DNA from: Actinomycetota bacterium
GTDB taxonomy: Bacteria; Actinomycetota; Acidimicrobiia; Acidimicrobiales; CADCSY01
Direction: 5' to 3'
DNA length: 64,000 nt
Assembly: GCA_004366205.1 (NCBI GenBank)
Contig: SIRW01000054.1
Span: 7,990 to 71,989 of the forward strand
How positions within the stretch are numbered: the stretch's first letter is position 1; every line of letters starts with the position of its first letter. Under the pieces are notes generated by a model. It was not told the origin of the DNA, searched no databases, and saw only the letters and a program-made list of their open reading frames with translations. This document shows, one piece after another, positions 1 to 64,000 of the stretch. Both the position numbers and the translations under genes were made by a program.

Positions 1-30
1 CCGCCCCCACCGGCCGGCGCCCCCAGCCTG

Positions 31-345
31 TCAGGCGGCGGCGGTCAGCGCACCGGCGGCGACCGACCACAGCGCGGCCCGCAGCCGGGAGGCCTGCGGG
101 CCGCTGAGCCGGTTGGCGGCCACGACGCCCTCGACCATGTCGGCCACGACCGCGGCGAACGGGCGGGAACGGAGCCGCACGGACACGACGGCGGGCTGGC
201 CCCCGGGACGGTGGCGCACGGTGCGGTCGGCGCCCAGCAGGCCCGGGGGGCTGCGGAAGTCGGGGGCCTGCACCCCGTGGCGGCGGCACTCGTCGGCCAG
301 GAGGCGGGCCATGGTGGCGAAGCGGAGCGTGGCCGGCGTGTCCAT
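31..345 (-). CDS. hypothetical protein
   Basis: 104-aa ORF with G/C-rich third codon positions, divergent from the nuclease gene at 354. I recognise no motif. The overlapping ORFs 45..1367(-) and 113..1375(+) look like shadows. Confidence 0.4.
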   Translation of the reverse strand: MDTPATLRFATMARLLADECRRHGVQAPDFRSPPGLLGADRTVRHRPGGQPAVVSVRLRSRPFAAVVADMVEGVVAANRLSGPQASRLRAALWSVAAGALTAAA

Positions 346-353
346 CGACCCGA

Positions 354-1325
354 GTGTCGCACGTGGGTGTAACAGTGGTGCCGGTGGAGGTCGCGCTCAC
401 GCCCGCCCAGCAGGACGTGCTCGACCGCCTGCGCGCCGCGGGCCGGCCCCGGCCCGTCGTGGACCCCGAGCTGCGCCACGAGGTGCGCACCCGGCTCCAG
501 CAGGCCCTGGCCCCGCTCACCGCCGACGTCGGGCCCGAGCCGCTCTTCGTGAACAAGGGCGTCCTCGCCCGGGTCCACGCGTGCGAGGCCCACCACGTCG
601 CCGTCGCCGCCGAGCCGTTCGTGTGGACGATCCCCGCCGCCCGGGGGGTCGTGGCCCACAAGGCCATCGAGCTGTCGGTGCACGTCAAGGGCTCCCCGAC
701 GCCCCTCGAGCTCACCGACCGGGCCGTCGAGCGGCTCGCCGACGACGCCGGGGACCTGGCTGCGTTCCTCCGCGACCTCGACGACGTGGCCCGGGCCGAG
801 CTGCGGGCCGAGGTGAACGACCTCGTCGCCCGCTTCACCGAGCTGTGGCCACCGCTCAGCAAGGCGTGGCGCCCGGTCACCGAGGCGCGCCTGCGCGCCG
901 AGCTGTGCGACGGCCGCGTCCAGCTCGCCGGCAAGGTCGACCTCACGCTCGGAGGCGCCCGGGGAACCGAGGCCGGCAAGCTCGTCGTCGACCTCAAGGC
1001 CGGGGCGCCCCACGCCACCCACCTCGACGACCTGCGCTTCTACGCCCTGCTCGAGACGATGGTCGTCGGGGTGCCCCCGTTCCGCCTCGCCACCTACTAC
1101 CTGGCGTCGGGCGACCACCGGGCCGAGGACGTCACCGAGCACGTCCTCGAGGCGGCCATCCGTCGCACCCTCGACGGGGTCCGCAAGCTGGTCGAGTTGC
1201 GCCTGGGGCTCCGGTCGCCCGCGGTGACGCCGAACCCGGCGTGCGGCTGGTGCCCGGCCCGCCACGGCTGCGACGGGGCCCGGCGGTGGGGCGGGCCCGA
1301 CGGCGACGACCTCGACCTGCCGTAG
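354..1325 (+). CDS. PD-(D/E)XK nuclease, Cas4/RecB-like with 4-Cys cluster
   Basis: Track ORF 354..1325 with a GTG start. It has a KVDL...VVDLKAG (D...DxK) core and an RFYALL tyrosine motif. One N-terminal Cys (HACEAH) plus a C-terminal CGWCPARHGC matches the Cas4/AddB-type Fe-S arrangement. Confidence 0.7.
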   Translation: MSHVGVTVVPVEVALTPAQQDVLDRLRAAGRPRPVVDPELRHEVRTRLQQALAPLTADVGPEPLFVNKGVLARVHACEAHHVAVAAEPFVWTIPAARGVVAHKAIELSVHVKGSPTPLELTDRAVERLADDAGDLAAFLRDLDDVARAELRAEVNDLVARFTELWPPLSKAWRPVTEARLRAELCDGRVQLAGKVDLTLGGARGTEAGKLVVDLKAGAPHATHLDDLRFYALLETMVVGVPPFRLATYYLASGDHRAEDVTEHVLEAAIRRTLDGVRKLVELRLGLRSPAVTPNPACGWCPARHGCDGARRWGGPDGDDLDLP

Positions 1326-1375
1326 CCCTGCCCGACCGGGAACCCGCAGGGGCCGGCCGTCTAGCATCGACGCCG

Positions 1376-2263
1376 ATGCCCGCCCCCGAGCCGCCCGTCG
1401 ACCTGGACACGGCCGAGCACGGCGCGCTCGTGCACCTCCCCCGGGTCACCGACGACGCCGCCGTCCCCACCGACCCCCGCCGGTCCGACGTCGACGAGTG
1501 GGGCCGCTCCGAGCGCATGCGCGCGCTCGCCCGCCAGCTCTACGACCCCGTCTACCGCCACCTGTTCCGGGCCGAGTGGGAGGGCCTCGACAAGATCCCG
1601 ACCGACGGCGGCGCCCTGCTCGTCGCCAACCACGCGGCGGCGATCCCGTCCGACGCGCCCGTCATCATGCACGGCATCGAGACCGAGCTGCAGCGCCCCG
1701 TGTACGGCTTGGCCGACAACCTCTTCAAGAGCCTGCCGTTCGTCGGCACCATGTGGTCACGGGTCGGGGGGGTGACCGCCCACCCCGACAACGCCTACCG
1801 GCTGCTGCGGGAGCAGCACCAGCTGGTGCTCGTCTTCCCCGAGGGGAGCAAGGGACCGGCCAAGCACTACTCGCAGCGCTACCGGCTGCGGCGCTTCGGG
1901 CGGGGCGGGTTCGTCGAGATCGCCATGCGCGCCGGGGTGCCGGTCGTGCCCATCGCCGTGGTCGGCGCCGAGGAGTCGATGCCGATCCTGCTGAACATCC
2001 CCCAGCTGGCCAAGGCGTTCGGCCTCCCCTACGCCCCGATCACCGCCAACCACCTGCTGTTCGGCCCGCTGCTCGGCTCGATCCTCTACCTGCCCGCCAA
2101 GTTCAAGCTGCGGGTGCTCGACCCCGTGCACTTCGACATCGAGCCCGACCTTCCCCGCTACTCCAAGAGCCGGGTGATGGACGAGGCCGAGGCGATCCGC
2201 CAGCAGATCCAGGAGGCGCTCTTCGACATGCTCCGCACCCGCGAGAGCGTGTGGTTCGGCTGA
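1376..2263 (+). CDS. lysophospholipid (1-acyl-sn-glycerol-3-phosphate) acyltransferase family protein
   Basis: In-frame ATG at 1376 inside track ORF 113..2263. PlsC-family blocks are present: LLVANHAAAIPSD, FPEGSKG and PVVPIAVVGAEE. The upstream part of the ORF is an Arg/Pro-rich shadow. Confidence 0.8.
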   Translation: MPAPEPPVDLDTAEHGALVHLPRVTDDAAVPTDPRRSDVDEWGRSERMRALARQLYDPVYRHLFRAEWEGLDKIPTDGGALLVANHAAAIPSDAPVIMHGIETELQRPVYGLADNLFKSLPFVGTMWSRVGGVTAHPDNAYRLLREQHQLVLVFPEGSKGPAKHYSQRYRLRRFGRGGFVEIAMRAGVPVVPIAVVGAEESMPILLNIPQLAKAFGLPYAPITANHLLFGPLLGSILYLPAKFKLRVLDPVHFDIEPDLPRYSKSRVMDEAEAIRQQIQEALFDMLRTRESVWFG

Positions 2264-3312
2264 TGGGCCGGCGCGTCCTCGTCACCGGGCTGGGCACGTT
2301 CTGGGGCGGGCGGGTGGCTCAGGCCCTCGAGCGCGACCCGTCCGTCGAGGTGATCGTGGGGCTCGACAGCTACGAGCCCAGCGTGCCCTTGGAGCGCACC
2401 GAGTACGTCCGCGCCGACGAGAGCTACTCGATCCTCGCCCGCATCGTGCGCGCCGCCCACATCGACACGGTCATCCACACGTTCCTCGTCGTGGACTCCA
2501 CGATGATGAGCAGCCGCAAGATGCACGAGATCAACGTCATCGGCACGATGAACCTGCTGGCGGCCGCCGGGGCGGCGGGCAGCACCGTGCGCACCGTCGT
2601 GGTGAAGTCCTCGTCGCTGGTCTACGGCGCCCAGCCCGAGGATCCCGTCTGGTTCCGCGAGCAGACCCCCCGCAGCAAGCCGCCCCGCACGAGGGTGGAG
2701 CAGTCCCTGCTCGAGGTCGAGGGCTACCTGCGGGACTTCGCCGAGGACAACCCGCACGTGCTCGTCACCCTGCTGCGCTTCTCGAACGTCCTCGGCCCCG
2801 AGCTGACCACCCCGCTCAGCCGAGCCCTGGAGCTGCCGCTGGTCCCGGCGGTGCTGGGCTTCGATCCGCGCTTTCAGTTCGTGGCCACCGAGGACGTGAT
2901 CCGCTCGATCCTGTTCGTGCTCGACCACGAGGTCCCAGGCCTCTACAACGTCGCCGGCGACGGCCTGCTGCCGTGGAGCGAGGTGGCGGCCATCTGCGGC
3001 AAGCGCCAGTTCTTCCTGCCGCCCTACCTGACCGGCGTCGCCACCGCCCCGATGAAGACGCTCCGCATCTGCGAGCTGCCCCCCGAGACGATCGACCTGC
3101 TCAAGTACGGGCGGGGCATCGACAACCGACGGCTGAAGCGAGCCGGCTTCCGGTACGAGTTCACCTCGGCGGGCGCCGTCGAGCGATTCGCCCAGGCGGT
3201 CCGCCTGCGGGGCACCGTCGGCGACCACGAGCCCCAGTACCGCTACCAGCGCGACGTCGAGGCGTTCTTCCGCCACTCGCCCGCCGTCGTCAGGGAGGAG
3301 CCCGCCCCGTGA
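2263..3312 (+). CDS. NAD-dependent epimerase/dehydratase family protein
   Basis: ATG at 2263 overlaps the preceding TGA (TGATG). N-terminal Rossmann motif RVLVTGLGTFWGGRV. The rest of track ORF 1498..3312 upstream is shadow. Confidence 0.8.
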   Translation: MGRRVLVTGLGTFWGGRVAQALERDPSVEVIVGLDSYEPSVPLERTEYVRADESYSILARIVRAAHIDTVIHTFLVVDSTMMSSRKMHEINVIGTMNLLAAAGAAGSTVRTVVVKSSSLVYGAQPEDPVWFREQTPRSKPPRTRVEQSLLEVEGYLRDFAEDNPHVLVTLLRFSNVLGPELTTPLSRALELPLVPAVLGFDPRFQFVATEDVIRSILFVLDHEVPGLYNVAGDGLLPWSEVAAICGKRQFFLPPYLTGVATAPMKTLRICELPPETIDLLKYGRGIDNRRLKRAGFRYEFTSAGAVERFAQAVRLRGTVGDHEPQYRYQRDVEAFFRHSPAVVREEPAP

Positions 3313-4061
3313 GCCAGGTCCGCACCGAGACCCGCGACGGCGTCGCCGTCGTCACCCTCGACGACCCCGACCGGCGCAACGCCCTCAACCTCGACATGGT
3401 CGGCGAGATCTCCGCCACGTTCGACCGGCTCGAGGCCGACGAGTCCATCGGCGCGGTGGTCGTCACCGGCGCCCCGCCCGCCTTCTGCGCCGGGGCCGAC
3501 CTCGGCAACCTGGGCGAGGCCACCAGGGACAGCCTGAAGGCGATCTACGAGGGCTTCCTGCGGGTGGGGCGCTCGCCCCTGCCGACGATCGCGGCGGTGA
3601 ACGGCGCGGCCGTCGGCGCGGGGATGAACCTGGCGCTGGTGTGCGACGTACGGCTCGCGGCCCGCCGAGCGAGGTTCGACACCCGGTTTCTCGACCTGGG
3701 CCTGCACCCCGGCGGCGGTCACACCTGGATGCTCCGCAACGCCGTGGGCCCCCAGGCGGCGGCGGCGATGGTGCTGTTCGGCCAGGTCCTCGACGGCGAG
3801 GCGGCCGAGCGCGCCGGGCTGGCGTGGCGCTGCGTCGACGACGACGCCCTGCTCGACGAGGCCGTGGGCCTGGGCGCCCGGGCGGCGTCGGGGCCGCGCG
3901 AGCTCGCCGCCGAGGTGAAGCGCACGATGGCGGCCATGGCCGCCATCGACGAGCACCCGCAGGCGGTCGAGCGCGAGCTCGACCCGCAGGTGTGGTCCGT
4001 GCGCCAGCCCTGGTTCGCCGAGCGCATCGCCGCCCTCCGAAAGAAGATCAGCAGCCGCTGA
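3309..4061 (+). CDS. enoyl-CoA hydratase/isomerase family protein
   Basis: GTG at 3309 forms a GTGA overlap with the upstream stop. Crotonase signatures [16 protein letters not shown] and [19 protein letters not shown] are present. Confidence 0.85.
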
Positions 4062-4094
4062 GCCCCGGCCCGCCGCGCCTGGCAGGATCTCGGG

Positions 4095-5189
4095 GTGGAC
4101 GGCACCCGTCCGGCGCGCGACGGCCGCACCCGCTACGCGCTCGTGGGAGCCGGAGCGCGTAGCCACGATGTACCTCGACGCCGTGTGCGGCACCTACGCG
4201 GACCATCACGAGCTGGTGGGGCTCTGCGACGTGAGCGCGACCCGCATGGCGTTCCACAACAGCCGGCTCGACCACAAGTACGGCGTTCGGGCCCCGGCCT
4301 ACGACGAGGCCGGGTTCGACCGGATGGTGCGCGAGACGGGCGCGCAGGTCGTGATCGTCACCAGCGTCGACGCCACCCACCACCGCTACATCGTCCGGGC
4401 GCTCGAGCTCGGCTGCGACGTGCTCACCGAGAAGCCCATGACCACCACAGCCGAGTCGGCGCGGGTGATCCTCGAGACCGCCGAGCGGACCGGCCGGTCG
4501 GTGCGCGTGTGCTTCAACTACCGCTACATCCCGGCCTTCACGAAGCTGCGCGAGCTCGTGGCGGGCGGCGCGGTCGGCGAGCCCACCCTCGTCGACTTCC
4601 AGTGGATGCTCGACACCCGCCACGGCGCCGACTACTTCCGGCGCTGGCACCGGGAGAAGGAGCAGTCCGGTGGCCTGCTGGTGCACAAGGCCAGCCACCA
4701 CTTCGACCTGGTCAACTGGTGGCTCGGCTCGTACCCCGACACGGTGCACGCCTTCGGCGCCCTGCGCTTCTACGGCCGCGCCAACGCCGAGGCCCGGGGC
4801 GAGGCGCGCGACTACGACCGCTACACCGGGGTCGCCGCCGCGGCGGGCGACCCCTTCGCCCTGTCGCTCGACAGCCACCGGTTCCTACGGGGCCTGTACC
4901 TCGACGCCGAGGCCGAGACCGGCTACCTGCGCGACCGCAACGTGCTCGGTGACGGCATCACCGTGGAGGACACCATGGCCCTCACCGCCCGCTACAAGCG
5001 CGGCGCGCTGCTGTCGTACTCGCTGGCGCCCCCGGCCCCGCGCCCGACCCGTTCGGGCGGGCGGCGTCCGCGGTCGACGGCGCCGCCTCGGTCGCGCTGG
5101 GCGCCGCCGCCAACCGCTCGATCGAGACCGGGGCGCCCGTCCGCTGCGACGACCTGGTGCCCCTGCCTTCGGGCCCGGCTTCAGGCTGA
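4095..5189 (+). pseudogene. Gfo/Idh/MocA family oxidoreductase, disrupted (two frameshifts plus internal deletion)
   Basis: The N-terminal Rossmann segment [11 protein letters not shown] is in the frame of ORF 4095. The body MYLDAV...EKPM...FNYRY...GADYFRRWH...[15 protein letters not shown] is in the frame of ORF 4168. The C-terminal segment [37 protein letters not shown] returns to the 4095 frame from about 5028 and stops at TGA 5187-5189. The block normally following ...SYSL is absent. Confidence 0.7.
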
Positions 5190-5198
5190 AGGGCGCGC

Positions 5199-6275
5199 TC
5201 AGGTGACCTCGCCGGCCCCGGGCGATGGCCGGGCCACGAAGGCGGGCCGCGGCGCCACGGCCCGGACCACCCCGCCGGCGTGCTCGGCGGCCACGAGCGC
5301 CACCACCACCCCACCGAAGCCGCCGCCCGTCATGCGGGCGCCCGCGACCCCCGGCAGCGCCACCAGGGCCGCGACCAGGTCGTCGACTGCGGGGTGGCTG
5401 GCCTCGTAGTCCTCGACGTCGGAGCGGTGGCTCTCGGTGAGGAGCGCGCCGGCGGTGACCACGTCCCCGGCGTCGAGCGCCGCCACGACCCCGCGGACCC
5501 GGGCGATCTCGGTCACCACGTGCCGGCAGCGCCGGTGGGCGACGGGGTCCACCGGGGCCAGGGCGTCGACCTGACCGGGCTGGGCGTCGCGCAGCGACCG
5601 CAGCGCCGGGTCGTCCCGGCGCAGGATGCCGAGACCCCGCTCGACGTCCTCCCGGCGCTCGGCGTATCTGCCGTCGCCGAGCCGGCGGCGCACCCCCGAG
5701 TCGGCCACGACCACACGGTGCGTCCCGGGGATCGGGACCGGGCGGTGCTCGAGCGACCGGCAGTCAAGCAGCAGCGCCCCCGTGGGGCTGCCCAGGATGG
5801 CCACCGCGGGGTCCATCAGGCCCACGGGCACGCCGGCGTCGACCTCGGCCCGCTGGCAGAGGAGAGCCAGCTCGAGGGGCGGGACCCGCAGGCCGGCGAC
5901 GGTGCAGAGGGCTGTGGCGACGGCCACCGTGAGCGCGGCCGAGCTCGAGAGGCCGGCGCCCGCCGGCACGGTCGACGTGACGGCGCCCGCGAAGCCGACC
6001 GGTGGCCGGTCGAGCTCCGCGAGCCCGCGGACGACGCCGGCCACGTACCGGCCCCACCCCGGGCCGCCGCCGGGCCCCGGCCCCCCCGACCCGTCGGCGG
6101 GGAGGTCGACCACGCCGGGCTCGCCGCCGCTCATGAGCCGCACGCGGTCACCCCCGGCCTCACCCGTCACCTCGGTCGCGAGGTGCAGGGCCATCGGGAG
6201 GACCAGCCCCTCGTGCACGTCGACGTGGCTGCCGATCAGGTTCACCCTGCCGGGCGCCCGAAAGCGGCGGGTCAC
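5199..6275 (-). CDS. galK: galactokinase-like GHMP kinase
   Basis: [14 protein letters not shown] (galactokinase signature, variant), GHMP motif [12 protein letters not shown] and motif [14 protein letters not shown] start at 6275. Confidence 0.75.
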
Positions 6276-6303
6276 GACGAGCCGGCCCGGCCCGCGGGCG
6301 CGC

Positions 6304-6966
6304 TCACCGCTCGGGATCGGGGTAGACCCACTCGGCGAGGAGCTCGCCGCGGCGCTCCTGCCACTCCTCGACGGTGATGGCGTAGCGGATGTGGTCCTCC
6401 CACACGCCGTTGATCTCGAGGTAGCGCTGGGCCAGACCCTCCTCGCGGATCCGCAGCTTCTCGACGACCCGCCGGCTGGCGTGGTTGCGGGGGATGATGG
6501 CGATCTGGAGCCGGTGCAGGCCGAGCTCCTCGAAGGCGAAGCGGCAGATCACCACGACGGCCTCGGGGGCGTAGCCGTGGCCGGCCTGGGCCTCGTCGAT
6601 CCAGTACCCCACGTACGCGCTCTGGAGCGGGCCCCGCTGCACGGAGTTGATGTTGATCTCCCCGGCGAACCGGGGGCCCACGAAGATCCCGTAGCCGTAG
6701 CCGGTGCCGAGCTGGCGCTCGCGATCGCGTGCGCGGCAGCGGGCGGCGAAGGCCTGCCGGTCGGTCGCCACGTCGGGCGCGCCGGGCGGACGCCGCGGCT
6801 CCCACGGCACCAGCCAGTCGCGGCTGCGCACCCGCACGTCGCGCCACTGCTCGAAGTCGGCGGGCTGCAAGGGGCGCAGCGTGACGCGCCGGCCGCGCAG
6901 CAGCTCGCTGCCCCTCCCGGGACGGGGTCCCGGCTCGGGCCAGGGGTGCCGGCGCTCCTGGCGCAC
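6304..6966 (-). CDS. GNAT family N-acetyltransferase (RimJ/RimL-like)
   Basis: VTLRPLQPADF...Q..G.GYA-type core (EAQAGHGYAPEAV), then FEELGLHRLQIAIIPRNHASRRVVEKLRIREEG. Confidence 0.75.
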   Translation of the reverse strand: MRQERRHPWPEPGPRPGRGSELLRGRRVTLRPLQPADFEQWRDVRVRSRDWLVPWEPRRPPGAPDVATDRQAFAARCRARDRERQLGTGYGYGIFVGPRFAGEININSVQRGPLQSAYVGYWIDEAQAGHGYAPEAVVVICRFAFEELGLHRLQIAIIPRNHASRRVVEKLRIREEGLAQRYLEINGVWEDHIRYAITVEEWQERRGELLAEWVYPDPER

Positions 6967-6967
6967 G

Positions 6968-8899
6968 TCAGCGCCCCGCCGCCACCCGGACCGCCTCGAC
7001 GGCAGCCGGGTCCTCGAGGGCCGACAGGTCGCCGGGGTCGTCGCCCACGACGGCGGCGCGGATGGCCCGGCGCAGGACCTTGGCGTTGCGCGTCTTCGGC
7101 AGCGCCGGGGTGAAGCGCACCGACGCCGGGCGGAACGCCCGGCCGAGGCGCTCGGCGACGAGGTCGGCCAGCTCGCCGGCCAGCCGGTCGCCGGGGTCGG
7201 CGCCCGGTGCGGGCACGACGAAGCACCACAGGGCCTCGCCCTTCACCTCGTCGGGCACGCCGACCACGGCGGCCTCGACCACGGCGTCGTGGTTGACGAG
7301 CACGGTCTCCACCTCGGCCGGTCCGATGCGCTTGCCGGCCACGTTGATCGTGTCGTCGCTGCGGCCGTGCAGGTACCACTGCCCGTCGACGACCGACGCC
7401 CAGTCCCCGTGCACCCAGACGTCGGGCCAGCGGCTCCAGTACGTCTCGAGGTAGCGCTCGGGGTCGCCGTGCAACCCGCGGGTCATGCCTGGCCACGGCT
7501 TGGTGCACACGAGCTCACCGACCTCGCCCCGCACGGGCCGGCCGTCGGCGTCGAACACGTCGACGGCCATGCCGAGGGCGGGCCCGCCGAGCGACATCGG
7601 TCGGATCTCCTGCACGGGGTGGGGGGCCAGGAAGCACGCCCCCACCTCGGTGCCGCCGGAGATGTTGATGACCGGGCACCGGCCGCCGCCGACCACCTCG
7701 AAGTACCAGCGCCAGGGCGCCTCGTTCCACGGCTCGCCCGTGGAGCCGAGCACGCGCAGGGCCGACAGGTCGTGGGCCCGCACCGGCCCGTCGCCGTGGG
7801 GCATGAGGGCCCGCACCAGGGTGGGGCTGATGCCGAGGATGCTCACCCGGTGGCGTTCGAGGAACGCCCACAGCCGGTCAGGGCCGGGGTGGTCGGGCGC
7901 ACCTTCGTACAGGGCGAGGGTGGCGCCGTTGGCCAGGGCGCCGGTGACCTCCCAGGGGCCCATGATCCAGCCCATGTCGGTGAACCAGAACAGGGTGTCG
8001 TCGGGGGTGCAGTCGGTCTGGAAGGCCGCCTCCTCGGCCACCTTCACGGTCCAGCCCCCGTGGACGTGCACGGCCCCCTTCGGCCGCCCGGTGGTGCCCG
8101 AGGTGTAGGCGACGAACAGGCGGTGCTCGCTGTCGACGCTGCGGGCGGCGACGGGCTCGGCGGCCGGACCCGGCCACGCCACCTCCCGGGCGTCACCAGA
8201 TCGGGCGCCGTCGCCGAGGCGGGGGATCACCACCAGCGTGTGCAACCCCGGCACCGACGCCGCCGCCAGGCGGGCCGTGGCTGCCATGGGCACGACCGAA
8301 CCCCTTCGGTGGAAGCCATCGGCGGTCACGAGCGCCACGGCCCCGGCGTCCTCGAGCCGCACGGCGACGGCCTCGGCCGCGAACCCGCTGAACAGCGGGA
8401 GGAACACGGCGCCCAGCTTGGCCACGCCGAGCAGAGCGGCGACGGTCTCGGGCAGCATGGGGCAGTAGACCCCGACGGGGTCACCCTCCCCCACACCCCG
8501 CTCGGCCAGGAGGGCGGCGAGGCCGTCGGCCTGGGCCCGCAGCTCGGCCCACGTCCACCTCCGCACGGCGCCGTCCTCGCCCTCCCACACCACGGCGAGG
8601 TCGCCGGGCCGGGCCGCAGCGTGGCGGTCGCAGCAAGCGGTCGCCATGTTGAGCCGGCCCCCGGTGAACCACCGGGCCCAGGGGATGCCGGCGCTGGTGT
8701 CGAGCACCCGCGTGTAGGGGGTGTCGAAGGGGATGCCGAGGTGGGCGACCACGGCGTCCCAGAACCACTCGGGATCTTCGATGCTGCGCGCCAGCAGGTC
8801 GTCGAAGGATTCGATGCCGTGAGCGGCCATGAACCGCCCGACGTTGGTGCCGGCGGCGAAGTCGGGCGCCGGCTGCCACCCCCAGGTGGGGGTGGTCAC
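6968..8899 (-). CDS. AMP-forming acyl-CoA synthetase (acetyl-CoA synthetase family)
   Basis: GTG at 8899 forms a GTGA overlap with the upstream stop. It has the AMP-binding motif YTSGTTGRPKG, then GEPWN, GGTE and the C-terminal LPKTRNAKVLRR. The upstream 270 codons of track ORF 6968..9709 overlap the aminotransferase out of frame. Confidence 0.85.
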   Translation of the reverse strand: MTTPTWGWQPAPDFAAGTNVGRFMAAHGIESFDDLLARSIEDPEWFWDAVVAHLGIPFDTPYTRVLDTSAGIPWARWFTGGRLNMATACCDRHAAARPGDLAVVWEGEDGAVRRWTWAELRAQADGLAALLAERGVGEGDPVGVYCPMLPETVAALLGVAKLGAVFLPLFSGFAAEAVAVRLEDAGAVALVTADGFHRRGSVVPMAATARLAAASVPGLHTLVVIPRLGDGARSGDAREVAWPGPAAEPVAARSVDSEHRLFVAYTSGTTGRPKGAVHVHGGWTVKVAEEAAFQTDCTPDDTLFWFTDMGWIMGPWEVTGALANGATLALYEGAPDHPGPDRLWAFLERHRVSILGISPTLVRALMPHGDGPVRAHDLSALRVLGSTGEPWNEAPWRWYFEVVGGGRCPVINISGGTEVGACFLAPHPVQEIRPMSLGGPALGMAVDVFDADGRPVRGEVGELVCTKPWPGMTRGLHGDPERYLETYWSRWPDVWVHGDWASVVDGQWYLHGRSDDTINVAGKRIGPAEVETVLVNHDAVVEAAVVGVPDEVKGEALWCFVVPAPGADPGDRLAGELADLVAERLGRAFRPASVRFTPALPKTRNAKVLRRAIRAAVVGDDPGDLSALEDPAAVEAVRVAAGR

Positions 8900-10002
8900 C
8901 GCCCGAGCACCTCGGCCAGGGCGGCGAGCAGCAGGGCGACGTTGCGGGGGCGGGCGGTGTGCCCCATGCAGCCGATGCGCCACGTCCGGCCGGCGTACTC
9001 GCCCAGGCCGCCGCCGATCTCGATCCCGTGCCGCTCGAGCAGGGTGCGGCGCACGCCGGCTTCGTCGAGGCCGGGCGGCAGCACGTCGTCGGGTACCCAC
9101 ACCGTGGTGAGCTCGGGCAGGCGGTGGCCCTCCTCGGCGAACAGCTCGAGGCCCAGCTTCTGCAAACCGTCCTGCAGGAGCCGCCCGCACTCGGCGTGGC
9201 GGTGCCAGACCTCGTCGAGACCTTCGGCCAGCACCGCCCCGAGCCCGGCGTGCAGGGCGTACACCATCGAGACGGGCGCCGTGTGGTGGTAGGTGCGGGC
9301 GCCGGTGGCGCCGGCGTAGCGGGCGATCATGTTCAGGTCGAGGTACCAGGAGCGGGGACGCTCCACGATGCGCTCGCGGGCCCGCTCGCTGACGGTGAGT
9401 GGCGCCAGCCCGGGCGGGACCCCGAGGCACTTCTGGGTGCCGCTGTAGGCGATGTCGACGCCCCAACCGTCGGTCTCGACGGGGATGCCCGCGAGCGACG
9501 TGACGCAGTCGACCAGCAGGAGGGCGTCGCCCTTGCCGGCCCCGAGGGGCTCGATGTCGTTGCGGACGCCGGTGGAGGTCTCGGCGTGGACCACGGCGAT
9601 GATCGCCGGTGCGGGGTGGGCGTCGAGCACGGCCTGCGGGTCGAGGGCCCGACCCCACGGCGCCTCGACGCGCACGACCTCGGCGCCACAGCGGGCGGCC
9701 ACGTCGCACATGCGCTCGCCGAACAGGCCGTTCACCCCCACAACGACGGGGGAGCCGGGCTCGACCCAGTTGACGAACGCCGCCTCCATGCCCGCAGAGC
9801 CCGTCCCGCTGACCGGGATCGTGAGCTGGTTCTTGGTGCGGAAGACCTGCCGGAGCCGCTCGCAGGTGTCGTCGAGGACGTCGATGAACTCGGGGTCGAG
9901 GTGGCCGAGCACCGGCCGGGCGAAGGCCTCGGCGACCTCGGGGTAGGGGTTCGACGGGCCGGGGCCCATCAACACGCGGTCGGTCCGGGGCATGCGGCGC
10001 AT
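8896..10002 (-). CDS. class V aminotransferase (alanine-glyoxylate / serine-pyruvate type)
   Basis: N-terminal LMGPGPSNP, then SGTGSAGMEA, and the PLP-lysine context YSGTQKCLGVPPG. An alternative start MPRTDRV lies at 9993. Confidence 0.8.
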   Translation of the reverse strand: MRRMPRTDRVLMGPGPSNPYPEVAEAFARPVLGHLDPEFIDVLDDTCERLRQVFRTKNQLTIPVSGTGSAGMEAAFVNWVEPGSPVVVGVNGLFGERMCDVAARCGAEVVRVEAPWGRALDPQAVLDAHPAPAIIAVVHAETSTGVRNDIEPLGAGKGDALLLVDCVTSLAGIPVETDGWGVDIAYSGTQKCLGVPPGLAPLTVSERARERIVERPRSWYLDLNMIARYAGATGARTYHHTAPVSMVYALHAGLGAVLAEGLDEVWHRHAECGRLLQDGLQKLGLELFAEEGHRLPELTTVWVPDDVLPPGLDEAGVRRTLLERHGIEIGGGLGEYAGRTWRIGCMGHTARPRNVALLLAALAEVLGR

Positions 10003-10038
10003 GCTACCGACGGCCGCCCGGCGCCGCCGCGGCGCGGG

Positions 10039-11256
10039 TCAACGCTCGGGGGCGAGCGAGGAGGCCGGCGCCCGGCGCCCCGACAGCAGCGGGCTGGTCG
10101 CCACGAACGCCGAGGCCCCGGCGAGCAGCACGAGCCCGGCGACGAGCCCGCCGGCGGCGGACACCCAGCCGATGAGCACGGGCCCGACGACGAAGCCGAG
10201 GTAGCCGATCGACAGCATCCCGCCGACGACGGCCGCGGGACGGGACGCACCCTGGCTCGCGTGGGCGAGCAGCAGCGGCCAGCACAGCGAGATGCCGCCG
10301 GCGGCGAGCACGAGCCCGGCGCCGGCGGTCACCGGGCCCGGGCTGACCGCGAGGAGCACGAAGCCGGCCGCCGCCGCGGTGGCGCCGGCCGCCACGCCCC
10401 GGCCCGCCCCGCGCCGCGACGCCACCGGACCCAGCACCACCCGCGTGAGCGCGGCGACCGTGTAGGCGAACGCCGCGCTCGTCGCACCCAGCGCCAGGCC
10501 CTCGGCGAAGTGCGTGCGCAGGAACAGGACGCCCCACAGGTCGATGCCGCCCTCCACCATCGACCCGGCGGCGAACGCCAGCGCCACCAGCAGCAGGCCC
10601 CGTCGCCGGAGCAGCGTGACGGCGCCGTGCAGCGGCACCCGGCCCCCGGCACCGGTGGCCGGCAGGGCGGTGCGGGCCGCCCAGACCGCCACCGGCACGG
10701 CGGCGACGGCCACGCCCACCCACCACCAGCGCCACGACGCCCCGGCGGCCACCGCCAGTCCCATCCCGCCGGCGCCGGCGGCCGCCCCGGTGTTGAACAG
10801 GGCATGGAACCGCACGAGGGCCCCGGGCCGGCGGGCCAGCCGGGCGGTGGCGGCGACGTTCATGGCCGTGTCGACGAGCCCGCCGAGGGTCACGACCACC
10901 ACGAGCGCGACGGCCAGGGCCAGCGGGTGCCCGCTGAGGGCCGCCACGACGAGCAGCACCGCCCACGTGCCGAGCGCGCGGCTGAGCACGGTTGACGTGC
11001 CCCAGCGCTCGGTGAGGGCGCCGCCGACGGCGTTGGCGACGGCAGCCCCGGCGAGAGCGAGCGACAGGAGGGTGCCGAGGCCGCCGTGCGAGCGGCCGAG
11101 GTCGACCTGCAGGTCGGCCACCGCCACGGCGAACCCGCCCCAGAACAGGCCGAACAGCGCGAAGGAGGCGGCGACGGGCAACAGGGGGGACCACCGGAGC
11201 GCAGCCGCACCGCGGGCGTCGACGCCCGGCGGTTGGGGGGCGTTCACGGGGTGCAT
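10039..11256 (-). CDS. MFS transporter
   Basis: About 12 hydrophobic segments and an Ala/Gly/Leu-rich membrane profile. The start is set at MHPVN (11256) so as not to overlap the divergent hsp20; the track ORF extends to 11304. Confidence 0.7.
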   Translation of the reverse strand: MHPVNAPQPPGVDARGAAALRWSPLLPVAASFALFGLFWGGFAVAVADLQVDLGRSHGGLGTLLSLALAGAAVANAVGGALTERWGTSTVLSRALGTWAVLLVVAALSGHPLALAVALVVVVTLGGLVDTAMNVAATARLARRPGALVRFHALFNTGAAAGAGGMGLAVAAGASWRWWWVGVAVAAVPVAVWAARTALPATGAGGRVPLHGAVTLLRRRGLLLVALAFAAGSMVEGGIDLWGVLFLRTHFAEGLALGATSAAFAYTVAALTRVVLGPVASRRGAGRGVAAGATAAAAGFVLLAVSPGPVTAGAGLVLAAGGISLCWPLLLAHASQGASRPAAVVGGMLSIGYLGFVVGPVLIGWVSAAGGLVAGLVLLAGASAFVATSPLLSGRRAPASSLAPER

Positions 11257-11284
11257 TCTGGCGGGCGCGGGTACGTTCGCGGCC

Positions 11285-11671
11285 ATGACCAGCCAGCAGC
11301 CCACGCACCGCGAGGTCGTCGAGGCGACGGAGGCCGCCGAGGCGACGATGCGCCCCCAGCGGGTGCCCGTGAACGTCTACGAGACCTCCGAGTCGCTGGT
11401 GGTGGTCGCACCCCTTCCGGCGGTGCAGGCCGAGGACGTGCAGATCGAGCTGCGGCCGGGCCAGCTGCGGTTGTGGGCGCACCTCCGCAGCGCCGCCCCG
11501 CGCGACTACCTGCTCCACGAGTGGGACTACGGCGGCTACGAGCGCGAGCTCGACCTGCCCGCCGGCTACGGGGGCGCCGCCGAGGCCAGCCTGGCCAACG
11601 GCCAGCTGGCCATCCGCGTCCACAAGGGCGAGACCACCGAAACCGTCCGCCTGCAGCCCGCTGCCGGCTGA
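11285..11671 (+). CDS. Hsp20/alpha-crystallin family small heat-shock protein
   Basis: ATG at 11285 within track ORF 10514..11671. Alpha-crystallin domain pattern: PVNVYETSESLVVVAPLPAV..EDVQIEL...YERELDLP....A.L.NG.L.I.... Confidence 0.75.
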   Translation: MTSQQPTHREVVEATEAAEATMRPQRVPVNVYETSESLVVVAPLPAVQAEDVQIELRPGQLRLWAHLRSAAPRDYLLHEWDYGGYERELDLPAGYGGAAEASLANGQLAIRVHKGETTETVRLQPAAG

Positions 11672-11703
11672 GCCCGTCGGCGCCGCGCCGGCGCCCGGCG
11701 GGC
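11672..11703. terminator. GC-rich hairpin between convergent genes (candidate bidirectional terminator)
   Basis: GCCCGTCGGCGCC / GGCGCCCGGCGGGC form a stem of about 13 bp with one bulge and a 5-nt loop. It sits immediately after the hsp20 stop and 20 nt from the deaminase-like stop. There is no U-tract. Confidence 0.3.
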
Positions 11704-11723
11704 GAGCGGCGGGCGCAGCACGG

Positions 11724-12380
11724 TCAGACCAGGTGCTTCCAGAGGCGGTGGACCACGCCCGCCAACGGCAGCGACTTCGCCTTGGCGGCGGTGAGCAGGC
11801 CGCTGTCGCGCACGGCCTCGGCCCGGGCGAGCAGCTCGGGATCGTACTGGCGGTGGGCGGCCACGACGTGACCGTCGGGGTTCACCCGCAGGTACAGCTC
11901 GAGGTTGAGGACGCCTGCGAGCACCCCGAAGGGCCCGGGCAGCGGGCCCTCGACCACGAGGGGGCGGCGAAGGGCGTGGGGGCTGAGCACGGTAAGGCCC
12001 GCCGAGCCGCTGTAGGCGTCCGGTGCGGCGAAGCGGACGGCGCCGACGGTGGCCGCCGAGGCAGCGCCGAGGCAGAGCGCGCAGGGCTCGAGGGTGGCGT
12101 AGACGGTCAGGTCCTCGTGCCGCTCGTAGGCGTCGAGGGAAGCGAGGGCGTTGACCACCGCGTGGCTCAGCACGCTGCGGCTGAGACCCACCGTGCCGTT
12201 GTCGTCGAACACGTGGTTGCGGGCCCGACCGACGATGCGGTTCCGGCCGTCCACGACGACGGCGGCCTCGGGCATCGTGCCGCTCCGGTAGGCCTCCCAG
12301 GCCAGCTCGAGCGCGAGGCGCCAGGGGGCGTCCAGCGCCTCCCATGCCTTCTTCCCCTTCGAGGCGAGCGTCATCGCCAT
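11724..12380 (-). CDS. CMP/dCMP (cytidine/tRNA-adenosine) deaminase-fold protein with HAV instead of HAE
   Basis: Zinc motifs SHAVVNA ... PCALC are at canonical spacing. The catalytic Glu position is Val. Confidence 0.7.
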   Translation of the reverse strand: MAMTLASKGKKAWEALDAPWRLALELAWEAYRSGTMPEAAVVVDGRNRIVGRARNHVFDDNGTVGLSRSVLSHAVVNALASLDAYERHEDLTVYATLEPCALCLGAASAATVGAVRFAAPDAYSGSAGLTVLSPHALRRPLVVEGPLPGPFGVLAGVLNLELYLRVNPDGHVVAAHRQYDPELLARAEAVRDSGLLTAAKAKSLPLAGVVHRLWKHLV

Positions 12381-12425
12381 TGCTGGACAGTATCGGCAGA
12401 ACGCCCCTTGGGCTGAGGATCTTCT

Positions 12426-13340
12426 CTAGCCGGGCAGGAGGGACAGAGCGAGCCCGTCGAGGATGTCGGCTTCCGACACGAGGCACTCGTCGAGGTCGAA
12501 GTACCGCAGGATGCCCACGAGGATGCAGCAGCCGCCGACGATGACGTCGGCGCGCGCCTCCTCGAGGCCGGGGTTGTGGATGCGGTCGGCGCGGGCCTCG
12601 GTGGCGAGGGTGCGGAACACGTCCTCGGCCGCGGCGCGCGTCAGCCGGAAGTGGTGGATGGCGTCGCGGTCGTACTCAGGGAGGCCGATCTCGACGGCGG
12701 CGACGGTGGTGACGGTGCCCGCCAGCCCGACCATGCGGGCCACGTCGAGCGACTGGGGGATCTCGCGGGCGACGTCCTCGAGGTGCGCCTCGACCACCGA
12801 GAGGGCGGCGCTCAGCTCCTCGGGGCTGGGCGGGTCGCCGTGCAGGAATCGCTCGGTCAGCCGCACGCAGCCCATGTCGACCGACAGCACCCCGTCGGGC
12901 TCGCCGGTGCCGACGGCGAACTCCGTCGAGCCGCCCCCGATGTCCACGACCAGGAACGGCCCGTCGGCGGGATCGAGCTCGGAGACCGCGCCGATGAACG
13001 AGAGGCGGGCCTCCTCGGCGCCGGTGAGCGTCTCGAGCTCGGCGCCGAGCAGCTCGGCGGCGCGGTCGAGGAACCGGCCGGGGTGGGCGGCGTCACGCAC
13101 AGCGGAGGTCGCCGTGGCCCGCACCCGCCCCACGCCGTGGCGGTCCATGACGTCGCGGTAGCGTCGCAGGGCGTCGAGCGTGCGCTCGACTGCGCCCGGC
13201 GCCAGGTCACCGGTGGCGTCCACGCCCTCACCCAGGCGCGTGATCGTCATGAGGCGCTCGACCGTCCGGCCGGCGGCGTCCTTCACGAGCAGCCGGGTCG
13301 AGTTCGTGCCGCAGTCGACGGCCGCGACGGCGTCAGGCAC
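12426..13340 (-). CDS. ppx: exopolyphosphatase / Ppx-GppA family phosphatase
   Basis: GTG at 13340 overlaps the DUF501 stop by 8 nt. ASKHA motifs AAVDCGTNSTRLLV and VVDIGGGSTEF are present. Confidence 0.85.
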   Translation of the reverse strand: MPDAVAAVDCGTNSTRLLVKDAAGRTVERLMTITRLGEGVDATGDLAPGAVERTLDALRRYRDVMDRHGVGRVRATATSAVRDAAHPGRFLDRAAELLGAELETLTGAEEARLSFIGAVSELDPADGPFLVVDIGGGSTEFAVGTGEPDGVLSVDMGCVRLTERFLHGDPPSPEELSAALSVVEAHLEDVAREIPQSLDVARMVGLAGTVTTVAAVEIGLPEYDRDAIHHFRLTRAAAEDVFRTLATEARADRIHNPGLEEARADVIVGGCCILVGILRYFDLDECLVSEADILDGLALSLLPG

Positions 13341-13842
13341 CGTCCCGTCCTCCTCCGCTTCGGCGGTCGCCGGCGGCGGCGCCACGCCGGGTGAGGCGGT
13401 CGTGCACCCAGCGCCCGACCGGGTCGTCGCCACCGGCGAGGTGCCAGGCGTAGTGGGCGTGCAGGCACTTGACCCCTCGCCGGGTCCCGCCCACCCCACC
13501 GGACGGGCGGGGCCCGACGTGCCCGGGCGGCAGGGCGGCGTCGCGCTCGGCGGCGTAGCGGGCGTGGGCGGCGGCGAGCTCGGCGGGGTCGACGGCCGCC
13601 TCGGCCGCCGCCACCCCGCCGGCCGACTCCAGCCGGCTCACGGCCTCACGCTCGGCGACCCCCACCAGCCAGTAGCGGGTCGGCATCGGCGTCCCGTCAT
13701 CGAGGAGGGGGGCGTTGCGGATCACGACCGGTTCCCCCCGGTCGCTCCGCACGACGACCTCGAACGCCCCCCGCGGCGTCCGCCCCAGCAGCCGGGCGAC
13801 CACGGCCCGCTCAGCGAGGGTCGCCCCCGCCGGCTGGCTCAC
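13333..13842 (-). CDS. DUF501 domain-containing protein
   Basis: GTG at 13842 within track ORF 13333..14589. Conserved PTRYWLV and VKCLHAHYAWHLAGGDDPVG blocks are present. The position immediately upstream of ppx matches other Actinobacteria. Confidence 0.75.
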   Translation of the reverse strand: MSQPAGATLAERAVVARLLGRTPRGAFEVVVRSDRGEPVVIRNAPLLDDGTPMPTRYWLVGVAEREAVSRLESAGGVAAAEAAVDPAELAAAHARYAAERDAALPPGHVGPRPSGGVGGTRRGVKCLHAHYAWHLAGGDDPVGRWVHDRLTRRGAAAGDRRSGGGRDGA

Positions 13843-13893
13843 CCCCGCCTGTCCTCCCCCCGCTCCGGCACGCACCCCCAGACCCCCTCCCCG

Positions 13894-14018
13894 GCGCGTT
13901 TTATCGATTCGTTGACCGATTCGGCGACCGATTCGACGACCGATTCGACGACCGATTCGACGACCGATTCGGTGAACGATTCGGTGAACGATTCGGTGGG
14001 TGAATCGATAAAACGCGC
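13894..14018. repeat. 8 x 12-bp direct-repeat array bracketed by a perfect 17-bp inverted repeat
   Basis: GCGCGTTTTATCGATTC (13894-13910) is the exact reverse complement of GAATCGATAAAACGCGC (14002-14018). Between them are units at 13905, 13917, 13929, 13941, 13953, 13965, 13977 and 13989: CGATTCGTTGAC, CGATTCGGCGAC, 3x CGATTCGACGAC, 2x CGATTCGGTGAA, CGATTCGGTGGG. Confidence 0.95.
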
Positions 14019-14053
14019 GGGGGCGCGGGTGGAGTGGAAGGAGGTCGGAGCGG

Positions 14054-15001
14054 TCACGAGCGGCGGCGGTGACGGCGACGGCGGCGGCGGCGGAGCAGCA
14101 GGAGGACCACCAGCACGGCGATGGCGATGGGCGCGGCGCGCTTGGCGACTGGGATGCCGGCGCTCTCGAGGAGGTCGACGGGCGTCGCCTCGGGGCTGTC
14201 GATGCGCCGCACCCCAGGCCCGGCGGCCGTGGCGCTGGCCTCGGGCGCTGGCGCGGTGGCGGCGGTGCCGCCGGCAGGGGGCGTCGTGGCGGCGGCCGAC
14301 GCGGGGGTGCCCGTGGCGCCGTGGCCGGTGGGACCGTCGGTGGGGGCCGCCGGCGCTCCAGCGGTACCCGTGGCGGTGGCGGTCGTGGCGGACGTCGGGG
14401 CTTCGGTGGCGCCGGGGGCGGACGGGGTCGCATCTGCGGCGGCGGCGGCGTCGGCGGTGCCCCCGTCGCCTCCGGCTTCCTGGCCGGCCGCCTCGGCCGC
14501 AGCGCGGTCGCCGGGACGCGGCGGCCCGGCGCCGGGCGCTTCGGCACCGGCGGGTCCAGAGGCGAGCACGTCCTGCTCGAGGCACGCAACGAACTGCCCG
14601 AGCAGCTTGGCGCTCACGTCGGCGAGCACGCCGCGGCCGAACTGGGCGACCTTGCCGGTGACGGTCAGGTCGGTGTGCACCCGCACCTTGGTGCCGCCGC
14701 CGGCGGGCTCGAGGGTGGCGGTGATGGTCGCCGAGGCGTTGCCTTGACCGCGGGTGTCCCGCCCCTCGGCGCGCAGCACCGCCTTGTGAGCGACGTCGTC
14801 GCGCTCGACGAAGGTGGCGGCGCCCTTGTACTGGGCGGTGATGGGACCGACCTTCACCTTCACGATGCCGCGGTACTCCTCACCCTCGACCTCTTGCAGC
14901 TGGGCGCCGGGCATGCAGGGGGCGATGCGCTCGATGTCGGTGAGGACCTCCCACGCCTGCTCGACGGGCACCGGCACGGTGAAGTCGTTGGTCAGCTCCA
15001 T
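14054..15001 (-). CDS. coxG: CoxG-like SRPBCC protein with low-complexity linker and C-terminal membrane anchor
   Basis: ATG at 15001 (MELTNDFTVPVPVEQAWEVL...), followed by an SRPBCC/CoxG N-domain of about 150 aa. Next comes about 140 aa of Ala/Thr/Pro/Gly-rich sequence, then the hydrophobic IAIAVLVVLLLL segment and a poly-Arg tail. Confidence 0.75.
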   Translation of the reverse strand: MELTNDFTVPVPVEQAWEVLTDIERIAPCMPGAQLQEVEGEEYRGIVKVKVGPITAQYKGAATFVERDDVAHKAVLRAEGRDTRGQGNASATITATLEPAGGGTKVRVHTDLTVTGKVAQFGRGVLADVSAKLLGQFVACLEQDVLASGPAGAEAPGAGPPRPGDRAAAEAAGQEAGGDGGTADAAAAADATPSAPGATEAPTSATTATATGTAGAPAAPTDGPTGHGATGTPASAAATTPPAGGTAATAPAPEASATAAGPGVRRIDSPEATPVDLLESAGIPVAKRAAPIAIAVLVVLLLLRRRRRRRHRRRS

Positions 15002-15549
15002 CGCTCGAGATCCTCCGCGGTGTCGATGTCGACGGGGTCGCCCTGGCACGCTACCCGCTCGACCAGCTCCGGCCTCCGGCGCATGAGCACCCGGGCGCCC
15101 TCGTCGCCCTCGCGCGGCAACTCGGCCCACACCGAGCGGGCGAGCCGCACCGGGTTGCGGGGACCGGACGCATAGGTCGCGACCGCGACCGGGGCGCGGC
15201 TCGCCGCCACCGCCCGCCACGCGGCAGCCGGGACGAGCGGCTGATCACCCAGTCCGACGACGATCGCCTCGTACCCGTGGGCGGCGGCGTCGTCGACGGC
15301 GACGGCCAGCGACGTGGCCTGACCCTCGGCCCATCGAGGGTTGGCGATCAGGCGGGCGCCCTCGGGCACGACGCCGGCCACGTCGACGGCGCCGGTGACG
15401 ACGACGGTCTCGTCGAGGCCGGCGTCGAGGGCCTGGCGCACCGCCCACCACACGAGCGGCCGGCCCCGGAACGGCGCCAGCAGCTTCGGTGTCGTCCCGG
15501 CGAACCGGGCGCCTCCCCCGGCCGCCAGCACAACCGCCGCCACGCTCAC
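14992..15549 (-). CDS. MobA/MocA-like nucleotidyltransferase (molybdenum cofactor cytidylyltransferase family)
   Basis: GTG at 15549 (VSVAAVVLAAGGGARF). LAAGxGxRF and VGLGDQP blocks are present. The upstream 36 codons of the track ORF run through the repeat elements and are rejected. Confidence 0.7.
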   Translation of the reverse strand: MSVAAVVLAAGGGARFAGTTPKLLAPFRGRPLVWWAVRQALDAGLDETVVVTGAVDVAGVVPEGARLIANPRWAEGQATSLAVAVDDAAAHGYEAIVVGLGDQPLVPAAAWRAVAASRAPVAVATYASGPRNPVRLARSVWAELPREGDEGARVLMRRRPELVERVACQGDPVDIDTAEDLERWS

Positions 15550-15559
15550 GCCGCGCTCT

Positions 15560-15682
15560 GACTTTCCGGACCCCGGGCGCCCCATGCGAGCATCCCGCGT
15601 CCGGAAAGCGCTGGCAGCACCGGCGCGCCGCGACTTTCCGGACCCCGCGCGCCCCATGCGAGCATCCCGCGTCCGGAAAGCG
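15560..15682. repeat. two tandem copies of a 51-nt palindromic intergenic element (family 1)
   Basis: 15560-15610 and 15632-15682 are identical except at one base (period 72). Each has a 10-bp stem CTTTCCGGAC/GTCCGGAAAG around a 27-nt loop containing CATGCGAGC. Confidence 0.9.
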
Positions 15683-15700
15683 ACAGGGGCGGGGCCGTGC

Positions 15701-16567
15701 TCACGCCGGGGCCGGGCCGGAGCGGGCGTGGATGGGCCCGTCGGTGTCGCGCAGCGACGGCACGGCGCCCCCCTTGCCGCTGCGCAGGGCGATGATCTCA
15801 GCGACGATCGACACCGCCGTCTCCTCGGGCGTGCGGGCGCCGATGTCGAGCCCGATCGGCGCCATCACCCGGGCCAGCCCGGCGTCGTCCACCCCCGCCT
15901 CCCGCAGGCGCTCCACCCGCTCGGCGTGCGTCCGGCGCGAGCCCATCGCCCCGAGGTACCCCACGTCGGTGGCCAGGGCGCCCACGATGGCCGGGACGTC
16001 GAACTTGTGGTCGTGCGTGAGCACGCAGACGGCGTCACGCGGGCCCAGCTGCGGGCCGACCTCGGCGAGCAGCCGGTCGGGCCAGTCCACCCGCACCTCG
16101 TCGGCCTCGGGGAACCGGCGCGCAGTGGCGAACACCTCGCGGGCGTCGCACACCGTCACGCGGTAGCCGAGCACCTTGGCCACGCGCACGAGCGCGGCGG
16201 TGAAGTCGACGGCGCCGAACACGAGCATCTGCGGCGGCGGGGCGAACGACTCGACGAACACCGCGACGTCGTCCATGCGGGCCTGACCCTGCGGGCCGTA
16301 GTGGCGGACACCGGTGCGCCCGGCTTCGAGCTCGGCGAGCGCGTCGCGCGCCACCACCCGGTCGAGGTCGGGATCACCGAGTGACCCGAGCGGCTCGGCG
16401 CCGGGCTCGACCAGCAGCTTGGCGCCCGGCGACGCTCCTGCGACGACCGTGGCGAGGGCGACGGGCCGCTCGGCCCGCAGGGCGTCGCGCAGCGCCTCGT
16501 AGAGCACGCCACGATCCTCGCGCGCCGCCGGCGCGTAGGGTGCGGTGCCGTGAGCATCCTCGGTCAT
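15701..16567 (-). CDS. XdhC/CoxI family molybdoenzyme maturation protein
   Basis: N-terminal XdhC_CoxI block (ALATVV...GS.PG.K.LV) and a Rossmann-like C-domain (LVFGAVDFTAALVRVAK..GY.VTVCD). The start is uncertain: ATG 16567 overlaps the divergent gene by 18 nt, and the alternative is GTG 16507. Confidence 0.75.
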   Translation of the reverse strand: MTEDAHGTAPYAPAAREDRGVLYEALRDALRAERPVALATVVAGASPGAKLLVEPGAEPLGSLGDPDLDRVVARDALAELEAGRTGVRHYGPQGQARMDDVAVFVESFAPPPQMLVFGAVDFTAALVRVAKVLGYRVTVCDAREVFATARRFPEADEVRVDWPDRLLAEVGPQLGPRDAVCVLTHDHKFDVPAIVGALATDVGYLGAMGSRRTHAERVERLREAGVDDAGLARVMAPIGLDIGARTPEETAVSIVAEIIALRSGKGGAVPSLRDTDGPIHARSGPAPA

Positions 16568-18811
16568 GCCGTCCCCCGCATCGAGGACCCCCGGTTCCTC
16601 ACCGGCGCCGGGCGCTTCGTCGCCAACCTCGAGCTGCCCGGGGCGGCTGCCGCCGCCTTCGTGCGCTCCACGATCGCCCACGCCCGCATCGCCGGCGTCG
16701 ACGCCAGCGAGGCCCGGTCCGCGCCCGGGGTGCTCGCCGTCTTCACCGCCGCCGACGTCGACCTCGAACCGGCGCCGCCGGACATGGAGATCCTCGACCA
16801 GCGCATGGTCCGCCCCTGGCTCGCCGCGGACGTCGTGCGCTTCGTCGGTGAGCCCGTCGCCGTGGTCGTGGCCGAGACCGCCGCTGCGGCCGAGGACGCC
16901 GCCGAGCTCGTCTGGGTCGACTACGACCCGCTCCCCGCCGTCATCGACCCGGTCGAGGCGCTCGAGGACGAGGTCCTCGTCCACGCGGATGCCGGCACCA
17001 ACGTGGCGTTCCGCCTGCCCGCCGGGCGCCACACGGTTGACTTCGACGACTGCGAGGTGGTCGTCACCGAGCGGATCGTCAACTGCCGGGTGGCGGCGTG
17101 CCCGCTGGAGGGACGGGCGGCGGCAGCCGAGTGGGGTGACGACGGCCGGCTCACGCTGTGGCTCTCGACCCAGGGCAGCCACCCGGCCCGCGACGCCGCC
17201 GCCAAGGCGCTCGGCCTGTCACCCGAGCAGGTGCGCGTGATCGTGCCCGACGTCGGCGGCGGGTTCGGCGCGAAGGGCTCGGCATCGCCCGAGGAGCTCT
17301 TGGTGGGCTGGGTCGCCCGGGCGGTGGGCCGGCCCGTGCGCTGGATCGAGAACCGAACCGAGTCGATGCTGGCCCTGGGTCACGGCCGCGCCCAGATCCA
17401 GGACGTCACGATCGGCGGGCGGCGCGACGGCACCGTCGAGCGCTACCGGCTGCACGTCCTGCAGGACGCCGGCGCCTACCCCCGCATCGGCGCCGTGCTG
17501 CCCTGGATGACCCGCACCATGTTGAGCGGCGTGTACGCCTTCCCCAAGGTGGAGTTCGAGTCGCGCTCGGTGGCGACCAACACCGCGCCCACGGTGGCCT
17601 ACCGGGGTGCGGGCCGGCCCGAGGCCGCCGCTGCCGTCGAGCGGGCGATGGACCTGTTCGCCGCCGAGATCGGCATGGATCCAGCCGAGGTGCGCCGCCG
17701 CAACCTCGTGCCGGCCGGCGCCTTCCCCTACAAGACGGCGGTCGGCACCACCTACGACAGCGGCGACTACGAGGGCGCCCTCGACCGCCTGCTCGAAGCG
17801 GCCGGCTACGACGAGCTTCGGGCCGAGCAGCAGCGACGGCGCAGAGCGGGCGACCGCCGGCGCCTGGGCATCGGCCTGTCGATCTACGTGGAGATCACCG
17901 CCGGCGGCGGCAGCGAGGAGCACGGCTCGGTCGAGGTCCGCCCCGACGGCAGCGTGCTGGCCCGCACGGGCACGACGCCCTACGGCCAGGGCCACGCCAC
18001 CGCCTGGGCGATGCTGATCAGCGACCGCCTCGGCATCCCCCTCGAGCGCATCGAGGTCGAGCACGGCGACAGCGACTTCTTCCCGACGGGCACGGTCACC
18101 GGCGGGTCCCGGTCCCTGCAGATCGGCGGTGTCGCCATCAGTCACGCCGCCGGCGCCGTCGCCGATCGGGCCCGCCAGATCGCCGCCGACCTGCTCGAGG
18201 CCGCGCCCGACGACGTCGTGATCGACCGCGACCAGGGCACGTTCCACGTCGCGGGCACGCCCGCCGTGAGCCGGACGTGGGCCGAGGTGGCGGCCGCGGC
18301 CGGCGAGGACGGTCTGCGCGAGCAGGCCACGTTCGAGTCGGCCGGTGCCACGTTCCCGTTCGGCGCCCACCTGGCGGTCGTCGAGGTGGACACCGACACC
18401 GGCCACGTCGAGCTCACCCGGCTGGTGGCCGTGGACGACGCGGGCACGATCCTCAACCCGCTGCTGGCCGCCGGCCAGATCCACGGCGGCCTGGCCCAGG
18501 GCGCGGCCCAGGCCCTGTGGGAGGAGTTCGTCTACGACGCCGACGGCAACCCGCTGACCTCGACGCTCGCCGAGTACGCCTTCCCCACCGCAGTCGAGCT
18601 GCCCGCCTTCGAGCGCGTCCCGATGGAGACACCCACGCCGCTGAACGAGCTGGGCGCCAAGGGCATCGGCGAGTCGGGCACGGTCGGGGCCACCCCCGCC
18701 GTGCAGAACGCCGTGGTCGACGCCCTCGCCGACCTCGGCGTGCGCCATGTCGACATGCCTGCCACCCCCGAGCGCGTGTGGCGCGCCATTCGCGCCGCCG
18801 CCGGTTCGTGA
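16550..18811 (+). CDS. molybdopterin-binding large subunit, xanthine dehydrogenase/CoxL family (form-II type, orphan copy 1)
   Basis: 753-aa ORF. It has N-terminal [10 protein letters not shown], the active-site loop [11 protein letters not shown], and GGGFG, GQGH and GESG blocks. There are no adjacent small or medium subunit genes. Confidence 0.85.
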
Positions 18812-18830
18812 GGGTCGGGGCGCCGCCCCG

Positions 18831-19148
18831 CTACCAGTCGAGCGGCTCGATGAACAGGTGGATCGTGCCGCCACACGTGAGGCCCACGGCGAAGGCCTCG
18901 TCGTCGCTGTAGCCGAACGTGACGATGCGGGGCTCGGCCTCGCCGGCGAGGATCGCCAGGGCCTCGGTGACGACCGCTCCCTCCACGCACCCGCCCGACA
19001 CCGACCCGGCGACCTCACCGTCCTCGTTCACGGCCATCGCCGCGCCCGGCAGCCGCGGCCCCGACCCCTCGACGTCGACCACTCGGGCGAGGGCGACCCG
19101 CTTGCCGCCGGCGCGCCACCGGTCGAGATCGTCGAGGATCTCCTTCAC
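18831..19148 (-). CDS. XdhC_CoxI N-terminal-domain-only protein
   Basis: GTG at 19148 forms a GTGA overlap with the coxE-like stop. [20 protein letters not shown]...G...GSVSGGCVE pattern over 105 aa. Confidence 0.65.
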
Positions 19149-20287
19149 GCCCCGTGAGGGTACCGGCGCGAGCGGGCGATGACGCGGGCCAGCCGCTCGA
19201 GCGAGTCGAGCGAGTGGCCCTCGACGAAGTCGTCGACGTAGGGCAGCGCCGCGGCCATGCCCCGGGCGAGGGGCTGGTAGCCGGGGCTGGCCTTCAGCGG
19301 GTTGACCCACACCACGCGGTGCGCCACGCGCGCCAGGCGGCGCATCTGCTCGGCGAGGTGCTCGGGCTCGCCCCGGTCCCACCCGTCGCTGAGGATCACC
19401 ACGACCGCCCCCCGGGCCATGCCCCGCACGCCCCACTCGTCGTTGAAGCGGCGCAGGGCCTCCCCCAGTCGGGTGCCGCCCGACCAGTCCGTCGCCGCGG
19501 CCCCGGCGGCGGCGAGCGCGGCGTCGGGGTCGCGAGACGACAGCTCGCGGGTGAGACGCGTGAGCCGGGTGCCGAGGGTGAACACCTCGACCCGGGTCCG
19601 GCCGACGACGGCGGCGTGGGCGAAGCGCAGGAGGGCCCGGGCGTAGGGCTCCATCGAACCGCTGATGTCGACCAGCAGCACGACGCGCCGGGCCCGCTCG
19701 CCCGGGGCGCTGCGGCTCGGCCGTACCGGCTCGCCGCCCGCCCGCAGCGCCCGGCGCAGCGTGCGCCGCAGATCGGGGCGGCCGTGCGCCCCCCGGCGAG
19801 CGGGCCGGCGGCGGCGCGAGCGGCGGAGCGCTCCCCCCAGCCGCAGGTCGGCCATGAGGCGGCGCGCCTCGGCGAGCTCCCCGGGGCTGTAGGCGGCGAA
19901 GTCCTTGTGGCGCAGGACCTCGGCCGGGCTGTACCGGACGGTGAGCGTGGGCCCGGCCGGTTCGGGCTCCGAGCCGCTGCCGGCGTCGTCGCCGAGGGCG
20001 TCGTCGATGGCGAGCGTGACCCGCACGGGCTCGGGCCGGGATCCGAGGGCCAGCGTCTGCGGGCGGCGCTCCCAGAACGCCGCGAAGGCGGCGTCGTAGG
20101 CCGGGGCATCCTCGGGCCGGTGGACCAGCGTCGCCCGGCCGGCCCAGTAGACGTGGTCGCGGTTCGCCACCCCGGTCGCCGCCAGGGCCTCGGAGAAGGC
20201 CACGACGCTGCCGACCGGAACGTCCACGCCGGTGCCCCGCAGCACCCCCGCGAAGGCCACGGCGAGGGCCGCGCCGTCAGGTGGCAC
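19145..20287 (-). CDS. coxE: VWA domain-containing CoxE-like protein
   Basis: MIDAS-type VVLLVDISGSM, an Arg-rich linker, and a C-terminal VWVNPL...GY.P..RGM block typical of CoxE. Confidence 0.8.
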   Translation of the reverse strand: MPPDGAALAVAFAGVLRGTGVDVPVGSVVAFSEALAATGVANRDHVYWAGRATLVHRPEDAPAYDAAFAAFWERRPQTLALGSRPEPVRVTLAIDDALGDDAGSGSEPEPAGPTLTVRYSPAEVLRHKDFAAYSPGELAEARRLMADLRLGGALRRSRRRRPARRGAHGRPDLRRTLRRALRAGGEPVRPSRSAPGERARRVVLLVDISGSMEPYARALLRFAHAAVVGRTRVEVFTLGTRLTRLTRELSSRDPDAALAAAGAAATDWSGGTRLGEALRRFNDEWGVRGMARGAVVVILSDGWDRGEPEHLAEQMRRLARVAHRVVWVNPLKASPGYQPLARGMAAALPYVDDFVEGHSLDSLERLARVIARSRRYPHGA

Positions 20288-21200
20288 GGCTGACGGCGGC
20301 GCGCACGAGCTCGTCGACGCCCCGGCCTCGCACCCGCTCCTGGTCCTCGCGGTACTTGAGCACGGTCCCGAGCGTGGCCTGCACGGCGGCGGCGTCGAGC
20401 TCGGTGCGGCCGAGGGCGGCGAGGGCCTGGGCCCAGTCGATCGACTCGGCCACGCCCGGCGGCTTGTAGAGCCCCAGCTCCCGGACCTGCTCGACCATGG
20501 CGGCGACCTGCCGCGCCAGGGTCTCGCCGGCGGCGGGAACCCGCAGCCGCACGACGGCGACCTCGCGCTCGAAGTCGGGGTGCTCGACCCAGTGGTAGAG
20601 GCAGCGGCGCTTCAGGGCGTCGTGGACGTCGCGGGTGCGGTTCGACGTGATGACCACGATCGGCGGCACGGCCGCCCGGAACGTGCCCAGCTCGGGGACG
20701 GTCACGCTGTAGTCGGAGAGGATCTCGAGCAGGAACGCCTCGAACTCGTCGTCGGCCCGGTCGACCTCGTCGACGAGCAGCACGGGCGGCGGGCCCTCGC
20801 GGTGGTCGATGGCGGCGAGCAGCGGCCGGCGCACGAGGAACCGCTCGGACCACAGCTCGTCCTCGAGGGCGTCGGTGCCGGCGGCGACCGCCCCCGTCGC
20901 CTCGGCGGTGCGGAGGTGGAGGAGCTGGCGCGACCAGTCCCACTCGTAGACGGCCTGCGAGACGTCGATGCCCTCGTAGCACTGGAGGCGCAGCAGCTCG
21001 CCGCCGGTCCAGCGGGCGAGCACCTTGGCCACCTCGGTCTTGCCGACGCCGGCCTCCCCCTCGAGCAGCAGCGGCCGCTGCAGGGTCAGGGCCAGGAACA
21101 CGGCCGTGGCCAGGCCCTCGTCGGCCAGGTAGTCGTGGTCGGCCAGCGCGGTGCGCACCTCCTCGACGGACTCGGGGGTGCGGACCTGCGCGCCGGGCAC
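20277..21200 (-). CDS. coxD: MoxR-type AAA+ ATPase (CoxD-like)
   Basis: Walker A GEAGVGKT, Walker B VLLVDEVDRA, and the RRC..HW..P segment typical of the MoxR/CoxD family. Confidence 0.85.
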   Translation of the reverse strand: MPGAQVRTPESVEEVRTALADHDYLADEGLATAVFLALTLQRPLLLEGEAGVGKTEVAKVLARWTGGELLRLQCYEGIDVSQAVYEWDWSRQLLHLRTAEATGAVAAGTDALEDELWSERFLVRRPLLAAIDHREGPPPVLLVDEVDRADDEFEAFLLEILSDYSVTVPELGTFRAAVPPIVVITSNRTRDVHDALKRRCLYHWVEHPDFEREVAVVRLRVPAAGETLARQVAAMVEQVRELGLYKPPGVAESIDWAQALAALGRTELDAAAVQATLGTVLKYREDQERVRGRGVDELVRAAVSRAT

Positions 21201-21223
21201 GACCCAAGGGTAGGCCCGCTAGG

Positions 21224-21979
21224 TTGCGGCCCGTGGATCTGGGACTGCGCGGCAAGCGGGCGGCGGTGGCCGCCGCCTCCACGGGGCTGGGGCTGGCCAC
21301 GGCCCGGGCACTCGCGGCCGAGGGCGTGCGGGTGGCGATGTGCTCCCGTGACCGGGGCCGCATCGACGAGGCGGCGGCGGGCGTCGCCGGCGGCGCCGTC
21401 CCGCTCGTCGCCGACGTGGCCGACACCGACCAGGCGGCCCGGTTCGTGGCCGAGGCGCGCGAGGCCCTGGGCGGGCTCGACATCCTGGTGACCAACGCCG
21501 GCGGGCCACCGCCCGGCACGTTCGCCTCCACCCCGGTCGAGGCCTATCCCGACGCCCTCGCCCTCAACCTGCTGTCGGTCGTGGCCATGTGCCGTGAGGC
21601 GGTGCCCGCCATGCGGGAGCAGCGGTGGGGGCGGGTGGTCGCCATCACCTCGGTGTCGGTGCGCCAGCCGATCGGCACGATCATCCTGTCGAACACGGCC
21701 CGGGCCGGGGCCACGGCGTTCCTCAAGACGCTGGCGCTGGAGGTGGCGGCCGACGGCGTCACCGTGAACTCGGTGCAGCCCGGCCTGCACGCCACCGACC
21801 GGCTGCGGCAGCTCTACGGGGGGGACGTCGAGCAGGCGGCGCGAGGCGTGCCGTCACGGTCGGTCGGCGATCCCGACGACTTCGGCGCCGTCGTCGCCTT
21901 CCTGTGCTCCGAGCAGGCCCGGTTCGTCACCGGCGCCGCCGTGCCCGTCGACGGCGGCAGCTACCTCGGCCTGCAGTGA
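21224..21979 (+). CDS. SDR family oxidoreductase
   Basis: The cofactor motif is the variant AAASTGLGLA rather than TGxxxGxG. NAGG is present, and the catalytic region is SN...A rather than the classical YxxxK. C-terminal FVTGAAVPVDGG. TTG start at 21224, or GTG at 21233. Confidence 0.75.
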   Translation: MRPVDLGLRGKRAAVAAASTGLGLATARALAAEGVRVAMCSRDRGRIDEAAAGVAGGAVPLVADVADTDQAARFVAEAREALGGLDILVTNAGGPPPGTFASTPVEAYPDALALNLLSVVAMCREAVPAMREQRWGRVVAITSVSVRQPIGTIILSNTARAGATAFLKTLALEVAADGVTVNSVQPGLHATDRLRQLYGGDVEQAARGVPSRSVGDPDDFGAVVAFLCSEQARFVTGAAVPVDGGSYLGLQ

Positions 21980-21986
21980 CGCCGGC

Positions 21987-22808
21987 CTAGGCGCCGGCTT
22001 CCTCGAGGGCGCGCCGGGTGAGGACCCGGGCGAGGTGGCGGCGGTACTCCTCGCTGGCGTTGAGGTCGGCGGTGGGCTCGGTGCCCTCGTCGGCCCGCTC
22101 GGCGGCCTCCGCGGCCGACGCCCCGCCGGCCAGCGCCTCCTCGACGGCGGTGGCCCGCAGCGGGGTGGTGCCCATGTTCACCAGCGCCACGCCGGTGGTG
22201 CCGTTGCGGACGGCAGCCACGCCGACGATCGCCCAGTCCTGGGCCCGCCGGTTGAACTTCTGGTACGACCAGCCCGCACCGGGCACCTTGGGCACGCGGA
22301 TCTCGGTGAGGAGCTCGTCGCCGGCGAGGGCGCTCTCGAGGAAGCCGGTGAAGAACTCGGTCGCCGCGATCTCGCGCTCGCCGTCCGGGCCCCGCGCCAC
22401 CAGCGTGCCGCCCAGGGCGAGCACGGCGGCGGGCAGGTCCGAGGCCGGGTCGGCGTGGGCCAGGCTGCCGCCGATCGTGCCCCGGTGGCGCACCTGCGGG
22501 TCGCCCACCAGGTGGGCCACGTGGCGGAGCATCGGGCACTGCTCGGCCAGCAGGTCGCTGGTCTCGAGGTCGTGGTGCCGGGTGAGCGCTCCGATGGCGA
22601 TCTGGTCGCCGGCGTCGCGGATGTAGCGCAGGTCGTCGAGGCGCCCGACGTCGACGAGCACGGCGGGTGTGGCGAGCCGCAGCTTCATGAGCGGCAGGAG
22701 CGAGTGCCCGCCGGCGAGGAGCTTGGCTTCGTCGCCGTGCTCGCCGAGGGCGGCGATCGCCTCGGCGGCCGAGCCGGCCCGCACGTAGTCGAACTTGGCG
22801 GGGATCAC
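21987..22808 (-). CDS. coxM: FAD-binding medium subunit (CoxM-like)
   Basis: GTG at 22808 forms a GTGA overlap with the coxL stop. LLAGGHSLLP and GTIGGSLAHADPASD FAD-binding blocks are present. Confidence 0.85.
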   Translation of the reverse strand: MIPAKFDYVRAGSAAEAIAALGEHGDEAKLLAGGHSLLPLMKLRLATPAVLVDVGRLDDLRYIRDAGDQIAIGALTRHHDLETSDLLAEQCPMLRHVAHLVGDPQVRHRGTIGGSLAHADPASDLPAAVLALGGTLVARGPDGEREIAATEFFTGFLESALAGDELLTEIRVPKVPGAGWSYQKFNRRAQDWAIVGVAAVRNGTTGVALVNMGTTPLRATAVEEALAGGASAAEAAERADEGTEPTADLNASEEYRRHLARVLTRRALEEAGA

Positions 22809-25186
22809 TGCTGCGCCTCCTTCGCGGCCCGGATCGCCGACCACACGCGGTGGGGGCTGGCGGGCATGTCGATGTCGGTGACGCCCAAGGGCGAGAGGGC
22901 GTCGACGATGGCGTTCATCACCGCCGGCGCGGCGCCGATGGTGCCGGCCTCGCCGACGCCCTTCACGCCCATGGGGTTGGTGGGGCTCGGCGTGACCGTG
23001 TGGTCGAGCTCGTAGGACGGGGCCTCGGCCGCCGAGGGGACGAGGTAGTCGGCGAGCGTGGCCGACCGCAGGTTGCCGTCGCCGTCGTAGGCGGCCTCCT
23101 CCCACAGGGCCTGGGCGACGCCCTGGAGGATGCCGCCGTGCACCTGGCCCTCGACGATCAGCGGGTTCACCTGGTTGCCGCAGTCGTCGACGGCGACGTA
23201 GCGGAGCAGCTGGACCCGGCCGGTCTCCTCGTCGACCTCGACGACGGCGATGTGGGCGCCGAACGGGAACGTGAAGTTGGGCGGGTCCCACACCACCTGG
23301 GCGCTGAGCCCGGGCTCCATGCCCTCGGGCAGGTCGTGGGCGAGGAACGCCTGGAACGCCACGGCCTGGATGGGCATGGCCCGGTCGGGGCTGCCCCGCA
23401 CCTGGAACTGCCCGCCGCTGAACTCGAGGTCCTCTTCGGCGACCTCGAGCTGGTGGGCGGCGATGGTGCGGGCCTTGGCCACGACCTTTTCGCAGGCGTG
23501 CCACACGGCCGTGCCGCCGACCGCCAGCGAGCGGGAGCCGTAGGTGTCGAGGCCGTGGGGCGACACGTCGGTGTCGGAGTGGAGCACCTCGACGTGGTCG
23601 GGATCGACGCCGAGCCGGTCGGCGACGATCATCGACCACGACGTCTCGTGACCCTGGCCGTGGGGGCTGGTGCCCGTGACCACCTGGACCATGCCGGTGG
23701 GCAGCACCCGCACGGTGGCGGCCTCCCACCCGCCGGCGCCGAAGTTCAGCGAGGCCAGGACCCGCGAGGGCGCCAGGCCGCACATCTCGACGTAGAACGA
23801 GATCCCCACGCCGAGGTGCGCGGTCGACCCGGACTCCCGCCGCCTCGCCTGCTCGGCCCGCAGCTCCTCGTAGCCGACCATCTCGAGCGCCCGGGCGAGG
23901 GCGGGCTCGTAGTCGCCGCTGTCGAACACCAGGCCCGGCGCGGAGCTGTACGGGAAGGCGTCGGTGGGGATGAAGTTTCGCCGGCGGATCTCGGCCGGGT
24001 CGACGCCCACCTCGACGGCCAGGGCGTCCATGGCCCGCTCGATGGCGTAGGTGGCCTCGGGCCGGCCGGCGCCCCGGTACGCGTCGGTCGGGGTCTTGGT
24101 GGTGAACACCCCGGTGCAGCTGAACGAGTAGGCGGGGATGTCGTAGACGCCGTGGTACAGGAACGCGCCGAGCAGCGGGATGCCGGGCGTGACGAGCTGC
24201 AGGTAGGCGCCCAGGTCGGCGAGCAGCCGCACCCGCACGGCGGTGACCTTGCCGGCGGCGTCGGCGGCCAGCTCGATGTGCTGGATCTGGCCGCGGCCCT
24301 GGATGGTGGCGACGGCCGCCTCGCTGCGCTCCTCGGTCCAGCGCACGGGCCGGCCCAGCTTGCGGGCGAGGGCGAGGGCGAGGACCTCCTCGGCGTACAC
24401 GTTGAGCTTGGACCCGAACCCACCGCCCACGGCGGGGGCGATGACCCGGATCTTGTGCTCGGGCACGCCGGTGGTGGCCGCCAGCATCACCTTGAGGATG
24501 TGGGGGATCTGCGTGGAGGAGTACACGGTGTACTCACCGCCGTGAGGTGCGGGCACGACGACCACGCCTCGCGGCTCCATGGCCGCGGGGATGAGCCGCT
24601 GCTGCACGTACCGCTCGCTCACGGTGTGGGCGGCCTCGGCGAAGGCCCGCTCGACGGCGTCGGCGTCGGGCGTGAGCTCCCAGGTGTAGGAGCGGTTGGT
24701 GCCGAGGTCCTCGTGGACCAGCACCCGGTCCTCGGCGGCCTCCTCGAGGTCGACGACCGCGGGCAGCTCGTCGTAGTCGACGAGCACGGCCTCGACGGCG
24801 TCGCGCGCCGCTGCCCGGCTCTCGGCCACGACGACGGCGACGATGTCGCCGACGTAGCAGGCCGTGCCGGCGGCGACGGGGCGGTGCTCGGGCGCCTTCA
24901 TGTCCTCGGTGACGGGCCAGGCGCACGGCAGGGGCGCGGCCCACGCGTCGAGCAGGTCGTCTCCGGTGAAGGCGGCGACGACGCCCGGCGCGTCGAGGGC
25001 GGGACCGACGTCGACCGACACGCGGGCGTGGGCGACGGTGGAGCGGACCAGGCCCAGCCACAGGGCGCCGGGCACGACGAGGTCGTCGACGTAGCGGCCC
25101 TCGCCGGTGAGCAGGGCGGGATCCTCCTTGCGGAGCAGGCGGGACCCGAGGACCGTGGTGGCGGCGGGGGTCTCGGTGGCGGTCAC
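22805..25186 (-). CDS. coxL: molybdopterin-binding large subunit, form-II CoxL-like
   Basis: GTG at 25186 forms a GTGA overlap with the coxS stop. Active-site loop [11 protein letters not shown] (form II, not AYxCSFR). About 793 aa. Confidence 0.85.
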
Positions 25187-25656
25187 GACGCCGCTCCTTC
25201 GGCGGCGGCGAGCACGGCCTTCACGATGTTGTGGTAGCCGGTGCAGCGACACAGGTTGCCTTCGAGGCCCTCCCGCACCTCGGCCTCGGTGGGAGCCGGG
25301 TTCTCGTCGAGGAGCGACACGGCCGCCATGACCATGCCGGGCGTGCAGTAGCCGCACTGCAGGCCGTGATGCTGGCGGAACGCCTCCTGCATGGGGTGCA
25401 GCTGCCCGTCGCTGGCCAGGCCCTCGATGGTGGTGATCTCGGCGCCGTCGGCCTGGACGGCGAGCACGGTGCAGGACTTCACCGACTGGCCGTCGAGCAG
25501 CACGGTGCACGCGCCGCACGACGAGGTGTCGCAGCCGATGTTGGTGCCGGTGAGGCCCACCACCTCCCGCAGGTAGTGGACCAGGAGCGTGCGGGGCTCG
25601 ACCTCGTGCTCCTGCTTCGTGCCGTTGACGGTGACGGCGACCTTCACGTGCACCAC
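25183..25656 (-). CDS. coxS: [2Fe-2S]-binding small subunit (CoxS-like)
   Basis: [11 protein letters not shown] and CGYCTPG...CRCTGY cysteine clusters. A GAGAGGGG Shine-Dalgarno sequence lies just upstream of the tandem GTG codons at 25656/25653. Confidence 0.9.
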
Positions 25657-25742
25657 CCCTCTCAGTGCGCGGTGTCGGCTGTGGTCCCGCCATCATGCCG
25701 CGCCCGGACGGGCCGTGCCGCGGGTCCGACCCGACCGGCTCG

Positions 25743-26546
25743 CTAGGGCGTGAGGGTGCGCATGCCCCGCACGGCGAACACGAGCATGACCGCCGCGAGC
25801 CCCCCGATGGCCGCCAGGCCGGGCCAGGTGGACGACCAGGCGACGCCCTCGAGGAAGCCCTGGCGGGCCAGCTCGAGGATCTGCGAGACGGGGTTGAGGC
25901 GGGCGACCGGGTGGAGCCAGCCGGTGATGACCTCGAGGGGCGCCTGGGCGGTGGTGAGGAACAGGCCCACGAAGATGCCGACCTGGACGACGGGACCGGC
26001 GCTCTGGCTCTTGATCCGGTAGACGAGCCCGAGGGCCCACAGCCCGGCGACGGTCGCCACGCCGAGCGCGGCGATGAGCAGCGAGACGAGCCCGGGGACG
26101 CCGCCGGGCACGGCGGCCCCGCCCGCCAGGCCGACCGCGGTGACGAGGGCGAAGGTGATCAGCCCCCGGGCGGCGCCCGCCAGGAGCGATCCGCACATGA
26201 TCGCCCCCCGGGCGGCGGGCGACAGGAGCAGGCGGTCGAAGAACCCGGTCTCGAGGTCGCGCGCCACCGAGAAGGCGGTGCCGACCCCGGCGAAGCTGGC
26301 GCCCATGAGCACCGCCATCGGCGTGTACCAGCTGAGGACGTTGTCGGTGGCGAACCCCGGGATCTCGACGATGCCGCGGTACTGGCCGCTGAACGCGATG
26401 AGGAAGAACACGGGCATGACCACGGCAGGCACGAACGTGGCCGGCACCCGGCGGATGCCGACGAGGTTGCGCCACGCCAGCGCGGCCGCCACCGCCAGGG
26501 GGCGCCCGGCGACGCCGTGGTCGAAGGCGGTGCGGGCGGCGGTCAC
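25743..26546 (-). CDS. ABC-2 type transporter permease (second copy)
   Basis: GTG at 26546 forms a GTGA overlap. It has six hydrophobic segments and the ABC-2 block DLETGFFDRLLLSP, and is a paralog of the upstream permease. Confidence 0.75.
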   Translation of the reverse strand: MTAARTAFDHGVAGRPLAVAAALAWRNLVGIRRVPATFVPAVVMPVFFLIAFSGQYRGIVEIPGFATDNVLSWYTPMAVLMGASFAGVGTAFSVARDLETGFFDRLLLSPAARGAIMCGSLLAGAARGLITFALVTAVGLAGGAAVPGGVPGLVSLLIAALGVATVAGLWALGLVYRIKSQSAGPVVQVGIFVGLFLTTAQAPLEVITGWLHPVARLNPVSQILELARQGFLEGVAWSSTWPGLAAIGGLAAVMLVFAVRGMRTLTP

Positions 26547-27355
26547 GCGGGTGCCTCCGCCAGCCGGCGGCGCAGGGCGAGGAGCGAGGCGCCGACCGAC
26601 ACCACGCCGATGCCGGCGGCGACGGCGACCGCCACGGCGGCGTCGGTGGCGGCGAAGCCCTCGAGCAGCAGGCGCCGCTGCGCCTCGATCATCCACGACA
26701 CCGGGTTGACGCCGGCCACGGTCTGGTACCAGCCGGTCATGAGGCCCCGGGGGAAGAAGGCCGAGGACAGGAACAGCGTGACGAACAGAAGCGGGAACGA
26801 GCCCTGCACGGCCTCGGCCGACCCGGTGCGCAGCGCCAGGGCGACGCCGAACCCGCCGATGCCGACGCCGAGCAGCATCGCCGTGGCGACGAGCACCGCC
26901 ACCGTCACGGCGCCCCCGCCGATGCTGGCGCCGAACGGCAGGAGGATGAGCACGAACAGCACGGCCTGGGCGCCGCCCAGCGCCGCCGCGCCCGCCAGCC
27001 GGCCGACGAGGATCGAGATCCGGGACACCGGCGAGGAGATCAGCCGGTCGAAGAAGCCGTTCTCGATGTCGGTGGCCATCTCGGTGCCGGCGCTGATCGC
27101 CCCGAAGATCACGCCCTGCAGGATCGTGGCGGGCACGAGGAAGTCGAGGAACGAGTCGAACGGCGGGAAGCCGGGCAGGTTCGTCGCCCGCTGGAACGCC
27201 GCCGAGTTGAGGGCGGTGAAGAAGAGCGGGAAGAACATCGACGGGATCCACACCGTGGGCTGCCGGAGCAGGGCGACGACCGACCGGCGCGACAGCACCA
27301 GGGCCTGGAGGAGGGGCTGGCGGCGGTGCGCCCGCAGGAGCGCCACGGTGGTCAC
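26543..27355 (-). CDS. ABC-2 type transporter permease (first copy)
   Basis: 270-aa ORF with a DIENGFFDRLISSP block and multiple TM segments. Confidence 0.75.
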   Translation of the reverse strand: MTTVALLRAHRRQPLLQALVLSRRSVVALLRQPTVWIPSMFFPLFFTALNSAAFQRATNLPGFPPFDSFLDFLVPATILQGVIFGAISAGTEMATDIENGFFDRLISSPVSRISILVGRLAGAAALGGAQAVLFVLILLPFGASIGGGAVTVAVLVATAMLLGVGIGGFGVALALRTGSAEAVQGSFPLLFVTLFLSSAFFPRGLMTGWYQTVAGVNPVSWMIEAQRRLLLEGFAATDAAVAVAVAAGIGVVSVGASLLALRRRLAEAPA

Positions 27356-27362
27356 GGCGGGT

Positions 27363-28346
27363 TCACCCGCCGGTGGCGGCGGGTGTGCCGCCGCCGCCCG
27401 CCGGCTCCTCGGCGCCTTCGAGCCGGCGGCCCGTCGCCTCGGCGAACACGTCGTCGAGGCTCGGCTGGTTGAGCTCCATGTGGTTCACGCTGATGCCGGC
27501 GGCGTCGAGGGCCCGCACGGCGTCGGGAACGCGGGCGGCGCCGCCCTCGAGGCCGATGGCGACCTCGCCGGGGCCGGCGGGACGCTCCTCGCCGAAGCCG
27601 GCCAGGGCCGCCACGGCGGCGGCGTGATGGGCCTCGTCGACGGCGAGCAGCAGCGTGGGTGCGCCCACCTCGGACTTGAGCGCCCGCGGCTCCCCTTGGC
27701 GGACGATGCGGCCGTAGTCGATGATGGCGATGCGCCCGGCCAGCTGGTCGGCTTCCTCCAGGTACTGGGTGGTGAGCAGCACCGTGGTGCCCCGCTCCTG
27801 GTTGAGGGCCCGCACCTCCTCCCACAGGGCCACCCGGCTCATGGGGTCGAGGCCGGTGGTGGGCTCGTCGAGGAACAGCACCTCGGGCTCGTGGACGAGC
27901 GAGAGCGCCAGGTCGAGGCGCCGGCGCATGCCCCCCGAGTAGGTGCCGACGCGCCGGTCGGCGGCGGCGGTGAGGCCCACCCGCTCGAGCAGCTCGGCGC
28001 CCCGGCGATCGGCGTGCCGGCGGGGGATGCCGTGGAGCACGGCTTGGAGGCGCAGGAGCTCGGTGCCGGTCATCAGCGGGTCGATGGCGGCGTCCTGGAG
28101 GGCCACGCCGATGGCCCGGCGCACCCGGCCGGCCTCGCGCACGACGTCGAAGCCGGCGACGCGGGCCCGGCCGGCGGTGGGCTTCAGCAGCGTCGTGAGC
28201 ATGCGCACCGTCGTCGACTTGCCGGCCCCGTTGGGCCCGAGGAAGCCGAAGACCTCAGCGGGCTGCACCTCGAGGTCGACGCCGTCGACGGCGACGAGGT
28301 CGCCGAACCGCCGGACGAGGCCCTCGGCCTCGATGGGCGCCGTCAC
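27363..28346 (-). CDS. DrrA-family ABC transporter ATP-binding protein
   Basis: GTG at 28346 forms a GTGA overlap with the upstream large-subunit stop. Walker A GPNGAGKST, signature YSGGMRRRL, Walker B LFLDEPTTGLD. Confidence 0.85.
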   Translation of the reverse strand: MTAPIEAEGLVRRFGDLVAVDGVDLEVQPAEVFGFLGPNGAGKSTTVRMLTTLLKPTAGRARVAGFDVVREAGRVRRAIGVALQDAAIDPLMTGTELLRLQAVLHGIPRRHADRRGAELLERVGLTAAADRRVGTYSGGMRRRLDLALSLVHEPEVLFLDEPTTGLDPMSRVALWEEVRALNQERGTTVLLTTQYLEEADQLAGRIAIIDYGRIVRQGEPRALKSEVGAPTLLLAVDEAHHAAAVAALAGFGEERPAGPGEVAIGLEGGAARVPDAVRALDAAGISVNHMELNQPSLDDVFAEATGRRLEGAEEPAGGGGTPAATGG

Positions 28347-30655
28347 TCGGCGGATCCGGTGCCCGCCGCCGCCGGCCCGCTCGCGGGCGTGGGCGGCTCG
28401 CCCGCCCTGACGATCGCCCGCCACACGCGCTCGGGGGTGGCCGGCATGTCGAGGTGGCGCACGCCGAAGGGCGCCAGGGCGTCGACGACCGCGCTCTGCA
28501 CCGCGGGCGTGGCCCCGATCGTGCCCGACTCGCCGATGCCCTTGGCGCCCAGCGGGTTGACGGGCGTGGGGGTCTCCATGGGCACGACCTCGAAGGACGG
28601 CAGCTCGGCGGCGGACGGGAAGGCGTAGTCGGCCAGGTTGGCGGTGACGGGGTTGCCGTCGCCGTCGTAGCGGACCTCCTCCCACAGCGCCTGGGCCACG
28701 CCCTGGGCGATGCCGCCGTGGCGCTGGCCCTCGACGAGCAGGGGGTTGAGGATGCGGCCGGCGTCGTCGACCGTGACGATCCGCTCCAGCGTGACCTTGC
28801 CGGTCTCGGTGTCGACGGCGACGACGGCGACGTGGGCGCCGAAGGGGAACGTGGGGCTGGCGGCGTCGAACCGGGCGTCCTCGGCGAGGCCGTCCTCCCC
28901 CGCCGCCGCGGCGACGTCGGCCCAGGTGGCCGTCGCCGTGGGGGTGCCGGCCACGTGCCAGTGCCCGGCGTCGGTGTCGAGCACGAGGTCGTCGGGGTTG
29001 GCCTCGAGCACCTCGGCGGCGAGCTCCCGGGCGCGGTCGACGACCTTGCCGGCGGCCTCGTGGACGGCCACGCCGCCGAGCTGCAGCGAGCGCGAGCCCA
29101 TGGTGCCCTCACCCCTGGGCACCAGGTCGGTGTCGCCGTGGATGACCTCGATGCGGTCCAGGGGGATGCCGAGGCGGTCGGCCACGATCATCGCCCACGC
29201 GGTGTGGTGGCCCTGCCCGTGCGGGGAGGTGCCCGTGTAGACGACGGCCGAGCCGTCGGGCCGCACCTCGACCCGGGCGTCCTCGCCGCTCGGGGTGGGG
29301 CCGGCGGTGACCTCGACGTAGGTGGACACGCCGATGCCGAGCTGCACCCGCTCGCCCGCCTGGCGGCGGCGGGCCTGCTCGGCCCGCAGGTCGTCGTAGC
29401 CGGCGGCGGCCAGCGCCGTGTCGAGGGCGGTGCGGTAGTCGCCGCTGTCGTAGGTGGTGCCGACCGGCGTGGTGTACGGGAAGGCGTCGGGCGCGACGAG
29501 GTTGCGGCGCCGCACCTCGGCGGGGTCCATGCCGATCTCGGCGGCGAACAGGTCCATGGCCCGCTCGATGGCGGCGGCGGCCTCGGGCCGTCCGGCTCCG
29601 CGGTAGGCCATGGTGGGTGTGGTGTTGGTGACGACGCTGCGGGTGTCGCACTCGGCGCGGGGGATGGCGTAGGTGCCCGTCGTCATGAGCCGCGTCATGT
29701 AGGGCAGGACGGCGCCCAGCTTCGGGTAGGCGCCGGCGTCGGCCAGGACCTCGAGCCGGTAGGCCTCGACGGTGCCGTCGCGCCGGCCGCCGATGGTGAC
29801 GCGCTGCACCTGGCCCCGGCCGTGGCCCATGTTGAGCATGCTCTCGGTGCGGGTCTCGACCCAGCGCACCGGGCGACCCATCCGCTTCGCCAGCCAGCCG
29901 AGGAGGATCTCCTCGGTGTAGATGCCGATCTTGGCGCCGAAGCCGCCCCCGACGTCGGGCGCCACGACGCGGACCTGGCCCTCGTCGAGGCCGAGGCGGG
30001 CGACCACGGCGTCGCGGGCGCCCTGGGCGTTCTGGGTGGAGGTCCAGATCGTGAGCCGGCCGTCGTCGCCCCACGCCGCTGCCGTGGCCCGCACCTCGAG
30101 CGGGCACGGCGCGACCCGCTGGTTGACCAGCCGCTCGCTGACGACCACCTCGCAGCCCTCGAACAGCGCCTCGTCGCGCCCGAAGGCGAGCTCGAGCGCC
30201 ACGTTGGTGCCCACGTCGGGGAACAGGAGGGTGTCGCCGGCGAGGGCGGCCTCGGGGTCGACGACGGCGGGCAGGGGCTCGTAGTCGGGCCACACGAGCT
30301 CGGCGGCGTCGGCGCCCTGCGCGGCGGTGTCGGTGAGCACGACCGCCACCGGCTCGCCCACGTAGCGCACGGTGTCAACCGCGAGCCACGGCCGCAGCAT
30401 CTGCTGGTTCAGGATCGGGGTCTCCGGTGGGGCGGGCTCGAGGTCGACGTCGGCCCCGGTGACCACGGCGACGACCCCGTGCGCCCGCTCGGCCTCGGAG
30501 GTGTCGATCGAGGCGATTCGGGCGTGGGCGATCGTGGCGCGCACGAACGTGGCGTGCAGCGCCCCCTCGAGCTCCGGCACCCGCAGGCCGGCGACGTAGG
30601 TCCCGCCTCCGGTGAGGAACCTCGGGTCCTCGGTGCGGACGACCCGCGTGCCCAT
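28343..30655 (-). CDS. molybdopterin-binding large subunit, xanthine dehydrogenase/CoxL family (form-II type, orphan copy 2)
   Basis: ATG at 30655 (alternative GTG at 30664). [10 protein letters not shown] and [11 protein letters not shown] are present. By eye it is clearly the closest paralog of the 16550..18811 protein along its whole length. Confidence 0.85.
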   Translation of the reverse strand: MGTRVVRTEDPRFLTGGGTYVAGLRVPELEGALHATFVRATIAHARIASIDTSEAERAHGVVAVVTGADVDLEPAPPETPILNQQMLRPWLAVDTVRYVGEPVAVVLTDTAAQGADAAELVWPDYEPLPAVVDPEAALAGDTLLFPDVGTNVALELAFGRDEALFEGCEVVVSERLVNQRVAPCPLEVRATAAAWGDDGRLTIWTSTQNAQGARDAVVARLGLDEGQVRVVAPDVGGGFGAKIGIYTEEILLGWLAKRMGRPVRWVETRTESMLNMGHGRGQVQRVTIGGRRDGTVEAYRLEVLADAGAYPKLGAVLPYMTRLMTTGTYAIPRAECDTRSVVTNTTPTMAYRGAGRPEAAAAIERAMDLFAAEIGMDPAEVRRRNLVAPDAFPYTTPVGTTYDSGDYRTALDTALAAAGYDDLRAEQARRRQAGERVQLGIGVSTYVEVTAGPTPSGEDARVEVRPDGSAVVYTGTSPHGQGHHTAWAMIVADRLGIPLDRIEVIHGDTDLVPRGEGTMGSRSLQLGGVAVHEAAGKVVDRARELAAEVLEANPDDLVLDTDAGHWHVAGTPTATATWADVAAAAGEDGLAEDARFDAASPTFPFGAHVAVVAVDTETGKVTLERIVTVDDAGRILNPLLVEGQRHGGIAQGVAQALWEEVRYDGDGNPVTANLADYAFPSAAELPSFEVVPMETPTPVNPLGAKGIGESGTIGATPAVQSAVVDALAPFGVRHLDMPATPERVWRAIVRAGEPPTPASGPAAAGTGSAE

Positions 30656-30749
30656 GACGCTCACTGCCAACCCCCGTCTGCTCGCGGCCGGACGTGACTG
30701 GCGGGTCAGGCTAGCGGCCGCCCGCGGGGCGCCGGCACGGGCGGCGGGC

Positions 30750-31583
30750 TCACGCGGGCACGAAGGCGACCTGGAAGTCCACCGGGGCGTCGGGCCCGGG
30801 CACGAGCGCCCAGCCGGCCATGGCGGCGGGCTCTCCGAGCGGCGCCAGGTCGAACGTCCACCGGCCGGCGTCGCGGACCCCGGCGACGCAGTCGTCGCCG
30901 TCCCACTGGGGCGCGTCCGACCACGGCATCGCCTCCTCCTCCTGCCAGGTCGGGTCCAGGATGCGACAGAGGACGACCGAGGGATCACCGCTGAACGCCC
31001 GCTCACCCTCGGCGTCCTCGAGCAGCTCGAGCACCGTGCCGTCGCCGGACAGCCGCACGAAGCTGACCTTGTCGGCCTGCCCGACGCGGTTGCCCACGGG
31101 CATGGTGCCCTCGGGGACGCCCACGTGGGCGAACGGCGTGCCGCCCGTCCGGGCCGCCCAGCCGTACCCCGCCACCGACAGGGTGCCGCCGGAGCCCTCG
31201 CCGTCACCGGGCGTGAACCCGGCGGGCGGCGCCGCCGGCGGTGGACGGTCGGCCGGCGGCGGGGCCGCCACCGGCCCCGGAGCCGGCCCCGTCCCGGGGG
31301 CGGGGCGGGGGGCGGGCTGCAGCACGGGCACCTGCGGTTCGTCGGCGGCGAAGCCGGGCGGGGCCGTCACGCCGCCGTCGCCTCCGACGTCGCCCTCGCC
31401 GTTCCAGTCGGCACCCGGGGCGCCGCCTTGCCACGTGCCGAACGCCGCCTCGCGAGCGGGACGGTCCGGAGCCGGGAACACCGCCACGATGCCGAGGATG
31501 GCGACGACCGTGGCGGCCACGGGCCAGTAGCGCACCAGCCCGCGGCCGACGTCCCCGAGCGTGACCTGTGAAATTCCGCTCAT
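30750..31583 (-). CDS. membrane-anchored hypothetical protein with Pro-rich linker
   Basis: ATG at 31583 (MSGISQVTLGDVGRGLVRYWPVAATVVAILGIVAV = one TM). A Pro/Ala/Gly-rich spacer is followed by an acidic domain of about 130 aa of unknown family. The track ORF extends to 31664. Confidence 0.5.
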   Translation of the reverse strand: MSGISQVTLGDVGRGLVRYWPVAATVVAILGIVAVFPAPDRPAREAAFGTWQGGAPGADWNGEGDVGGDGGVTAPPGFAADEPQVPVLQPAPRPAPGTGPAPGPVAAPPPADRPPPAAPPAGFTPGDGEGSGGTLSVAGYGWAARTGGTPFAHVGVPEGTMPVGNRVGQADKVSFVRLSGDGTVLELLEDAEGERAFSGDPSVVLCRILDPTWQEEEAMPWSDAPQWDGDDCVAGVRDAGRWTFDLAPLGEPAAMAGWALVPGPDAPVDFQVAFVPA

Positions 31584-31670
31584 AGCGGGAGGATTCGACG
31601 CCCGAACCGAGAAGTCCTGACCCGGCGGTCGATTTTTTCCCAGCATCTCGATTCGGGGGTCCACGGGGTC

Positions 31671-33893
31671 GTGACCGACACAGCCGAGCGCAGGCCCGTC
31701 GAGGGCGGGCGGACGTCACCCGTCGACGACCCGCGCGCCCGCAACGCCGCCACCGGCATCGCCGCCGCGCTGTTCGGCTACTGGGTGCTGCAGTGGCTGT
31801 GGCCCGCTCCCATCGGTGTCCTCGTCCAGGGCGTGGTGATCGGCGGGCTCACCGCCCTCATCGCCTTCGGCGTCGCCCTGGTGTACCGGGCCAACCGCAT
31901 CGTGAACTTCGCCGCCGGCGACCTCGGCGCCCTCCCCGCGGCGCTGGCGGTGCTGCTGATCGTCGGCCCGGGGCTGCCCTACTTCCTCGCCCTGCCGGCC
32001 GGCCTGGTCGCCGCGGTGGTGCTCGGTGCGGTGGTCGAGTTCCTCCTGATCCGGCGGTTCTTCCACTCCCCCCGCCTCGTGCTCACGGTGGTCACGATCG
32101 GTCTCGCCCTGCTGCTCGGCGTGCTGGGCACGCTGCTGCCCCAGGCCTTCGACATCCGCACACCGCCGCAGAGCTTCCCGTCGCCGTTCGACTTCTCGTT
32201 CTCGATCGGTCGCACGGTCTTCCACGGCAACGACGTGATCGCCATGCTGGCCGTGCCCGTGCTGATCGTCGGGCTCGGCGCCTTCTTCCGGTACACCAAC
32301 ATCGGCATCGCCGTGCGGGCGAGCGCCGAAAGCCCCGACCGGGCGTCGCTGCTGGGCGTGCCGGTGAAGCGCATCGAGACGATCGTGTGGGTCCTCGCCG
32401 CCGTGCTCGCCTTCGTCGCCGTCTTCCTGCGGGCCGGCATCGTCGGCCTGCCCTTCGGCCAGCTCCTCGGGCCGGCGATCCTCGTGCGCACCCTGGCCGC
32501 GGCGGTGATCGGCCGCCTCGAGAAGCTGCCGCACATCCTGGCCGCGTCGATCGCCCTGGGCATCCTCGAGGCGTCGATCCTGTTCCACACCGGCCGGGCG
32601 GCGCTGGTCGACCCCATCCTGTTCGTCGTCATCCTGGGCGCCCTCCTGCTCCAGCGCAGGAAGCGCACGGCGCGCGGCGACGAGACCTCCGCCTGGCAGG
32701 CGGCACGCGACGTGCGGCCCGTGCCGCGCGAGCTCGCCCACCTGCCCGAGGTCCGCTGGGGTCGCCGGGCGCTGCTCGGCGCCGTGGGCCTGTTCGCCGT
32801 CTCGCTGCCCCTCTGGCTGCCCGACGGGCGCCTGAACCTGGCCGGGGTGATCGTGCTGCTCTCCATCGTGGGCATCTCGCTCGTGGTCCTCACGGGCTGG
32901 GCCGGCCAGGTCAGCCTGGGCCAGATCGCCTTCTTCGGCATCGGCGCCGCCGTGGCCGGCTACCTGACGTCGGCGCAGGGCTGGGAGCTGTCGCTGGCCG
33001 TGCTCGCCGCGGGCCTGGCCGGGGCCGCGGCGGCCATGGCCATCGGCCTGCCGGCGCTGCGCATCCAGGGCCTGTACCTGGCCGTGGTCACGCTCGCGTT
33101 CGCCCTCATGACCTCGTCGTACCTGCTCGACCGCGAGTTCATCCACTGGCTCCCCGCCGGTCGCATCGAGCGCCCGCTGCTGTTCGGGCGCGTGGCGCTC
33201 GACACCGAGGCCCGCTTCTACTACCTGTGCCTCGCCGCGCTCGTGCTGGCCGTGGCGGCCGTCCACGGCCTGCGCCGCAGCCGCACGGGGCGGGTGCTCA
33301 TCGGCGTGCGCGAGAACGAGCGGGCGGCGCAGTCCTACGGCGTGAGCCCGGTCACGGCCAAGCTCACGGCCTTCGCCATCTCGGGGTTCCTCGCGGCGTT
33401 CGCGGGCGGCCTGTTCGTCCACCACCAGCAGGCGCTCGGCATCCAGCCCTACGGCGTGGGCCGCAGCTTCGCCATCTTCATCATGGTGGTCGTCGGCGGG
33501 CTGGGTTCGATCACCGGCGGGATCCTCGGGGTCGTGTTCATCGAGGGCACCCAGTACTTCCGGGCGATCTTCCCCGAGACGATCCGCAACGTGCTGGGGC
33601 TGCTCACGAGCTCGGTCGGGGTCATCCTGATCCTCCTGGTGATGCCCGGCGGCCTCGCCGGCGCCGTCTACGACCTGCGCGATCGCCTGCTGCGCCAGCT
33701 CGCCCGGCGGCGCGGCATCCTCGTGCCCAGCCTGGTCGCCGACATGCGCGCCGAGAGCACCGCCGGCGTCACCCTCGAGGCCCCCGGCCCGGACCGGCCA
33801 CCACCGGAGGTCGACGCCCGCGCGGTCGAGGAGGCCGCGTTCGCCCCGCCCGACGAGACCGTCGGCACGACCGCAGGGAGAGGAACGCCGTGA
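31671..33893 (+). CDS. fused LivH/LivM-type branched-chain amino acid ABC transporter permease
   Basis: 740-aa ORF. The N-half shows a LivH pattern (LVYRANRIVNFAAGD) and the C-half a LivM pattern (GWAGQVSLGQIAFFGIGA). GTG start. Confidence 0.8.
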   Translation: MTDTAERRPVEGGRTSPVDDPRARNAATGIAAALFGYWVLQWLWPAPIGVLVQGVVIGGLTALIAFGVALVYRANRIVNFAAGDLGALPAALAVLLIVGPGLPYFLALPAGLVAAVVLGAVVEFLLIRRFFHSPRLVLTVVTIGLALLLGVLGTLLPQAFDIRTPPQSFPSPFDFSFSIGRTVFHGNDVIAMLAVPVLIVGLGAFFRYTNIGIAVRASAESPDRASLLGVPVKRIETIVWVLAAVLAFVAVFLRAGIVGLPFGQLLGPAILVRTLAAAVIGRLEKLPHILAASIALGILEASILFHTGRAALVDPILFVVILGALLLQRRKRTARGDETSAWQAARDVRPVPRELAHLPEVRWGRRALLGAVGLFAVSLPLWLPDGRLNLAGVIVLLSIVGISLVVLTGWAGQVSLGQIAFFGIGAAVAGYLTSAQGWELSLAVLAAGLAGAAAAMAIGLPALRIQGLYLAVVTLAFALMTSSYLLDREFIHWLPAGRIERPLLFGRVALDTEARFYYLCLAALVLAVAAVHGLRRSRTGRVLIGVRENERAAQSYGVSPVTAKLTAFAISGFLAAFAGGLFVHHQQALGIQPYGVGRSFAIFIMVVVGGLGSITGGILGVVFIEGTQYFRAIFPETIRNVLGLLTSSVGVILILLVMPGGLAGAVYDLRDRLLRQLARRRGILVPSLVADMRAESTAGVTLEAPGPDRPPPEVDARAVEEAAFAPPDETVGTTAGRGTP

Positions 33894-36800
33894 GCGACAC
33901 CGCACGCGCGACCCCGGCGCGCCGGTCCTGGCTGGCCGGCATCACGGGCGGGGCCCCGGCGGCGCCGCTGCTGCTGCTGTTCGGCCTCAACGCCGTCGAC
34001 GAGCTGGACCGCTCGGCGTTCGGCGTCCTCGTGCCCGAGATCCGCGACGCCTTCGAGCTCGACAACGAGGGCATCTTCACCGTCATCGCCCTCGTCGCCG
34101 TGGCCGCCCTCGCCGGCCAGGTGCTCATCGGCTATTTCGCCGACAGGTTCTCGCGGGTGCGGATCGCCGTGCTCGGTGCCTCGACCTGGGGCGCGTTCAC
34201 CTTGTTCACCGGGCTGGTTCCCGCCGTCGCCCTGCTGGTGGTCGTGCGGGCCTTCACGGCCGTGGGCCGCGCCGTCAACGGGCCCACCCACAACTCGCTC
34301 CTCGCCGACTACTACCCGCCCGAGGTGCGCACCAAGGTGTACGGCTTCCACCGGGTGGCCGAGTCCGTCGGCCAGTTCGTCGGCCCGCTCGCCGGCGGCG
34401 GGCTGGCCCTGGCCATCGGCACCTGGCGGGCGCCGTTCCTCGTCTTCTGGGTGCCGACGGCCGTGCTCGTCATCCTGGCGCTGGCCATGCTGCGCGACCC
34501 GGTCCGGGGAGGCCACGAGCGGCGGGCCATGGGCGCCTCCGACGACGCCGTCGAGACCGAGGAGGCCGCGCCCTCCCTCGGCGAAGCGTGGCGGATCTGC
34601 TACCAGGTCCGGACGCTTCGCCGCATCTGGTACTCGCTGCCGTTCCTGGCCGGCGCCTTCGTGGGGCTGGGCGCCGTGTACGCCGTCTACTACGACGACC
34701 TGTTCGGCCTCAACGAGCTCCAGCGGGGCATGGTCGCGGCGGTCACCGAGCCATTCCAGATCGTTGGGGTCTTCGTCGGGATCCCGATCGCCACCCGCTT
34801 GGCGCTCCGCAGCCCCGGCCTGGTCCTCAAGTTCATCGCCGTGGTGGGCGTGCTCGTCGCCGCGGCCATCACCCTGTTCGCCTTCGCACCCAGCCTGCCG
34901 CTGGCGATCGCCGCCAACATCCTGATCGCCGCGCCGCTCGCCGTCGTGGTGCCGGGCATCTACGCCGTGCTGTCGATGGCGATCCCGCCCCGGGCGCGGG
35001 CCCTCGGGTTCGCCATCGGGTCGCTCTACGTCATCCCCGGACTGGCGATCCTGCCGATCATCGGCGGCCTCGCCGACGACGTCGGCATCCGCACCGCGGT
35101 GCTGTTCCTCGTCCCGATCTTCGGCATCGGCGCCGCCCTCATCGCCTCCGCCGGCGCCTTCGTCGACGCCGACATCCACAAGGTCCGCACCTCCACCGTC
35201 GCCCAGTCCGAGGTGCGCGCCGCCCGGCTGCGCGGCGAGTCGAAGCTCCTGCTGGTGCGGGACCTCGACGTCAGCTACGGCCAGGTGCAGGTGCTGTTCG
35301 GCGTGAACTTCGAGATCGACGAGGGCGAGATCGTGGCCCTGCTCGGCACGAACGGCGCCGGCAAGTCCACCCTGCTGCGGGCGATCTCCGGGCTGGTCGA
35401 GCCCTCCGCGGGCGCCGTGGTGTTCGACGGGGCCGACATGACCTACGCCACCCCGCCCGAGATCGCGGCGCGCGGCGTCGTGCAGGTGCCCGGCGGCAAG
35501 GGCGTGTTCCCGGGCCTGACGGTCGCCGAGAACCTGAAGATCGCCGGGTGGCTCTACCAGCGCGAGCACGACTACCTGAAGCAGGCGACCGAGCAGGTCC
35601 TCGAGTACTTCCCGGTGCTGCGCGAGCGCTGGGACCAGCCTGCCGGCAACCTCTCGGGCGGCGAGCAGCAGATGCTCACCCTCGGCCAGGCGTTCATCGC
35701 CCGCCCCCGCCTCTTGATGATCGACGAGCTGTCGCTGGGGCTGGCCCCGACCATCGTGGAGCAGCTGCTCGGGATCGTGCGGGCCATCCGGGAGCGGGGC
35801 ACCACGATCATCCTCGTCGAGCAGTCCGTGAACGTGGCGCTGACGATCGCCGAGACCGCCTACTTCATGGAGAAGGGCGAGATCCGCTTCAACGGCCCGA
35901 CCAGCGAGCTGCTGGAGCGCCCCGACATCCTGCGCTCGGTGTTCCTCGAGGGCGCCGGCGCCGTCCTCGGTGGTGACGCCGGGGGCGACGGCAACGGTGA
36001 CCGGCGCGGCGGTGGGCGGGGGCCACGAGCGGTGCCCGCCCGGGCACGCCGCAGCCCGGCCGACAGCAACGGCGCGCCCCCGCCGCTGCAGGTGCGGGGC
36101 ATCGGTCGCAGCTTCGGCGGCGTGCGCGCCGTGCACGACGTGACCTTCGAGCTCGGACGGGGCGAGATCCTCGGGATCATCGGACCGAACGGCGCGGGCA
36201 AGACCACGCTGTTCGACCTCATCAGCGGCTACCTCGTGCCCGACGCCGGCACCGTCCTGCTGAACGGCGAGGACGTCACGCCGCTGACGGCCCACGGCCG
36301 GGCCCTGCTCGGCCTCGGCCGCTCGTTCCAGGACGCCCGCCTGTTCCCCGCCCTGAGCGTGGCCGAGACCATCGCCCTGGCCCTCGAGCGCCGGGCCGAG
36401 GTGCGCGACCCCGTCGCCGCCGCCCTGCGGTTGCCGGCGGTCCTCGACGCCGAGGCCCGGATCACCGAGCGGGTGGACGAGCTCATCGAGCTCATGGGCC
36501 TCGGGGCGTTCGCCGACAAGTTCGTGTCCGAGCTGTCGACCGGCAGCCGGCGCATCGTCGACCTGGCCTGCGTGCTCGCTCACGAGCCCGACGTGATCCT
36601 CTTCGACGAGCCGTCGTCGGGCATCGCCCAGCGCGAGACCGAGGCGCTCGGTCCCCTTCTCGAGCGCATCCGCGACCACACCGGCGCCAGCCTGCTCGTC
36701 ATCGAGCACGACATGCCGCTCATCACGTCGATCTCGGACCGGATGCTCGCGCTCGAGCTCGGCCAGCTCGTCGTCGAGGGCGACCCCCGCGAGGTGATCG

Positions 36801-36988
36801 AGCACCCGCGGGTCGTGGCGTCCTACCTGGGCACCAGCGACGACGTCATCTTCCGCTCCGGGGACCGAACGGGCAGCCCGGCGCCGGCCCCGGCCCGTGC
36901 CGGTACGACCGGCAGCGCCAGCAGCACGGCCCGCAGGCGACGCCAGCCGCTGCGGGCCCGTTCCACCACCGACAAGGGGGTTCGCTGA
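33890..36988 (+). CDS. MFS-domain / LivF-like ATPase / LivG-like ATPase fusion protein
   Basis: GTG at 33890 forms a GTGA overlap, with a GGGAGAGG Shine-Dalgarno sequence upstream. There is no in-frame stop for 1032 codons. MFS motifs GYFADRFSRVRI and RAFTAVGRAVNGP are present. ABC 1 has GTNGAGKST/LSGGEQQML and ABC 2 has GPNGAGKTT/LSTGSRRIV/ASYLG. Confidence 0.8.
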   Translation: MSDTARATPARRSWLAGITGGAPAAPLLLLFGLNAVDELDRSAFGVLVPEIRDAFELDNEGIFTVIALVAVAALAGQVLIGYFADRFSRVRIAVLGASTWGAFTLFTGLVPAVALLVVVRAFTAVGRAVNGPTHNSLLADYYPPEVRTKVYGFHRVAESVGQFVGPLAGGGLALAIGTWRAPFLVFWVPTAVLVILALAMLRDPVRGGHERRAMGASDDAVETEEAAPSLGEAWRICYQVRTLRRIWYSLPFLAGAFVGLGAVYAVYYDDLFGLNELQRGMVAAVTEPFQIVGVFVGIPIATRLALRSPGLVLKFIAVVGVLVAAAITLFAFAPSLPLAIAANILIAAPLAVVVPGIYAVLSMAIPPRARALGFAIGSLYVIPGLAILPIIGGLADDVGIRTAVLFLVPIFGIGAALIASAGAFVDADIHKVRTSTVAQSEVRAARLRGESKLLLVRDLDVSYGQVQVLFGVNFEIDEGEIVALLGTNGAGKSTLLRAISGLVEPSAGAVVFDGADMTYATPPEIAARGVVQVPGGKGVFPGLTVAENLKIAGWLYQREHDYLKQATEQVLEYFPVLRERWDQPAGNLSGGEQQMLTLGQAFIARPRLLMIDELSLGLAPTIVEQLLGIVRAIRERGTTIILVEQSVNVALTIAETAYFMEKGEIRFNGPTSELLERPDILRSVFLEGAGAVLGGDAGGDGNGDRRGGGRGPRAVPARARRSPADSNGAPPPLQVRGIGRSFGGVRAVHDVTFELGRGEILGIIGPNGAGKTTLFDLISGYLVPDAGTVLLNGEDVTPLTAHGRALLGLGRSFQDARLFPALSVAETIALALERRAEVRDPVAAALRLPAVLDAEARITERVDELIELMGLGAFADKFVSELSTGSRRIVDLACVLAHEPDVILFDEPSSGIAQRETEALGPLLERIRDHTGASLLVIEHDMPLITSISDRMLALELGQLVVEGDPREVIEHPRVVASYLGTSDDVIFRSGDRTGSPAPAPARAGTTGSASSTARRRRQPLRARSTTDKGVR

Positions 36989-38808
36989 TGAGCAAGATCG
37001 ACGACGTCTCCCTCGGGACGGTCCTGCGGGGGGTGCGCCGCTACCAGCCCTACCTGCTGGTGGTGGCGGCCGTGCTGCTCGTGGTCGCCTTCACCCCGGG
37101 CACGCCCGGTCCCGACGAGCAGGCCGTCGGCACCGTGGGCGACGGGCCCGGCGGGGCCGGATCCGACGTCGTGACCGGCGACCGCGACTGGGACCTCGAC
37201 GGCGACGGCGAACCCGACGACCCCGACCGGGCGCGGACCGGGCCGGGCGCCGGCGCCGGACCGCGCGGCGGCGGGGGGCGGGGCGGCGCCGCCGGTCAGG
37301 ACGGCGAGGAGGCCGTCCGCCAGCGGGCGGCCCAGGGCGGCATGGTCGCGAACTGCGACCCGGCGACCGGGCGGATCGCCATCCCCACCCGCCACGCCCC
37401 GCCGTGCGTGCCGGCCCACACGGGCGACAACGGAGGCGCCACCTACCAGGGCGTCACCGGCGACAAGATCCGCGTGGCCGTGTACCTCGCCCAGGGCAAC
37501 CCGGCGGCCGATGCGATCCTCGCCGCCGCCGGCGCCGACGACGACCGCGAGGAGGTCATCGCCCAGCACGAGCAGTACCGCGAGTTCTACCTGGCGCACT
37601 ACGAGCAGTACGGGCGCGACGTCGAGCTCGTCTACATCGACGGCAGCGGCCCCGCCGAGGACGACGCCGTCGGGCGCGCCGATGCCCGCCGGGTGATCGA
37701 CGCGGGGGTGTTCGCCTCGATCAACGCCCCCAACAACGCCTACGTGGACGAGCTCGTGGCTCGGGGCATCATGTGCTTCTGCACGGTGTCGCTGCCCGTC
37801 GAGTTCTACCACCAGCGGGCGCCGTTCGTGTGGAGCACGCTGATGGCCTCGACCGAGGCGTACGTGCACCGCGCCGAGTACGTGGGCAAGCGCCTGGCCG
37901 GCCGCCCCGCCGAGCACGCCGGCGACCCCGTGCTGGCCACCCAGGAGCGGCGGTTCGGCCTGCTCTACTACGAGACCCCCGCCGGCGAGTACAAGGCGGG
38001 CATCGACTTCTTCGAGCGCGAGCTGGCCCGCTACGGCGTGCGCCTCGCCAACCGGCTCGCCTACGAGGGCTTCCCCAACATCGCCGCCACCCAGCAGCAG
38101 GCTCGCCCGCTGATCCAGCGGATGATCCAGGACAACGTGACCTCGATCATCTTCGCCGGCGACCCCTTCGGGCCGATCTTCTTCACCCAGGAGGCCACCC
38201 GGCAGCGCTACTTCCCCGAGTGGATCATCACCGGCTCGGCGCTCACCGACACGAGCTTCTTCGCCCGCACCTACGACCCCGCCCAGTGGCGCAACGCCTT
38301 CGGCGTGTCGATGCTGTCGGCCCGCCTGCCCGAGGCCCAGAGCGAGACCATGCGCCTGCTGCAGTGGCACTTCGGCCGTGGGCCCGAAGCCGAGGGGACC
38401 TACGGCGTGATCCGGGGACCGTGGGAGAACTTCTACCGGGGCGTGCACCTGGCCGGGCCGAACCTGAACCCGGGCACGTTCCGCGACGGGATGTTCAACG
38501 CTCCGCCGTCCGGCGTCGGGGGCATCACCAGCCCCCAGATGTCGTTCGGTCGCCACGTGTGGCCGTGGGACAACTACCTCGCGTTCGATGACATGACCGA
38601 GATCTGGTGGGACCCGCAGGCCCGGGGTGAGGACGAGATCGGCAACGACGGCATCGGCCTGTACCGCTTCGTCGAGATGGGCCGGCGCTACCTGCCGGGG
38701 CAGTGGCCCGACGGCCCGCCGCGCGCCTTCGACCCGGCCAACACCGTCACGATCTACGACCAGCCGCCCGAGGCCGACCGCTGGCCGGAGTACCCGCCGC
38801 CGCGCTGA
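36988..38808 (+). CDS. membrane-anchored periplasmic-binding-protein-like component (putative substrate-binding protein)
   Basis: ATG overlaps the upstream TGA (TGATG). It has an N-terminal TM (YLLVVAAVLLVVAF) and a Gly/Asp-rich linker. The body of about 450 aa loosely resembles a type-1 PBP (GDKIRVAVY...GRDVELVYIDG). Family assignment is by context. Confidence 0.55.
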   Translation: MSKIDDVSLGTVLRGVRRYQPYLLVVAAVLLVVAFTPGTPGPDEQAVGTVGDGPGGAGSDVVTGDRDWDLDGDGEPDDPDRARTGPGAGAGPRGGGGRGGAAGQDGEEAVRQRAAQGGMVANCDPATGRIAIPTRHAPPCVPAHTGDNGGATYQGVTGDKIRVAVYLAQGNPAADAILAAAGADDDREEVIAQHEQYREFYLAHYEQYGRDVELVYIDGSGPAEDDAVGRADARRVIDAGVFASINAPNNAYVDELVARGIMCFCTVSLPVEFYHQRAPFVWSTLMASTEAYVHRAEYVGKRLAGRPAEHAGDPVLATQERRFGLLYYETPAGEYKAGIDFFERELARYGVRLANRLAYEGFPNIAATQQQARPLIQRMIQDNVTSIIFAGDPFGPIFFTQEATRQRYFPEWIITGSALTDTSFFARTYDPAQWRNAFGVSMLSARLPEAQSETMRLLQWHFGRGPEAEGTYGVIRGPWENFYRGVHLAGPNLNPGTFRDGMFNAPPSGVGGITSPQMSFGRHVWPWDNYLAFDDMTEIWWDPQARGEDEIGNDGIGLYRFVEMGRRYLPGQWPDGPPRAFDPANTVTIYDQPPEADRWPEYPPPR

Positions 38809-38815
38809 CCGCCGG

Positions 38816-40024
38816 TCAGCGGCCGCGGGCCTGCGGGTCGTCGAGGGGTATGAGCTCGCCGCCCTCGACGGCTCGCAGGCGGCGGGCCAGGGCCACGAGC
38901 TCGCCGGGCTCGACGGTGCCGTAGACCCGCACGAAGGCACCGCCACCCAGGTGGGTGCGCACCAGCGGCCCGAACGGCGTCAGCAGGACCTGGACGCGCC
39001 CGAGCTGGCCCGCCGCTCGCTGCTCGCCGCCGCGGTCGTCGAACGGCGCGCCGCCGCCCAACGTCGAGCCCTGCTCGACGACGAGCAGGTCGGGGCCGCG
39101 GGTGAGCACGTCCATGACCGACGCCACGCGGTCCCCCCGCCGCAGCGGGTCGGTGAACGCCTCGGTCTGGGGAGGCACGACCGCGTAGCGGCCGCCGTAC
39201 CGCCAGCCGGCAGGTGGCGCGTCGAGCTCCCAGAAGACCCCCGGCGCCCGGCTGCCCTCGGCCAGGCGCTGCACCGAGCCGCCTCCCTGGCCGACCGGCA
39301 CCGTCTGATCCCCGACGGCGAAGCGGTCGCCCGCGAGCTCGACGTCCTCGTCCACCGCCGTGGCGACCCTTCGCAACAGGGTACGACCGCCGGCGACGAG
39401 CACCTCCTCCAGCACGAGCCCGGCCTCGTCGATGCAGGAGTCGGCCCAGTCACCACCGCCCGCGTCAGCGGGGGCGGGCTCGCCGACCGGCCGGAGCACC
39501 GATCCCGCCGACAGCAGCTCGGCCGACCGGTACACCTGGCAGTCGCGGCCGGCGACCCGCCGGCGCTCCCGGGGCTGGAGGGCGCCGGCTTCGACGGCGG
39601 CGTCGAGCACGGCGTCGACCCGCAGGTCGGACACGGCGACACCCGGGGGCAGGGCGAGCACCGATCGCTGACCCGCCTCACCGGCGGCGGCGATGCGGCC
39701 GAACGTCGTGGTCTGCACCGAGACGGGCGCGCCCTCGACCGTGTCGCCGTCGCGCGTCTCGAGGCGGCTGTCGAAGGGGCGGCGCACCTCGAGCACGTCG
39801 GTGCTCACCACCCGCCGGTCGGCGGGGCCGCTCTCGACGCGGTGAACGATGCGGTAGCTCGCCGGCGTGCGGGTGATGGCGAGGCGCGGCCCGCCCGCCT
39901 CGGCCACGAGCTCGGAGCCGGCCCGGTGGTCGTCGCCGCCGCTGGGACGCACGACGAGCGCGGCGACCACGAGGGCGCCGAGCGCGAGGGCGACGGCGAT
40001 CAGCAGGGTGGGCCGGCGGGTCAT
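38816..40024 (-). CDS. membrane-anchored hypothetical protein
   Basis: ATG at 40024 (MTRRPTLLIAVALALGALVVAALVV = signal/anchor). The extracytoplasmic region of about 375 aa has no motif I recognise. The rest of track ORF 38816..40921 overlaps msrA out of frame. Confidence 0.55.
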   Translation of the reverse strand: MTRRPTLLIAVALALGALVVAALVVRPSGGDDHRAGSELVAEAGGPRLAITRTPASYRIVHRVESGPADRRVVSTDVLEVRRPFDSRLETRDGDTVEGAPVSVQTTTFGRIAAAGEAGQRSVLALPPGVAVSDLRVDAVLDAAVEAGALQPRERRRVAGRDCQVYRSAELLSAGSVLRPVGEPAPADAGGGDWADSCIDEAGLVLEEVLVAGGRTLLRRVATAVDEDVELAGDRFAVGDQTVPVGQGGGSVQRLAEGSRAPGVFWELDAPPAGWRYGGRYAVVPPQTEAFTDPLRRGDRVASVMDVLTRGPDLLVVEQGSTLGGGAPFDDRGGEQRAAGQLGRVQVLLTPFGPLVRTHLGGGAFVRVYGTVEPGELVALARRLRAVEGGELIPLDDPQARGR

Positions 40025-40043
40025 GCCGGTCGGTGCGGCCGAC

Positions 40044-40691
<648 letters not shown>

Positions 40692-40763
40692 GCACCCACG
40701 CTACCTGCGCCCCGGCCGCGCCGTCCGTGCTGCTCCCCACCCCGGCCCACACACGCACACAAA

Positions 40764-40817
40764 CCGTTCTGGGTGGCCCCTGTCCCATCAGGGTGAGACC
40801 CGCGCCACCCAGAAGCG
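40764..40817. repeat. palindromic intergenic element, family 2 (copy A)
   Basis: TTCTGGGTGGC (40767-40777) pairs with GCCACCCAGAA (40804-40814). The interior carries GTGAGACC. It lies in the divergent msrA/aminotransferase intergenic region. Confidence 0.8.
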
Positions 40818-40856
40818 TAGGGCGCGGGGCGGACGCCGGCGTGGGAGGCTGGGGGC

Positions 40857-42239
40857 ATGGCCGGACACGACGAGCTCGACCTGCAGGCGGCCGCCCGCCG
40901 GCACCTGTGGATGCACTTCACCCGGCTGGGGGCCTACGCCGAGGCCGACGTGCGGATCATCGACCGGGGTGAGGGCTGCTACGTGTGGGACCACGCCGGC
41001 AACCGCTACCTCGACGGCCTGGCCGGGTTGTTCACCGTCCAGCTCGGGCACGGCCGGCGCGAGCTGGCCGAGGCGGCCGCCCGGCAGGCCGAGCGCCTGG
41101 GCTACGCCCCCGTGTGGAGCCAGGCCCACGAGCCTGCCATCCGGCTCGCCGCCCACCTGGCCGAGCTGGCGCCCGGCGACCTGAACCGGGTGTTCTTCAC
41201 CACCGGCGGGTCCGAGGCCGTCGAGTCGGCGTGGAAGCTGGCCCGGGCGTGGTTCCGGGCGACCGGCCAGCCCGGGCGCCACAAGGTGATCGCCCGCCGC
41301 ACCGCCTACCACGGCACGACGCTCGGGGCGCTGTCGATCACGGGCATCCCCGCCCTGCGCGCCCCGTTCGAGCCGCTGCTGCCGGGCGTCACCCACGTGG
41401 CGACCACCAACCGGTTCCGCTGCCGGCTGTGCGCCGGGTCGGCGGCCTGCACGCTCGAGTGCGCGGATGCCATCGAGGACGCGATCGCGTTCGAGGGGCC
41501 CGAGACCGTCGCCGCGGTGTACCTCGAGCCGGTCCAGAACGCCGGTGGCTGCCTGACCCCGGCGCCGGGCTACTTCCAGCGGGTGCGAGAGATCTGCGAC
41601 CGCCACGGCGTGCTGCTCGTCTCCGACGAGGTGATCTGCGCCTACGGCCGGCTGGGTCACATGTTCGGCTGCGAGCGCTACGACTACCTGCCCGACATGA
41701 TCACCACGGCCAAGGGCCTCACGAGCGGCTACTCGCCGCTGGGCGCGGTGATCTGCCGCGACGCGCTGGCCGAGCCGTTCCTCGAGGGCACGGCCAGCTT
41801 CGCCCACGGCCTCACCTTCGCCGGGCACCCGGTCAGCTGCGCCGTGGGCCTTCGCAACCTCGAGCTGTTCGCCGAGGAGGACGTGCTCGGCCACGTCCGC
41901 CGCCACGAGGACGGCTTCCGCCAGCGCCTCGAGGGCCTGCGCGACATCCCGCTCGTGGGCGACGTGCGGGGCGCCGGCTGGTTCTGGGCGCTCGAGCTCG
42001 TGCGCGACCCCGACACCCTCGAGCCGTTCGCCGACCCCGCCGAGCGCGAGGCGCTGCTGCGGGGGTTCCTCGCGCCCCGCATGGCCGAGGCGGGCCTGCT
42101 CGCCCGCGTGGACGACCGGGGTGACGCCGTCGTGCAGCTGTCCCCGCCCCTGGTCGCCGGCGACGCCGAGCTCGACGAGATCGAGTCGATCCTGCGCACC
42201 TGCCTCGCCGAGGCCCACAAGCGCTGCGTCGCCGGCTGA
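40857..42239 (+). CDS. class III (omega-type) aminotransferase
   Basis: Class-III PLP aminotransferase pattern, with the PLP-lysine context DMITTAKGLTSGY plus SDEVICAYGRLG and GLTFAGHP. Confidence 0.85.
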   Translation: MAGHDELDLQAAARRHLWMHFTRLGAYAEADVRIIDRGEGCYVWDHAGNRYLDGLAGLFTVQLGHGRRELAEAAARQAERLGYAPVWSQAHEPAIRLAAHLAELAPGDLNRVFFTTGGSEAVESAWKLARAWFRATGQPGRHKVIARRTAYHGTTLGALSITGIPALRAPFEPLLPGVTHVATTNRFRCRLCAGSAACTLECADAIEDAIAFEGPETVAAVYLEPVQNAGGCLTPAPGYFQRVREICDRHGVLLVSDEVICAYGRLGHMFGCERYDYLPDMITTAKGLTSGYSPLGAVICRDALAEPFLEGTASFAHGLTFAGHPVSCAVGLRNLELFAEEDVLGHVRRHEDGFRQRLEGLRDIPLVGDVRGAGWFWALELVRDPDTLEPFADPAEREALLRGFLAPRMAEAGLLARVDDRGDAVVQLSPPLVAGDAELDEIESILRTCLAEAHKRCVAG

Positions 42240-42247
42240 CCCTCGCC

Positions 42248-42296
42248 GTTTCCGGACGCTCGACGTCGCATGCGAGCGGACAGGGTCCAGAAAGCG
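42248..42296. repeat. palindromic intergenic element, family 1 (third copy)
   Basis: GTTTCCGGAC ... CATGCGAGC ... GTCCAGAAAGCG has the same architecture as 15560-15610. It also has an inner GCTCG/CGAGC stem. It lies between convergent gene ends. Confidence 0.75.
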
Positions 42297-42319
42297 TGGG
42301 CGGCTTGGGCGGAGGCGGG

Positions 42320-42697
42320 TCAGCCGCCGGTGACGAAGGCCCAGACCCGCTCGACCAGCCCGCCGGGCCGGTCGTCGGGGTCCTCGGCGCCGCTGTCGGT
42401 CACGGGCGCGACGGGCGGCAACGGCGCCGGCGCCGGCAGCAGGGCGTAAGCCTCCTCGCCGGGCATGACCAGGTTGTACTGCTCGCGGGCGATGCGCTCG
42501 ATCTCCTCGTCGGTCTGCAGCAGGCGAGCCCGCTCCTCGAGCGCCTCGCTCTGCTCGGTGAGCACGGCGAGCCGCTCGTGGGCGACGCGGATCGCCTCGC
42601 GCTGGGACAGGTACGTGCGCGTCGGGAACACGGCGAGGAACAGGATCGACACGGCCAGCAGCGATCCGAGCAGCGGCACGAGCCAGCGCAGGCGCAC
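42320..42697 (-). CDS. septum formation initiator (FtsB/DivIC family)
   Basis: N-terminal TM, a coiled-coil, and the IERIAREQYNLVMPGE block. Its position directly downstream of eno matches other Actinobacteria. Confidence 0.8.
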   Translation of the reverse strand: MRLRWLVPLLGSLLAVSILFLAVFPTRTYLSQREAIRVAHERLAVLTEQSEALEERARLLQTDEEIERIAREQYNLVMPGEEAYALLPAPAPLPPVAPVTDSGAEDPDDRPGGLVERVWAFVTGG

Positions 42698-42707
42698 GGT
42701 GCTCCCC

Positions 42708-44867
<2,160 letters not shown>

Positions 44868-44875
<8 letters not shown>

Positions 44876-46328
44876 CGGCCTTCACCTCCTCCCACAGCTC
44901 GTCGAGGGCGGCCGGGTCGAGGGCGGTGAGCGCCACCCCCCGGGCCTCGGCCAGCCGCTCGGCGGCGGCGACCCGGTCACGGAACTTGGCGGTGGCGCCC
45001 CGCAGGGCCGCCTCGGGGTCGATCCCGAGGTGACGTGCCACGTTCACCACGGCGAACAGCAGGTCGCCGAGCTCCTCGTCGGACGGCGCCGCGGTCAGCT
45101 CGGCGAGCTCCTCGGCGACCTTGGCGGCGGCGCCGCCGGCGTCGTCCCAGTCGAACCCCAGCGAGGCCGCCTTGCGCTGCACCTTGTGGGCGTAGAGCAG
45201 CGACGGGAGGTTGCCGGGGATGCCGTCCATGACGCTGGCGTGACCCTTCTCGGCCTTCTTGATCTGCTCCCAGTTGGCCATGACGCCCTCGGCGCTGTCG
45301 ACCTCCACGGCGCCGAACACGTGGGGGTGGCGGCGGACGAGCTTGTCGTGGATGCCGCGCGCCACGTCGGCGAGCGTGAAGGCGCCGGCCTCGGCGCCGA
45401 TGGTGGCGTGGAACACGACCTGGAACAGCAGGTCGCCGAGCTCCTCCTCCAGGTGGCCGAGGGCCGCTCCCGCGGCCTCGGGCGCCGCCAGGCCGGCCTC
45501 CTCGCCGGGCGGGAGCGCCTCGATGGCCTCGAGCACCTCGTAGGTCTCCTCGAGCAGGTGGCGGGTGAGCGTGCGGTGCGTCTGCTCGCGGTCCCAGGGG
45601 CAGCGCTCCCGCAGGGTGCGGACGAGCTCGGCGAAGCGCACCAGCTCGGCGCCGACCGGCGCTCCCAGCTCGGGGATCCACACCGACGTCAGGTGGTCGG
45701 GCTCGACGGCGCGGTCGAGGTCGGCCCAGGCCACCTCGGTGATCGCCTCGTCGGGCAGCCCGAGCCGCTGCAGGACGACCGCCGTGCGGGGTTCGGCGCC
45801 GTCGGGCACCGCCAGCTTGATCGCCGACAGCACGTCCCGGGTGTGGCAGTGGCTGGCCAGCAGCGCCCCGGTGTGCCCGGCGGCCTGCACGGCGAACTCC
45901 TGCCCGTCGACCAGCCGCACGCCGGCGGCGAGGGGGTCGACGCCCAGGCGCACCCACGCCAGGTCGGCGAACGACAGGGCAGGCAACACCTCGACCTCCA
46001 CCCGGCCGTCGGCCACGAGCAGCTCGACCGAGCGCTCGCCCACCCGGGGCGAGCCGGGCACGGCGTAGAGCACGGCGCCGTGCTCGCGTGCGGCGGCGAC
46101 GAGGACCTCGACGATTCGGGGGTAGACGTCGGCCTGCCGGTCGGCGGCGTCGTAGACGCCGTCGAAGGAGGAAGCGCCGTCGCCGAGCGCGGCCGCCGCC
46201 GGGTGCCGGCGGGTGCGCACGAAGCGGACGGGGTACCGGTCGAGGGCGTCGAGGGTGGCCCGGGTGAGCAGGTCGGGACCGGCGGGCCCCAGCCCCACGA
46301 CGGTGACCCGGCCCGACCCGCCGGCCAT
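44868..46328 (-). CDS. mazG: tetrapyrrole-methylase-domain / MazG nucleoside-triphosphate pyrophosphohydrolase fusion (YabN-like)
   Basis: N-terminal VTVVGLGPAGPDLLT methylase-fold. Tandem MazG repeats with EETYEVLEAIE and EELGDLLF motifs (x2). Confidence 0.8.
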
Positions 46329-47383
46329 CAGAGGTCGCCGGGACCGGGCGAGTCGGGCGCCGGCACCGGCGCCGGTGCGGGGCCCTCGGGGGGCTGGACC
46401 CGGCCCATCGAACCGGTGCCGAGCTCCTCGGTCACGACCCAGGAGCCGTAGCGGGGGTTGACGTCGATGTCGCCCTTGCTGGTGGCCTCGGACAGCCAGC
46501 GGCCGAAGGCCTCCTCAGCGTCGCGCCGGAGGCGCTGCTCGAGCTCGGCCTCGACCTCCTCGAAGGTGGGCATGCGGCGCTCGGTCACGAGGATGACGTG
46601 CCAGCCGAACTGGGTCTCGACGGGGTCGGACAGCTCGCCGCCGTCGAGCTCGAAGGCGGCGGCGAGGAACTCGGGCACGAGCGGGGCGTCGCGGTCGAAG
46701 CAGCCGAGCTCGCCGCCCTGGGCTGCCGACCCCGGGTCGAGCGACTCGTCCTCGGCGACGGCGGCGAAGTCCTCGCCGGCCTGGAGCCGATCGAGGACGG
46801 CCTCGGCCTCAACTTCGGTCTCGACGAGGATGTGGCTCGTGCAGACCTGCTCGAGGGCGTCGCTGCGCTCCTCGTAGTAGCGCCGCGCCGCGCCCTCGCC
46901 GACGACGCCCTCGGCCAGGCTGTCGTTCAGCACCATGAACAGCGCCTGCCGGCGCACCAGCTCGTCCTGGTACCACTCGGGGAACTCGCCGAAGATCTCG
47001 GGTCCGCCCGAGCCGCTGATCGTGGGCTCGCGCACCTCGTCGAGGTCGGCGTCGGTGACCTCGAGGTCCCGGCGCTCGAGCTCCTGCTCGATCAGGCGGT
47101 AGTAGATCTGCAGGCTCACGACGCGGGCGACGAAGGCGGCGTCGAAGGTGCCGTCCGACTGGCCGCGCACGGGCGTCTGGCCCTCGAGCGCGGCCAGGTA
47201 GGCGGCGTTGTTGCGGATGGCGGCCAGCTCGTCTTGGACCCGGCGGTCGCTGATGCGCTCGCCGTTGACGGTGGCGGCCGCCGGGTCGGTGATGGCGGCG
47301 CAGGCGGACGCCAGGATCGCCACGGCGCCCACGAGGGCGGCGAGGCTCAGCCGGGCGCGAGAGGGCGGGCGGGAGGTGCTCAC
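46328..47383 (-). CDS. parvulin-type peptidyl-prolyl isomerase lipoprotein (PrsA/SurA-like)
   Basis: GTG at 47383 forms a GTGA overlap with the mfd stop. Lipobox ILASAC and PpiC block SHILV...GGELG.F......FGWHVI. Confidence 0.75.
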   Translation of the reverse strand: MSTSRPPSRARLSLAALVGAVAILASACAAITDPAAATVNGERISDRRVQDELAAIRNNAAYLAALEGQTPVRGQSDGTFDAAFVARVVSLQIYYRLIEQELERRDLEVTDADLDEVREPTISGSGGPEIFGEFPEWYQDELVRRQALFMVLNDSLAEGVVGEGAARRYYEERSDALEQVCTSHILVETEVEAEAVLDRLQAGEDFAAVAEDESLDPGSAAQGGELGCFDRDAPLVPEFLAAAFELDGGELSDPVETQFGWHVILVTERRMPTFEEVEAELEQRLRRDAEEAFGRWLSEATSKGDIDVNPRYGSWVVTEELGTGSMGRVQPPEGPAPAPVPAPDSPGPGDL

Positions 47384-50300
47384 GAGGGGACCGATGCTAC
47401 CGACGGGTCCTCGGCGGGGACCAGTTGCCCGAGCAGGGTGATGAGCGCCTCGGCCGGGTTGACGTCTCTGGCCAGCGGGACGACCACCTGGGCCGCCTCC
47501 TCCTTGACCACGGCGCTCGGCGCGAGGCGCTTCAGCCGGACGGCGGCGCTGGCCCGCAGCCGCAGCGGTGAGATGCGGGCCAGCAGGCCGGGACGGGCCC
47601 GGTTGGGCGTCACGGTGATCTCGCGCACGCCGGTGCGGTGGCACTCGGCCCGCAGCCGGGCGACGCGCAGCAGGGCCTCGGCGGGCGGCGGGACCGGCCC
47701 GAAGCGGTCCTCCCACTCGCTGCGGATGTCGTCGGCCTCGGCGGGCGTGGTGACGCCCGCCAGGCGGCGGTAGGCGTCGAGGCGCACGTCCTCGCGGGCG
47801 ACGTAGTCCGCTGGAAGATGGGCGTCGAGGGGCAGGTCGAGCTTGACCTCGGCGGGCTCGGGCACGGGCTCGCCCTTCAGCTCGGCCACGGCCTCGGTGA
47901 CCATCTGGCAGTACAGGTCGTAGCCGACCGCGGCGATGTGGCCGGACTGGTCCTCGCCCAGCAGGTTGCCGGCGCCGCGGATCTCGAGGTCGCGCATGGC
48001 GATGCGGAACCCCGACCCGAGCTCGGTGGCCTCGCCGATGGTCTTGAGCCGCTCGTAGGCCTCCTCGGACAGGACGCGGTCGCGCGGGTGGAACAGGTAG
48101 GCGTAGGCCCGCTGCCCGGCCCGGCCCACGCGCCCCCGCAGCTGGTGGAGCTGGCCCAGCCCCAGCAGGTCGGCGCGGTCGACGACCAGCGTGTTCACGG
48201 TGGGCATGTCGATGCCCGACTCGATGATCGTCGTGCACACGAGCACGTCGTGACGGCCCTCCCAGAAGTCGAGCACGACGCGCTCGAGCGTGCCCTCGTC
48301 CATCTGCCCGTGGGCCACCGCGACCCGCGCCTCGGGGACGAGCTCGCGCACGCCGGCCGCGACCTGCTCGATGTCGGCGACGCGGTTGTGCACGAAGAAC
48401 ACCTGCCCCTCCCGCAGCAGCTCGCGGCGTATGGCCTCGGCCACGGCCCGCTCGTCGTACTCGCCCACGTAGGTGAGGATGGGCTGGCGCTCGGCGGGCG
48501 GGGTGTGCAGGAGGGTGAGGTCGCGGATGCCGGTGAGGCTCATCTCCATCGTGCGGGGCACCGGGGTGGCCGACAGGGTCAGCACGTCGACGTCGGCCCG
48601 CAGCTTCTTGATGCGCTCCTTGTGGTTGACGCCGAAGCGCTGCTCCTCGTCGACCACGAGCAGGCCGAGCCGGGCGAAGCTGACGTCCTCGGACAGCAGG
48701 CGGTGGGTCCCGATGACCACGTCGACCTCGCCGGTGCGAACCCCGTCGACCACGGCGCGCTGCTGGGCGGGCGTCAGGAACCGGCTGAGCACCTCGACGC
48801 GCACGGGGAAGCCGGCGAGCCGCTCGCCGAAGGTCTGGAAGTGCTGCTGGGCGAGCAGGGTGGTGGGCACGAGCACGGCGGCCTGACGGCCGTCCTGCAC
48901 CGCTTTGAACACGGCCCGGATGGCGACCTCGGTCTTGCCGAAGCCCACGTCCCCGCAGACGAGGCGGTCCATGGGCACCGGGGACTCCATGTCGGCCTTC
49001 ACGTCCGCGATGGCCTTGGCCTGGTCGGGCGTCTCCCGGTAGGGGAAGGCCTCCTCGAGCTCACGCTGCCAGGGCGTGTCCTCGGAGAAGGCGTGGCCGG
49101 GCGTGGTGATCCGCTTCTGGTAGAGGAGCACGAGCTCCTGGGCGATCTCGCGCACGGCCTTGCGCACCCGGCTCTTCGCCTTCTGCCAGTCGGCGCCGCC
49201 CATGCGGTGCACGGTCGGCGTGTCGCCGCCGGTGTAGTGGCGGACGAGGTCGATCTGGTCGCTCGGCACGTAGAGCTTGTCGCCACCCCGGTACTCGAGC
49301 AGCAGGTAGTCGCGCTCGGCGCCCCCGATCGCCCGCGTGACCATGCCGCCGTAGCGGGCGACGCCGTGGGTGTGGTGCACGACGTAGTCGCCGGGCTCGA
49401 GGTCCTCGAAGAACCGCCGGGCGTCGGTGCGCCGGGGCCGGGCCGGCCGGTGGGCGCGCCGGCGGCCGGTGAGCTCCCCCTCCACCAGCACGGCGAGGCG
49501 CACCCGCTCGAGGATGAACCCTCGCTCGAGCGGCTCCACGACGACGTGCAGCCCCGGCCGGGTGAGGTCACCGGTCCCGTTCTCGTGCACGCTGGCGGCG
49601 ACCCCGCCGTCCCGGAACGACGTGGCGATGCGCGCCGCCGTGCCCGCGCCGTCGGCCGCCACCACGACCCGGTACTGCTGGGCGAGCAGGTCGCGCACCT
49701 GGTCGACGAGGCGGCCGCCGTCGCCGACGACGGGTGGCCAGGCGCGAGCGGCGACTGCGGCCACGCCGGGGCCCTCGGGCGCGTTGGCGACGGACCACAC
49801 GGGTGCCGCGGTGCGGGCGAGCAGGCGGTCGAGCTCGACGTGCAGCCGGGGCAGGTCAGCGGACTCGCCGCCCGCAGCAGCCGCACCCCAGGTGGTGGCG
49901 AGCGTGGCGGCGAGGTCGGCCTCCTCGGCCAGGAGGTCGGCGGCCCGGTCGCGCATCCGCCGGGGCTCGACCAGCAGGACCAGGGCGTCGGGGGGCAGCA
50001 GCTCGACGAGCACGTGGTCGTCGGCGACGAGCCACGGCAACCACGACTCCATGCCGTCGAAGACCTGGCCCTCGGCCAGGCGCTCCCACTGCTCGCGCCC
50101 CCAGGGCTCGGCCGCCACGAGCGCGGCGGCGCGCTCGCGGACCTCGGGCGTGGGCAGCAGCTCGCGGCAGGGGAAGATCTCGACGCGCTCGACGTCGTCC
50201 CGGGACCGCTGGTCGGACACGGCGAAGGTGGTGAGGCGGTCGACCTCGTCGCCCCACAGGTCGATGCGCACCGGCGCGTCCGCGGTGGAGGGGTAGACGT

Positions 50301-50838
50301 CGACGATCGATCCCCGGACGGCGACCTCGCCCCGGGCCTCGACCTGGTACTCACGGCGGTACCCGGCGGCGACGAGCCGCTCGATGAGGTCGCCGGCGTC
50401 GAGGGTGGCGCCCGGGGCGACCACGACGGGCTCGACGTCCTCCACGTGGGGTCCGAGCCGTTGGATCAGCGCCCGCACCGGAGCCACGACCACGTGGGGG
50501 GCACGCCCGGGCGTCCGGAGCCGCCAGAGGACCCGCAGGCGCCGGCCCATCGTCTCCACGCCCGGGCTGACCCGCTCGAACGGCAGGGTCTCCCAGGCGG
50601 GGAAGCGCTCGACGGCGTCAGGACCCAGGTAGGCCTCGAGGTCCCGGGCGACCTGCTCGGCCGCCGTGGTGGTCGGGGTCACGACGAGGAGGGGACGGCG
50701 CGCCGACAGGTGGGCCAGGCCGGCCAGGGTGATCGGGCGGGCGGCTTCGGGCACGGCGAGGGTGGCGGCCGAGGCGCCGGCGACGGCCGCCAGGGCGGGC
50801 TCGTCCCGCAGCAGGGGTGGGAGCTGGCGTAGGGTCAC
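47380..50838 (-). CDS. mfd: transcription-repair coupling factor
   Basis: CarD-like domain ([14 protein letters not shown]), helicase motifs [17 protein letters not shown] and [11 protein letters not shown], and a TRG region. The start is set at GTG 50838; the track ORF allows up to 50961. Confidence 0.9.
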
Positions 50839-51025
50839 GGGCGCACTCGCCGTGGGGGCCGGGCGCGCCGCGACGCCCGCCCCGGTGCCGGGGTGGTTCA
50901 CGGCACCGAGGCTACCCACCGGGGGTGACGGCGGCGCACGTTGCGGAATGGTTACGCCCACCGCGCGGATGTGTTACAACAGCGGCCGTCAGCTGGGTCC
51001 ACGACATCGCCTGAGGTCTCCCTCC

Positions 51026-51997
51026 ATGCCGCATCGCCGTGGCTCCGCCGTGCCCGTCCGGGCCGGTGGGGTGCTCACCGCCGCTCTCGCCACGATCGCC
51101 GTCCTCGCCGCGTCGCTCGTCCTCACCGCCGGGCCGGCGGGGGCGAGCCCCGAGCACGAGCTGCTTGCCGCCCTCAACCGTCACCGCAGCGCCGCCGGGC
51201 TCGCCCCCCTGCAGCTGCAGGGCGACATCCACGGCTACGCCCGCCGGCACGCCGCCGACATGGCCGCCGCCGGGCGGATCTGGCACGGCAACGTGTCGGC
51301 CCACGCGCCGGCGGGCTGGCGCCGGCTCGGCGAGGCCGTCGCCTCGGCTGAGACCGTGCAGGGCCTGGCCGACGCCATCATGGGCTCGCCCTCGCACCGT
51401 GCCCTCGTGCTCGACCGCGGGTTCCAGTGGGCGGGCAGCGGCGTCGCCGCCGGCCACGGCCGCCTCTACGCCGCGGTGCCGCTCATGGACCACCCCGACC
51501 CCAACGGCACCGGCGGCCAGCAGGCCGCCCCGCCCCCCACCACGCAGGCCCCACCACCGCCGCCCCCGGCGCCGTCCGCATCGCCGGCGCCCCCGCCGGC
51601 GCCCGCACCGTCGCCCCCGGCCGCGGCGCCGCCAGCACGGCGGCCCGCCGGTGGCGGCCCGGACGCGGGCAGGACCCTCACCGCCGCCCCCGAGGGTCCG
51701 CCCGCCGGGGTGGGGACGGCCGGTCCGCCGGCCGTCCCCACCCCACCTCCCGCCGTCGCCCGGTCGCTCGACGGGCTGCGCCACCTCGACAGGCCCGCCG
51801 AGCCCGCGGCGCTGCGGGCGACCGCCTACCTGTCGTCGGTGCTGTGCCGGCGCTGCGGGGCCGGCGTCGAACCCCGCCGGGGACCGGCCCCTGGGGCCAC
51901 CCTCGTCGCGCCCGCCAGCCTCGCCGTCCAGGTGGGGCTGGTCCAGCCGGCGGGCGTGCCGGCGCCGCGCTCCGGTGTCAGCGACCGCCGGCGTTGA
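51026..51997 (+). CDS. secreted CAP/SCP-domain protein with Pro-rich C-terminal region
   Basis: ATG at 51026. It has a signal-like N-terminus, a CAP-like block (LNRHRSAAGLAPL...HAADMAAAG...GSPSHRALVL) and a long Pro/Ala tract. The 3' end overlaps pth by 20 nt. Confidence 0.6.
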   Translation: MPHRRGSAVPVRAGGVLTAALATIAVLAASLVLTAGPAGASPEHELLAALNRHRSAAGLAPLQLQGDIHGYARRHAADMAAAGRIWHGNVSAHAPAGWRRLGEAVASAETVQGLADAIMGSPSHRALVLDRGFQWAGSGVAAGHGRLYAAVPLMDHPDPNGTGGQQAAPPPTTQAPPPPPPAPSASPAPPPAPAPSPPAAAPPARRPAGGGPDAGRTLTAAPEGPPAGVGTAGPPAVPTPPPAVARSLDGLRHLDRPAEPAALRATAYLSSVLCRRCGAGVEPRRGPAPGATLVAPASLAVQVGLVQPAGVPAPRSGVSDRRR

Positions 51998-52595
51998 AGC
52001 GGGTCATGGCGGCGGCGATGCCGTCGGCGACGATCGCCTCGACGGCGTCTGCCGCCTCCTCGACCACCACGTCGAGCTCGGTGCGCACCGCTTTGGGCGG
52101 GCGCTTGAGGACGTGGTCGGCGCCGGCCTCGCGTGAGGGCGGCTTGCCCACGCCGATGCGGACCCGGGCGAAGGCGTCGGTGCCCAGGTGCTGGCGGATC
52201 GACTTCAGGCCGTTGTGGCCGGCCAGCCCCCCGCCCTGCTTCACCTTGAGCCGGCCGACGGGCAGGTCGAGCTCGTCGTGCACGATCACCACGCGCTCGG
52301 GCTCGTCGATCCCGAACCGGCGCACGAGCCGGCTGACGGCCTCACCCGACAGGTTCATGTAGGTCAACGGCACCGCCAGCGCCACCCGGGCCCCGGCGAT
52401 CGTCCCGACGCCGGCGAGGGCGCGCTCCTTCTCCCTCGCCAGGGTCACGCCGTGGCGGCGGGCGAGCGTCTCGACGACCTCGGCCCCCACGTTGTGCCGG
52501 CTGCGGGCGTACTCCTCGCCCGGGTTGCCCAGCCCCACGACCAGCAGGTCGGCCGGGGTTCCCCGGCGCTCGCGGCTGCGGTCGAACAGCCCCAC
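51978..52595 (-). CDS. pth: peptidyl-tRNA hydrolase
   Basis: LVVGLGNPG..Y..SRHNVG, YMNLSG and GHNGLKS motifs. Confidence 0.9.
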   Translation of the reverse strand: MGLFDRSRERRGTPADLLVVGLGNPGEEYARSRHNVGAEVVETLARRHGVTLAREKERALAGVGTIAGARVALAVPLTYMNLSGEAVSRLVRRFGIDEPERVVIVHDELDLPVGRLKVKQGGGLAGHNGLKSIRQHLGTDAFARVRIGVGKPPSREAGADHVLKRPPKAVRTELDVVVEEAADAVEAIVADGIAAAMTRFNAGGR

Positions 52596-52613
52596 TGCGA
52601 CGGTCGCAGGCGG

Positions 52614-53309
52614 CTACTCGGCCGCCTGCTCCTCGGCGTCGCCGGCGTCCGCGTCGGGCAGCTCCTCGCCCGGCTCGACGCCCGCCTCGGCCAGCTCCTC
52701 GAGCGCCGCGGCCTCGGCCTCGGCCTCCTCGAGCTGCTCGGCCTCGATGGCGGCCCGGCTGACCTGGGCGACGGCGACGGGGTCCTCGGGGTCGACCTCG
52801 GTGGTGACGCCCGGCGGCAGCTTCAGGTCGCCCACGCGGATCGAGTCGCCGATGGTGAGCTCGGAGACGTCGGCCGTGATCTCGTTGGGGATGTCGGTGG
52901 GCCGGGCCTGAACGGTCAGCGCGTGCAACGCCTGCTCGACCACGCCCTGCTCGCGGGTGACCTGCTCGGCGTCGCCCGTGAGCACGATGGGCACCTCGAC
53001 GGTGACGGGCTTGTCGCGGTCGACGAGCACGAAGTCGACGTGCACGACCTCGTTGCGGATCGGGTCGCGCTGCAGGTCGCGCACCAGCGTGAGGTGGCTG
53101 TCGCCCCCCACCCGGAGGTTGATCAGGGCGTTGGTGCCGGCCTCGGTCGTGAGCGCCGCCCGCAGCGCCCGGCGCGGCACGGACACCGGCAGCGGGTCGA
53201 TGCCCCGGCCGTACACGACGGCGGGGACGTGACCCGACGCCCGCAGGCGGTTCGACGCGCGCGAACCGGTGACGCGGTTCGGGTCGGCGGTGAGGGTGAG
53301 CTCTTCCAT
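52614..53309 (-). CDS. rplY: 50S ribosomal protein L25 / general stress protein Ctc
   Basis: RASNRLRASGHVPAVVYG N-terminus, the Ctc-type two-domain length, and an acidic C-terminal tail. Confidence 0.85.
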   Translation of the reverse strand: MEELTLTADPNRVTGSRASNRLRASGHVPAVVYGRGIDPLPVSVPRRALRAALTTEAGTNALINLRVGGDSHLTLVRDLQRDPIRNEVVHVDFVLVDRDKPVTVEVPIVLTGDAEQVTREQGVVEQALHALTVQARPTDIPNEITADVSELTIGDSIRVGDLKLPPGVTTEVDPEDPVAVAQVSRAAIEAEQLEEAEAEAAALEELAEAGVEPGEELPDADAGDAEEQAAE

Positions 53310-53412
53310 CGCGGGCGCGCTCCTACGGGCGGTTCGGCTGGAGGACGACGGACCAGTGTAGGTGCCAACCCCGACGCCCCACCAACCGCGGGCGGCGCCC
53401 GCCCGGCCGGGG

Positions 53413-54396
53413 TCAGGCCTGGTTCTCGCCGCCGAAGATGTCGGACACCGAGGTGTCCTCGAACACCGCCCGGATGGCGTCGGCCACGATGCCGGCGATG
53501 GAGAGGACCTCGATCTGGTCGATCTGCTTCTCGGAGGGCAACGGGATCGTGTTGGTGATCACGACCCGGTCGATGACCGAGTTCTTGAGGCGGTCGATGG
53601 CGGGGTCGGACAGCACGCCGTGGGTGGCCAGGGCGTGCACGGCCTCGGCCCCGTGCTTCACCAGCTGCTCGGCGGCGGCGCAGATCGTGCCCGCGGTGTC
53701 GATCATGTCGTCGATCAGCACGCAGGTGCGGCCGGTGACCTCACCGACGACGTCACGGGCCTCCACCACGTTGGTGGCGCCCGGCAGGTGCCGCTTGTGC
53801 ACGATGGCGAGATCCGCGCTCAGGTGCTGGGCGAAGCGCTCGGCCACCTTCACCCGGCCGGCGTCGGGCGCCACGACCACCAGGTCCTCGGGCAGGTGCT
53901 CGCGCGCCCAGAGCTCGAGCACGGGCATGCCCACCAGGTGATCGACGGGCCCGTCGAAGAACCCCTGGATCTGACCGGAGTGCAGGTCGACGCTGACGAG
54001 CCGGTCGGCGCCGGCGGCGGTGAGCATGTCGGCGACGAGCTTGGCGGTGATGGGCTCGCGGCCCTCGCCCTTGCGGTCCTGGCGGGAGTAGCCGTAGAAG
54101 GGGCAGACGGCCGTGATGCGCTTGGCCGACCCCCGCTTGGCGGCGTCGATCATGATGAGCTGCTCGATCAGGGCGTCGTTCACGGACCGGTCGCCCGCGC
54201 CGGCGTGGGTCTGGACGATGAACACGTCGGCGCCCCGCACCGACTCGCCGAACTTGCAGCGGATCTCGCCGTTGGCGAAGTCGACCAGGTTGGTCTCGCC
54301 CAGGGCCACGCCGAGCTCGGCGGCGATCTCCTCGGCCAGGGCCTCGTGGATGCGCCCCGAGTACAGACGCAGCTTCTTCCTGGGCACGAAGTCCAT
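53413..54396 (-). CDS. prs: ribose-phosphate diphosphokinase
   Basis: ATG at 54396 (alternative GTG at 54423). YGYSRQDRK, DLHSGQIQGFF and VLIDDMIDTAGT motifs are present. Confidence 0.9.
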   Translation of the reverse strand: MDFVPRKKLRLYSGRIHEALAEEIAAELGVALGETNLVDFANGEIRCKFGESVRGADVFIVQTHAGAGDRSVNDALIEQLIMIDAAKRGSAKRITAVCPFYGYSRQDRKGEGREPITAKLVADMLTAAGADRLVSVDLHSGQIQGFFDGPVDHLVGMPVLELWAREHLPEDLVVVAPDAGRVKVAERFAQHLSADLAIVHKRHLPGATNVVEARDVVGEVTGRTCVLIDDMIDTAGTICAAAEQLVKHGAEAVHALATHGVLSDPAIDRLKNSVIDRVVITNTIPLPSEKQIDQIEVLSIAGIVADAIRAVFEDTSVSDIFGGENQA

Positions 54397-54439
54397 CGCG
54401 CCGCCGGCCGTGGTCGTGGTCACGCAGTCACCCCTCGGA

Positions 54440-55534
54440 TCAGCCCTCGGGTGCAGTGTAGAACGGACCGGTGGTGAGGCCCGCCGCGACCTGGCTGCCC
54501 GGCGGGAGGTGGGCGAAGGGTCCGACGACGGCGCCGGCACCGATGGACGCCCGGTCGCCGACCGTGTGGGCGACGACGGCGCCCTCGCCGACGGCGCAGT
54601 CCACGAGGCGCGTGTCGGGCCCGAGCTCGGCACCGGCCGCCACCACCGTGGCGCCCGCCAGGGTCGTGCCCGGGAAGATCGTGACGTCGGGCGCCAGCCG
54701 CACCGACGTGTCGAGGTAGGTCCGGTCGGGGTCGACCATCGTGACCCCCGCCTCCATCCAGCGGCGGTTGGTGCGCCGGCGCAGCTCGGCCTCGGCCCGG
54801 GCCAGCTGCGCCCGGTCGTTGACGCCCACCGTCTCGCCGGGATCGCCCGCCGCCACCGACAGGACCGGGTAGCCGGCGTCGTGGAGGACCCCGACGACGT
54901 CGGTCAGGTAGTACTCGCCCTGGCTGTTCTCGGGGCTGAGGCGGCGCAGAGACGGGGCCAGCACGCTGCGCCGGAAGCAGTAGATCGACGTGGCGACCTC
55001 GTCGATCGCCCGCTCCTCGTCGGTGGCGTCGCCCTCCTCGACGATGCCGCGGACCCCGCCGTCGCGGCCCCGCACCACCCGCCCGTAGCCGGTGGGGTCG
55101 TCGAGGACGGCCGTGAGCAGGGTGGCGGCGGCGTCGGCGGTCTCGTGGGTCTCCACCAGCGCCGCGAGGGTCGAGCCCTGGAGCAGCGGGGTGTCGCCGG
55201 GCAGCACGAGGACGTCCCCCTCGTCGAGCTCCTCGGGCGAGAAGGCGGTGAGGGCGACCATGGCGGCGTCGCCGGTGCCCCGCTGGACGCGCTGCTCGAC
55301 GAACTCGAGCGTGAGGCCCTCGGGGCCCTGCTCCTGGAGGGTCTTGGTGACCCGCTCGGCGCCGTGGCCGACGACCACGACGGCGCGGTCGACCTCGAGC
55401 TCGGCGACGGCGTCGAGGATGTGCAGCAGCATCGCCCGGCCGCACAGCCGGTGCAGCGGCTTGGGGCGCTCCGAGCGCATCCGGGTGCCCTCCCCCGCGG
55501 CGAGCACCACGGCCGACAGCGGACGCGATCGCAT
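54440..55534 (-). CDS. glmU: GlmU-like UDP-N-acetylglucosamine pyrophosphorylase, C-terminally short (364 aa)
   Basis: VVLAAGEGTRMRSERPKPLH uridylyltransferase signature and GEYYLTDV. The left-handed beta-helix begins, but the protein stops right after GPFAHLPPG. The acetyltransferase catalytic third is absent, and only 43 nt separate the stop from prs. Confidence 0.8.
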   Translation of the reverse strand: MRSRPLSAVVLAAGEGTRMRSERPKPLHRLCGRAMLLHILDAVAELEVDRAVVVVGHGAERVTKTLQEQGPEGLTLEFVEQRVQRGTGDAAMVALTAFSPEELDEGDVLVLPGDTPLLQGSTLAALVETHETADAAATLLTAVLDDPTGYGRVVRGRDGGVRGIVEEGDATDEERAIDEVATSIYCFRRSVLAPSLRRLSPENSQGEYYLTDVVGVLHDAGYPVLSVAAGDPGETVGVNDRAQLARAEAELRRRTNRRWMEAGVTMVDPDRTYLDTSVRLAPDVTIFPGTTLAGATVVAAGAELGPDTRLVDCAVGEGAVVAHTVGDRASIGAGAVVGPFAHLPPGSQVAAGLTTGPFYTAPEG

Positions 55535-55554
55535 GGTCTTTGTCTAGCGCCTCG

Positions 55555-55626
55555 CTCGGGGGGGAGGGATCGAACCTCCGTTCCGGGATCCAAAGTCCCG
55601 TGTCCTGCCGATTGGACGACCCCCGA
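55555..55626 (-). tRNA. tRNA-Gln (anticodon TTG)
   Basis: Hand-folded cloverleaf on the minus strand, 72 nt. Acceptor TCGGGGG/CCCCCGA, D arm GTCC/GGAC, anticodon arm CGGGA-CTTTGGA-TCCCG, T arm GGAGG-TTCGATC-CCTCC, discriminator G. CCA is not encoded. Confidence 0.85.
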
Positions 55627-55725
55627 AGGATCGGACCGAGGCTACCGGCACACCCCGTCGCCGGCGGACGGGCGCTGCCCTGTGATCGTTCGCCAATCGA
55701 AGTTCCTGCGTGAGGGGAGCACAGG

Positions 55726-56303
55726 ATGGGAGCACTGGACGGCCGGGTGGCTTTCATCACGGGCGCGGGACGGGGCATCGGACGCGAGCACGCCCTGCTC
55801 TTCGCCCGCGAGGGCGCCAAGGCCGGCGAGCCGGTGAAGGCCTCGATCGTGAACACGAGCCCCCACCTCGGGGCTCTTCGGCAACGCCGGACAGACCAAC
55901 TACGGCGCGGCCAAGAGCGGCATCGCCTCGTTCACCACGATCCTGCAGGCGGAGCTCGGACGCTACGGTGTGCGCGCCAACGCCATCGCACCGGCGGCCC
56001 GCACCCGCCTGACGATGACCGTGCCGGGAGCGGCGGAGCGGGCCCAGCCGACCGAGGGGTGGGATCCGAGTGACCCGGCGAACATCTCGCCCTTCGTGGC
56101 CTACCTGGCCACGGCGGACTGCCGGATCGCCGGCCGGGTCTTCTTCGTCCGGGTGGTGAGGTGCACCTCTTCAAGCCGTGGTCGCTCGTCAACGCCGTCA
56201 AGAAGGACGGTGAGGGACGTGGACCCTCGACGAGCTGGCCGGTGCCGCCGACCGGCGCGCCGACGTCGAGGTCGACCTGGGCCTTCCCTGGTGCCGCGGC
56301 TGA
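55726..56303 (+). pseudogene. SDR family oxidoreductase remnant (in-frame deletion plus at least three frameshifts)
   Basis: LDGRVAFITGAGRGIGREHALLFAREGAK runs directly into AGEPVKASIVNTS, so about 100 aa of the core is missing. SGLFGNAGQTNYGAAKSGIASFT...VRANAIAPAARTRLT, GGEVHLFKPWSLVNAVKKDGE and WTLDELAGA... each lie in different frames, with shifts near 55865, 56150 and 56218. Terminal TGA at 56301-56303. Confidence 0.75.
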
Positions 56304-56385
56304 CGCTCGGCCGGGCGGGCCGATCGGTCCGCCTGCCGGAGCAGGCCTGGCCCGCCGCGGCCGGCAGGTCGCCCCCGTGCCACCG

Positions 56386-57255
56386 TCAACCAGCGCCCGC
56401 GAGGGCGGCTTCGAGCGCGGCCTGGTCGGGGTGCGGTGGCGGCGTCACGTCGGGCAGGGCGGCCAGGTGGTCGAGGGCGGTGGCCACGCTGTCGCCGGTG
56501 ATCACGGGCGTGTGGGCCGAGGTGAGCACCCGCAGGTCGAGCTCGCGCAGCCGGCCGACCTGGGCGGCGTAGGCATCGCGGTCGACGATCGCGAGCCACG
56601 GCGCCAGCGCGTGATGGTGGAACATGGCCATGCCCTCCTCCCACATGGGCGGCGGCACGTCGGCCACGTGCTCGACGGGCTCGGCGGGCATCGGCGTGGC
56701 GAAGGCGTCGGAGCCCCAGTACACGCCGGTGGTCGGGTCGTACAGGCCCCGGGTGGTGGGGCTGTCGTACACGGGCGGGCGCATGGCGCGCAGCACGCGG
56801 TCACCCACGTCCAGAGCGCCGTCGTCGTCGATCCACCGCATGCGATGGGGCGGGACGTCGATGGCGTTCGCCATGCGCTCGGTCAGCGCCCAGTTGGTGA
56901 CGACCGTCGCCTGCGGGCACAGCTCGAGGACGTGGTGGAGGTTCCCGGTGTGGTCGACGTCGTCGTGGGAGATGAAGATCCACCGCACGTCGGCCGGGTC
57001 GATCAGGCTGCCCACGTCGGCGAGCCAGGCGTCGCGGTTCGCCGGCGTGCTCGTGTCGACGAGCACGGGCTCGGCGCCGCGGATGAGCAGCGAGTTGAGG
57101 TGCACGGACAGCGGCGCCCCGAACGCCGGTTGGACGCTGCGGAGCAGGAAGGTCCCAGGGGCCACCTCGAGGGGCGGCATGTGGATGGGGGTCACGGGTT
57201 CGAATGCCACGTCGGGGACCGTACGGACCGGCGGGCCCGCCGACCATCCCCCCAA
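56386..57255 (-). CDS. MBL-fold metallo-hydrolase
   Basis: A variant of the HxHxDH motif (ISHDDVDHTGN) and downstream His/Asp ligand candidates. An alternative GTG start lies at 57210. Confidence 0.65.
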   Translation of the reverse strand: MGGWSAGPPVRTVPDVAFEPVTPIHMPPLEVAPGTFLLRSVQPAFGAPLSVHLNSLLIRGAEPVLVDTSTPANRDAWLADVGSLIDPADVRWIFISHDDVDHTGNLHHVLELCPQATVVTNWALTERMANAIDVPPHRMRWIDDDGALDVGDRVLRAMRPPVYDSPTTRGLYDPTTGVYWGSDAFATPMPAEPVEHVADVPPPMWEEGMAMFHHHALAPWLAIVDRDAYAAQVGRLRELDLRVLTSAHTPVITGDSVATALDHLAALPDVTPPPHPDQAALEAALAGAG

Positions 57256-57341
57256 GCGGTGGAGTCCATCCGCAAACGGGGGGTGCCGCCCCCCGCATCT
57301 GTAGGGGTGACGGCGGGTCGCGCCTGCCGTACCCTCTCGCC

Positions 57342-58418
57342 GTGGGCGTCAGGGCGGTGGAGCGGGCGAGGGACCGGCTGCTGGCGGCCGATGGCGCCAG
57401 CGCTCCCGTGGCTGCCATCTGCGAGCAGGTCGTGCACGCCTTCCACGACGTGGCCGGGTTCTCCTGGTGCGCGCTCCTCACGACCGACCCCCAGACGCTG
57501 CTGCCGTCGGGCGGGATCGTCGAGGGGTTCTCACCCCACGCGTGCGCCCCGTACTGGGACAACGAGCTGCTCGACGCCGACTTCAACAAGTTCACCGACC
57601 TGGCCCGCAGCGTCGAGCAGGTCGCCACGCTGCACGATGCCGTCGACGGCGACCTGGACCGCAGCCCCCGGTACCGGAACCTGTACGCGGGAATCGGCGG
57701 TGGTGACGAGCTGCGCGTGGTCTTCCGCTCGGGCACGACCGCCCTGGCGACGGGCGCGTTCGTGCGTCCCGCCGACCAGGGTCCCTTCACTCCCGGCGAG
57801 CTCGCCGATGTCCGCGCCCTGGTGCCGGTTGCGACCACCGTGCTGCGCCGGGCGCTGGGCAGGCTGTTCGAGGCGGCGACGAGCCAGGCACCGGTGGTGA
57901 TCGTGCTCGACGCGTCCGGCGCCGTCACCGCCATCACCGAGGGCGGGCGCAAGGTGCTGGACGACCTGCGGACCAACGGCATCGACGAGCCCGGGCTGCC
58001 CGGCCTGGTGCAGGTCGCCGCCCGCAAGGCGCGCTGGAGCCGGACCACGACGTCGCTCACCACCCGGGTGCGCGGACAGAGCGGTCGCTGGCTGCGCCTC
58101 CACGTCGCGCCCATCGAGGGCGAGGTCGGCGCCGTGGCCGTCACGGTCGAGCCCGCCCGGCCCGACGACCTGGTGCACATCCTGCTCGAGTCCTACGGGC
58201 TGACCGGGCGCGAGACCGAGATCGCCCTGCTGCTGTGCCGGGGGCTGTCGAGCAAGGAGATCGCCGCCGAGCTCATCATCTCGGCTCACACGGTGCGCGA
58301 CCACGTGAAGGCGATCTTCGAGAAGGCCGGCGTGACGAGCCGCGGCGAGCTCGTCGCCGAGCTGCTCGCGAACCGGGTCCTCGACGGTCTGCACCACACG
58401 GTGGCGCACCTGTCCTGA
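57342..58418 (+). CDS. LuxR-family transcriptional regulator
   Basis: GTG at 57342. C-terminal LuxR HTH: LTGRETEIALLLCRGLSSKEIAAELIISAHTVRDHVKAIFEKAGV. The N-terminal sensor region is of unknown type. Confidence 0.8.
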   Translation: MGVRAVERARDRLLAADGASAPVAAICEQVVHAFHDVAGFSWCALLTTDPQTLLPSGGIVEGFSPHACAPYWDNELLDADFNKFTDLARSVEQVATLHDAVDGDLDRSPRYRNLYAGIGGGDELRVVFRSGTTALATGAFVRPADQGPFTPGELADVRALVPVATTVLRRALGRLFEAATSQAPVVIVLDASGAVTAITEGGRKVLDDLRTNGIDEPGLPGLVQVAARKARWSRTTTSLTTRVRGQSGRWLRLHVAPIEGEVGAVAVTVEPARPDDLVHILLESYGLTGRETEIALLLCRGLSSKEIAAELIISAHTVRDHVKAIFEKAGVTSRGELVAELLANRVLDGLHHTVAHLS

Positions 58419-58474
58419 CGGTCGGGGCCGCGAGTCGCACGGGCGGGCCGGTCCCCGCTACCCTCGGCACCCTC

Positions 58475-58573
58475 ATGGGTTCGCTGATCAAGAAGCGCCG
58501 CAAGCGCATGCGCAAGAAGAAGCACCGCAAGATGCTCCGCCGCACGCGCTTCCAGCGCCGCGCCAAGAAGTAG
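58475..58573 (+). CDS. 30S ribosomal protein bS22 (actinobacterial 32-aa basic protein)
   Basis: MGSLIKKRRKRMRKKKHRKMLRRTRFQRRAKK matches the remembered mycobacterial bS22 pattern MGS.IKKRRKRM.KKKHRK.LRRTR.QRR. It is the tail of track ORF 58235..58573. Confidence 0.8.
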   Translation: MGSLIKKRRKRMRKKKHRKMLRRTRFQRRAKK

Positions 58574-58626
58574 CGACGCGGTGGGCGCCTGCGGGCGTCC
58601 CCGCCACCCCGACCGGCCGCCCCGCC

Positions 58627-59343
58627 TCAGCGAGGGCGGTCGGTTCGCGTCACCACCCGGCCATCGCCGGGGAACGCCCCCTCGACGAACCACGTCGACC
58701 CGCTGCCGGCCAGCACCGGGGTGCGGCCGGTGGCGTGGCCGAGCCGGTCCCGCCACTCGGCAAGCCGGGGCTCGACGGTGAGGGCGGCGGGTTCCAGGTC
58801 GTTGGGCCCGTCGGCGGTCGGTCCGCCGAGGCGATCCCAGGCGGCGTACACGGCCGGCGTCGACACGTGCAGCGGCGGCGTGAGCAGCGTGTAGGTGCGG
58901 TCGACGAAAGGGAGCGGCTCGACGACCTCGCCGGCGCCCGTGACCCGGGCCCGGCCACCGACGAGGCAGAACGGCACGTCGGCACCGAGCGAGGCCGCGA
59001 GCGTCCGGTCGTGGCAGCCCGCCCAGCGCAGCACGGCGGCGGCGTCGGCCGAGCCGCCCCCGAGGCCCCCGCCGGGGGGGATGCGCTTGGTGAGTCGCAC
59101 GTGCGCCGTGCGGCCCACGGCGGCGAGGGCCCGCCGCACCAGGTTCTCGGGACCGGCCGGCACGTCCCATCCCGCCGGCGCCTCCACGTCGAGCCCGTCG
59201 CCGCCGGCGTCGATCACCAGCCAGTCAGCGAGCTGGAGCGTCACCATCTCGGCGTCGATCAGGTGGTAGCCGTCGGCCCGCACGCCCGTCACGCGCAGCT
59301 GCAGCGTGAGCTTGGCCGGCGCCACCACCTCGACCGGGCTCAC
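58627..59343 (-). CDS. ispE: 4-(cytidine 5'-diphospho)-2-C-methyl-D-erythritol kinase
   Basis: GTG at 59343 forms a GTGA overlap with the rsmA stop. APAKLTL.LRV.G.R.DGYH, GHMP motif PPGGGLGGGSADAAA and SGSGSTWF are present. Confidence 0.85.
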   Translation of the reverse strand: MSPVEVVAPAKLTLQLRVTGVRADGYHLIDAEMVTLQLADWLVIDAGGDGLDVEAPAGWDVPAGPENLVRRALAAVGRTAHVRLTKRIPPGGGLGGGSADAAAVLRWAGCHDRTLAASLGADVPFCLVGGRARVTGAGEVVEPLPFVDRTYTLLTPPLHVSTPAVYAAWDRLGGPTADGPNDLEPAALTVEPRLAEWRDRLGHATGRTPVLAGSGSTWFVEGAFPGDGRVVTRTDRPR

Positions 59344-60227
59344 GCCCCACCGCCTCCGTCGAGGTGCCGGCCGCTGCGGCGCCCGGCGCGGGCGCTCACG
59401 GGCCGGCCCCGCGCCCGAGCGGCGGCGAGGCGCCCCCAGTCCTCGACCGCCAGCTCCTCGGGCCGGGCCTCGGGACGGACGCCGGCCGCCGCGAAGGCCT
59501 CGGGTGCGACCGTGCCCGCCAGCGAGCGGCGGAGCATCTTGCGGCGCTGGGCGAACCCGGCCCGGACCAGCGTGAACAGCTCGCCGGCGGGCACCACGGC
59601 GGGGTCCACGGCCGGGGTGGCGCGACGGTCGATCCGCACGAGCACGGACTCGACCCGGGGCGGGGGCACGAACACCGACGCCGGCACCCGGCCGGCGACC
59701 GCGGCCTCGGCCCAGTACGCCACCTTCACGGACAGCGCGCCGTAGCCGTCCGAGCCCGGCCGGGCGGCGAGGCGCTCACCGACCTCGCGCTGCACCATGA
59801 CGAGCATGCGGGCGATGGCGGGCACGCCGTCGAGCAGGTCGGCCACCAGCGGCGAGGCCACGTTGTAGGGGAGGTTGGCGACCAGCACCCAGCCGTCACC
59901 GTCGAGCACCGCCTCCCAGTCGAGGGTCAGGGCGTCGCCCTGCACCACGCGCACACCCGCCGGCTCCACCACCTCGCGCAGCACGGGCAGCAGGCGCCGG
60001 TCGAGCTCCACCGCGGTGACCGCCGCGCCGGTGCCGGCGAGGGCGAGGGTGAGCGACCCGAGGCCCGGCCCCACCTCGACCACCCGGTCGCCGGGCCCGA
60101 CCCCGGCGAGGCGGGCGATGCGCCGCACGGTGTTGGGGTCGACGACGAAGTGCTGCCCCAGCGCCTTGCTGGGCCGCAGGCCGTGGCGCTCGAGCAGCTC
60201 CACCGCCTGGCGGCGGGTCAGGGTCAC
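59340..60227 (-). CDS. rsmA: 16S rRNA (adenine1518/1519-N6)-dimethyltransferase
   Basis: GTG at 60227 forms a GTGA overlap with the tatD stop. LGQHFVVDPN, VVEVGPGLGSLT and ANLPYNV motifs are present. Confidence 0.9.
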   Translation of the reverse strand: MTLTRRQAVELLERHGLRPSKALGQHFVVDPNTVRRIARLAGVGPGDRVVEVGPGLGSLTLALAGTGAAVTAVELDRRLLPVLREVVEPAGVRVVQGDALTLDWEAVLDGDGWVLVANLPYNVASPLVADLLDGVPAIARMLVMVQREVGERLAARPGSDGYGALSVKVAYWAEAAVAGRVPASVFVPPPRVESVLVRIDRRATPAVDPAVVPAGELFTLVRAGFAQRRKMLRRSLAGTVAPEAFAAAGVRPEARPEELAVEDWGRLAAARARGRPVSARAGRRSGRHLDGGGGA

Positions 60228-61003
60228 GGGCCGGCCTCCGGCAGCCGGAACACGGCCGCGGCGTTGGCGGTGGTGGCGGCCGCCACGTCCTCGACGTCGA
60301 CGCCCTTCACGGCGGCGACGGCGGCGCCCACCAGCACCACGTGGGCGGGTTCGTTGGTGCGACCCCGGTGCGGGACCGGCGCCAGGTAGGGAGCGTCGGT
60401 CTCGACCAGCAGCCGGTCGAGCGGGCAGAAGGCGGCGGCGGCCCGCACGTCGTCGGCGGCTGTGAACGTCACGATGCCCGAGAACGACAGGTGGGCGCCC
60501 AGATCGAGCGCGCGGCGGGCCTCCTCGGGTCCGCCGGTGAAGCAGTGGAACACCGTGCGCTCCGGGACGCCGGCTTCGCTGAGCACGGCGAAGGTCTCGT
60601 CCCACGCCTCGCGGGTGTGGATCACCAGCGCCAGGTCGCGCTCGTGGGCCCAGGCGATCTGGGCGGCGAAGGCGGCGCGCTGGGCGTCGCGGGGCGAGTG
60701 GTCGTAGTGGAAGTCGAGGCCGCACTCCCCCACGGCCACCACCTCGGGCGCGTCGAGCAGCTCGGCGATGCGCTCGAGCGTGCCGGCGTGGCGCGCCTCG
60801 TGGGGGTGCAGCCCGGCCGTCGCCCACACGCCCTCGTGGCCGCGGGCGACGTCGAGAGCGGCGCGCGACTGGGCCAGGTCGGTGCCGACCGTGACGATGC
60901 GGGTCACGCCCGCGTCACGGGCGGCGGCGATCGCCGCACCGGGGTCCTCCAGGCCACGGTACGGCAGGTGGCAGTGGCTGTCGGTCCAGACGGGGACGGT
61001 CAG
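60224..61003 (-). CDS. tatD: TatD family hydrolase
   Basis: DSHCHL metal motif within six residues of the metG stop, then GECGLDFHY, VIHTREA and VETDAPYL. No ATG/GTG/TTG lies between the motif and 61144. The start is provisionally CTG at 61003 (CTGA overlap with the metG stop). Confidence 0.65.
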   Translation of the reverse strand: MTVPVWTDSHCHLPYRGLEDPGAAIAAARDAGVTRIVTVGTDLAQSRAALDVARGHEGVWATAGLHPHEARHAGTLERIAELLDAPEVVAVGECGLDFHYDHSPRDAQRAAFAAQIAWAHERDLALVIHTREAWDETFAVLSEAGVPERTVFHCFTGGPEEARRALDLGAHLSFSGIVTFTAADDVRAAAAFCPLDRLLVETDAPYLAPVPHRGRTNEPAHVVLVGAAVAAVKGVDVEDVAAATTANAAAVFRLPEAGP

Positions 61004-62517
61004 GGCTCCTTGATGCGCGGGAAGAGCGGCGCGCCCTTCTCCACCCGGAACCCGCCCGGGTAGCCGCCCCAGCGGGCGGCGCCCGGCAGCCGCTGGTCGG
61101 CGGGCGCGCCGTGCAGGCCGATCCGCCGCCACACCTCCGTGCACGCCCGGGGCACCGCGGGGTGGGCCAGGATCGCCACGATGCGCAGCACCTCGAGGGC
61201 GTCACCGAGCACGGCGTCGACCGCCGGGCCGGGCTCGGCCTTCCACGGCTCGTTGGCCTCGAGGTGGGCGTTGGCCTCGCGGATGAGCCGCCACGTCGCC
61301 TCCAGGGCCTCGGCGGGCTGCACCCGCTGCCACGCCGCCGCCGCGGCCTCGTAGCACTCGGCGGCGACCGGCGCGAGCGGGCTGTCGGGGCGCGGCGCGG
61401 GCCCGACGCCGCCGCACTTCGAGCCCACGACCGTGCTGACGCGCGACAGCAGGTTGCCGAGGTTGTTCGCCAGGTCGGCGTTGTAGCGGGCGACCATCCC
61501 TTCGTAGGAGAAGTCGCCGTCGGGCCCGAAGGCGTTGTCGCGCAGCAGGTGGTAGCGCACGCCGTCGACGCCGAACTCCTCGGCGAGGTCGCCGGGCGCG
61601 ATCTGGTTGAACGCCGTCTTGGACATCTTGGCGCCCTTCACCAGCAGGTAGCCGTGGACCCACACGTGCCGGGGCGGGTCGATCCCGGCGGCGAGCAGCA
61701 TGGCCGGCCAGTACACGCAGTGGAAGCGGATGATGTCCTTGCCGATGAGGTGGTTGACCGCGGGCCACCACCTGGCGAAGCGCTCGGGGTCCTCGCCGTA
61801 GCCGATGGCCGTGGCGTAGTTGATGAGGGCGTCGTACCAGACGTAGAAGACGTGGTCGGGGTCCCAGGGCACGGGCACGCCCCAGTCGAGCGAGGTGCGG
61901 GTGATCGACACGTCGCGCAGCCCCTGGCGGATCAGGCCCAGCGCCTCGTTGCGCTTCGATTCGGGTTGGATGGCGTCGGGGTGCGCCTCGAACCAGTCGA
62001 GCAGCGGCTGCTCGAACCGGCTGAGCTTGAAGAAGTAGTTGTCCTCCTTGAACAGCTCGGCCGGACGCTGGTGGATCGGGCAGTTGCCGTCCTCGAGCTC
62101 GTCGTCGGTGTAGTACGCCTCGCACCCGACGCAGTAGAGGCCCTCGTAGGTCGCGAGCTCGATGTGGCCGTTGTCGTACACGGCCTGGAGCAGCCGTTGC
62201 ACGGCCTTGTGGTGCCGGGGCTCGGTGGTGCGGATGAAGTCGTCGTTGGTGATGTCGAGGCCGGCCCAGGCCTCGCGGAAGCGCTCGCTCGTGGTGTCGG
62301 CCTGCTCCTGGGGGGTGATGCCCCGCTCCTCGGCGACGCGCTGGACCTTGAGGCCGTGCTCGTCGGTGCCGGTGAGGAAGAACACGTCGTCGCCGATCAG
62401 GCGGTGCCAGCGGGCGAGCGCGTCGGCGATGACCGTGGTGTAGGCGTGGCCGATGTGCGGCTTGTCGTTCACGTAGTAGATCGGCGTCGTGACGTAGAAG
62501 GCCGGCACGCCGGCCAC
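61000..62517 (-). CDS. metG: methionine--tRNA ligase
   Basis: GTG at 62517 (or 62508). HIGH motif KPHIGHAYT, KMSKS motif KMSKT, and Zn-knuckle remnant CVGCEAY...CPIH. Confidence 0.9.
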   Translation of the reverse strand: MAGVPAFYVTTPIYYVNDKPHIGHAYTTVIADALARWHRLIGDDVFFLTGTDEHGLKVQRVAEERGITPQEQADTTSERFREAWAGLDITNDDFIRTTEPRHHKAVQRLLQAVYDNGHIELATYEGLYCVGCEAYYTDDELEDGNCPIHQRPAELFKEDNYFFKLSRFEQPLLDWFEAHPDAIQPESKRNEALGLIRQGLRDVSITRTSLDWGVPVPWDPDHVFYVWYDALINYATAIGYGEDPERFARWWPAVNHLIGKDIIRFHCVYWPAMLLAAGIDPPRHVWVHGYLLVKGAKMSKTAFNQIAPGDLAEEFGVDGVRYHLLRDNAFGPDGDFSYEGMVARYNADLANNLGNLLSRVSTVVGSKCGGVGPAPRPDSPLAPVAAECYEAAAAAWQRVQPAEALEATWRLIREANAHLEANEPWKAEPGPAVDAVLGDALEVLRIVAILAHPAVPRACTEVWRRIGLHGAPADQRLPGAARWGGYPGGFRVEKGAPLFPRIKEP

Positions 62518-62552
62518 TGTACCGAGCGACCTCCGGCCCCCTGACCGCCTTT

Positions 62553-62670
62553 CCCGCGAGCTCGAGGCGCAGCGACCCGGAACCCGGCGCGCTGGGCCTC
62601 GAGAACGACCAGGCCCGCGAGCTCGAGGCGCAGCGACCCGGAACCCGGCGCGCTGGGCCTCGAGGACGAC
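62553..62670. repeat. tandem duplication (period 61 bp) of a 57-nt GC-rich hairpin
   Basis: 62553-62609 and 62614-62670 differ at one base. Each folds as CTCGAGGC...CAGCG..CCGG-GTT-CCGG..CGCTG...GCCTCGAG (read on the minus strand). They lie between the rsmI stop and the metG start. Confidence 0.9.
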
Positions 62671-62710
62671 GAGGGAGGCGGGGTCGGGGGCGGTTGGGCG
62701 GGCGGGCGGA

Positions 62711-63565
62711 TCAGTCGCGGCGGCGGAGGCGGGTGGCGACCGCGTAGGCGCGGCGGCGGGGGACGCCGAGGGCGGCAGCGACGGCGGCGGCGGCGTCACG
62801 GGCGGAGGCGCCGGCCGCGAGCTCGGTCTGGACGGCGGCCTCCACGTCGTCGTCGGTCGGGGGCGCAGCGGGCGCCGCCCCCTCCAGGACGATGACGTGC
62901 TCGCCCCGGGGCCCGTGGTCGGCCTCGACGGCGAGGGCGTCGCCGAGCGTGCCCCGCCACACGTCCTCGTAGAGCTTGGTGAGCTCCCGGGCGATCACCA
63001 CGCGCCGGTCGGCGCCGCACGCCGTGGCCAGGTCCGCGAGCGTGCGGTCGAGGCGGTGGGGGGCCTCGAACAGCACGGTCGTGCGCTCCTCGCCCGCGAG
63101 CGCCGAAAGCCGGGCGGTGCGCTCGGGGCCGGTGCGCGGCAGGAAGCCCTCGACGCAGAACCGGCCGGTGGGGAGGCCGCTGACGACGAGGGCGGCGATG
63201 GCCGCCGACGGCCCGGGCACCACCTCGACGCGGTGCCCGGCGTCGATGGCGGCGCGCACGAGCCGCTCCCCGGGGTCGGACACACCGGGGGTGCCGGCGT
63301 CGGTCACCACCGCGACCCGCTCCCCCGCCGCCAGCCGGGCCAGGACCACCGGCACCTGCGAGGCCTCGTTGTGCTCGTGGACGGCCAGGAGCCGGGCGTC
63401 GCGGACGCCGGCGTGGGCGAGCAGCCGCCCCGTGCGGCGGGTGTCCTCGCACACGATCGTGCCGGCGCGAGCCAGCTCGTCCACCGCGCGCGGCGCGAGG
63501 TCACCGAGGTTGCCGATCGGCGTGGCGACGAGCACGAGGACGCCGCCGGCGTCGGCGCGGCTCAC
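62711..63565 (-). CDS. rsmI: 16S rRNA (cytidine1402-2'-O)-methyltransferase
   Basis: GTG at 63565. LVATPIGNLGD, CEDTR and VVTDAGTPGVSDPG motifs are present. Confidence 0.85.
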   Translation of the reverse strand: MSRADAGGVLVLVATPIGNLGDLAPRAVDELARAGTIVCEDTRRTGRLLAHAGVRDARLLAVHEHNEASQVPVVLARLAAGERVAVVTDAGTPGVSDPGERLVRAAIDAGHRVEVVPGPSAAIAALVVSGLPTGRFCVEGFLPRTGPERTARLSALAGEERTTVLFEAPHRLDRTLADLATACGADRRVVIARELTKLYEDVWRGTLGDALAVEADHGPRGEHVIVLEGAAPAAPPTDDDVEAAVQTELAAGASARDAAAAVAAALGVPRRRAYAVATRLRRRD

Positions 63566-63620
63566 CGGGGCCGCTCCTCGTCGGTGACAGCACGGCCTAC
63601 GGCGGCCGCGCCGGCGAGGC

Positions 63621-64000
63621 TCACCGTGGACCGCCCGCGCCACGGCCGGGCCCTTGCTCGGTCCCGCCCTCGTCGCCGGGCACCGCCCCGGCGCCGGCGG
63701 ATCCGGCGAGCCGCAGCCGGTCACCGGGCTGCAGCCGCCACGCGGCGAAGCGCCCGGCTTCGGCTTCGACCACGCACGTCGCACCCCGCACGGGGCGCGT
63801 CACCCGCCACGGCGGCACCTCGGCCCGCACCGCCACGACGCGCAGGTCCCGGTCGCAGTGGGCGACGCCGATGGGGAAGCGCATCCCGAGCGTGTGGACC
63901 GATCGGGTCCGGGTCAGGAGGAGGGCACCGTCGTGGCCGGCGCGCCCCAGCAGCCCGCGCAGGCGCTCGCCGAAGCGGTCGGCGACGGTGACCGGCGCGA
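63621..64000 (-). CDS. DUF192 domain-containing protein (5' end outside window)
   Basis: ...DRFGERLRGLLGR....LLL....SVHTLGMRFPIGVAH.D....V pattern. The reading frame runs off the right edge of the window. Confidence 0.6.
   Translation of the reverse strand, partial: APVTVADRFGERLRGLLGRAGHDGALLLTRTRSVHTLGMRFPIGVAHCDRDLRVVAVRAEVPPWRVTRPVRGATCVVEAEAGRFAAWRLQPGDRLRLAGSAGAGAVPGDEGGTEQGPGRGAGGPR

Follow-up and report, generated by a model that had tools for sequence, protein, structure and literature searches.

The two largest transporter superfamilies, ABC importers and MFS carriers, are regarded as distinct machines that run on different sources of energy. In the window, i.e., the whole 64,000-nucleotide stretch of an Acidimicrobiia contig analysed here, one gene joins the two: it encodes an MFS domain followed by a LivF-like and a LivG-like ATPase domain (NBD). 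What does an MFS module do on the polypeptide that drives an ABC importer? The preliminary description of the locus hesitated among an extra translocation pathway, a regulatory or anchoring membrane module and a substrate sensor. Our comparisons show a predicted ABC importer of Liv type (HAAT family), encoded by three genes and standard in Acidimicrobiia, with the fusion as its putative energising subunit. For the MFS module, the data favour, short of proof, a carrier that is still functional and linked to the binding protein of the system. A full-text literature search found no account of an MFS-LivF/LivG fusion; an earlier mention may exist, and the architecture seems to have been unstudied so far.

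The fusion gene and its reading frame

The fusion gene (33890..36988, plus strand) reads, as first described, without interruption from a GTG at 33890 to a TGA at 36986-36988, encoding 1032 aa. A Shine-Dalgarno-like sequence, GGGAGAGG (33875..33882, plus strand), lies 7 nt ahead of this GTG. The stop/start overlaps reported for both junctions of the gene are also evident in the sequence. The start codon and the stop codon of the upstream permease gene (TGA, 33891-33893) share the tetranucleotide GTGA, a 4-nt overlap also present in locus L001, while the stop codon of the fusion overlaps the ATG of the downstream binding-protein gene in TGATG (36986-36990). Pfam recognises ABC_tran twice (E 6.6e-60), and all the motifs first quoted for the fusion are present: GYFADRFSRVRI, RAFTAVGRAVNGP, GTNGAGKST, LSGGEQQML, GPNGAGKTT, LSTGSRRIV and ASYLG. 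The polypeptide begins with an MFS domain of 12 helices; a rigid helix, the LivF-like NBD, a disordered Gly/Arg linker, the LivG-like NBD and a disordered tail follow in this order.

A frameshift, a mis-assembly or a gene-calling error could in principle have joined separate MFS, livF and livG genes. Long spurious ORFs arise in high-GC DNA; here no stop interrupts the frame as far back as 31793, and the opposite strand has a shadow ORF of 1045 aa. Additionally, split versions are seen in some long-read MAGs. However, the MFS, F and G parts, three folded domains, have a GC3 of 0.97-1.00, against 0.48 upstream of 33890 in the same frame; that of the antisense ORF is 0.75. Of the 157 fetched loci, 121 independent ones have the uninterrupted MFS-F-G frame, the complete genome CP011489 among them; the frame is also present in Nonomuraea isolates, and the AF2 model connects TM12 to the NBD with confidence. 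On the GC3 profile, the recurrence of the frame and this connection, we rejected an artefactual origin, which is next to inconceivable: the fusion is a genuine gene. The preliminary description had considered a hidden stop or frameshift between the MFS and ATPase parts; there is none, and the fused frame is kept in at least several hundred genomes. Some of the forms that consist of MFS and F parts only may be frameshift errors of long-read assemblies.

Distribution

More than 120 full-length homologues of the fusion, 61-73% identical, were found, and it occurs in at least 563 species-level genomes, mostly of Acidimicrobiia, plus Nonomuraea. Cultivable organisms with the fusion include IMCC26256 (CP011489) and Nonomuraea sediminis (WP_214327543.1). 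Forms without the G part (MFS-F) also occur among the related loci; in these, as in all 121 MFS-F-G loci, the MFS domain lies directly N-terminal to LivF. A scan with distant fusions as query, which used Walker-A peptide patterns, returned mostly ordinary LivG/LivF genes from many phyla and fusions only in loci L158-L161; the mapping of the fusion beyond Acidimicrobiia is therefore coarse.

In the databases, the fusion is named "MFS transporter", its binding protein "hypothetical" and the MFS-only relatives "ATP-binding protein". Soils, lakes, oceans and wastewater are rich in Acidimicrobiia, and the current mislabelling of their main Liv-type uptake system skews metabolic inference from metagenomes.

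The MFS domain

Residues 1-421 (33890..35152, plus strand) match the Pfam profile MFS_1 with 128.6 bits (gathering score, 33.4). The AF2 model contains 12 helices within residues 25-421 (helix pLDDT >90) and a long central cytoplasmic loop at residues 201-240. Based on this model and on the enrichment of K+R in the predicted inside loops, the domain has 12 TM helices in a 6+6 topology, with the loop in the centre and both termini inside. Motif A (GYFADRFSRVRI) sits between TM2 and TM3, and its D85, R86 and R89 show no variation across 51 sequences and are common to the free paralogues. Among proteins of solved structure, those closest by sequence match are HnSpns (6e8j), SPNS2, EfpA and DgoT. 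The N-terminal part is thus truly MFS, as the preliminary description held, on the Pfam profile, the solved-structure matches and the confident 12-helix model. For the complete model of 1032 aa, the Foldseek hits were exclusively tandem-NBD and P-glycoprotein chains, none of them informative on the MFS part; therefore, the MFS relationship rests on sequence searches. The best curated matches are organic-anion symporters, D-galactonate/ACS first and then the aromatic-acid family. All curated family scores are far below their cut-offs; the best match, TIGR00893 (D-galactonate transporter subfamily), is remote, with 86.1 bits vs. a cut-off of 395. We class the domain as ACS/Spinster-like.

Free MFS paralogues with the same core are present in the same genomes as fusions (L010/L084 and L065/L086). 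Fused forms, forms without NBDs and free paralogues share 82 conserved positions, which include D85/R86/R89, D37/E38/D40 in TM1, R120/R127 in TM4, H134 and DYY..R147. The dN/dS values of the fused MFS (0.05-0.33) compare with 0.03-0.20 for the permease; by this estimate, purifying selection on the MFS domain is as strong as on the permease. The neighbourhoods of the main free-paralogue clade (19 fetched loci) contain no binding-protein gene and no other conserved neighbour, so that the free paralogues give no hint of a substrate.

The connecting helix and the ATPase domains

A helix predicted with confidence (residues 425-447, 35162..35230, plus strand; pLDDT ~90) leads from TM12 to the LivF NBD. 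Fused forms, unlike forms without NBDs, conserve K431, V432, A438, V442, R446 and G449; overall, the residues conserved in fused forms only are concentrated in three places, the central cytoplasmic loop, TM12 and the helix itself.

The LivF-like NBD (residues 452-690, 35243..35959, plus strand) bears the Walker A motif GTNGAGKST, the signature LSGGEQQML and the Walker B pair D612-E613, and it matches PDB entry 1ji0 (E 2.5e-55). It is followed by a disordered Gly/Arg/Pro-rich linker (residues 691-732, 35960..36085, plus strand), where GC1/GC2 are high and the AF2 pLDDT is <50 at residues 686-726. The LivG-like NBD (residues 733-984, 36086..36841, plus strand) carries the Walker A motif GPNGAGKTT, the signature LSTGSRRIV, the Walker B pair D906-E907, H940 and a C-terminal ASYLG. 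In the window protein, residues 961-984 give a trace of BCA_ABC_TP_C (23.1 bits, under the cut-off of 25.5), and PF12399 is precomputed for most homologues of the fusion. The Arg/Ala/Ser/Thr/Pro-rich C-terminal tail (residues 985-1032, 36842..36985, plus strand) is disordered and poorly conserved, with pLDDT <50 at residues 982-1032 and an undefined consensus.

The best NCBIfam models are LivF/UrtE-like for residues 453-687 and LivG/UrtD-like for residues 733-982. With the motifs, they uphold the preliminary assignment of a LivF-type NBD followed by a LivG-type NBD, an order that reverses livGF; the Gly/Arg linker between the two was also correctly recognised. The E. coli equivalog cut-offs are 362 bits for LivG and 441 bits for LivF; the domains here score 300.7 and 254.5 bits, respectively, and no member of the family passes either cut-off. 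Based on these scores, the NBDs are of LivG/LivF type at the family level and are not orthologues.

The permease and the binding protein

The fusion is the middle member of a three-gene unit (LivH/LivM permease, MFS-LivF-LivG, binding protein) with conserved order and translational coupling. The first gene encodes a fused LivH-like/LivM-like ABC permease of 740 aa (31671..33893, plus strand; GC3 0.97). The preliminary view of this protein as a LivH/LivM fusion is borne out by Pfam, with BPD_transp_2 (PF02653) in two stretches (E 1.2e-57), and by NCBIfam, with a UrtB/LivH-like half at residues 51-325 and a UrtC/LivM-like half at residues 441-664. Sequence searches found no solved relative of the permease. 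In nearly all related loci, its gene immediately precedes that of the fusion. The idea that the MFS domain replaces a missing permease half was rejected, as LivH-like and LivM-like halves are both present.

The third gene (36988..38808, plus strand), which follows the fusion in most loci, encodes a predicted membrane-anchored protein of 606 aa (p606). A TM helix at residues 9-35 is followed by a disordered acidic/Gly linker (36-118), then by a type I PBP fold, in which Cys pairs are invariant, and by a C-terminal extension that is beta-rich. The sequence of p606 has no match in Pfam or the PDB, and Peripla_BP_6 (PF13458) is detected at E <= 0.01 in 8 of 42 homologues. Its AF2 model (pLDDT 82) retrieves LIVBP-type SBPs with Foldseek (4evs, 4eyg, 4xfk, 1z15 and 7s6e; E ~1e-13, TMt 0.51-0.72), so that the gene first described as binding-protein-like encodes a LIVBP fold. 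The top structural matches are aromatic-acid and amino-acid binders.

We sought a fourth conserved gene in the operon and found none; the permease and the binding protein are the only conserved neighbours of the fusion. The 354-aa protein encoded after the window operon is unrelated to the 336-aa protein encoded after the L001 operon. A PMSR gene lies near the operon within the window.

MFS and binding-protein genes without the ABC components

In one clade, the permease and both NBDs are absent, and the MFS gene still adjoins the binding-protein gene. This clade comprises at least 54 protein clusters at the 90% identity level; its stand-alone MFS proteins are 430-480 aa long and 65-100% identical to the L123 MFS, and by distance their closest MFS relative is a fused form, L121. 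In L241, there is a 4-nt overlap between the MFS gene and the binding-protein gene. Purifying selection acts on both genes of the clade, with dN/dS at 0.21 in the MFS gene and 0.29 in the binding-protein gene. A PMSR-type gene is found downstream of the pair in each of the four loci examined whose sequence reaches far enough (L238, L239, L240 and L241); that of L239 is cut at the contig end.

The pairing of these genes hints that the putative carrier and binding protein work together. Among 150 representatives checked, there was no MFS-SBP fusion. The binding protein of the clade, whose genomes were examined at the locus only, could instead serve an ABC system encoded elsewhere, or the adjacency could be inherited rather than functional.

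Proposed function of the MFS module

We tentatively propose a hybrid importer with an MFS module that has remained a working carrier and is tied to the binding protein, a reading that sequence comparisons make quite possible, if short of probable. The module would be an alternating-access carrier, not a dead anchor, as suggested by its permease-like dN/dS and the 82 joint core positions; both NBDs also keep their catalytic motifs. It would lie next to the LivHM channel and have a functional tie to the binding protein that serves this channel, a link to which the clade without NBDs points, with both genes kept adjacent under purifying selection. The ligand would then have two routes, one ATP-driven via LivHM and one gradient-driven via the MFS module. 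The connecting helix and the central cytoplasmic loop, both conserved in fused forms, would couple or cross-regulate the two routes; the clustering of fused-only residues at the loop, TM12 and the helix, together with the pLDDT of the latter, argues for a physical MFS-NBD coupling. The organic-anion symporter matches of the MFS domain and the aromatic- and amino-acid binder matches of p606 are weak hints that the ligand is probably a carboxylate.

Alternatively, the MFS domain could translocate nothing and act as a regulator, sensor or scaffold. As a sensor or brake within the membrane (a "transceptor"), it would tune ATP hydrolysis by the NBDs according to ligand, membrane potential or lipid state; as a scaffold, it would do no more than stabilise the complex. 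Importer NBDs commonly bear fused regulatory domains (MalK, MetN), and MFS proteins often carry regulatory-domain extensions; the rigid conserved helix to LivF and the fused-only conserved positions on the cytoplasmic face also fit such a role. However, the full carrier hallmarks are identical in fused and free forms, and the MFS domain is maintained by selection after the loss of both NBDs, which is unexpected for a pure NBD regulator or anchor; we thus regard this role as rather unlikely. This survival is also in line with an independent carrier fused for co-expression. Such a carrier would perform its own transport, of the same substrate with low affinity or of another, e.g., an exported product; the fusion would fix stoichiometry or co-localisation only, with neither mechanical coupling nor use of the binding protein. 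The free same-core paralogues in the same genomes, which lack Liv-type genes and conserved neighbours, speak for it, whereas the invariant position N-terminal to LivF, the cytoplasmic loop and helix residues conserved in fused forms only, and a binding-protein gene that stays directly downstream after ABC loss, in L241 with translational coupling, speak against it. We consider an independent carrier unlikely.

The hybrid importer has a bolder version, in which the MFS module would be a binding-protein-dependent secondary carrier and the anchored LIVBP-like protein would feed both the MFS module and LivHM. In that case, the MFS plus binding-protein clade would provide the first MFS transporter to depend on a binding protein, and with it a new class next to ABC, TRAP, TTT and TAXI-GltS. 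We know of no MFS that uses a binding protein, and MFS carriers are of the rocker-switch type; we hold this version to be decidedly doubtful. The SBP-dependent transporter classes listed in a recent account are ABC, TRAP, TTT and TAXI-GltS only, and SBPs working with elevator-type secondary transporters are described there as an emerging theme (PMC12344293). The derived MFS plus binding-protein pair opens to direct test the long-standing question whether a rocker-switch MFS can use an extracytoplasmic binding protein, and a covalent, class-wide ABC/MFS union under purifying selection offers a natural system for the coupling or cross-regulation of ATP- and gradient-driven routes.

Comparison with known transport systems

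The three-gene system resembles the HAAT importers (LivJ/K-LivHMGF, TC 3.A.1.4; Urt, Bra, Nat, and Cou/Hba of R. palustris) in its two BPD_transp_2 domains, its LivF-like and LivG-like NBDs, its type I (LIVBP-fold) binding protein, as assigned by fold, and its translationally coupled operon. The C-terminal BCA motif of LivG is a candidate further parallel, its trace in the window protein being below the cut-off. The canonical layout has separate LivG and LivF and no extra membrane domain, whereas here LivH is fused to LivM, the two NBDs are joined in the reverse order, and the same polypeptide begins with a 12-TM MFS domain. Additionally, the binding protein is ~250 aa longer, TM-anchored, extended at its C-terminus and missed by Pfam.

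Two NBDs on one polypeptide that serves a two-domain importer permease are also found in M. tuberculosis OppD (Rv1281c) and in DppD, whose tandem NBDs are the best Foldseek matches of the whole fusion model. Unlike the fusion, these belong to the PepT family, have no attached membrane domain and contain Fe-S or other inserts.

With HnSpns, SPNS2, EfpA and DgoT, the MFS domain shares the 12-TM fold and motif A. D40/R41 in TM1 and R120 in TM4 align with D41/R42 and R122 of HnSpns, respectively, and the motif DYYPPxxR after TM4 is common to both. The similarity is distant (E 3e-13) and limited to the N-half, and E129 of HnSpns, the proposed proton-coupling Glu, corresponds to Arg127; classical proton coupling is therefore not assured, and membership in the Spinster family (TC 2.A.1.49) was rejected. 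Covalent joining to two ABC ATPases further separates the domain from the Spinster-like and ACS carriers.

The mycobacterial LprG-Rv1410c (P55) system also has an MFS gene beside that of a membrane-tethered extracytoplasmic ligand-binding protein, and both proteins cooperate. In this system, lipids are exported to a lipoprotein with an unrelated fold, and there is no ABC component.

As in TRAP, TTT and TAXI-GltS, one clade described here pairs carrier and binding-protein genes without an ATPase, and sometimes with translational coupling. TAXI-GltS was itself proposed in 2025 from the adjacency of carrier and binding-protein genes plus fusions (PMC12344293). The parts are non-homologous, and Pfam gives only MFS_1 and, in homologues, Peripla_BP_6, not the DctQM/TctAB-type membrane parts and DctP/TctC/TAXI binding protein of TRAP and TTT; the apparent kinship to TRAP and TTT is one of analogy only, the clade putatively combining a rocker-switch MFS carrier with a LIVBP-type binding protein.

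The fusion gene and its operon

Window DNA has a G+C content of 73%, and at such a composition long ORFs are expected by chance. The fusion ORF runs from the GTG at 33890 to the TGA at 36986-36988 (+) and encodes 1032 aa with no internal stop. The same frame continues upstream without a stop to 31793 (31793-36988, +; 1731 codons), inside the permease gene; on the opposite strand, a 1045-aa ORF (33668-36805, -) overlaps the fusion. Codon-position composition tells these frames apart: the MFS, LivF and LivG parts have GC3 values of 0.97-1.00, compared with 0.48 for the stretch of this frame upstream of the fusion and 0.75 for the antisense ORF; thus, the upstream extension and the antisense ORF are high-GC shadow ORFs. 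Where the MFS part passes into the ATPase part, nothing points to a change of frame. The start codon of the fusion and the stop of the permease gene before it share GTGA, GGGAGAGG is placed 7 nt 5′ of GTG 33890, and the fusion stop and the ATG of the next gene share TGATG. The uninterrupted frame, the GTGA overlap with its Shine-Dalgarno sequence and the downstream stop/start coupling proposed in the preliminary description are therefore all borne out.

Directly upstream of the fusion, Pfam and NCBIfam identified a fused LivH/LivM permease of 740 aa, as previously described. The downstream gene (36988-38808) encodes p606, a protein of 606 aa for which sequence searches of Pfam, NCBIfam and the PDB gave no match; all 560 of its homologues are named "hypothetical", with Peripla_BP_6 on a few of them. 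In its AlphaFold2 model (pLDDT 82), a TM helix at the N-terminus is followed by a disordered acidic/Gly linker of 80 residues and a two-lobed alpha/beta fold with a beta-rich C-terminal extension. Foldseek placed this model among LIVBP-type binding proteins (E ~1e-13, TMt 0.51-0.72), including R. palustris aromatic-acid binders, Leu/Ile/Val binders, UrtA and an actinobacterial fatty-acid binder. Based on this predicted fold and placement, we identify p606 as the putative membrane-anchored binding protein of the Liv-type system, in line with the earlier suggestion of a binding-protein-like gene. Cysteines C123, C140, C263 and C265 of p606 are invariant, and residues 505-606 form a beta extension that is conserved and rich in Trp and Asp. 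The LIVBP-type structural matches are much shorter and seem to have no such extension.

Nearly all loci show the three genes in this order (permease, fusion, binding protein), and these are the only widely conserved genes of the neighborhood. The 354-aa predicted membrane-anchored protein that follows (38816-39880, -) has no Pfam match and is unrelated to the gene after the operon in the related locus L001. On the other side, and divergent from the transporter operon, lies a block with two paralogous molybdopterin large subunits of the xanthine-dehydrogenase/aldehyde-oxidase type (22805-25696 and 28343-31207, both -) on either side of a DrrA/DrrB-like ABC-2 exporter pair (26543-27355 and 27363-28685, both -). 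The anchored binding protein is present as two or three paralogues in some operons (L002, 8146-9930, 9949-11769 and 12953-14713; L115, 11247-12644 and 12979-14322); these multiple copies suggest that one transporter may serve several ligands.

Domain organization of the fusion protein

Pfam detected MFS_1 (128.6 bits against a cut-off of 33.4) and a pair of ABC_tran domains (E 6.6e-60); the second NBD ends in a BCA_ABC_TP_C motif that scores near threshold. By NCBIfam, residues 453-687 are nearest to UrtE/LivF and residues 733-982 to LivG/UrtD, both below the E. coli equivalog cut-offs. The AlphaFold2 model, built from 51 homologues (mean pLDDT 83), contains 12 transmembrane helices (residues 25 to 421), a long central MFS loop (201-240), a confident helix leading straight into the LivF domain (425-447), a disordered Gly/Arg linker (686-726) followed by the LivG domain, and a disordered tail from residue 982 onward. 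Motif A lies between TM2 and TM3, which places both MFS termini in the cytoplasm and thus makes a C-terminal fusion to cytoplasmic ATPases topologically sound. Both NBDs retain LivF- and LivG-typical Walker A, signature, Walker B and switch residues. The bona fide MFS domain, the LivF-then-LivG order and the intervening Gly/Arg linker of the preliminary description thus stand, and the three genes of the operon encode a Liv-type ABC importer in which a complete MFS domain is part of the tandem NBD subunit.

Among solved structures, the MFS domain is nearest to HnSpns (E 3e-13), a Spinster homologue from bacteria, and to SPNS2, EfpA and DgoT. Of the curated families, the D-galactonate/anion:cation symporter group scores best and the aromatic-acid symporters come next, all with scores far below cut-off. 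D40/R41 and R120 of the fusion align with HnSpns D41/R42 and R122, and the DYYPPxxR motif is common to both; however, the position of HnSpns E129 is occupied by Arg127. Given these scores and this mixed alignment, we describe the domain as ACS/Spinster-like and file it in neither family.

Distribution and architectures

A search among 5.8 billion proteins returned more than 120 full-length homologues (~970-1050 aa, 61-73% identical), all with MFS_1 and ABC_tran and, where the source is named, from Acidimicrobiales, Acidimicrobiia or Actinomycetota. In a scan of one genome per GTDB species, at least 563 carriers were confirmed; the carrier loci listed are mostly from Acidimicrobiia, sampling outside this class being sparse. 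They include Microthrixaceae, Iamiaceae, Ilumatobacteraceae, Acidimicrobiaceae, Ferrithrix and the complete genome IMCC26256; Nonomuraea isolates have a 913-aa version (compare locus L080). The MFS-F-G frame is uninterrupted in 121 of the 157 fetched loci. In view of these homologue, genome and locus counts, an artefactual fusion was rejected.

Querying 1.84 billion representatives with the MFS part alone gave 308 matches (E < 1e-30), distributed among MFS-F-G, MFS-F and stand-alone MFS forms, with a few permease-MFS readthroughs and one possible G-MFS form. In long-read MAGs (L242, 10529-11052; L243, 10190-10984; L115, L150, L157), the LivG part appears split or separate, and at several loci the pieces adjoin each other out of frame. 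Sequencing frameshifts, rather than biology, may therefore account for at least some of the "MFS-F only" class. Locus L132 (8010-14429) is rearranged, with MFS-LivF, a gap of ~1.6 kb, and then the permease and a separate LivG; its "Burkholderiales" MAG label is probably a binning error, since the sequence is Acidimicrobiia-like.

NCBI names the fusion homologues "MFS transporter", and JGI [quoted passage not shown]. JGI also labels ~450-aa MFS-only proteins (P0398, P0409, P0412-P0414 and others) [quoted passage not shown], an annotation error evidently carried over from the fused family, and this mislabeling will propagate.

MFS genes without ATPases

In the related loci L108 and L123, a stand-alone MFS (53-54% identical to that of the window) is directly followed by a p606-like gene, with no permease or NBD within 8 kb. 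By distance, these MFS proteins are closest to the fused form of L121 and not to the main free paralogue clade. The NBD-less clade comprises at least 54 protein clusters at the 90% identity level (430-480 aa, 65-100% identical to the L123 MFS). The MFS + binding-protein pair was present in all five further contigs examined, with a 4-nt overlap between its genes in L241. The MFS gene thus travels with the binding-protein gene even without ATPases.

A peptide methionine sulfoxide reductase (PMSR) gene lies just beyond the binding-protein gene in the window (40044-40691, -), and a PMSR-type gene is downstream of the pair in 4/4 NBD-less loci with enough sequence (L238, 11859-12491; L239, cut by the contig end; L240, 5399-6052; L241, 7018-7650); this like placement indicates a conserved neighborhood. 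Comparison of L108 with L123 gave dN/dS ratios of 0.21 (MFS) and 0.29 (binding protein). Considering the relatedness to L121, the adjacency of the pair, the lack of permease and NBD within 8 kb and these ratios, the lineage appears to have shed its ABC parts at the examined locus and to have kept the two adjacent genes under purifying selection.

Possible role of the MFS domain

Among closely related loci, dN/dS is 0.05-0.33 for the fused MFS, 0.03-0.20 for the permease and 0.06-0.30 for the binding protein. Genomes with the fusion also contain members of the main free paralogue clade, whose 19 sampled loci (42-50% identity to the window MFS) have no Liv-type genes or other conserved neighbors. 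Fused forms, free paralogues and the NBD-less clade jointly conserve 82 positions, including motif A and intramembrane charged residues; as judged from these alignments, the fusion has preserved its MFS core just as free carriers have. Conservation restricted to the fused forms is concentrated in the central cytoplasmic loop (S229, W234), TM12 (P409, G414) and the connecting helix (K431, V432, A438, V442, R446, G449), as would be expected of a defined MFS-NBD contact.

Our tentative reading, which we consider quite possible, is that the MFS module would be a functional carrier, built in next to LivHM and linked to the binding protein that LivHM uses. The system would then have two routes, one ATP-driven and one gradient-driven, which may be coupled or cross-regulated through the cytoplasmic loop and the connecting helix. 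That the domain is instead a non-transporting sensor, or a scaffold for the NBDs, seems rather unlikely, given that it survives where the NBDs are missing. An independent carrier, fused for co-expression only, seems unlikely: the MFS/LivF junction is fixed, the interface residues are specific to fused forms, and the binding-protein gene is retained. The MFS and the binding protein both hint weakly at carboxylates, e.g., amino or aromatic acids, as the substrate.

Comparison with known transport systems

Every part of the system falls in a known superfamily. Full-text searches gave no published description of an MFS-LivF/LivG fusion, although a passing mention elsewhere is possible; C-terminal MFS fusions have reportedly been surveyed by Willson et al. 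in 2019. Compared with HAAT importers, the Acidimicrobiia system would work alike and has the corresponding permease, NBD and binding-protein components, with the BCA_ABC_TP_C motif near threshold, but its subunit layout differs.

The known binding-protein-dependent transporters are ABC, TRAP, TTT and, since 2025, TAXI-GltS, the last proposed from co-localization, translational coupling and fusions (PMC12344293). The NBD-less clade presents two of these three lines of evidence, adjacency and translational coupling, whereas no MFS-SBP fusion was seen among the 150 representatives checked. That its MFS and binding protein represent a new class of transporter is a minority reading, to which we assign a low probability.
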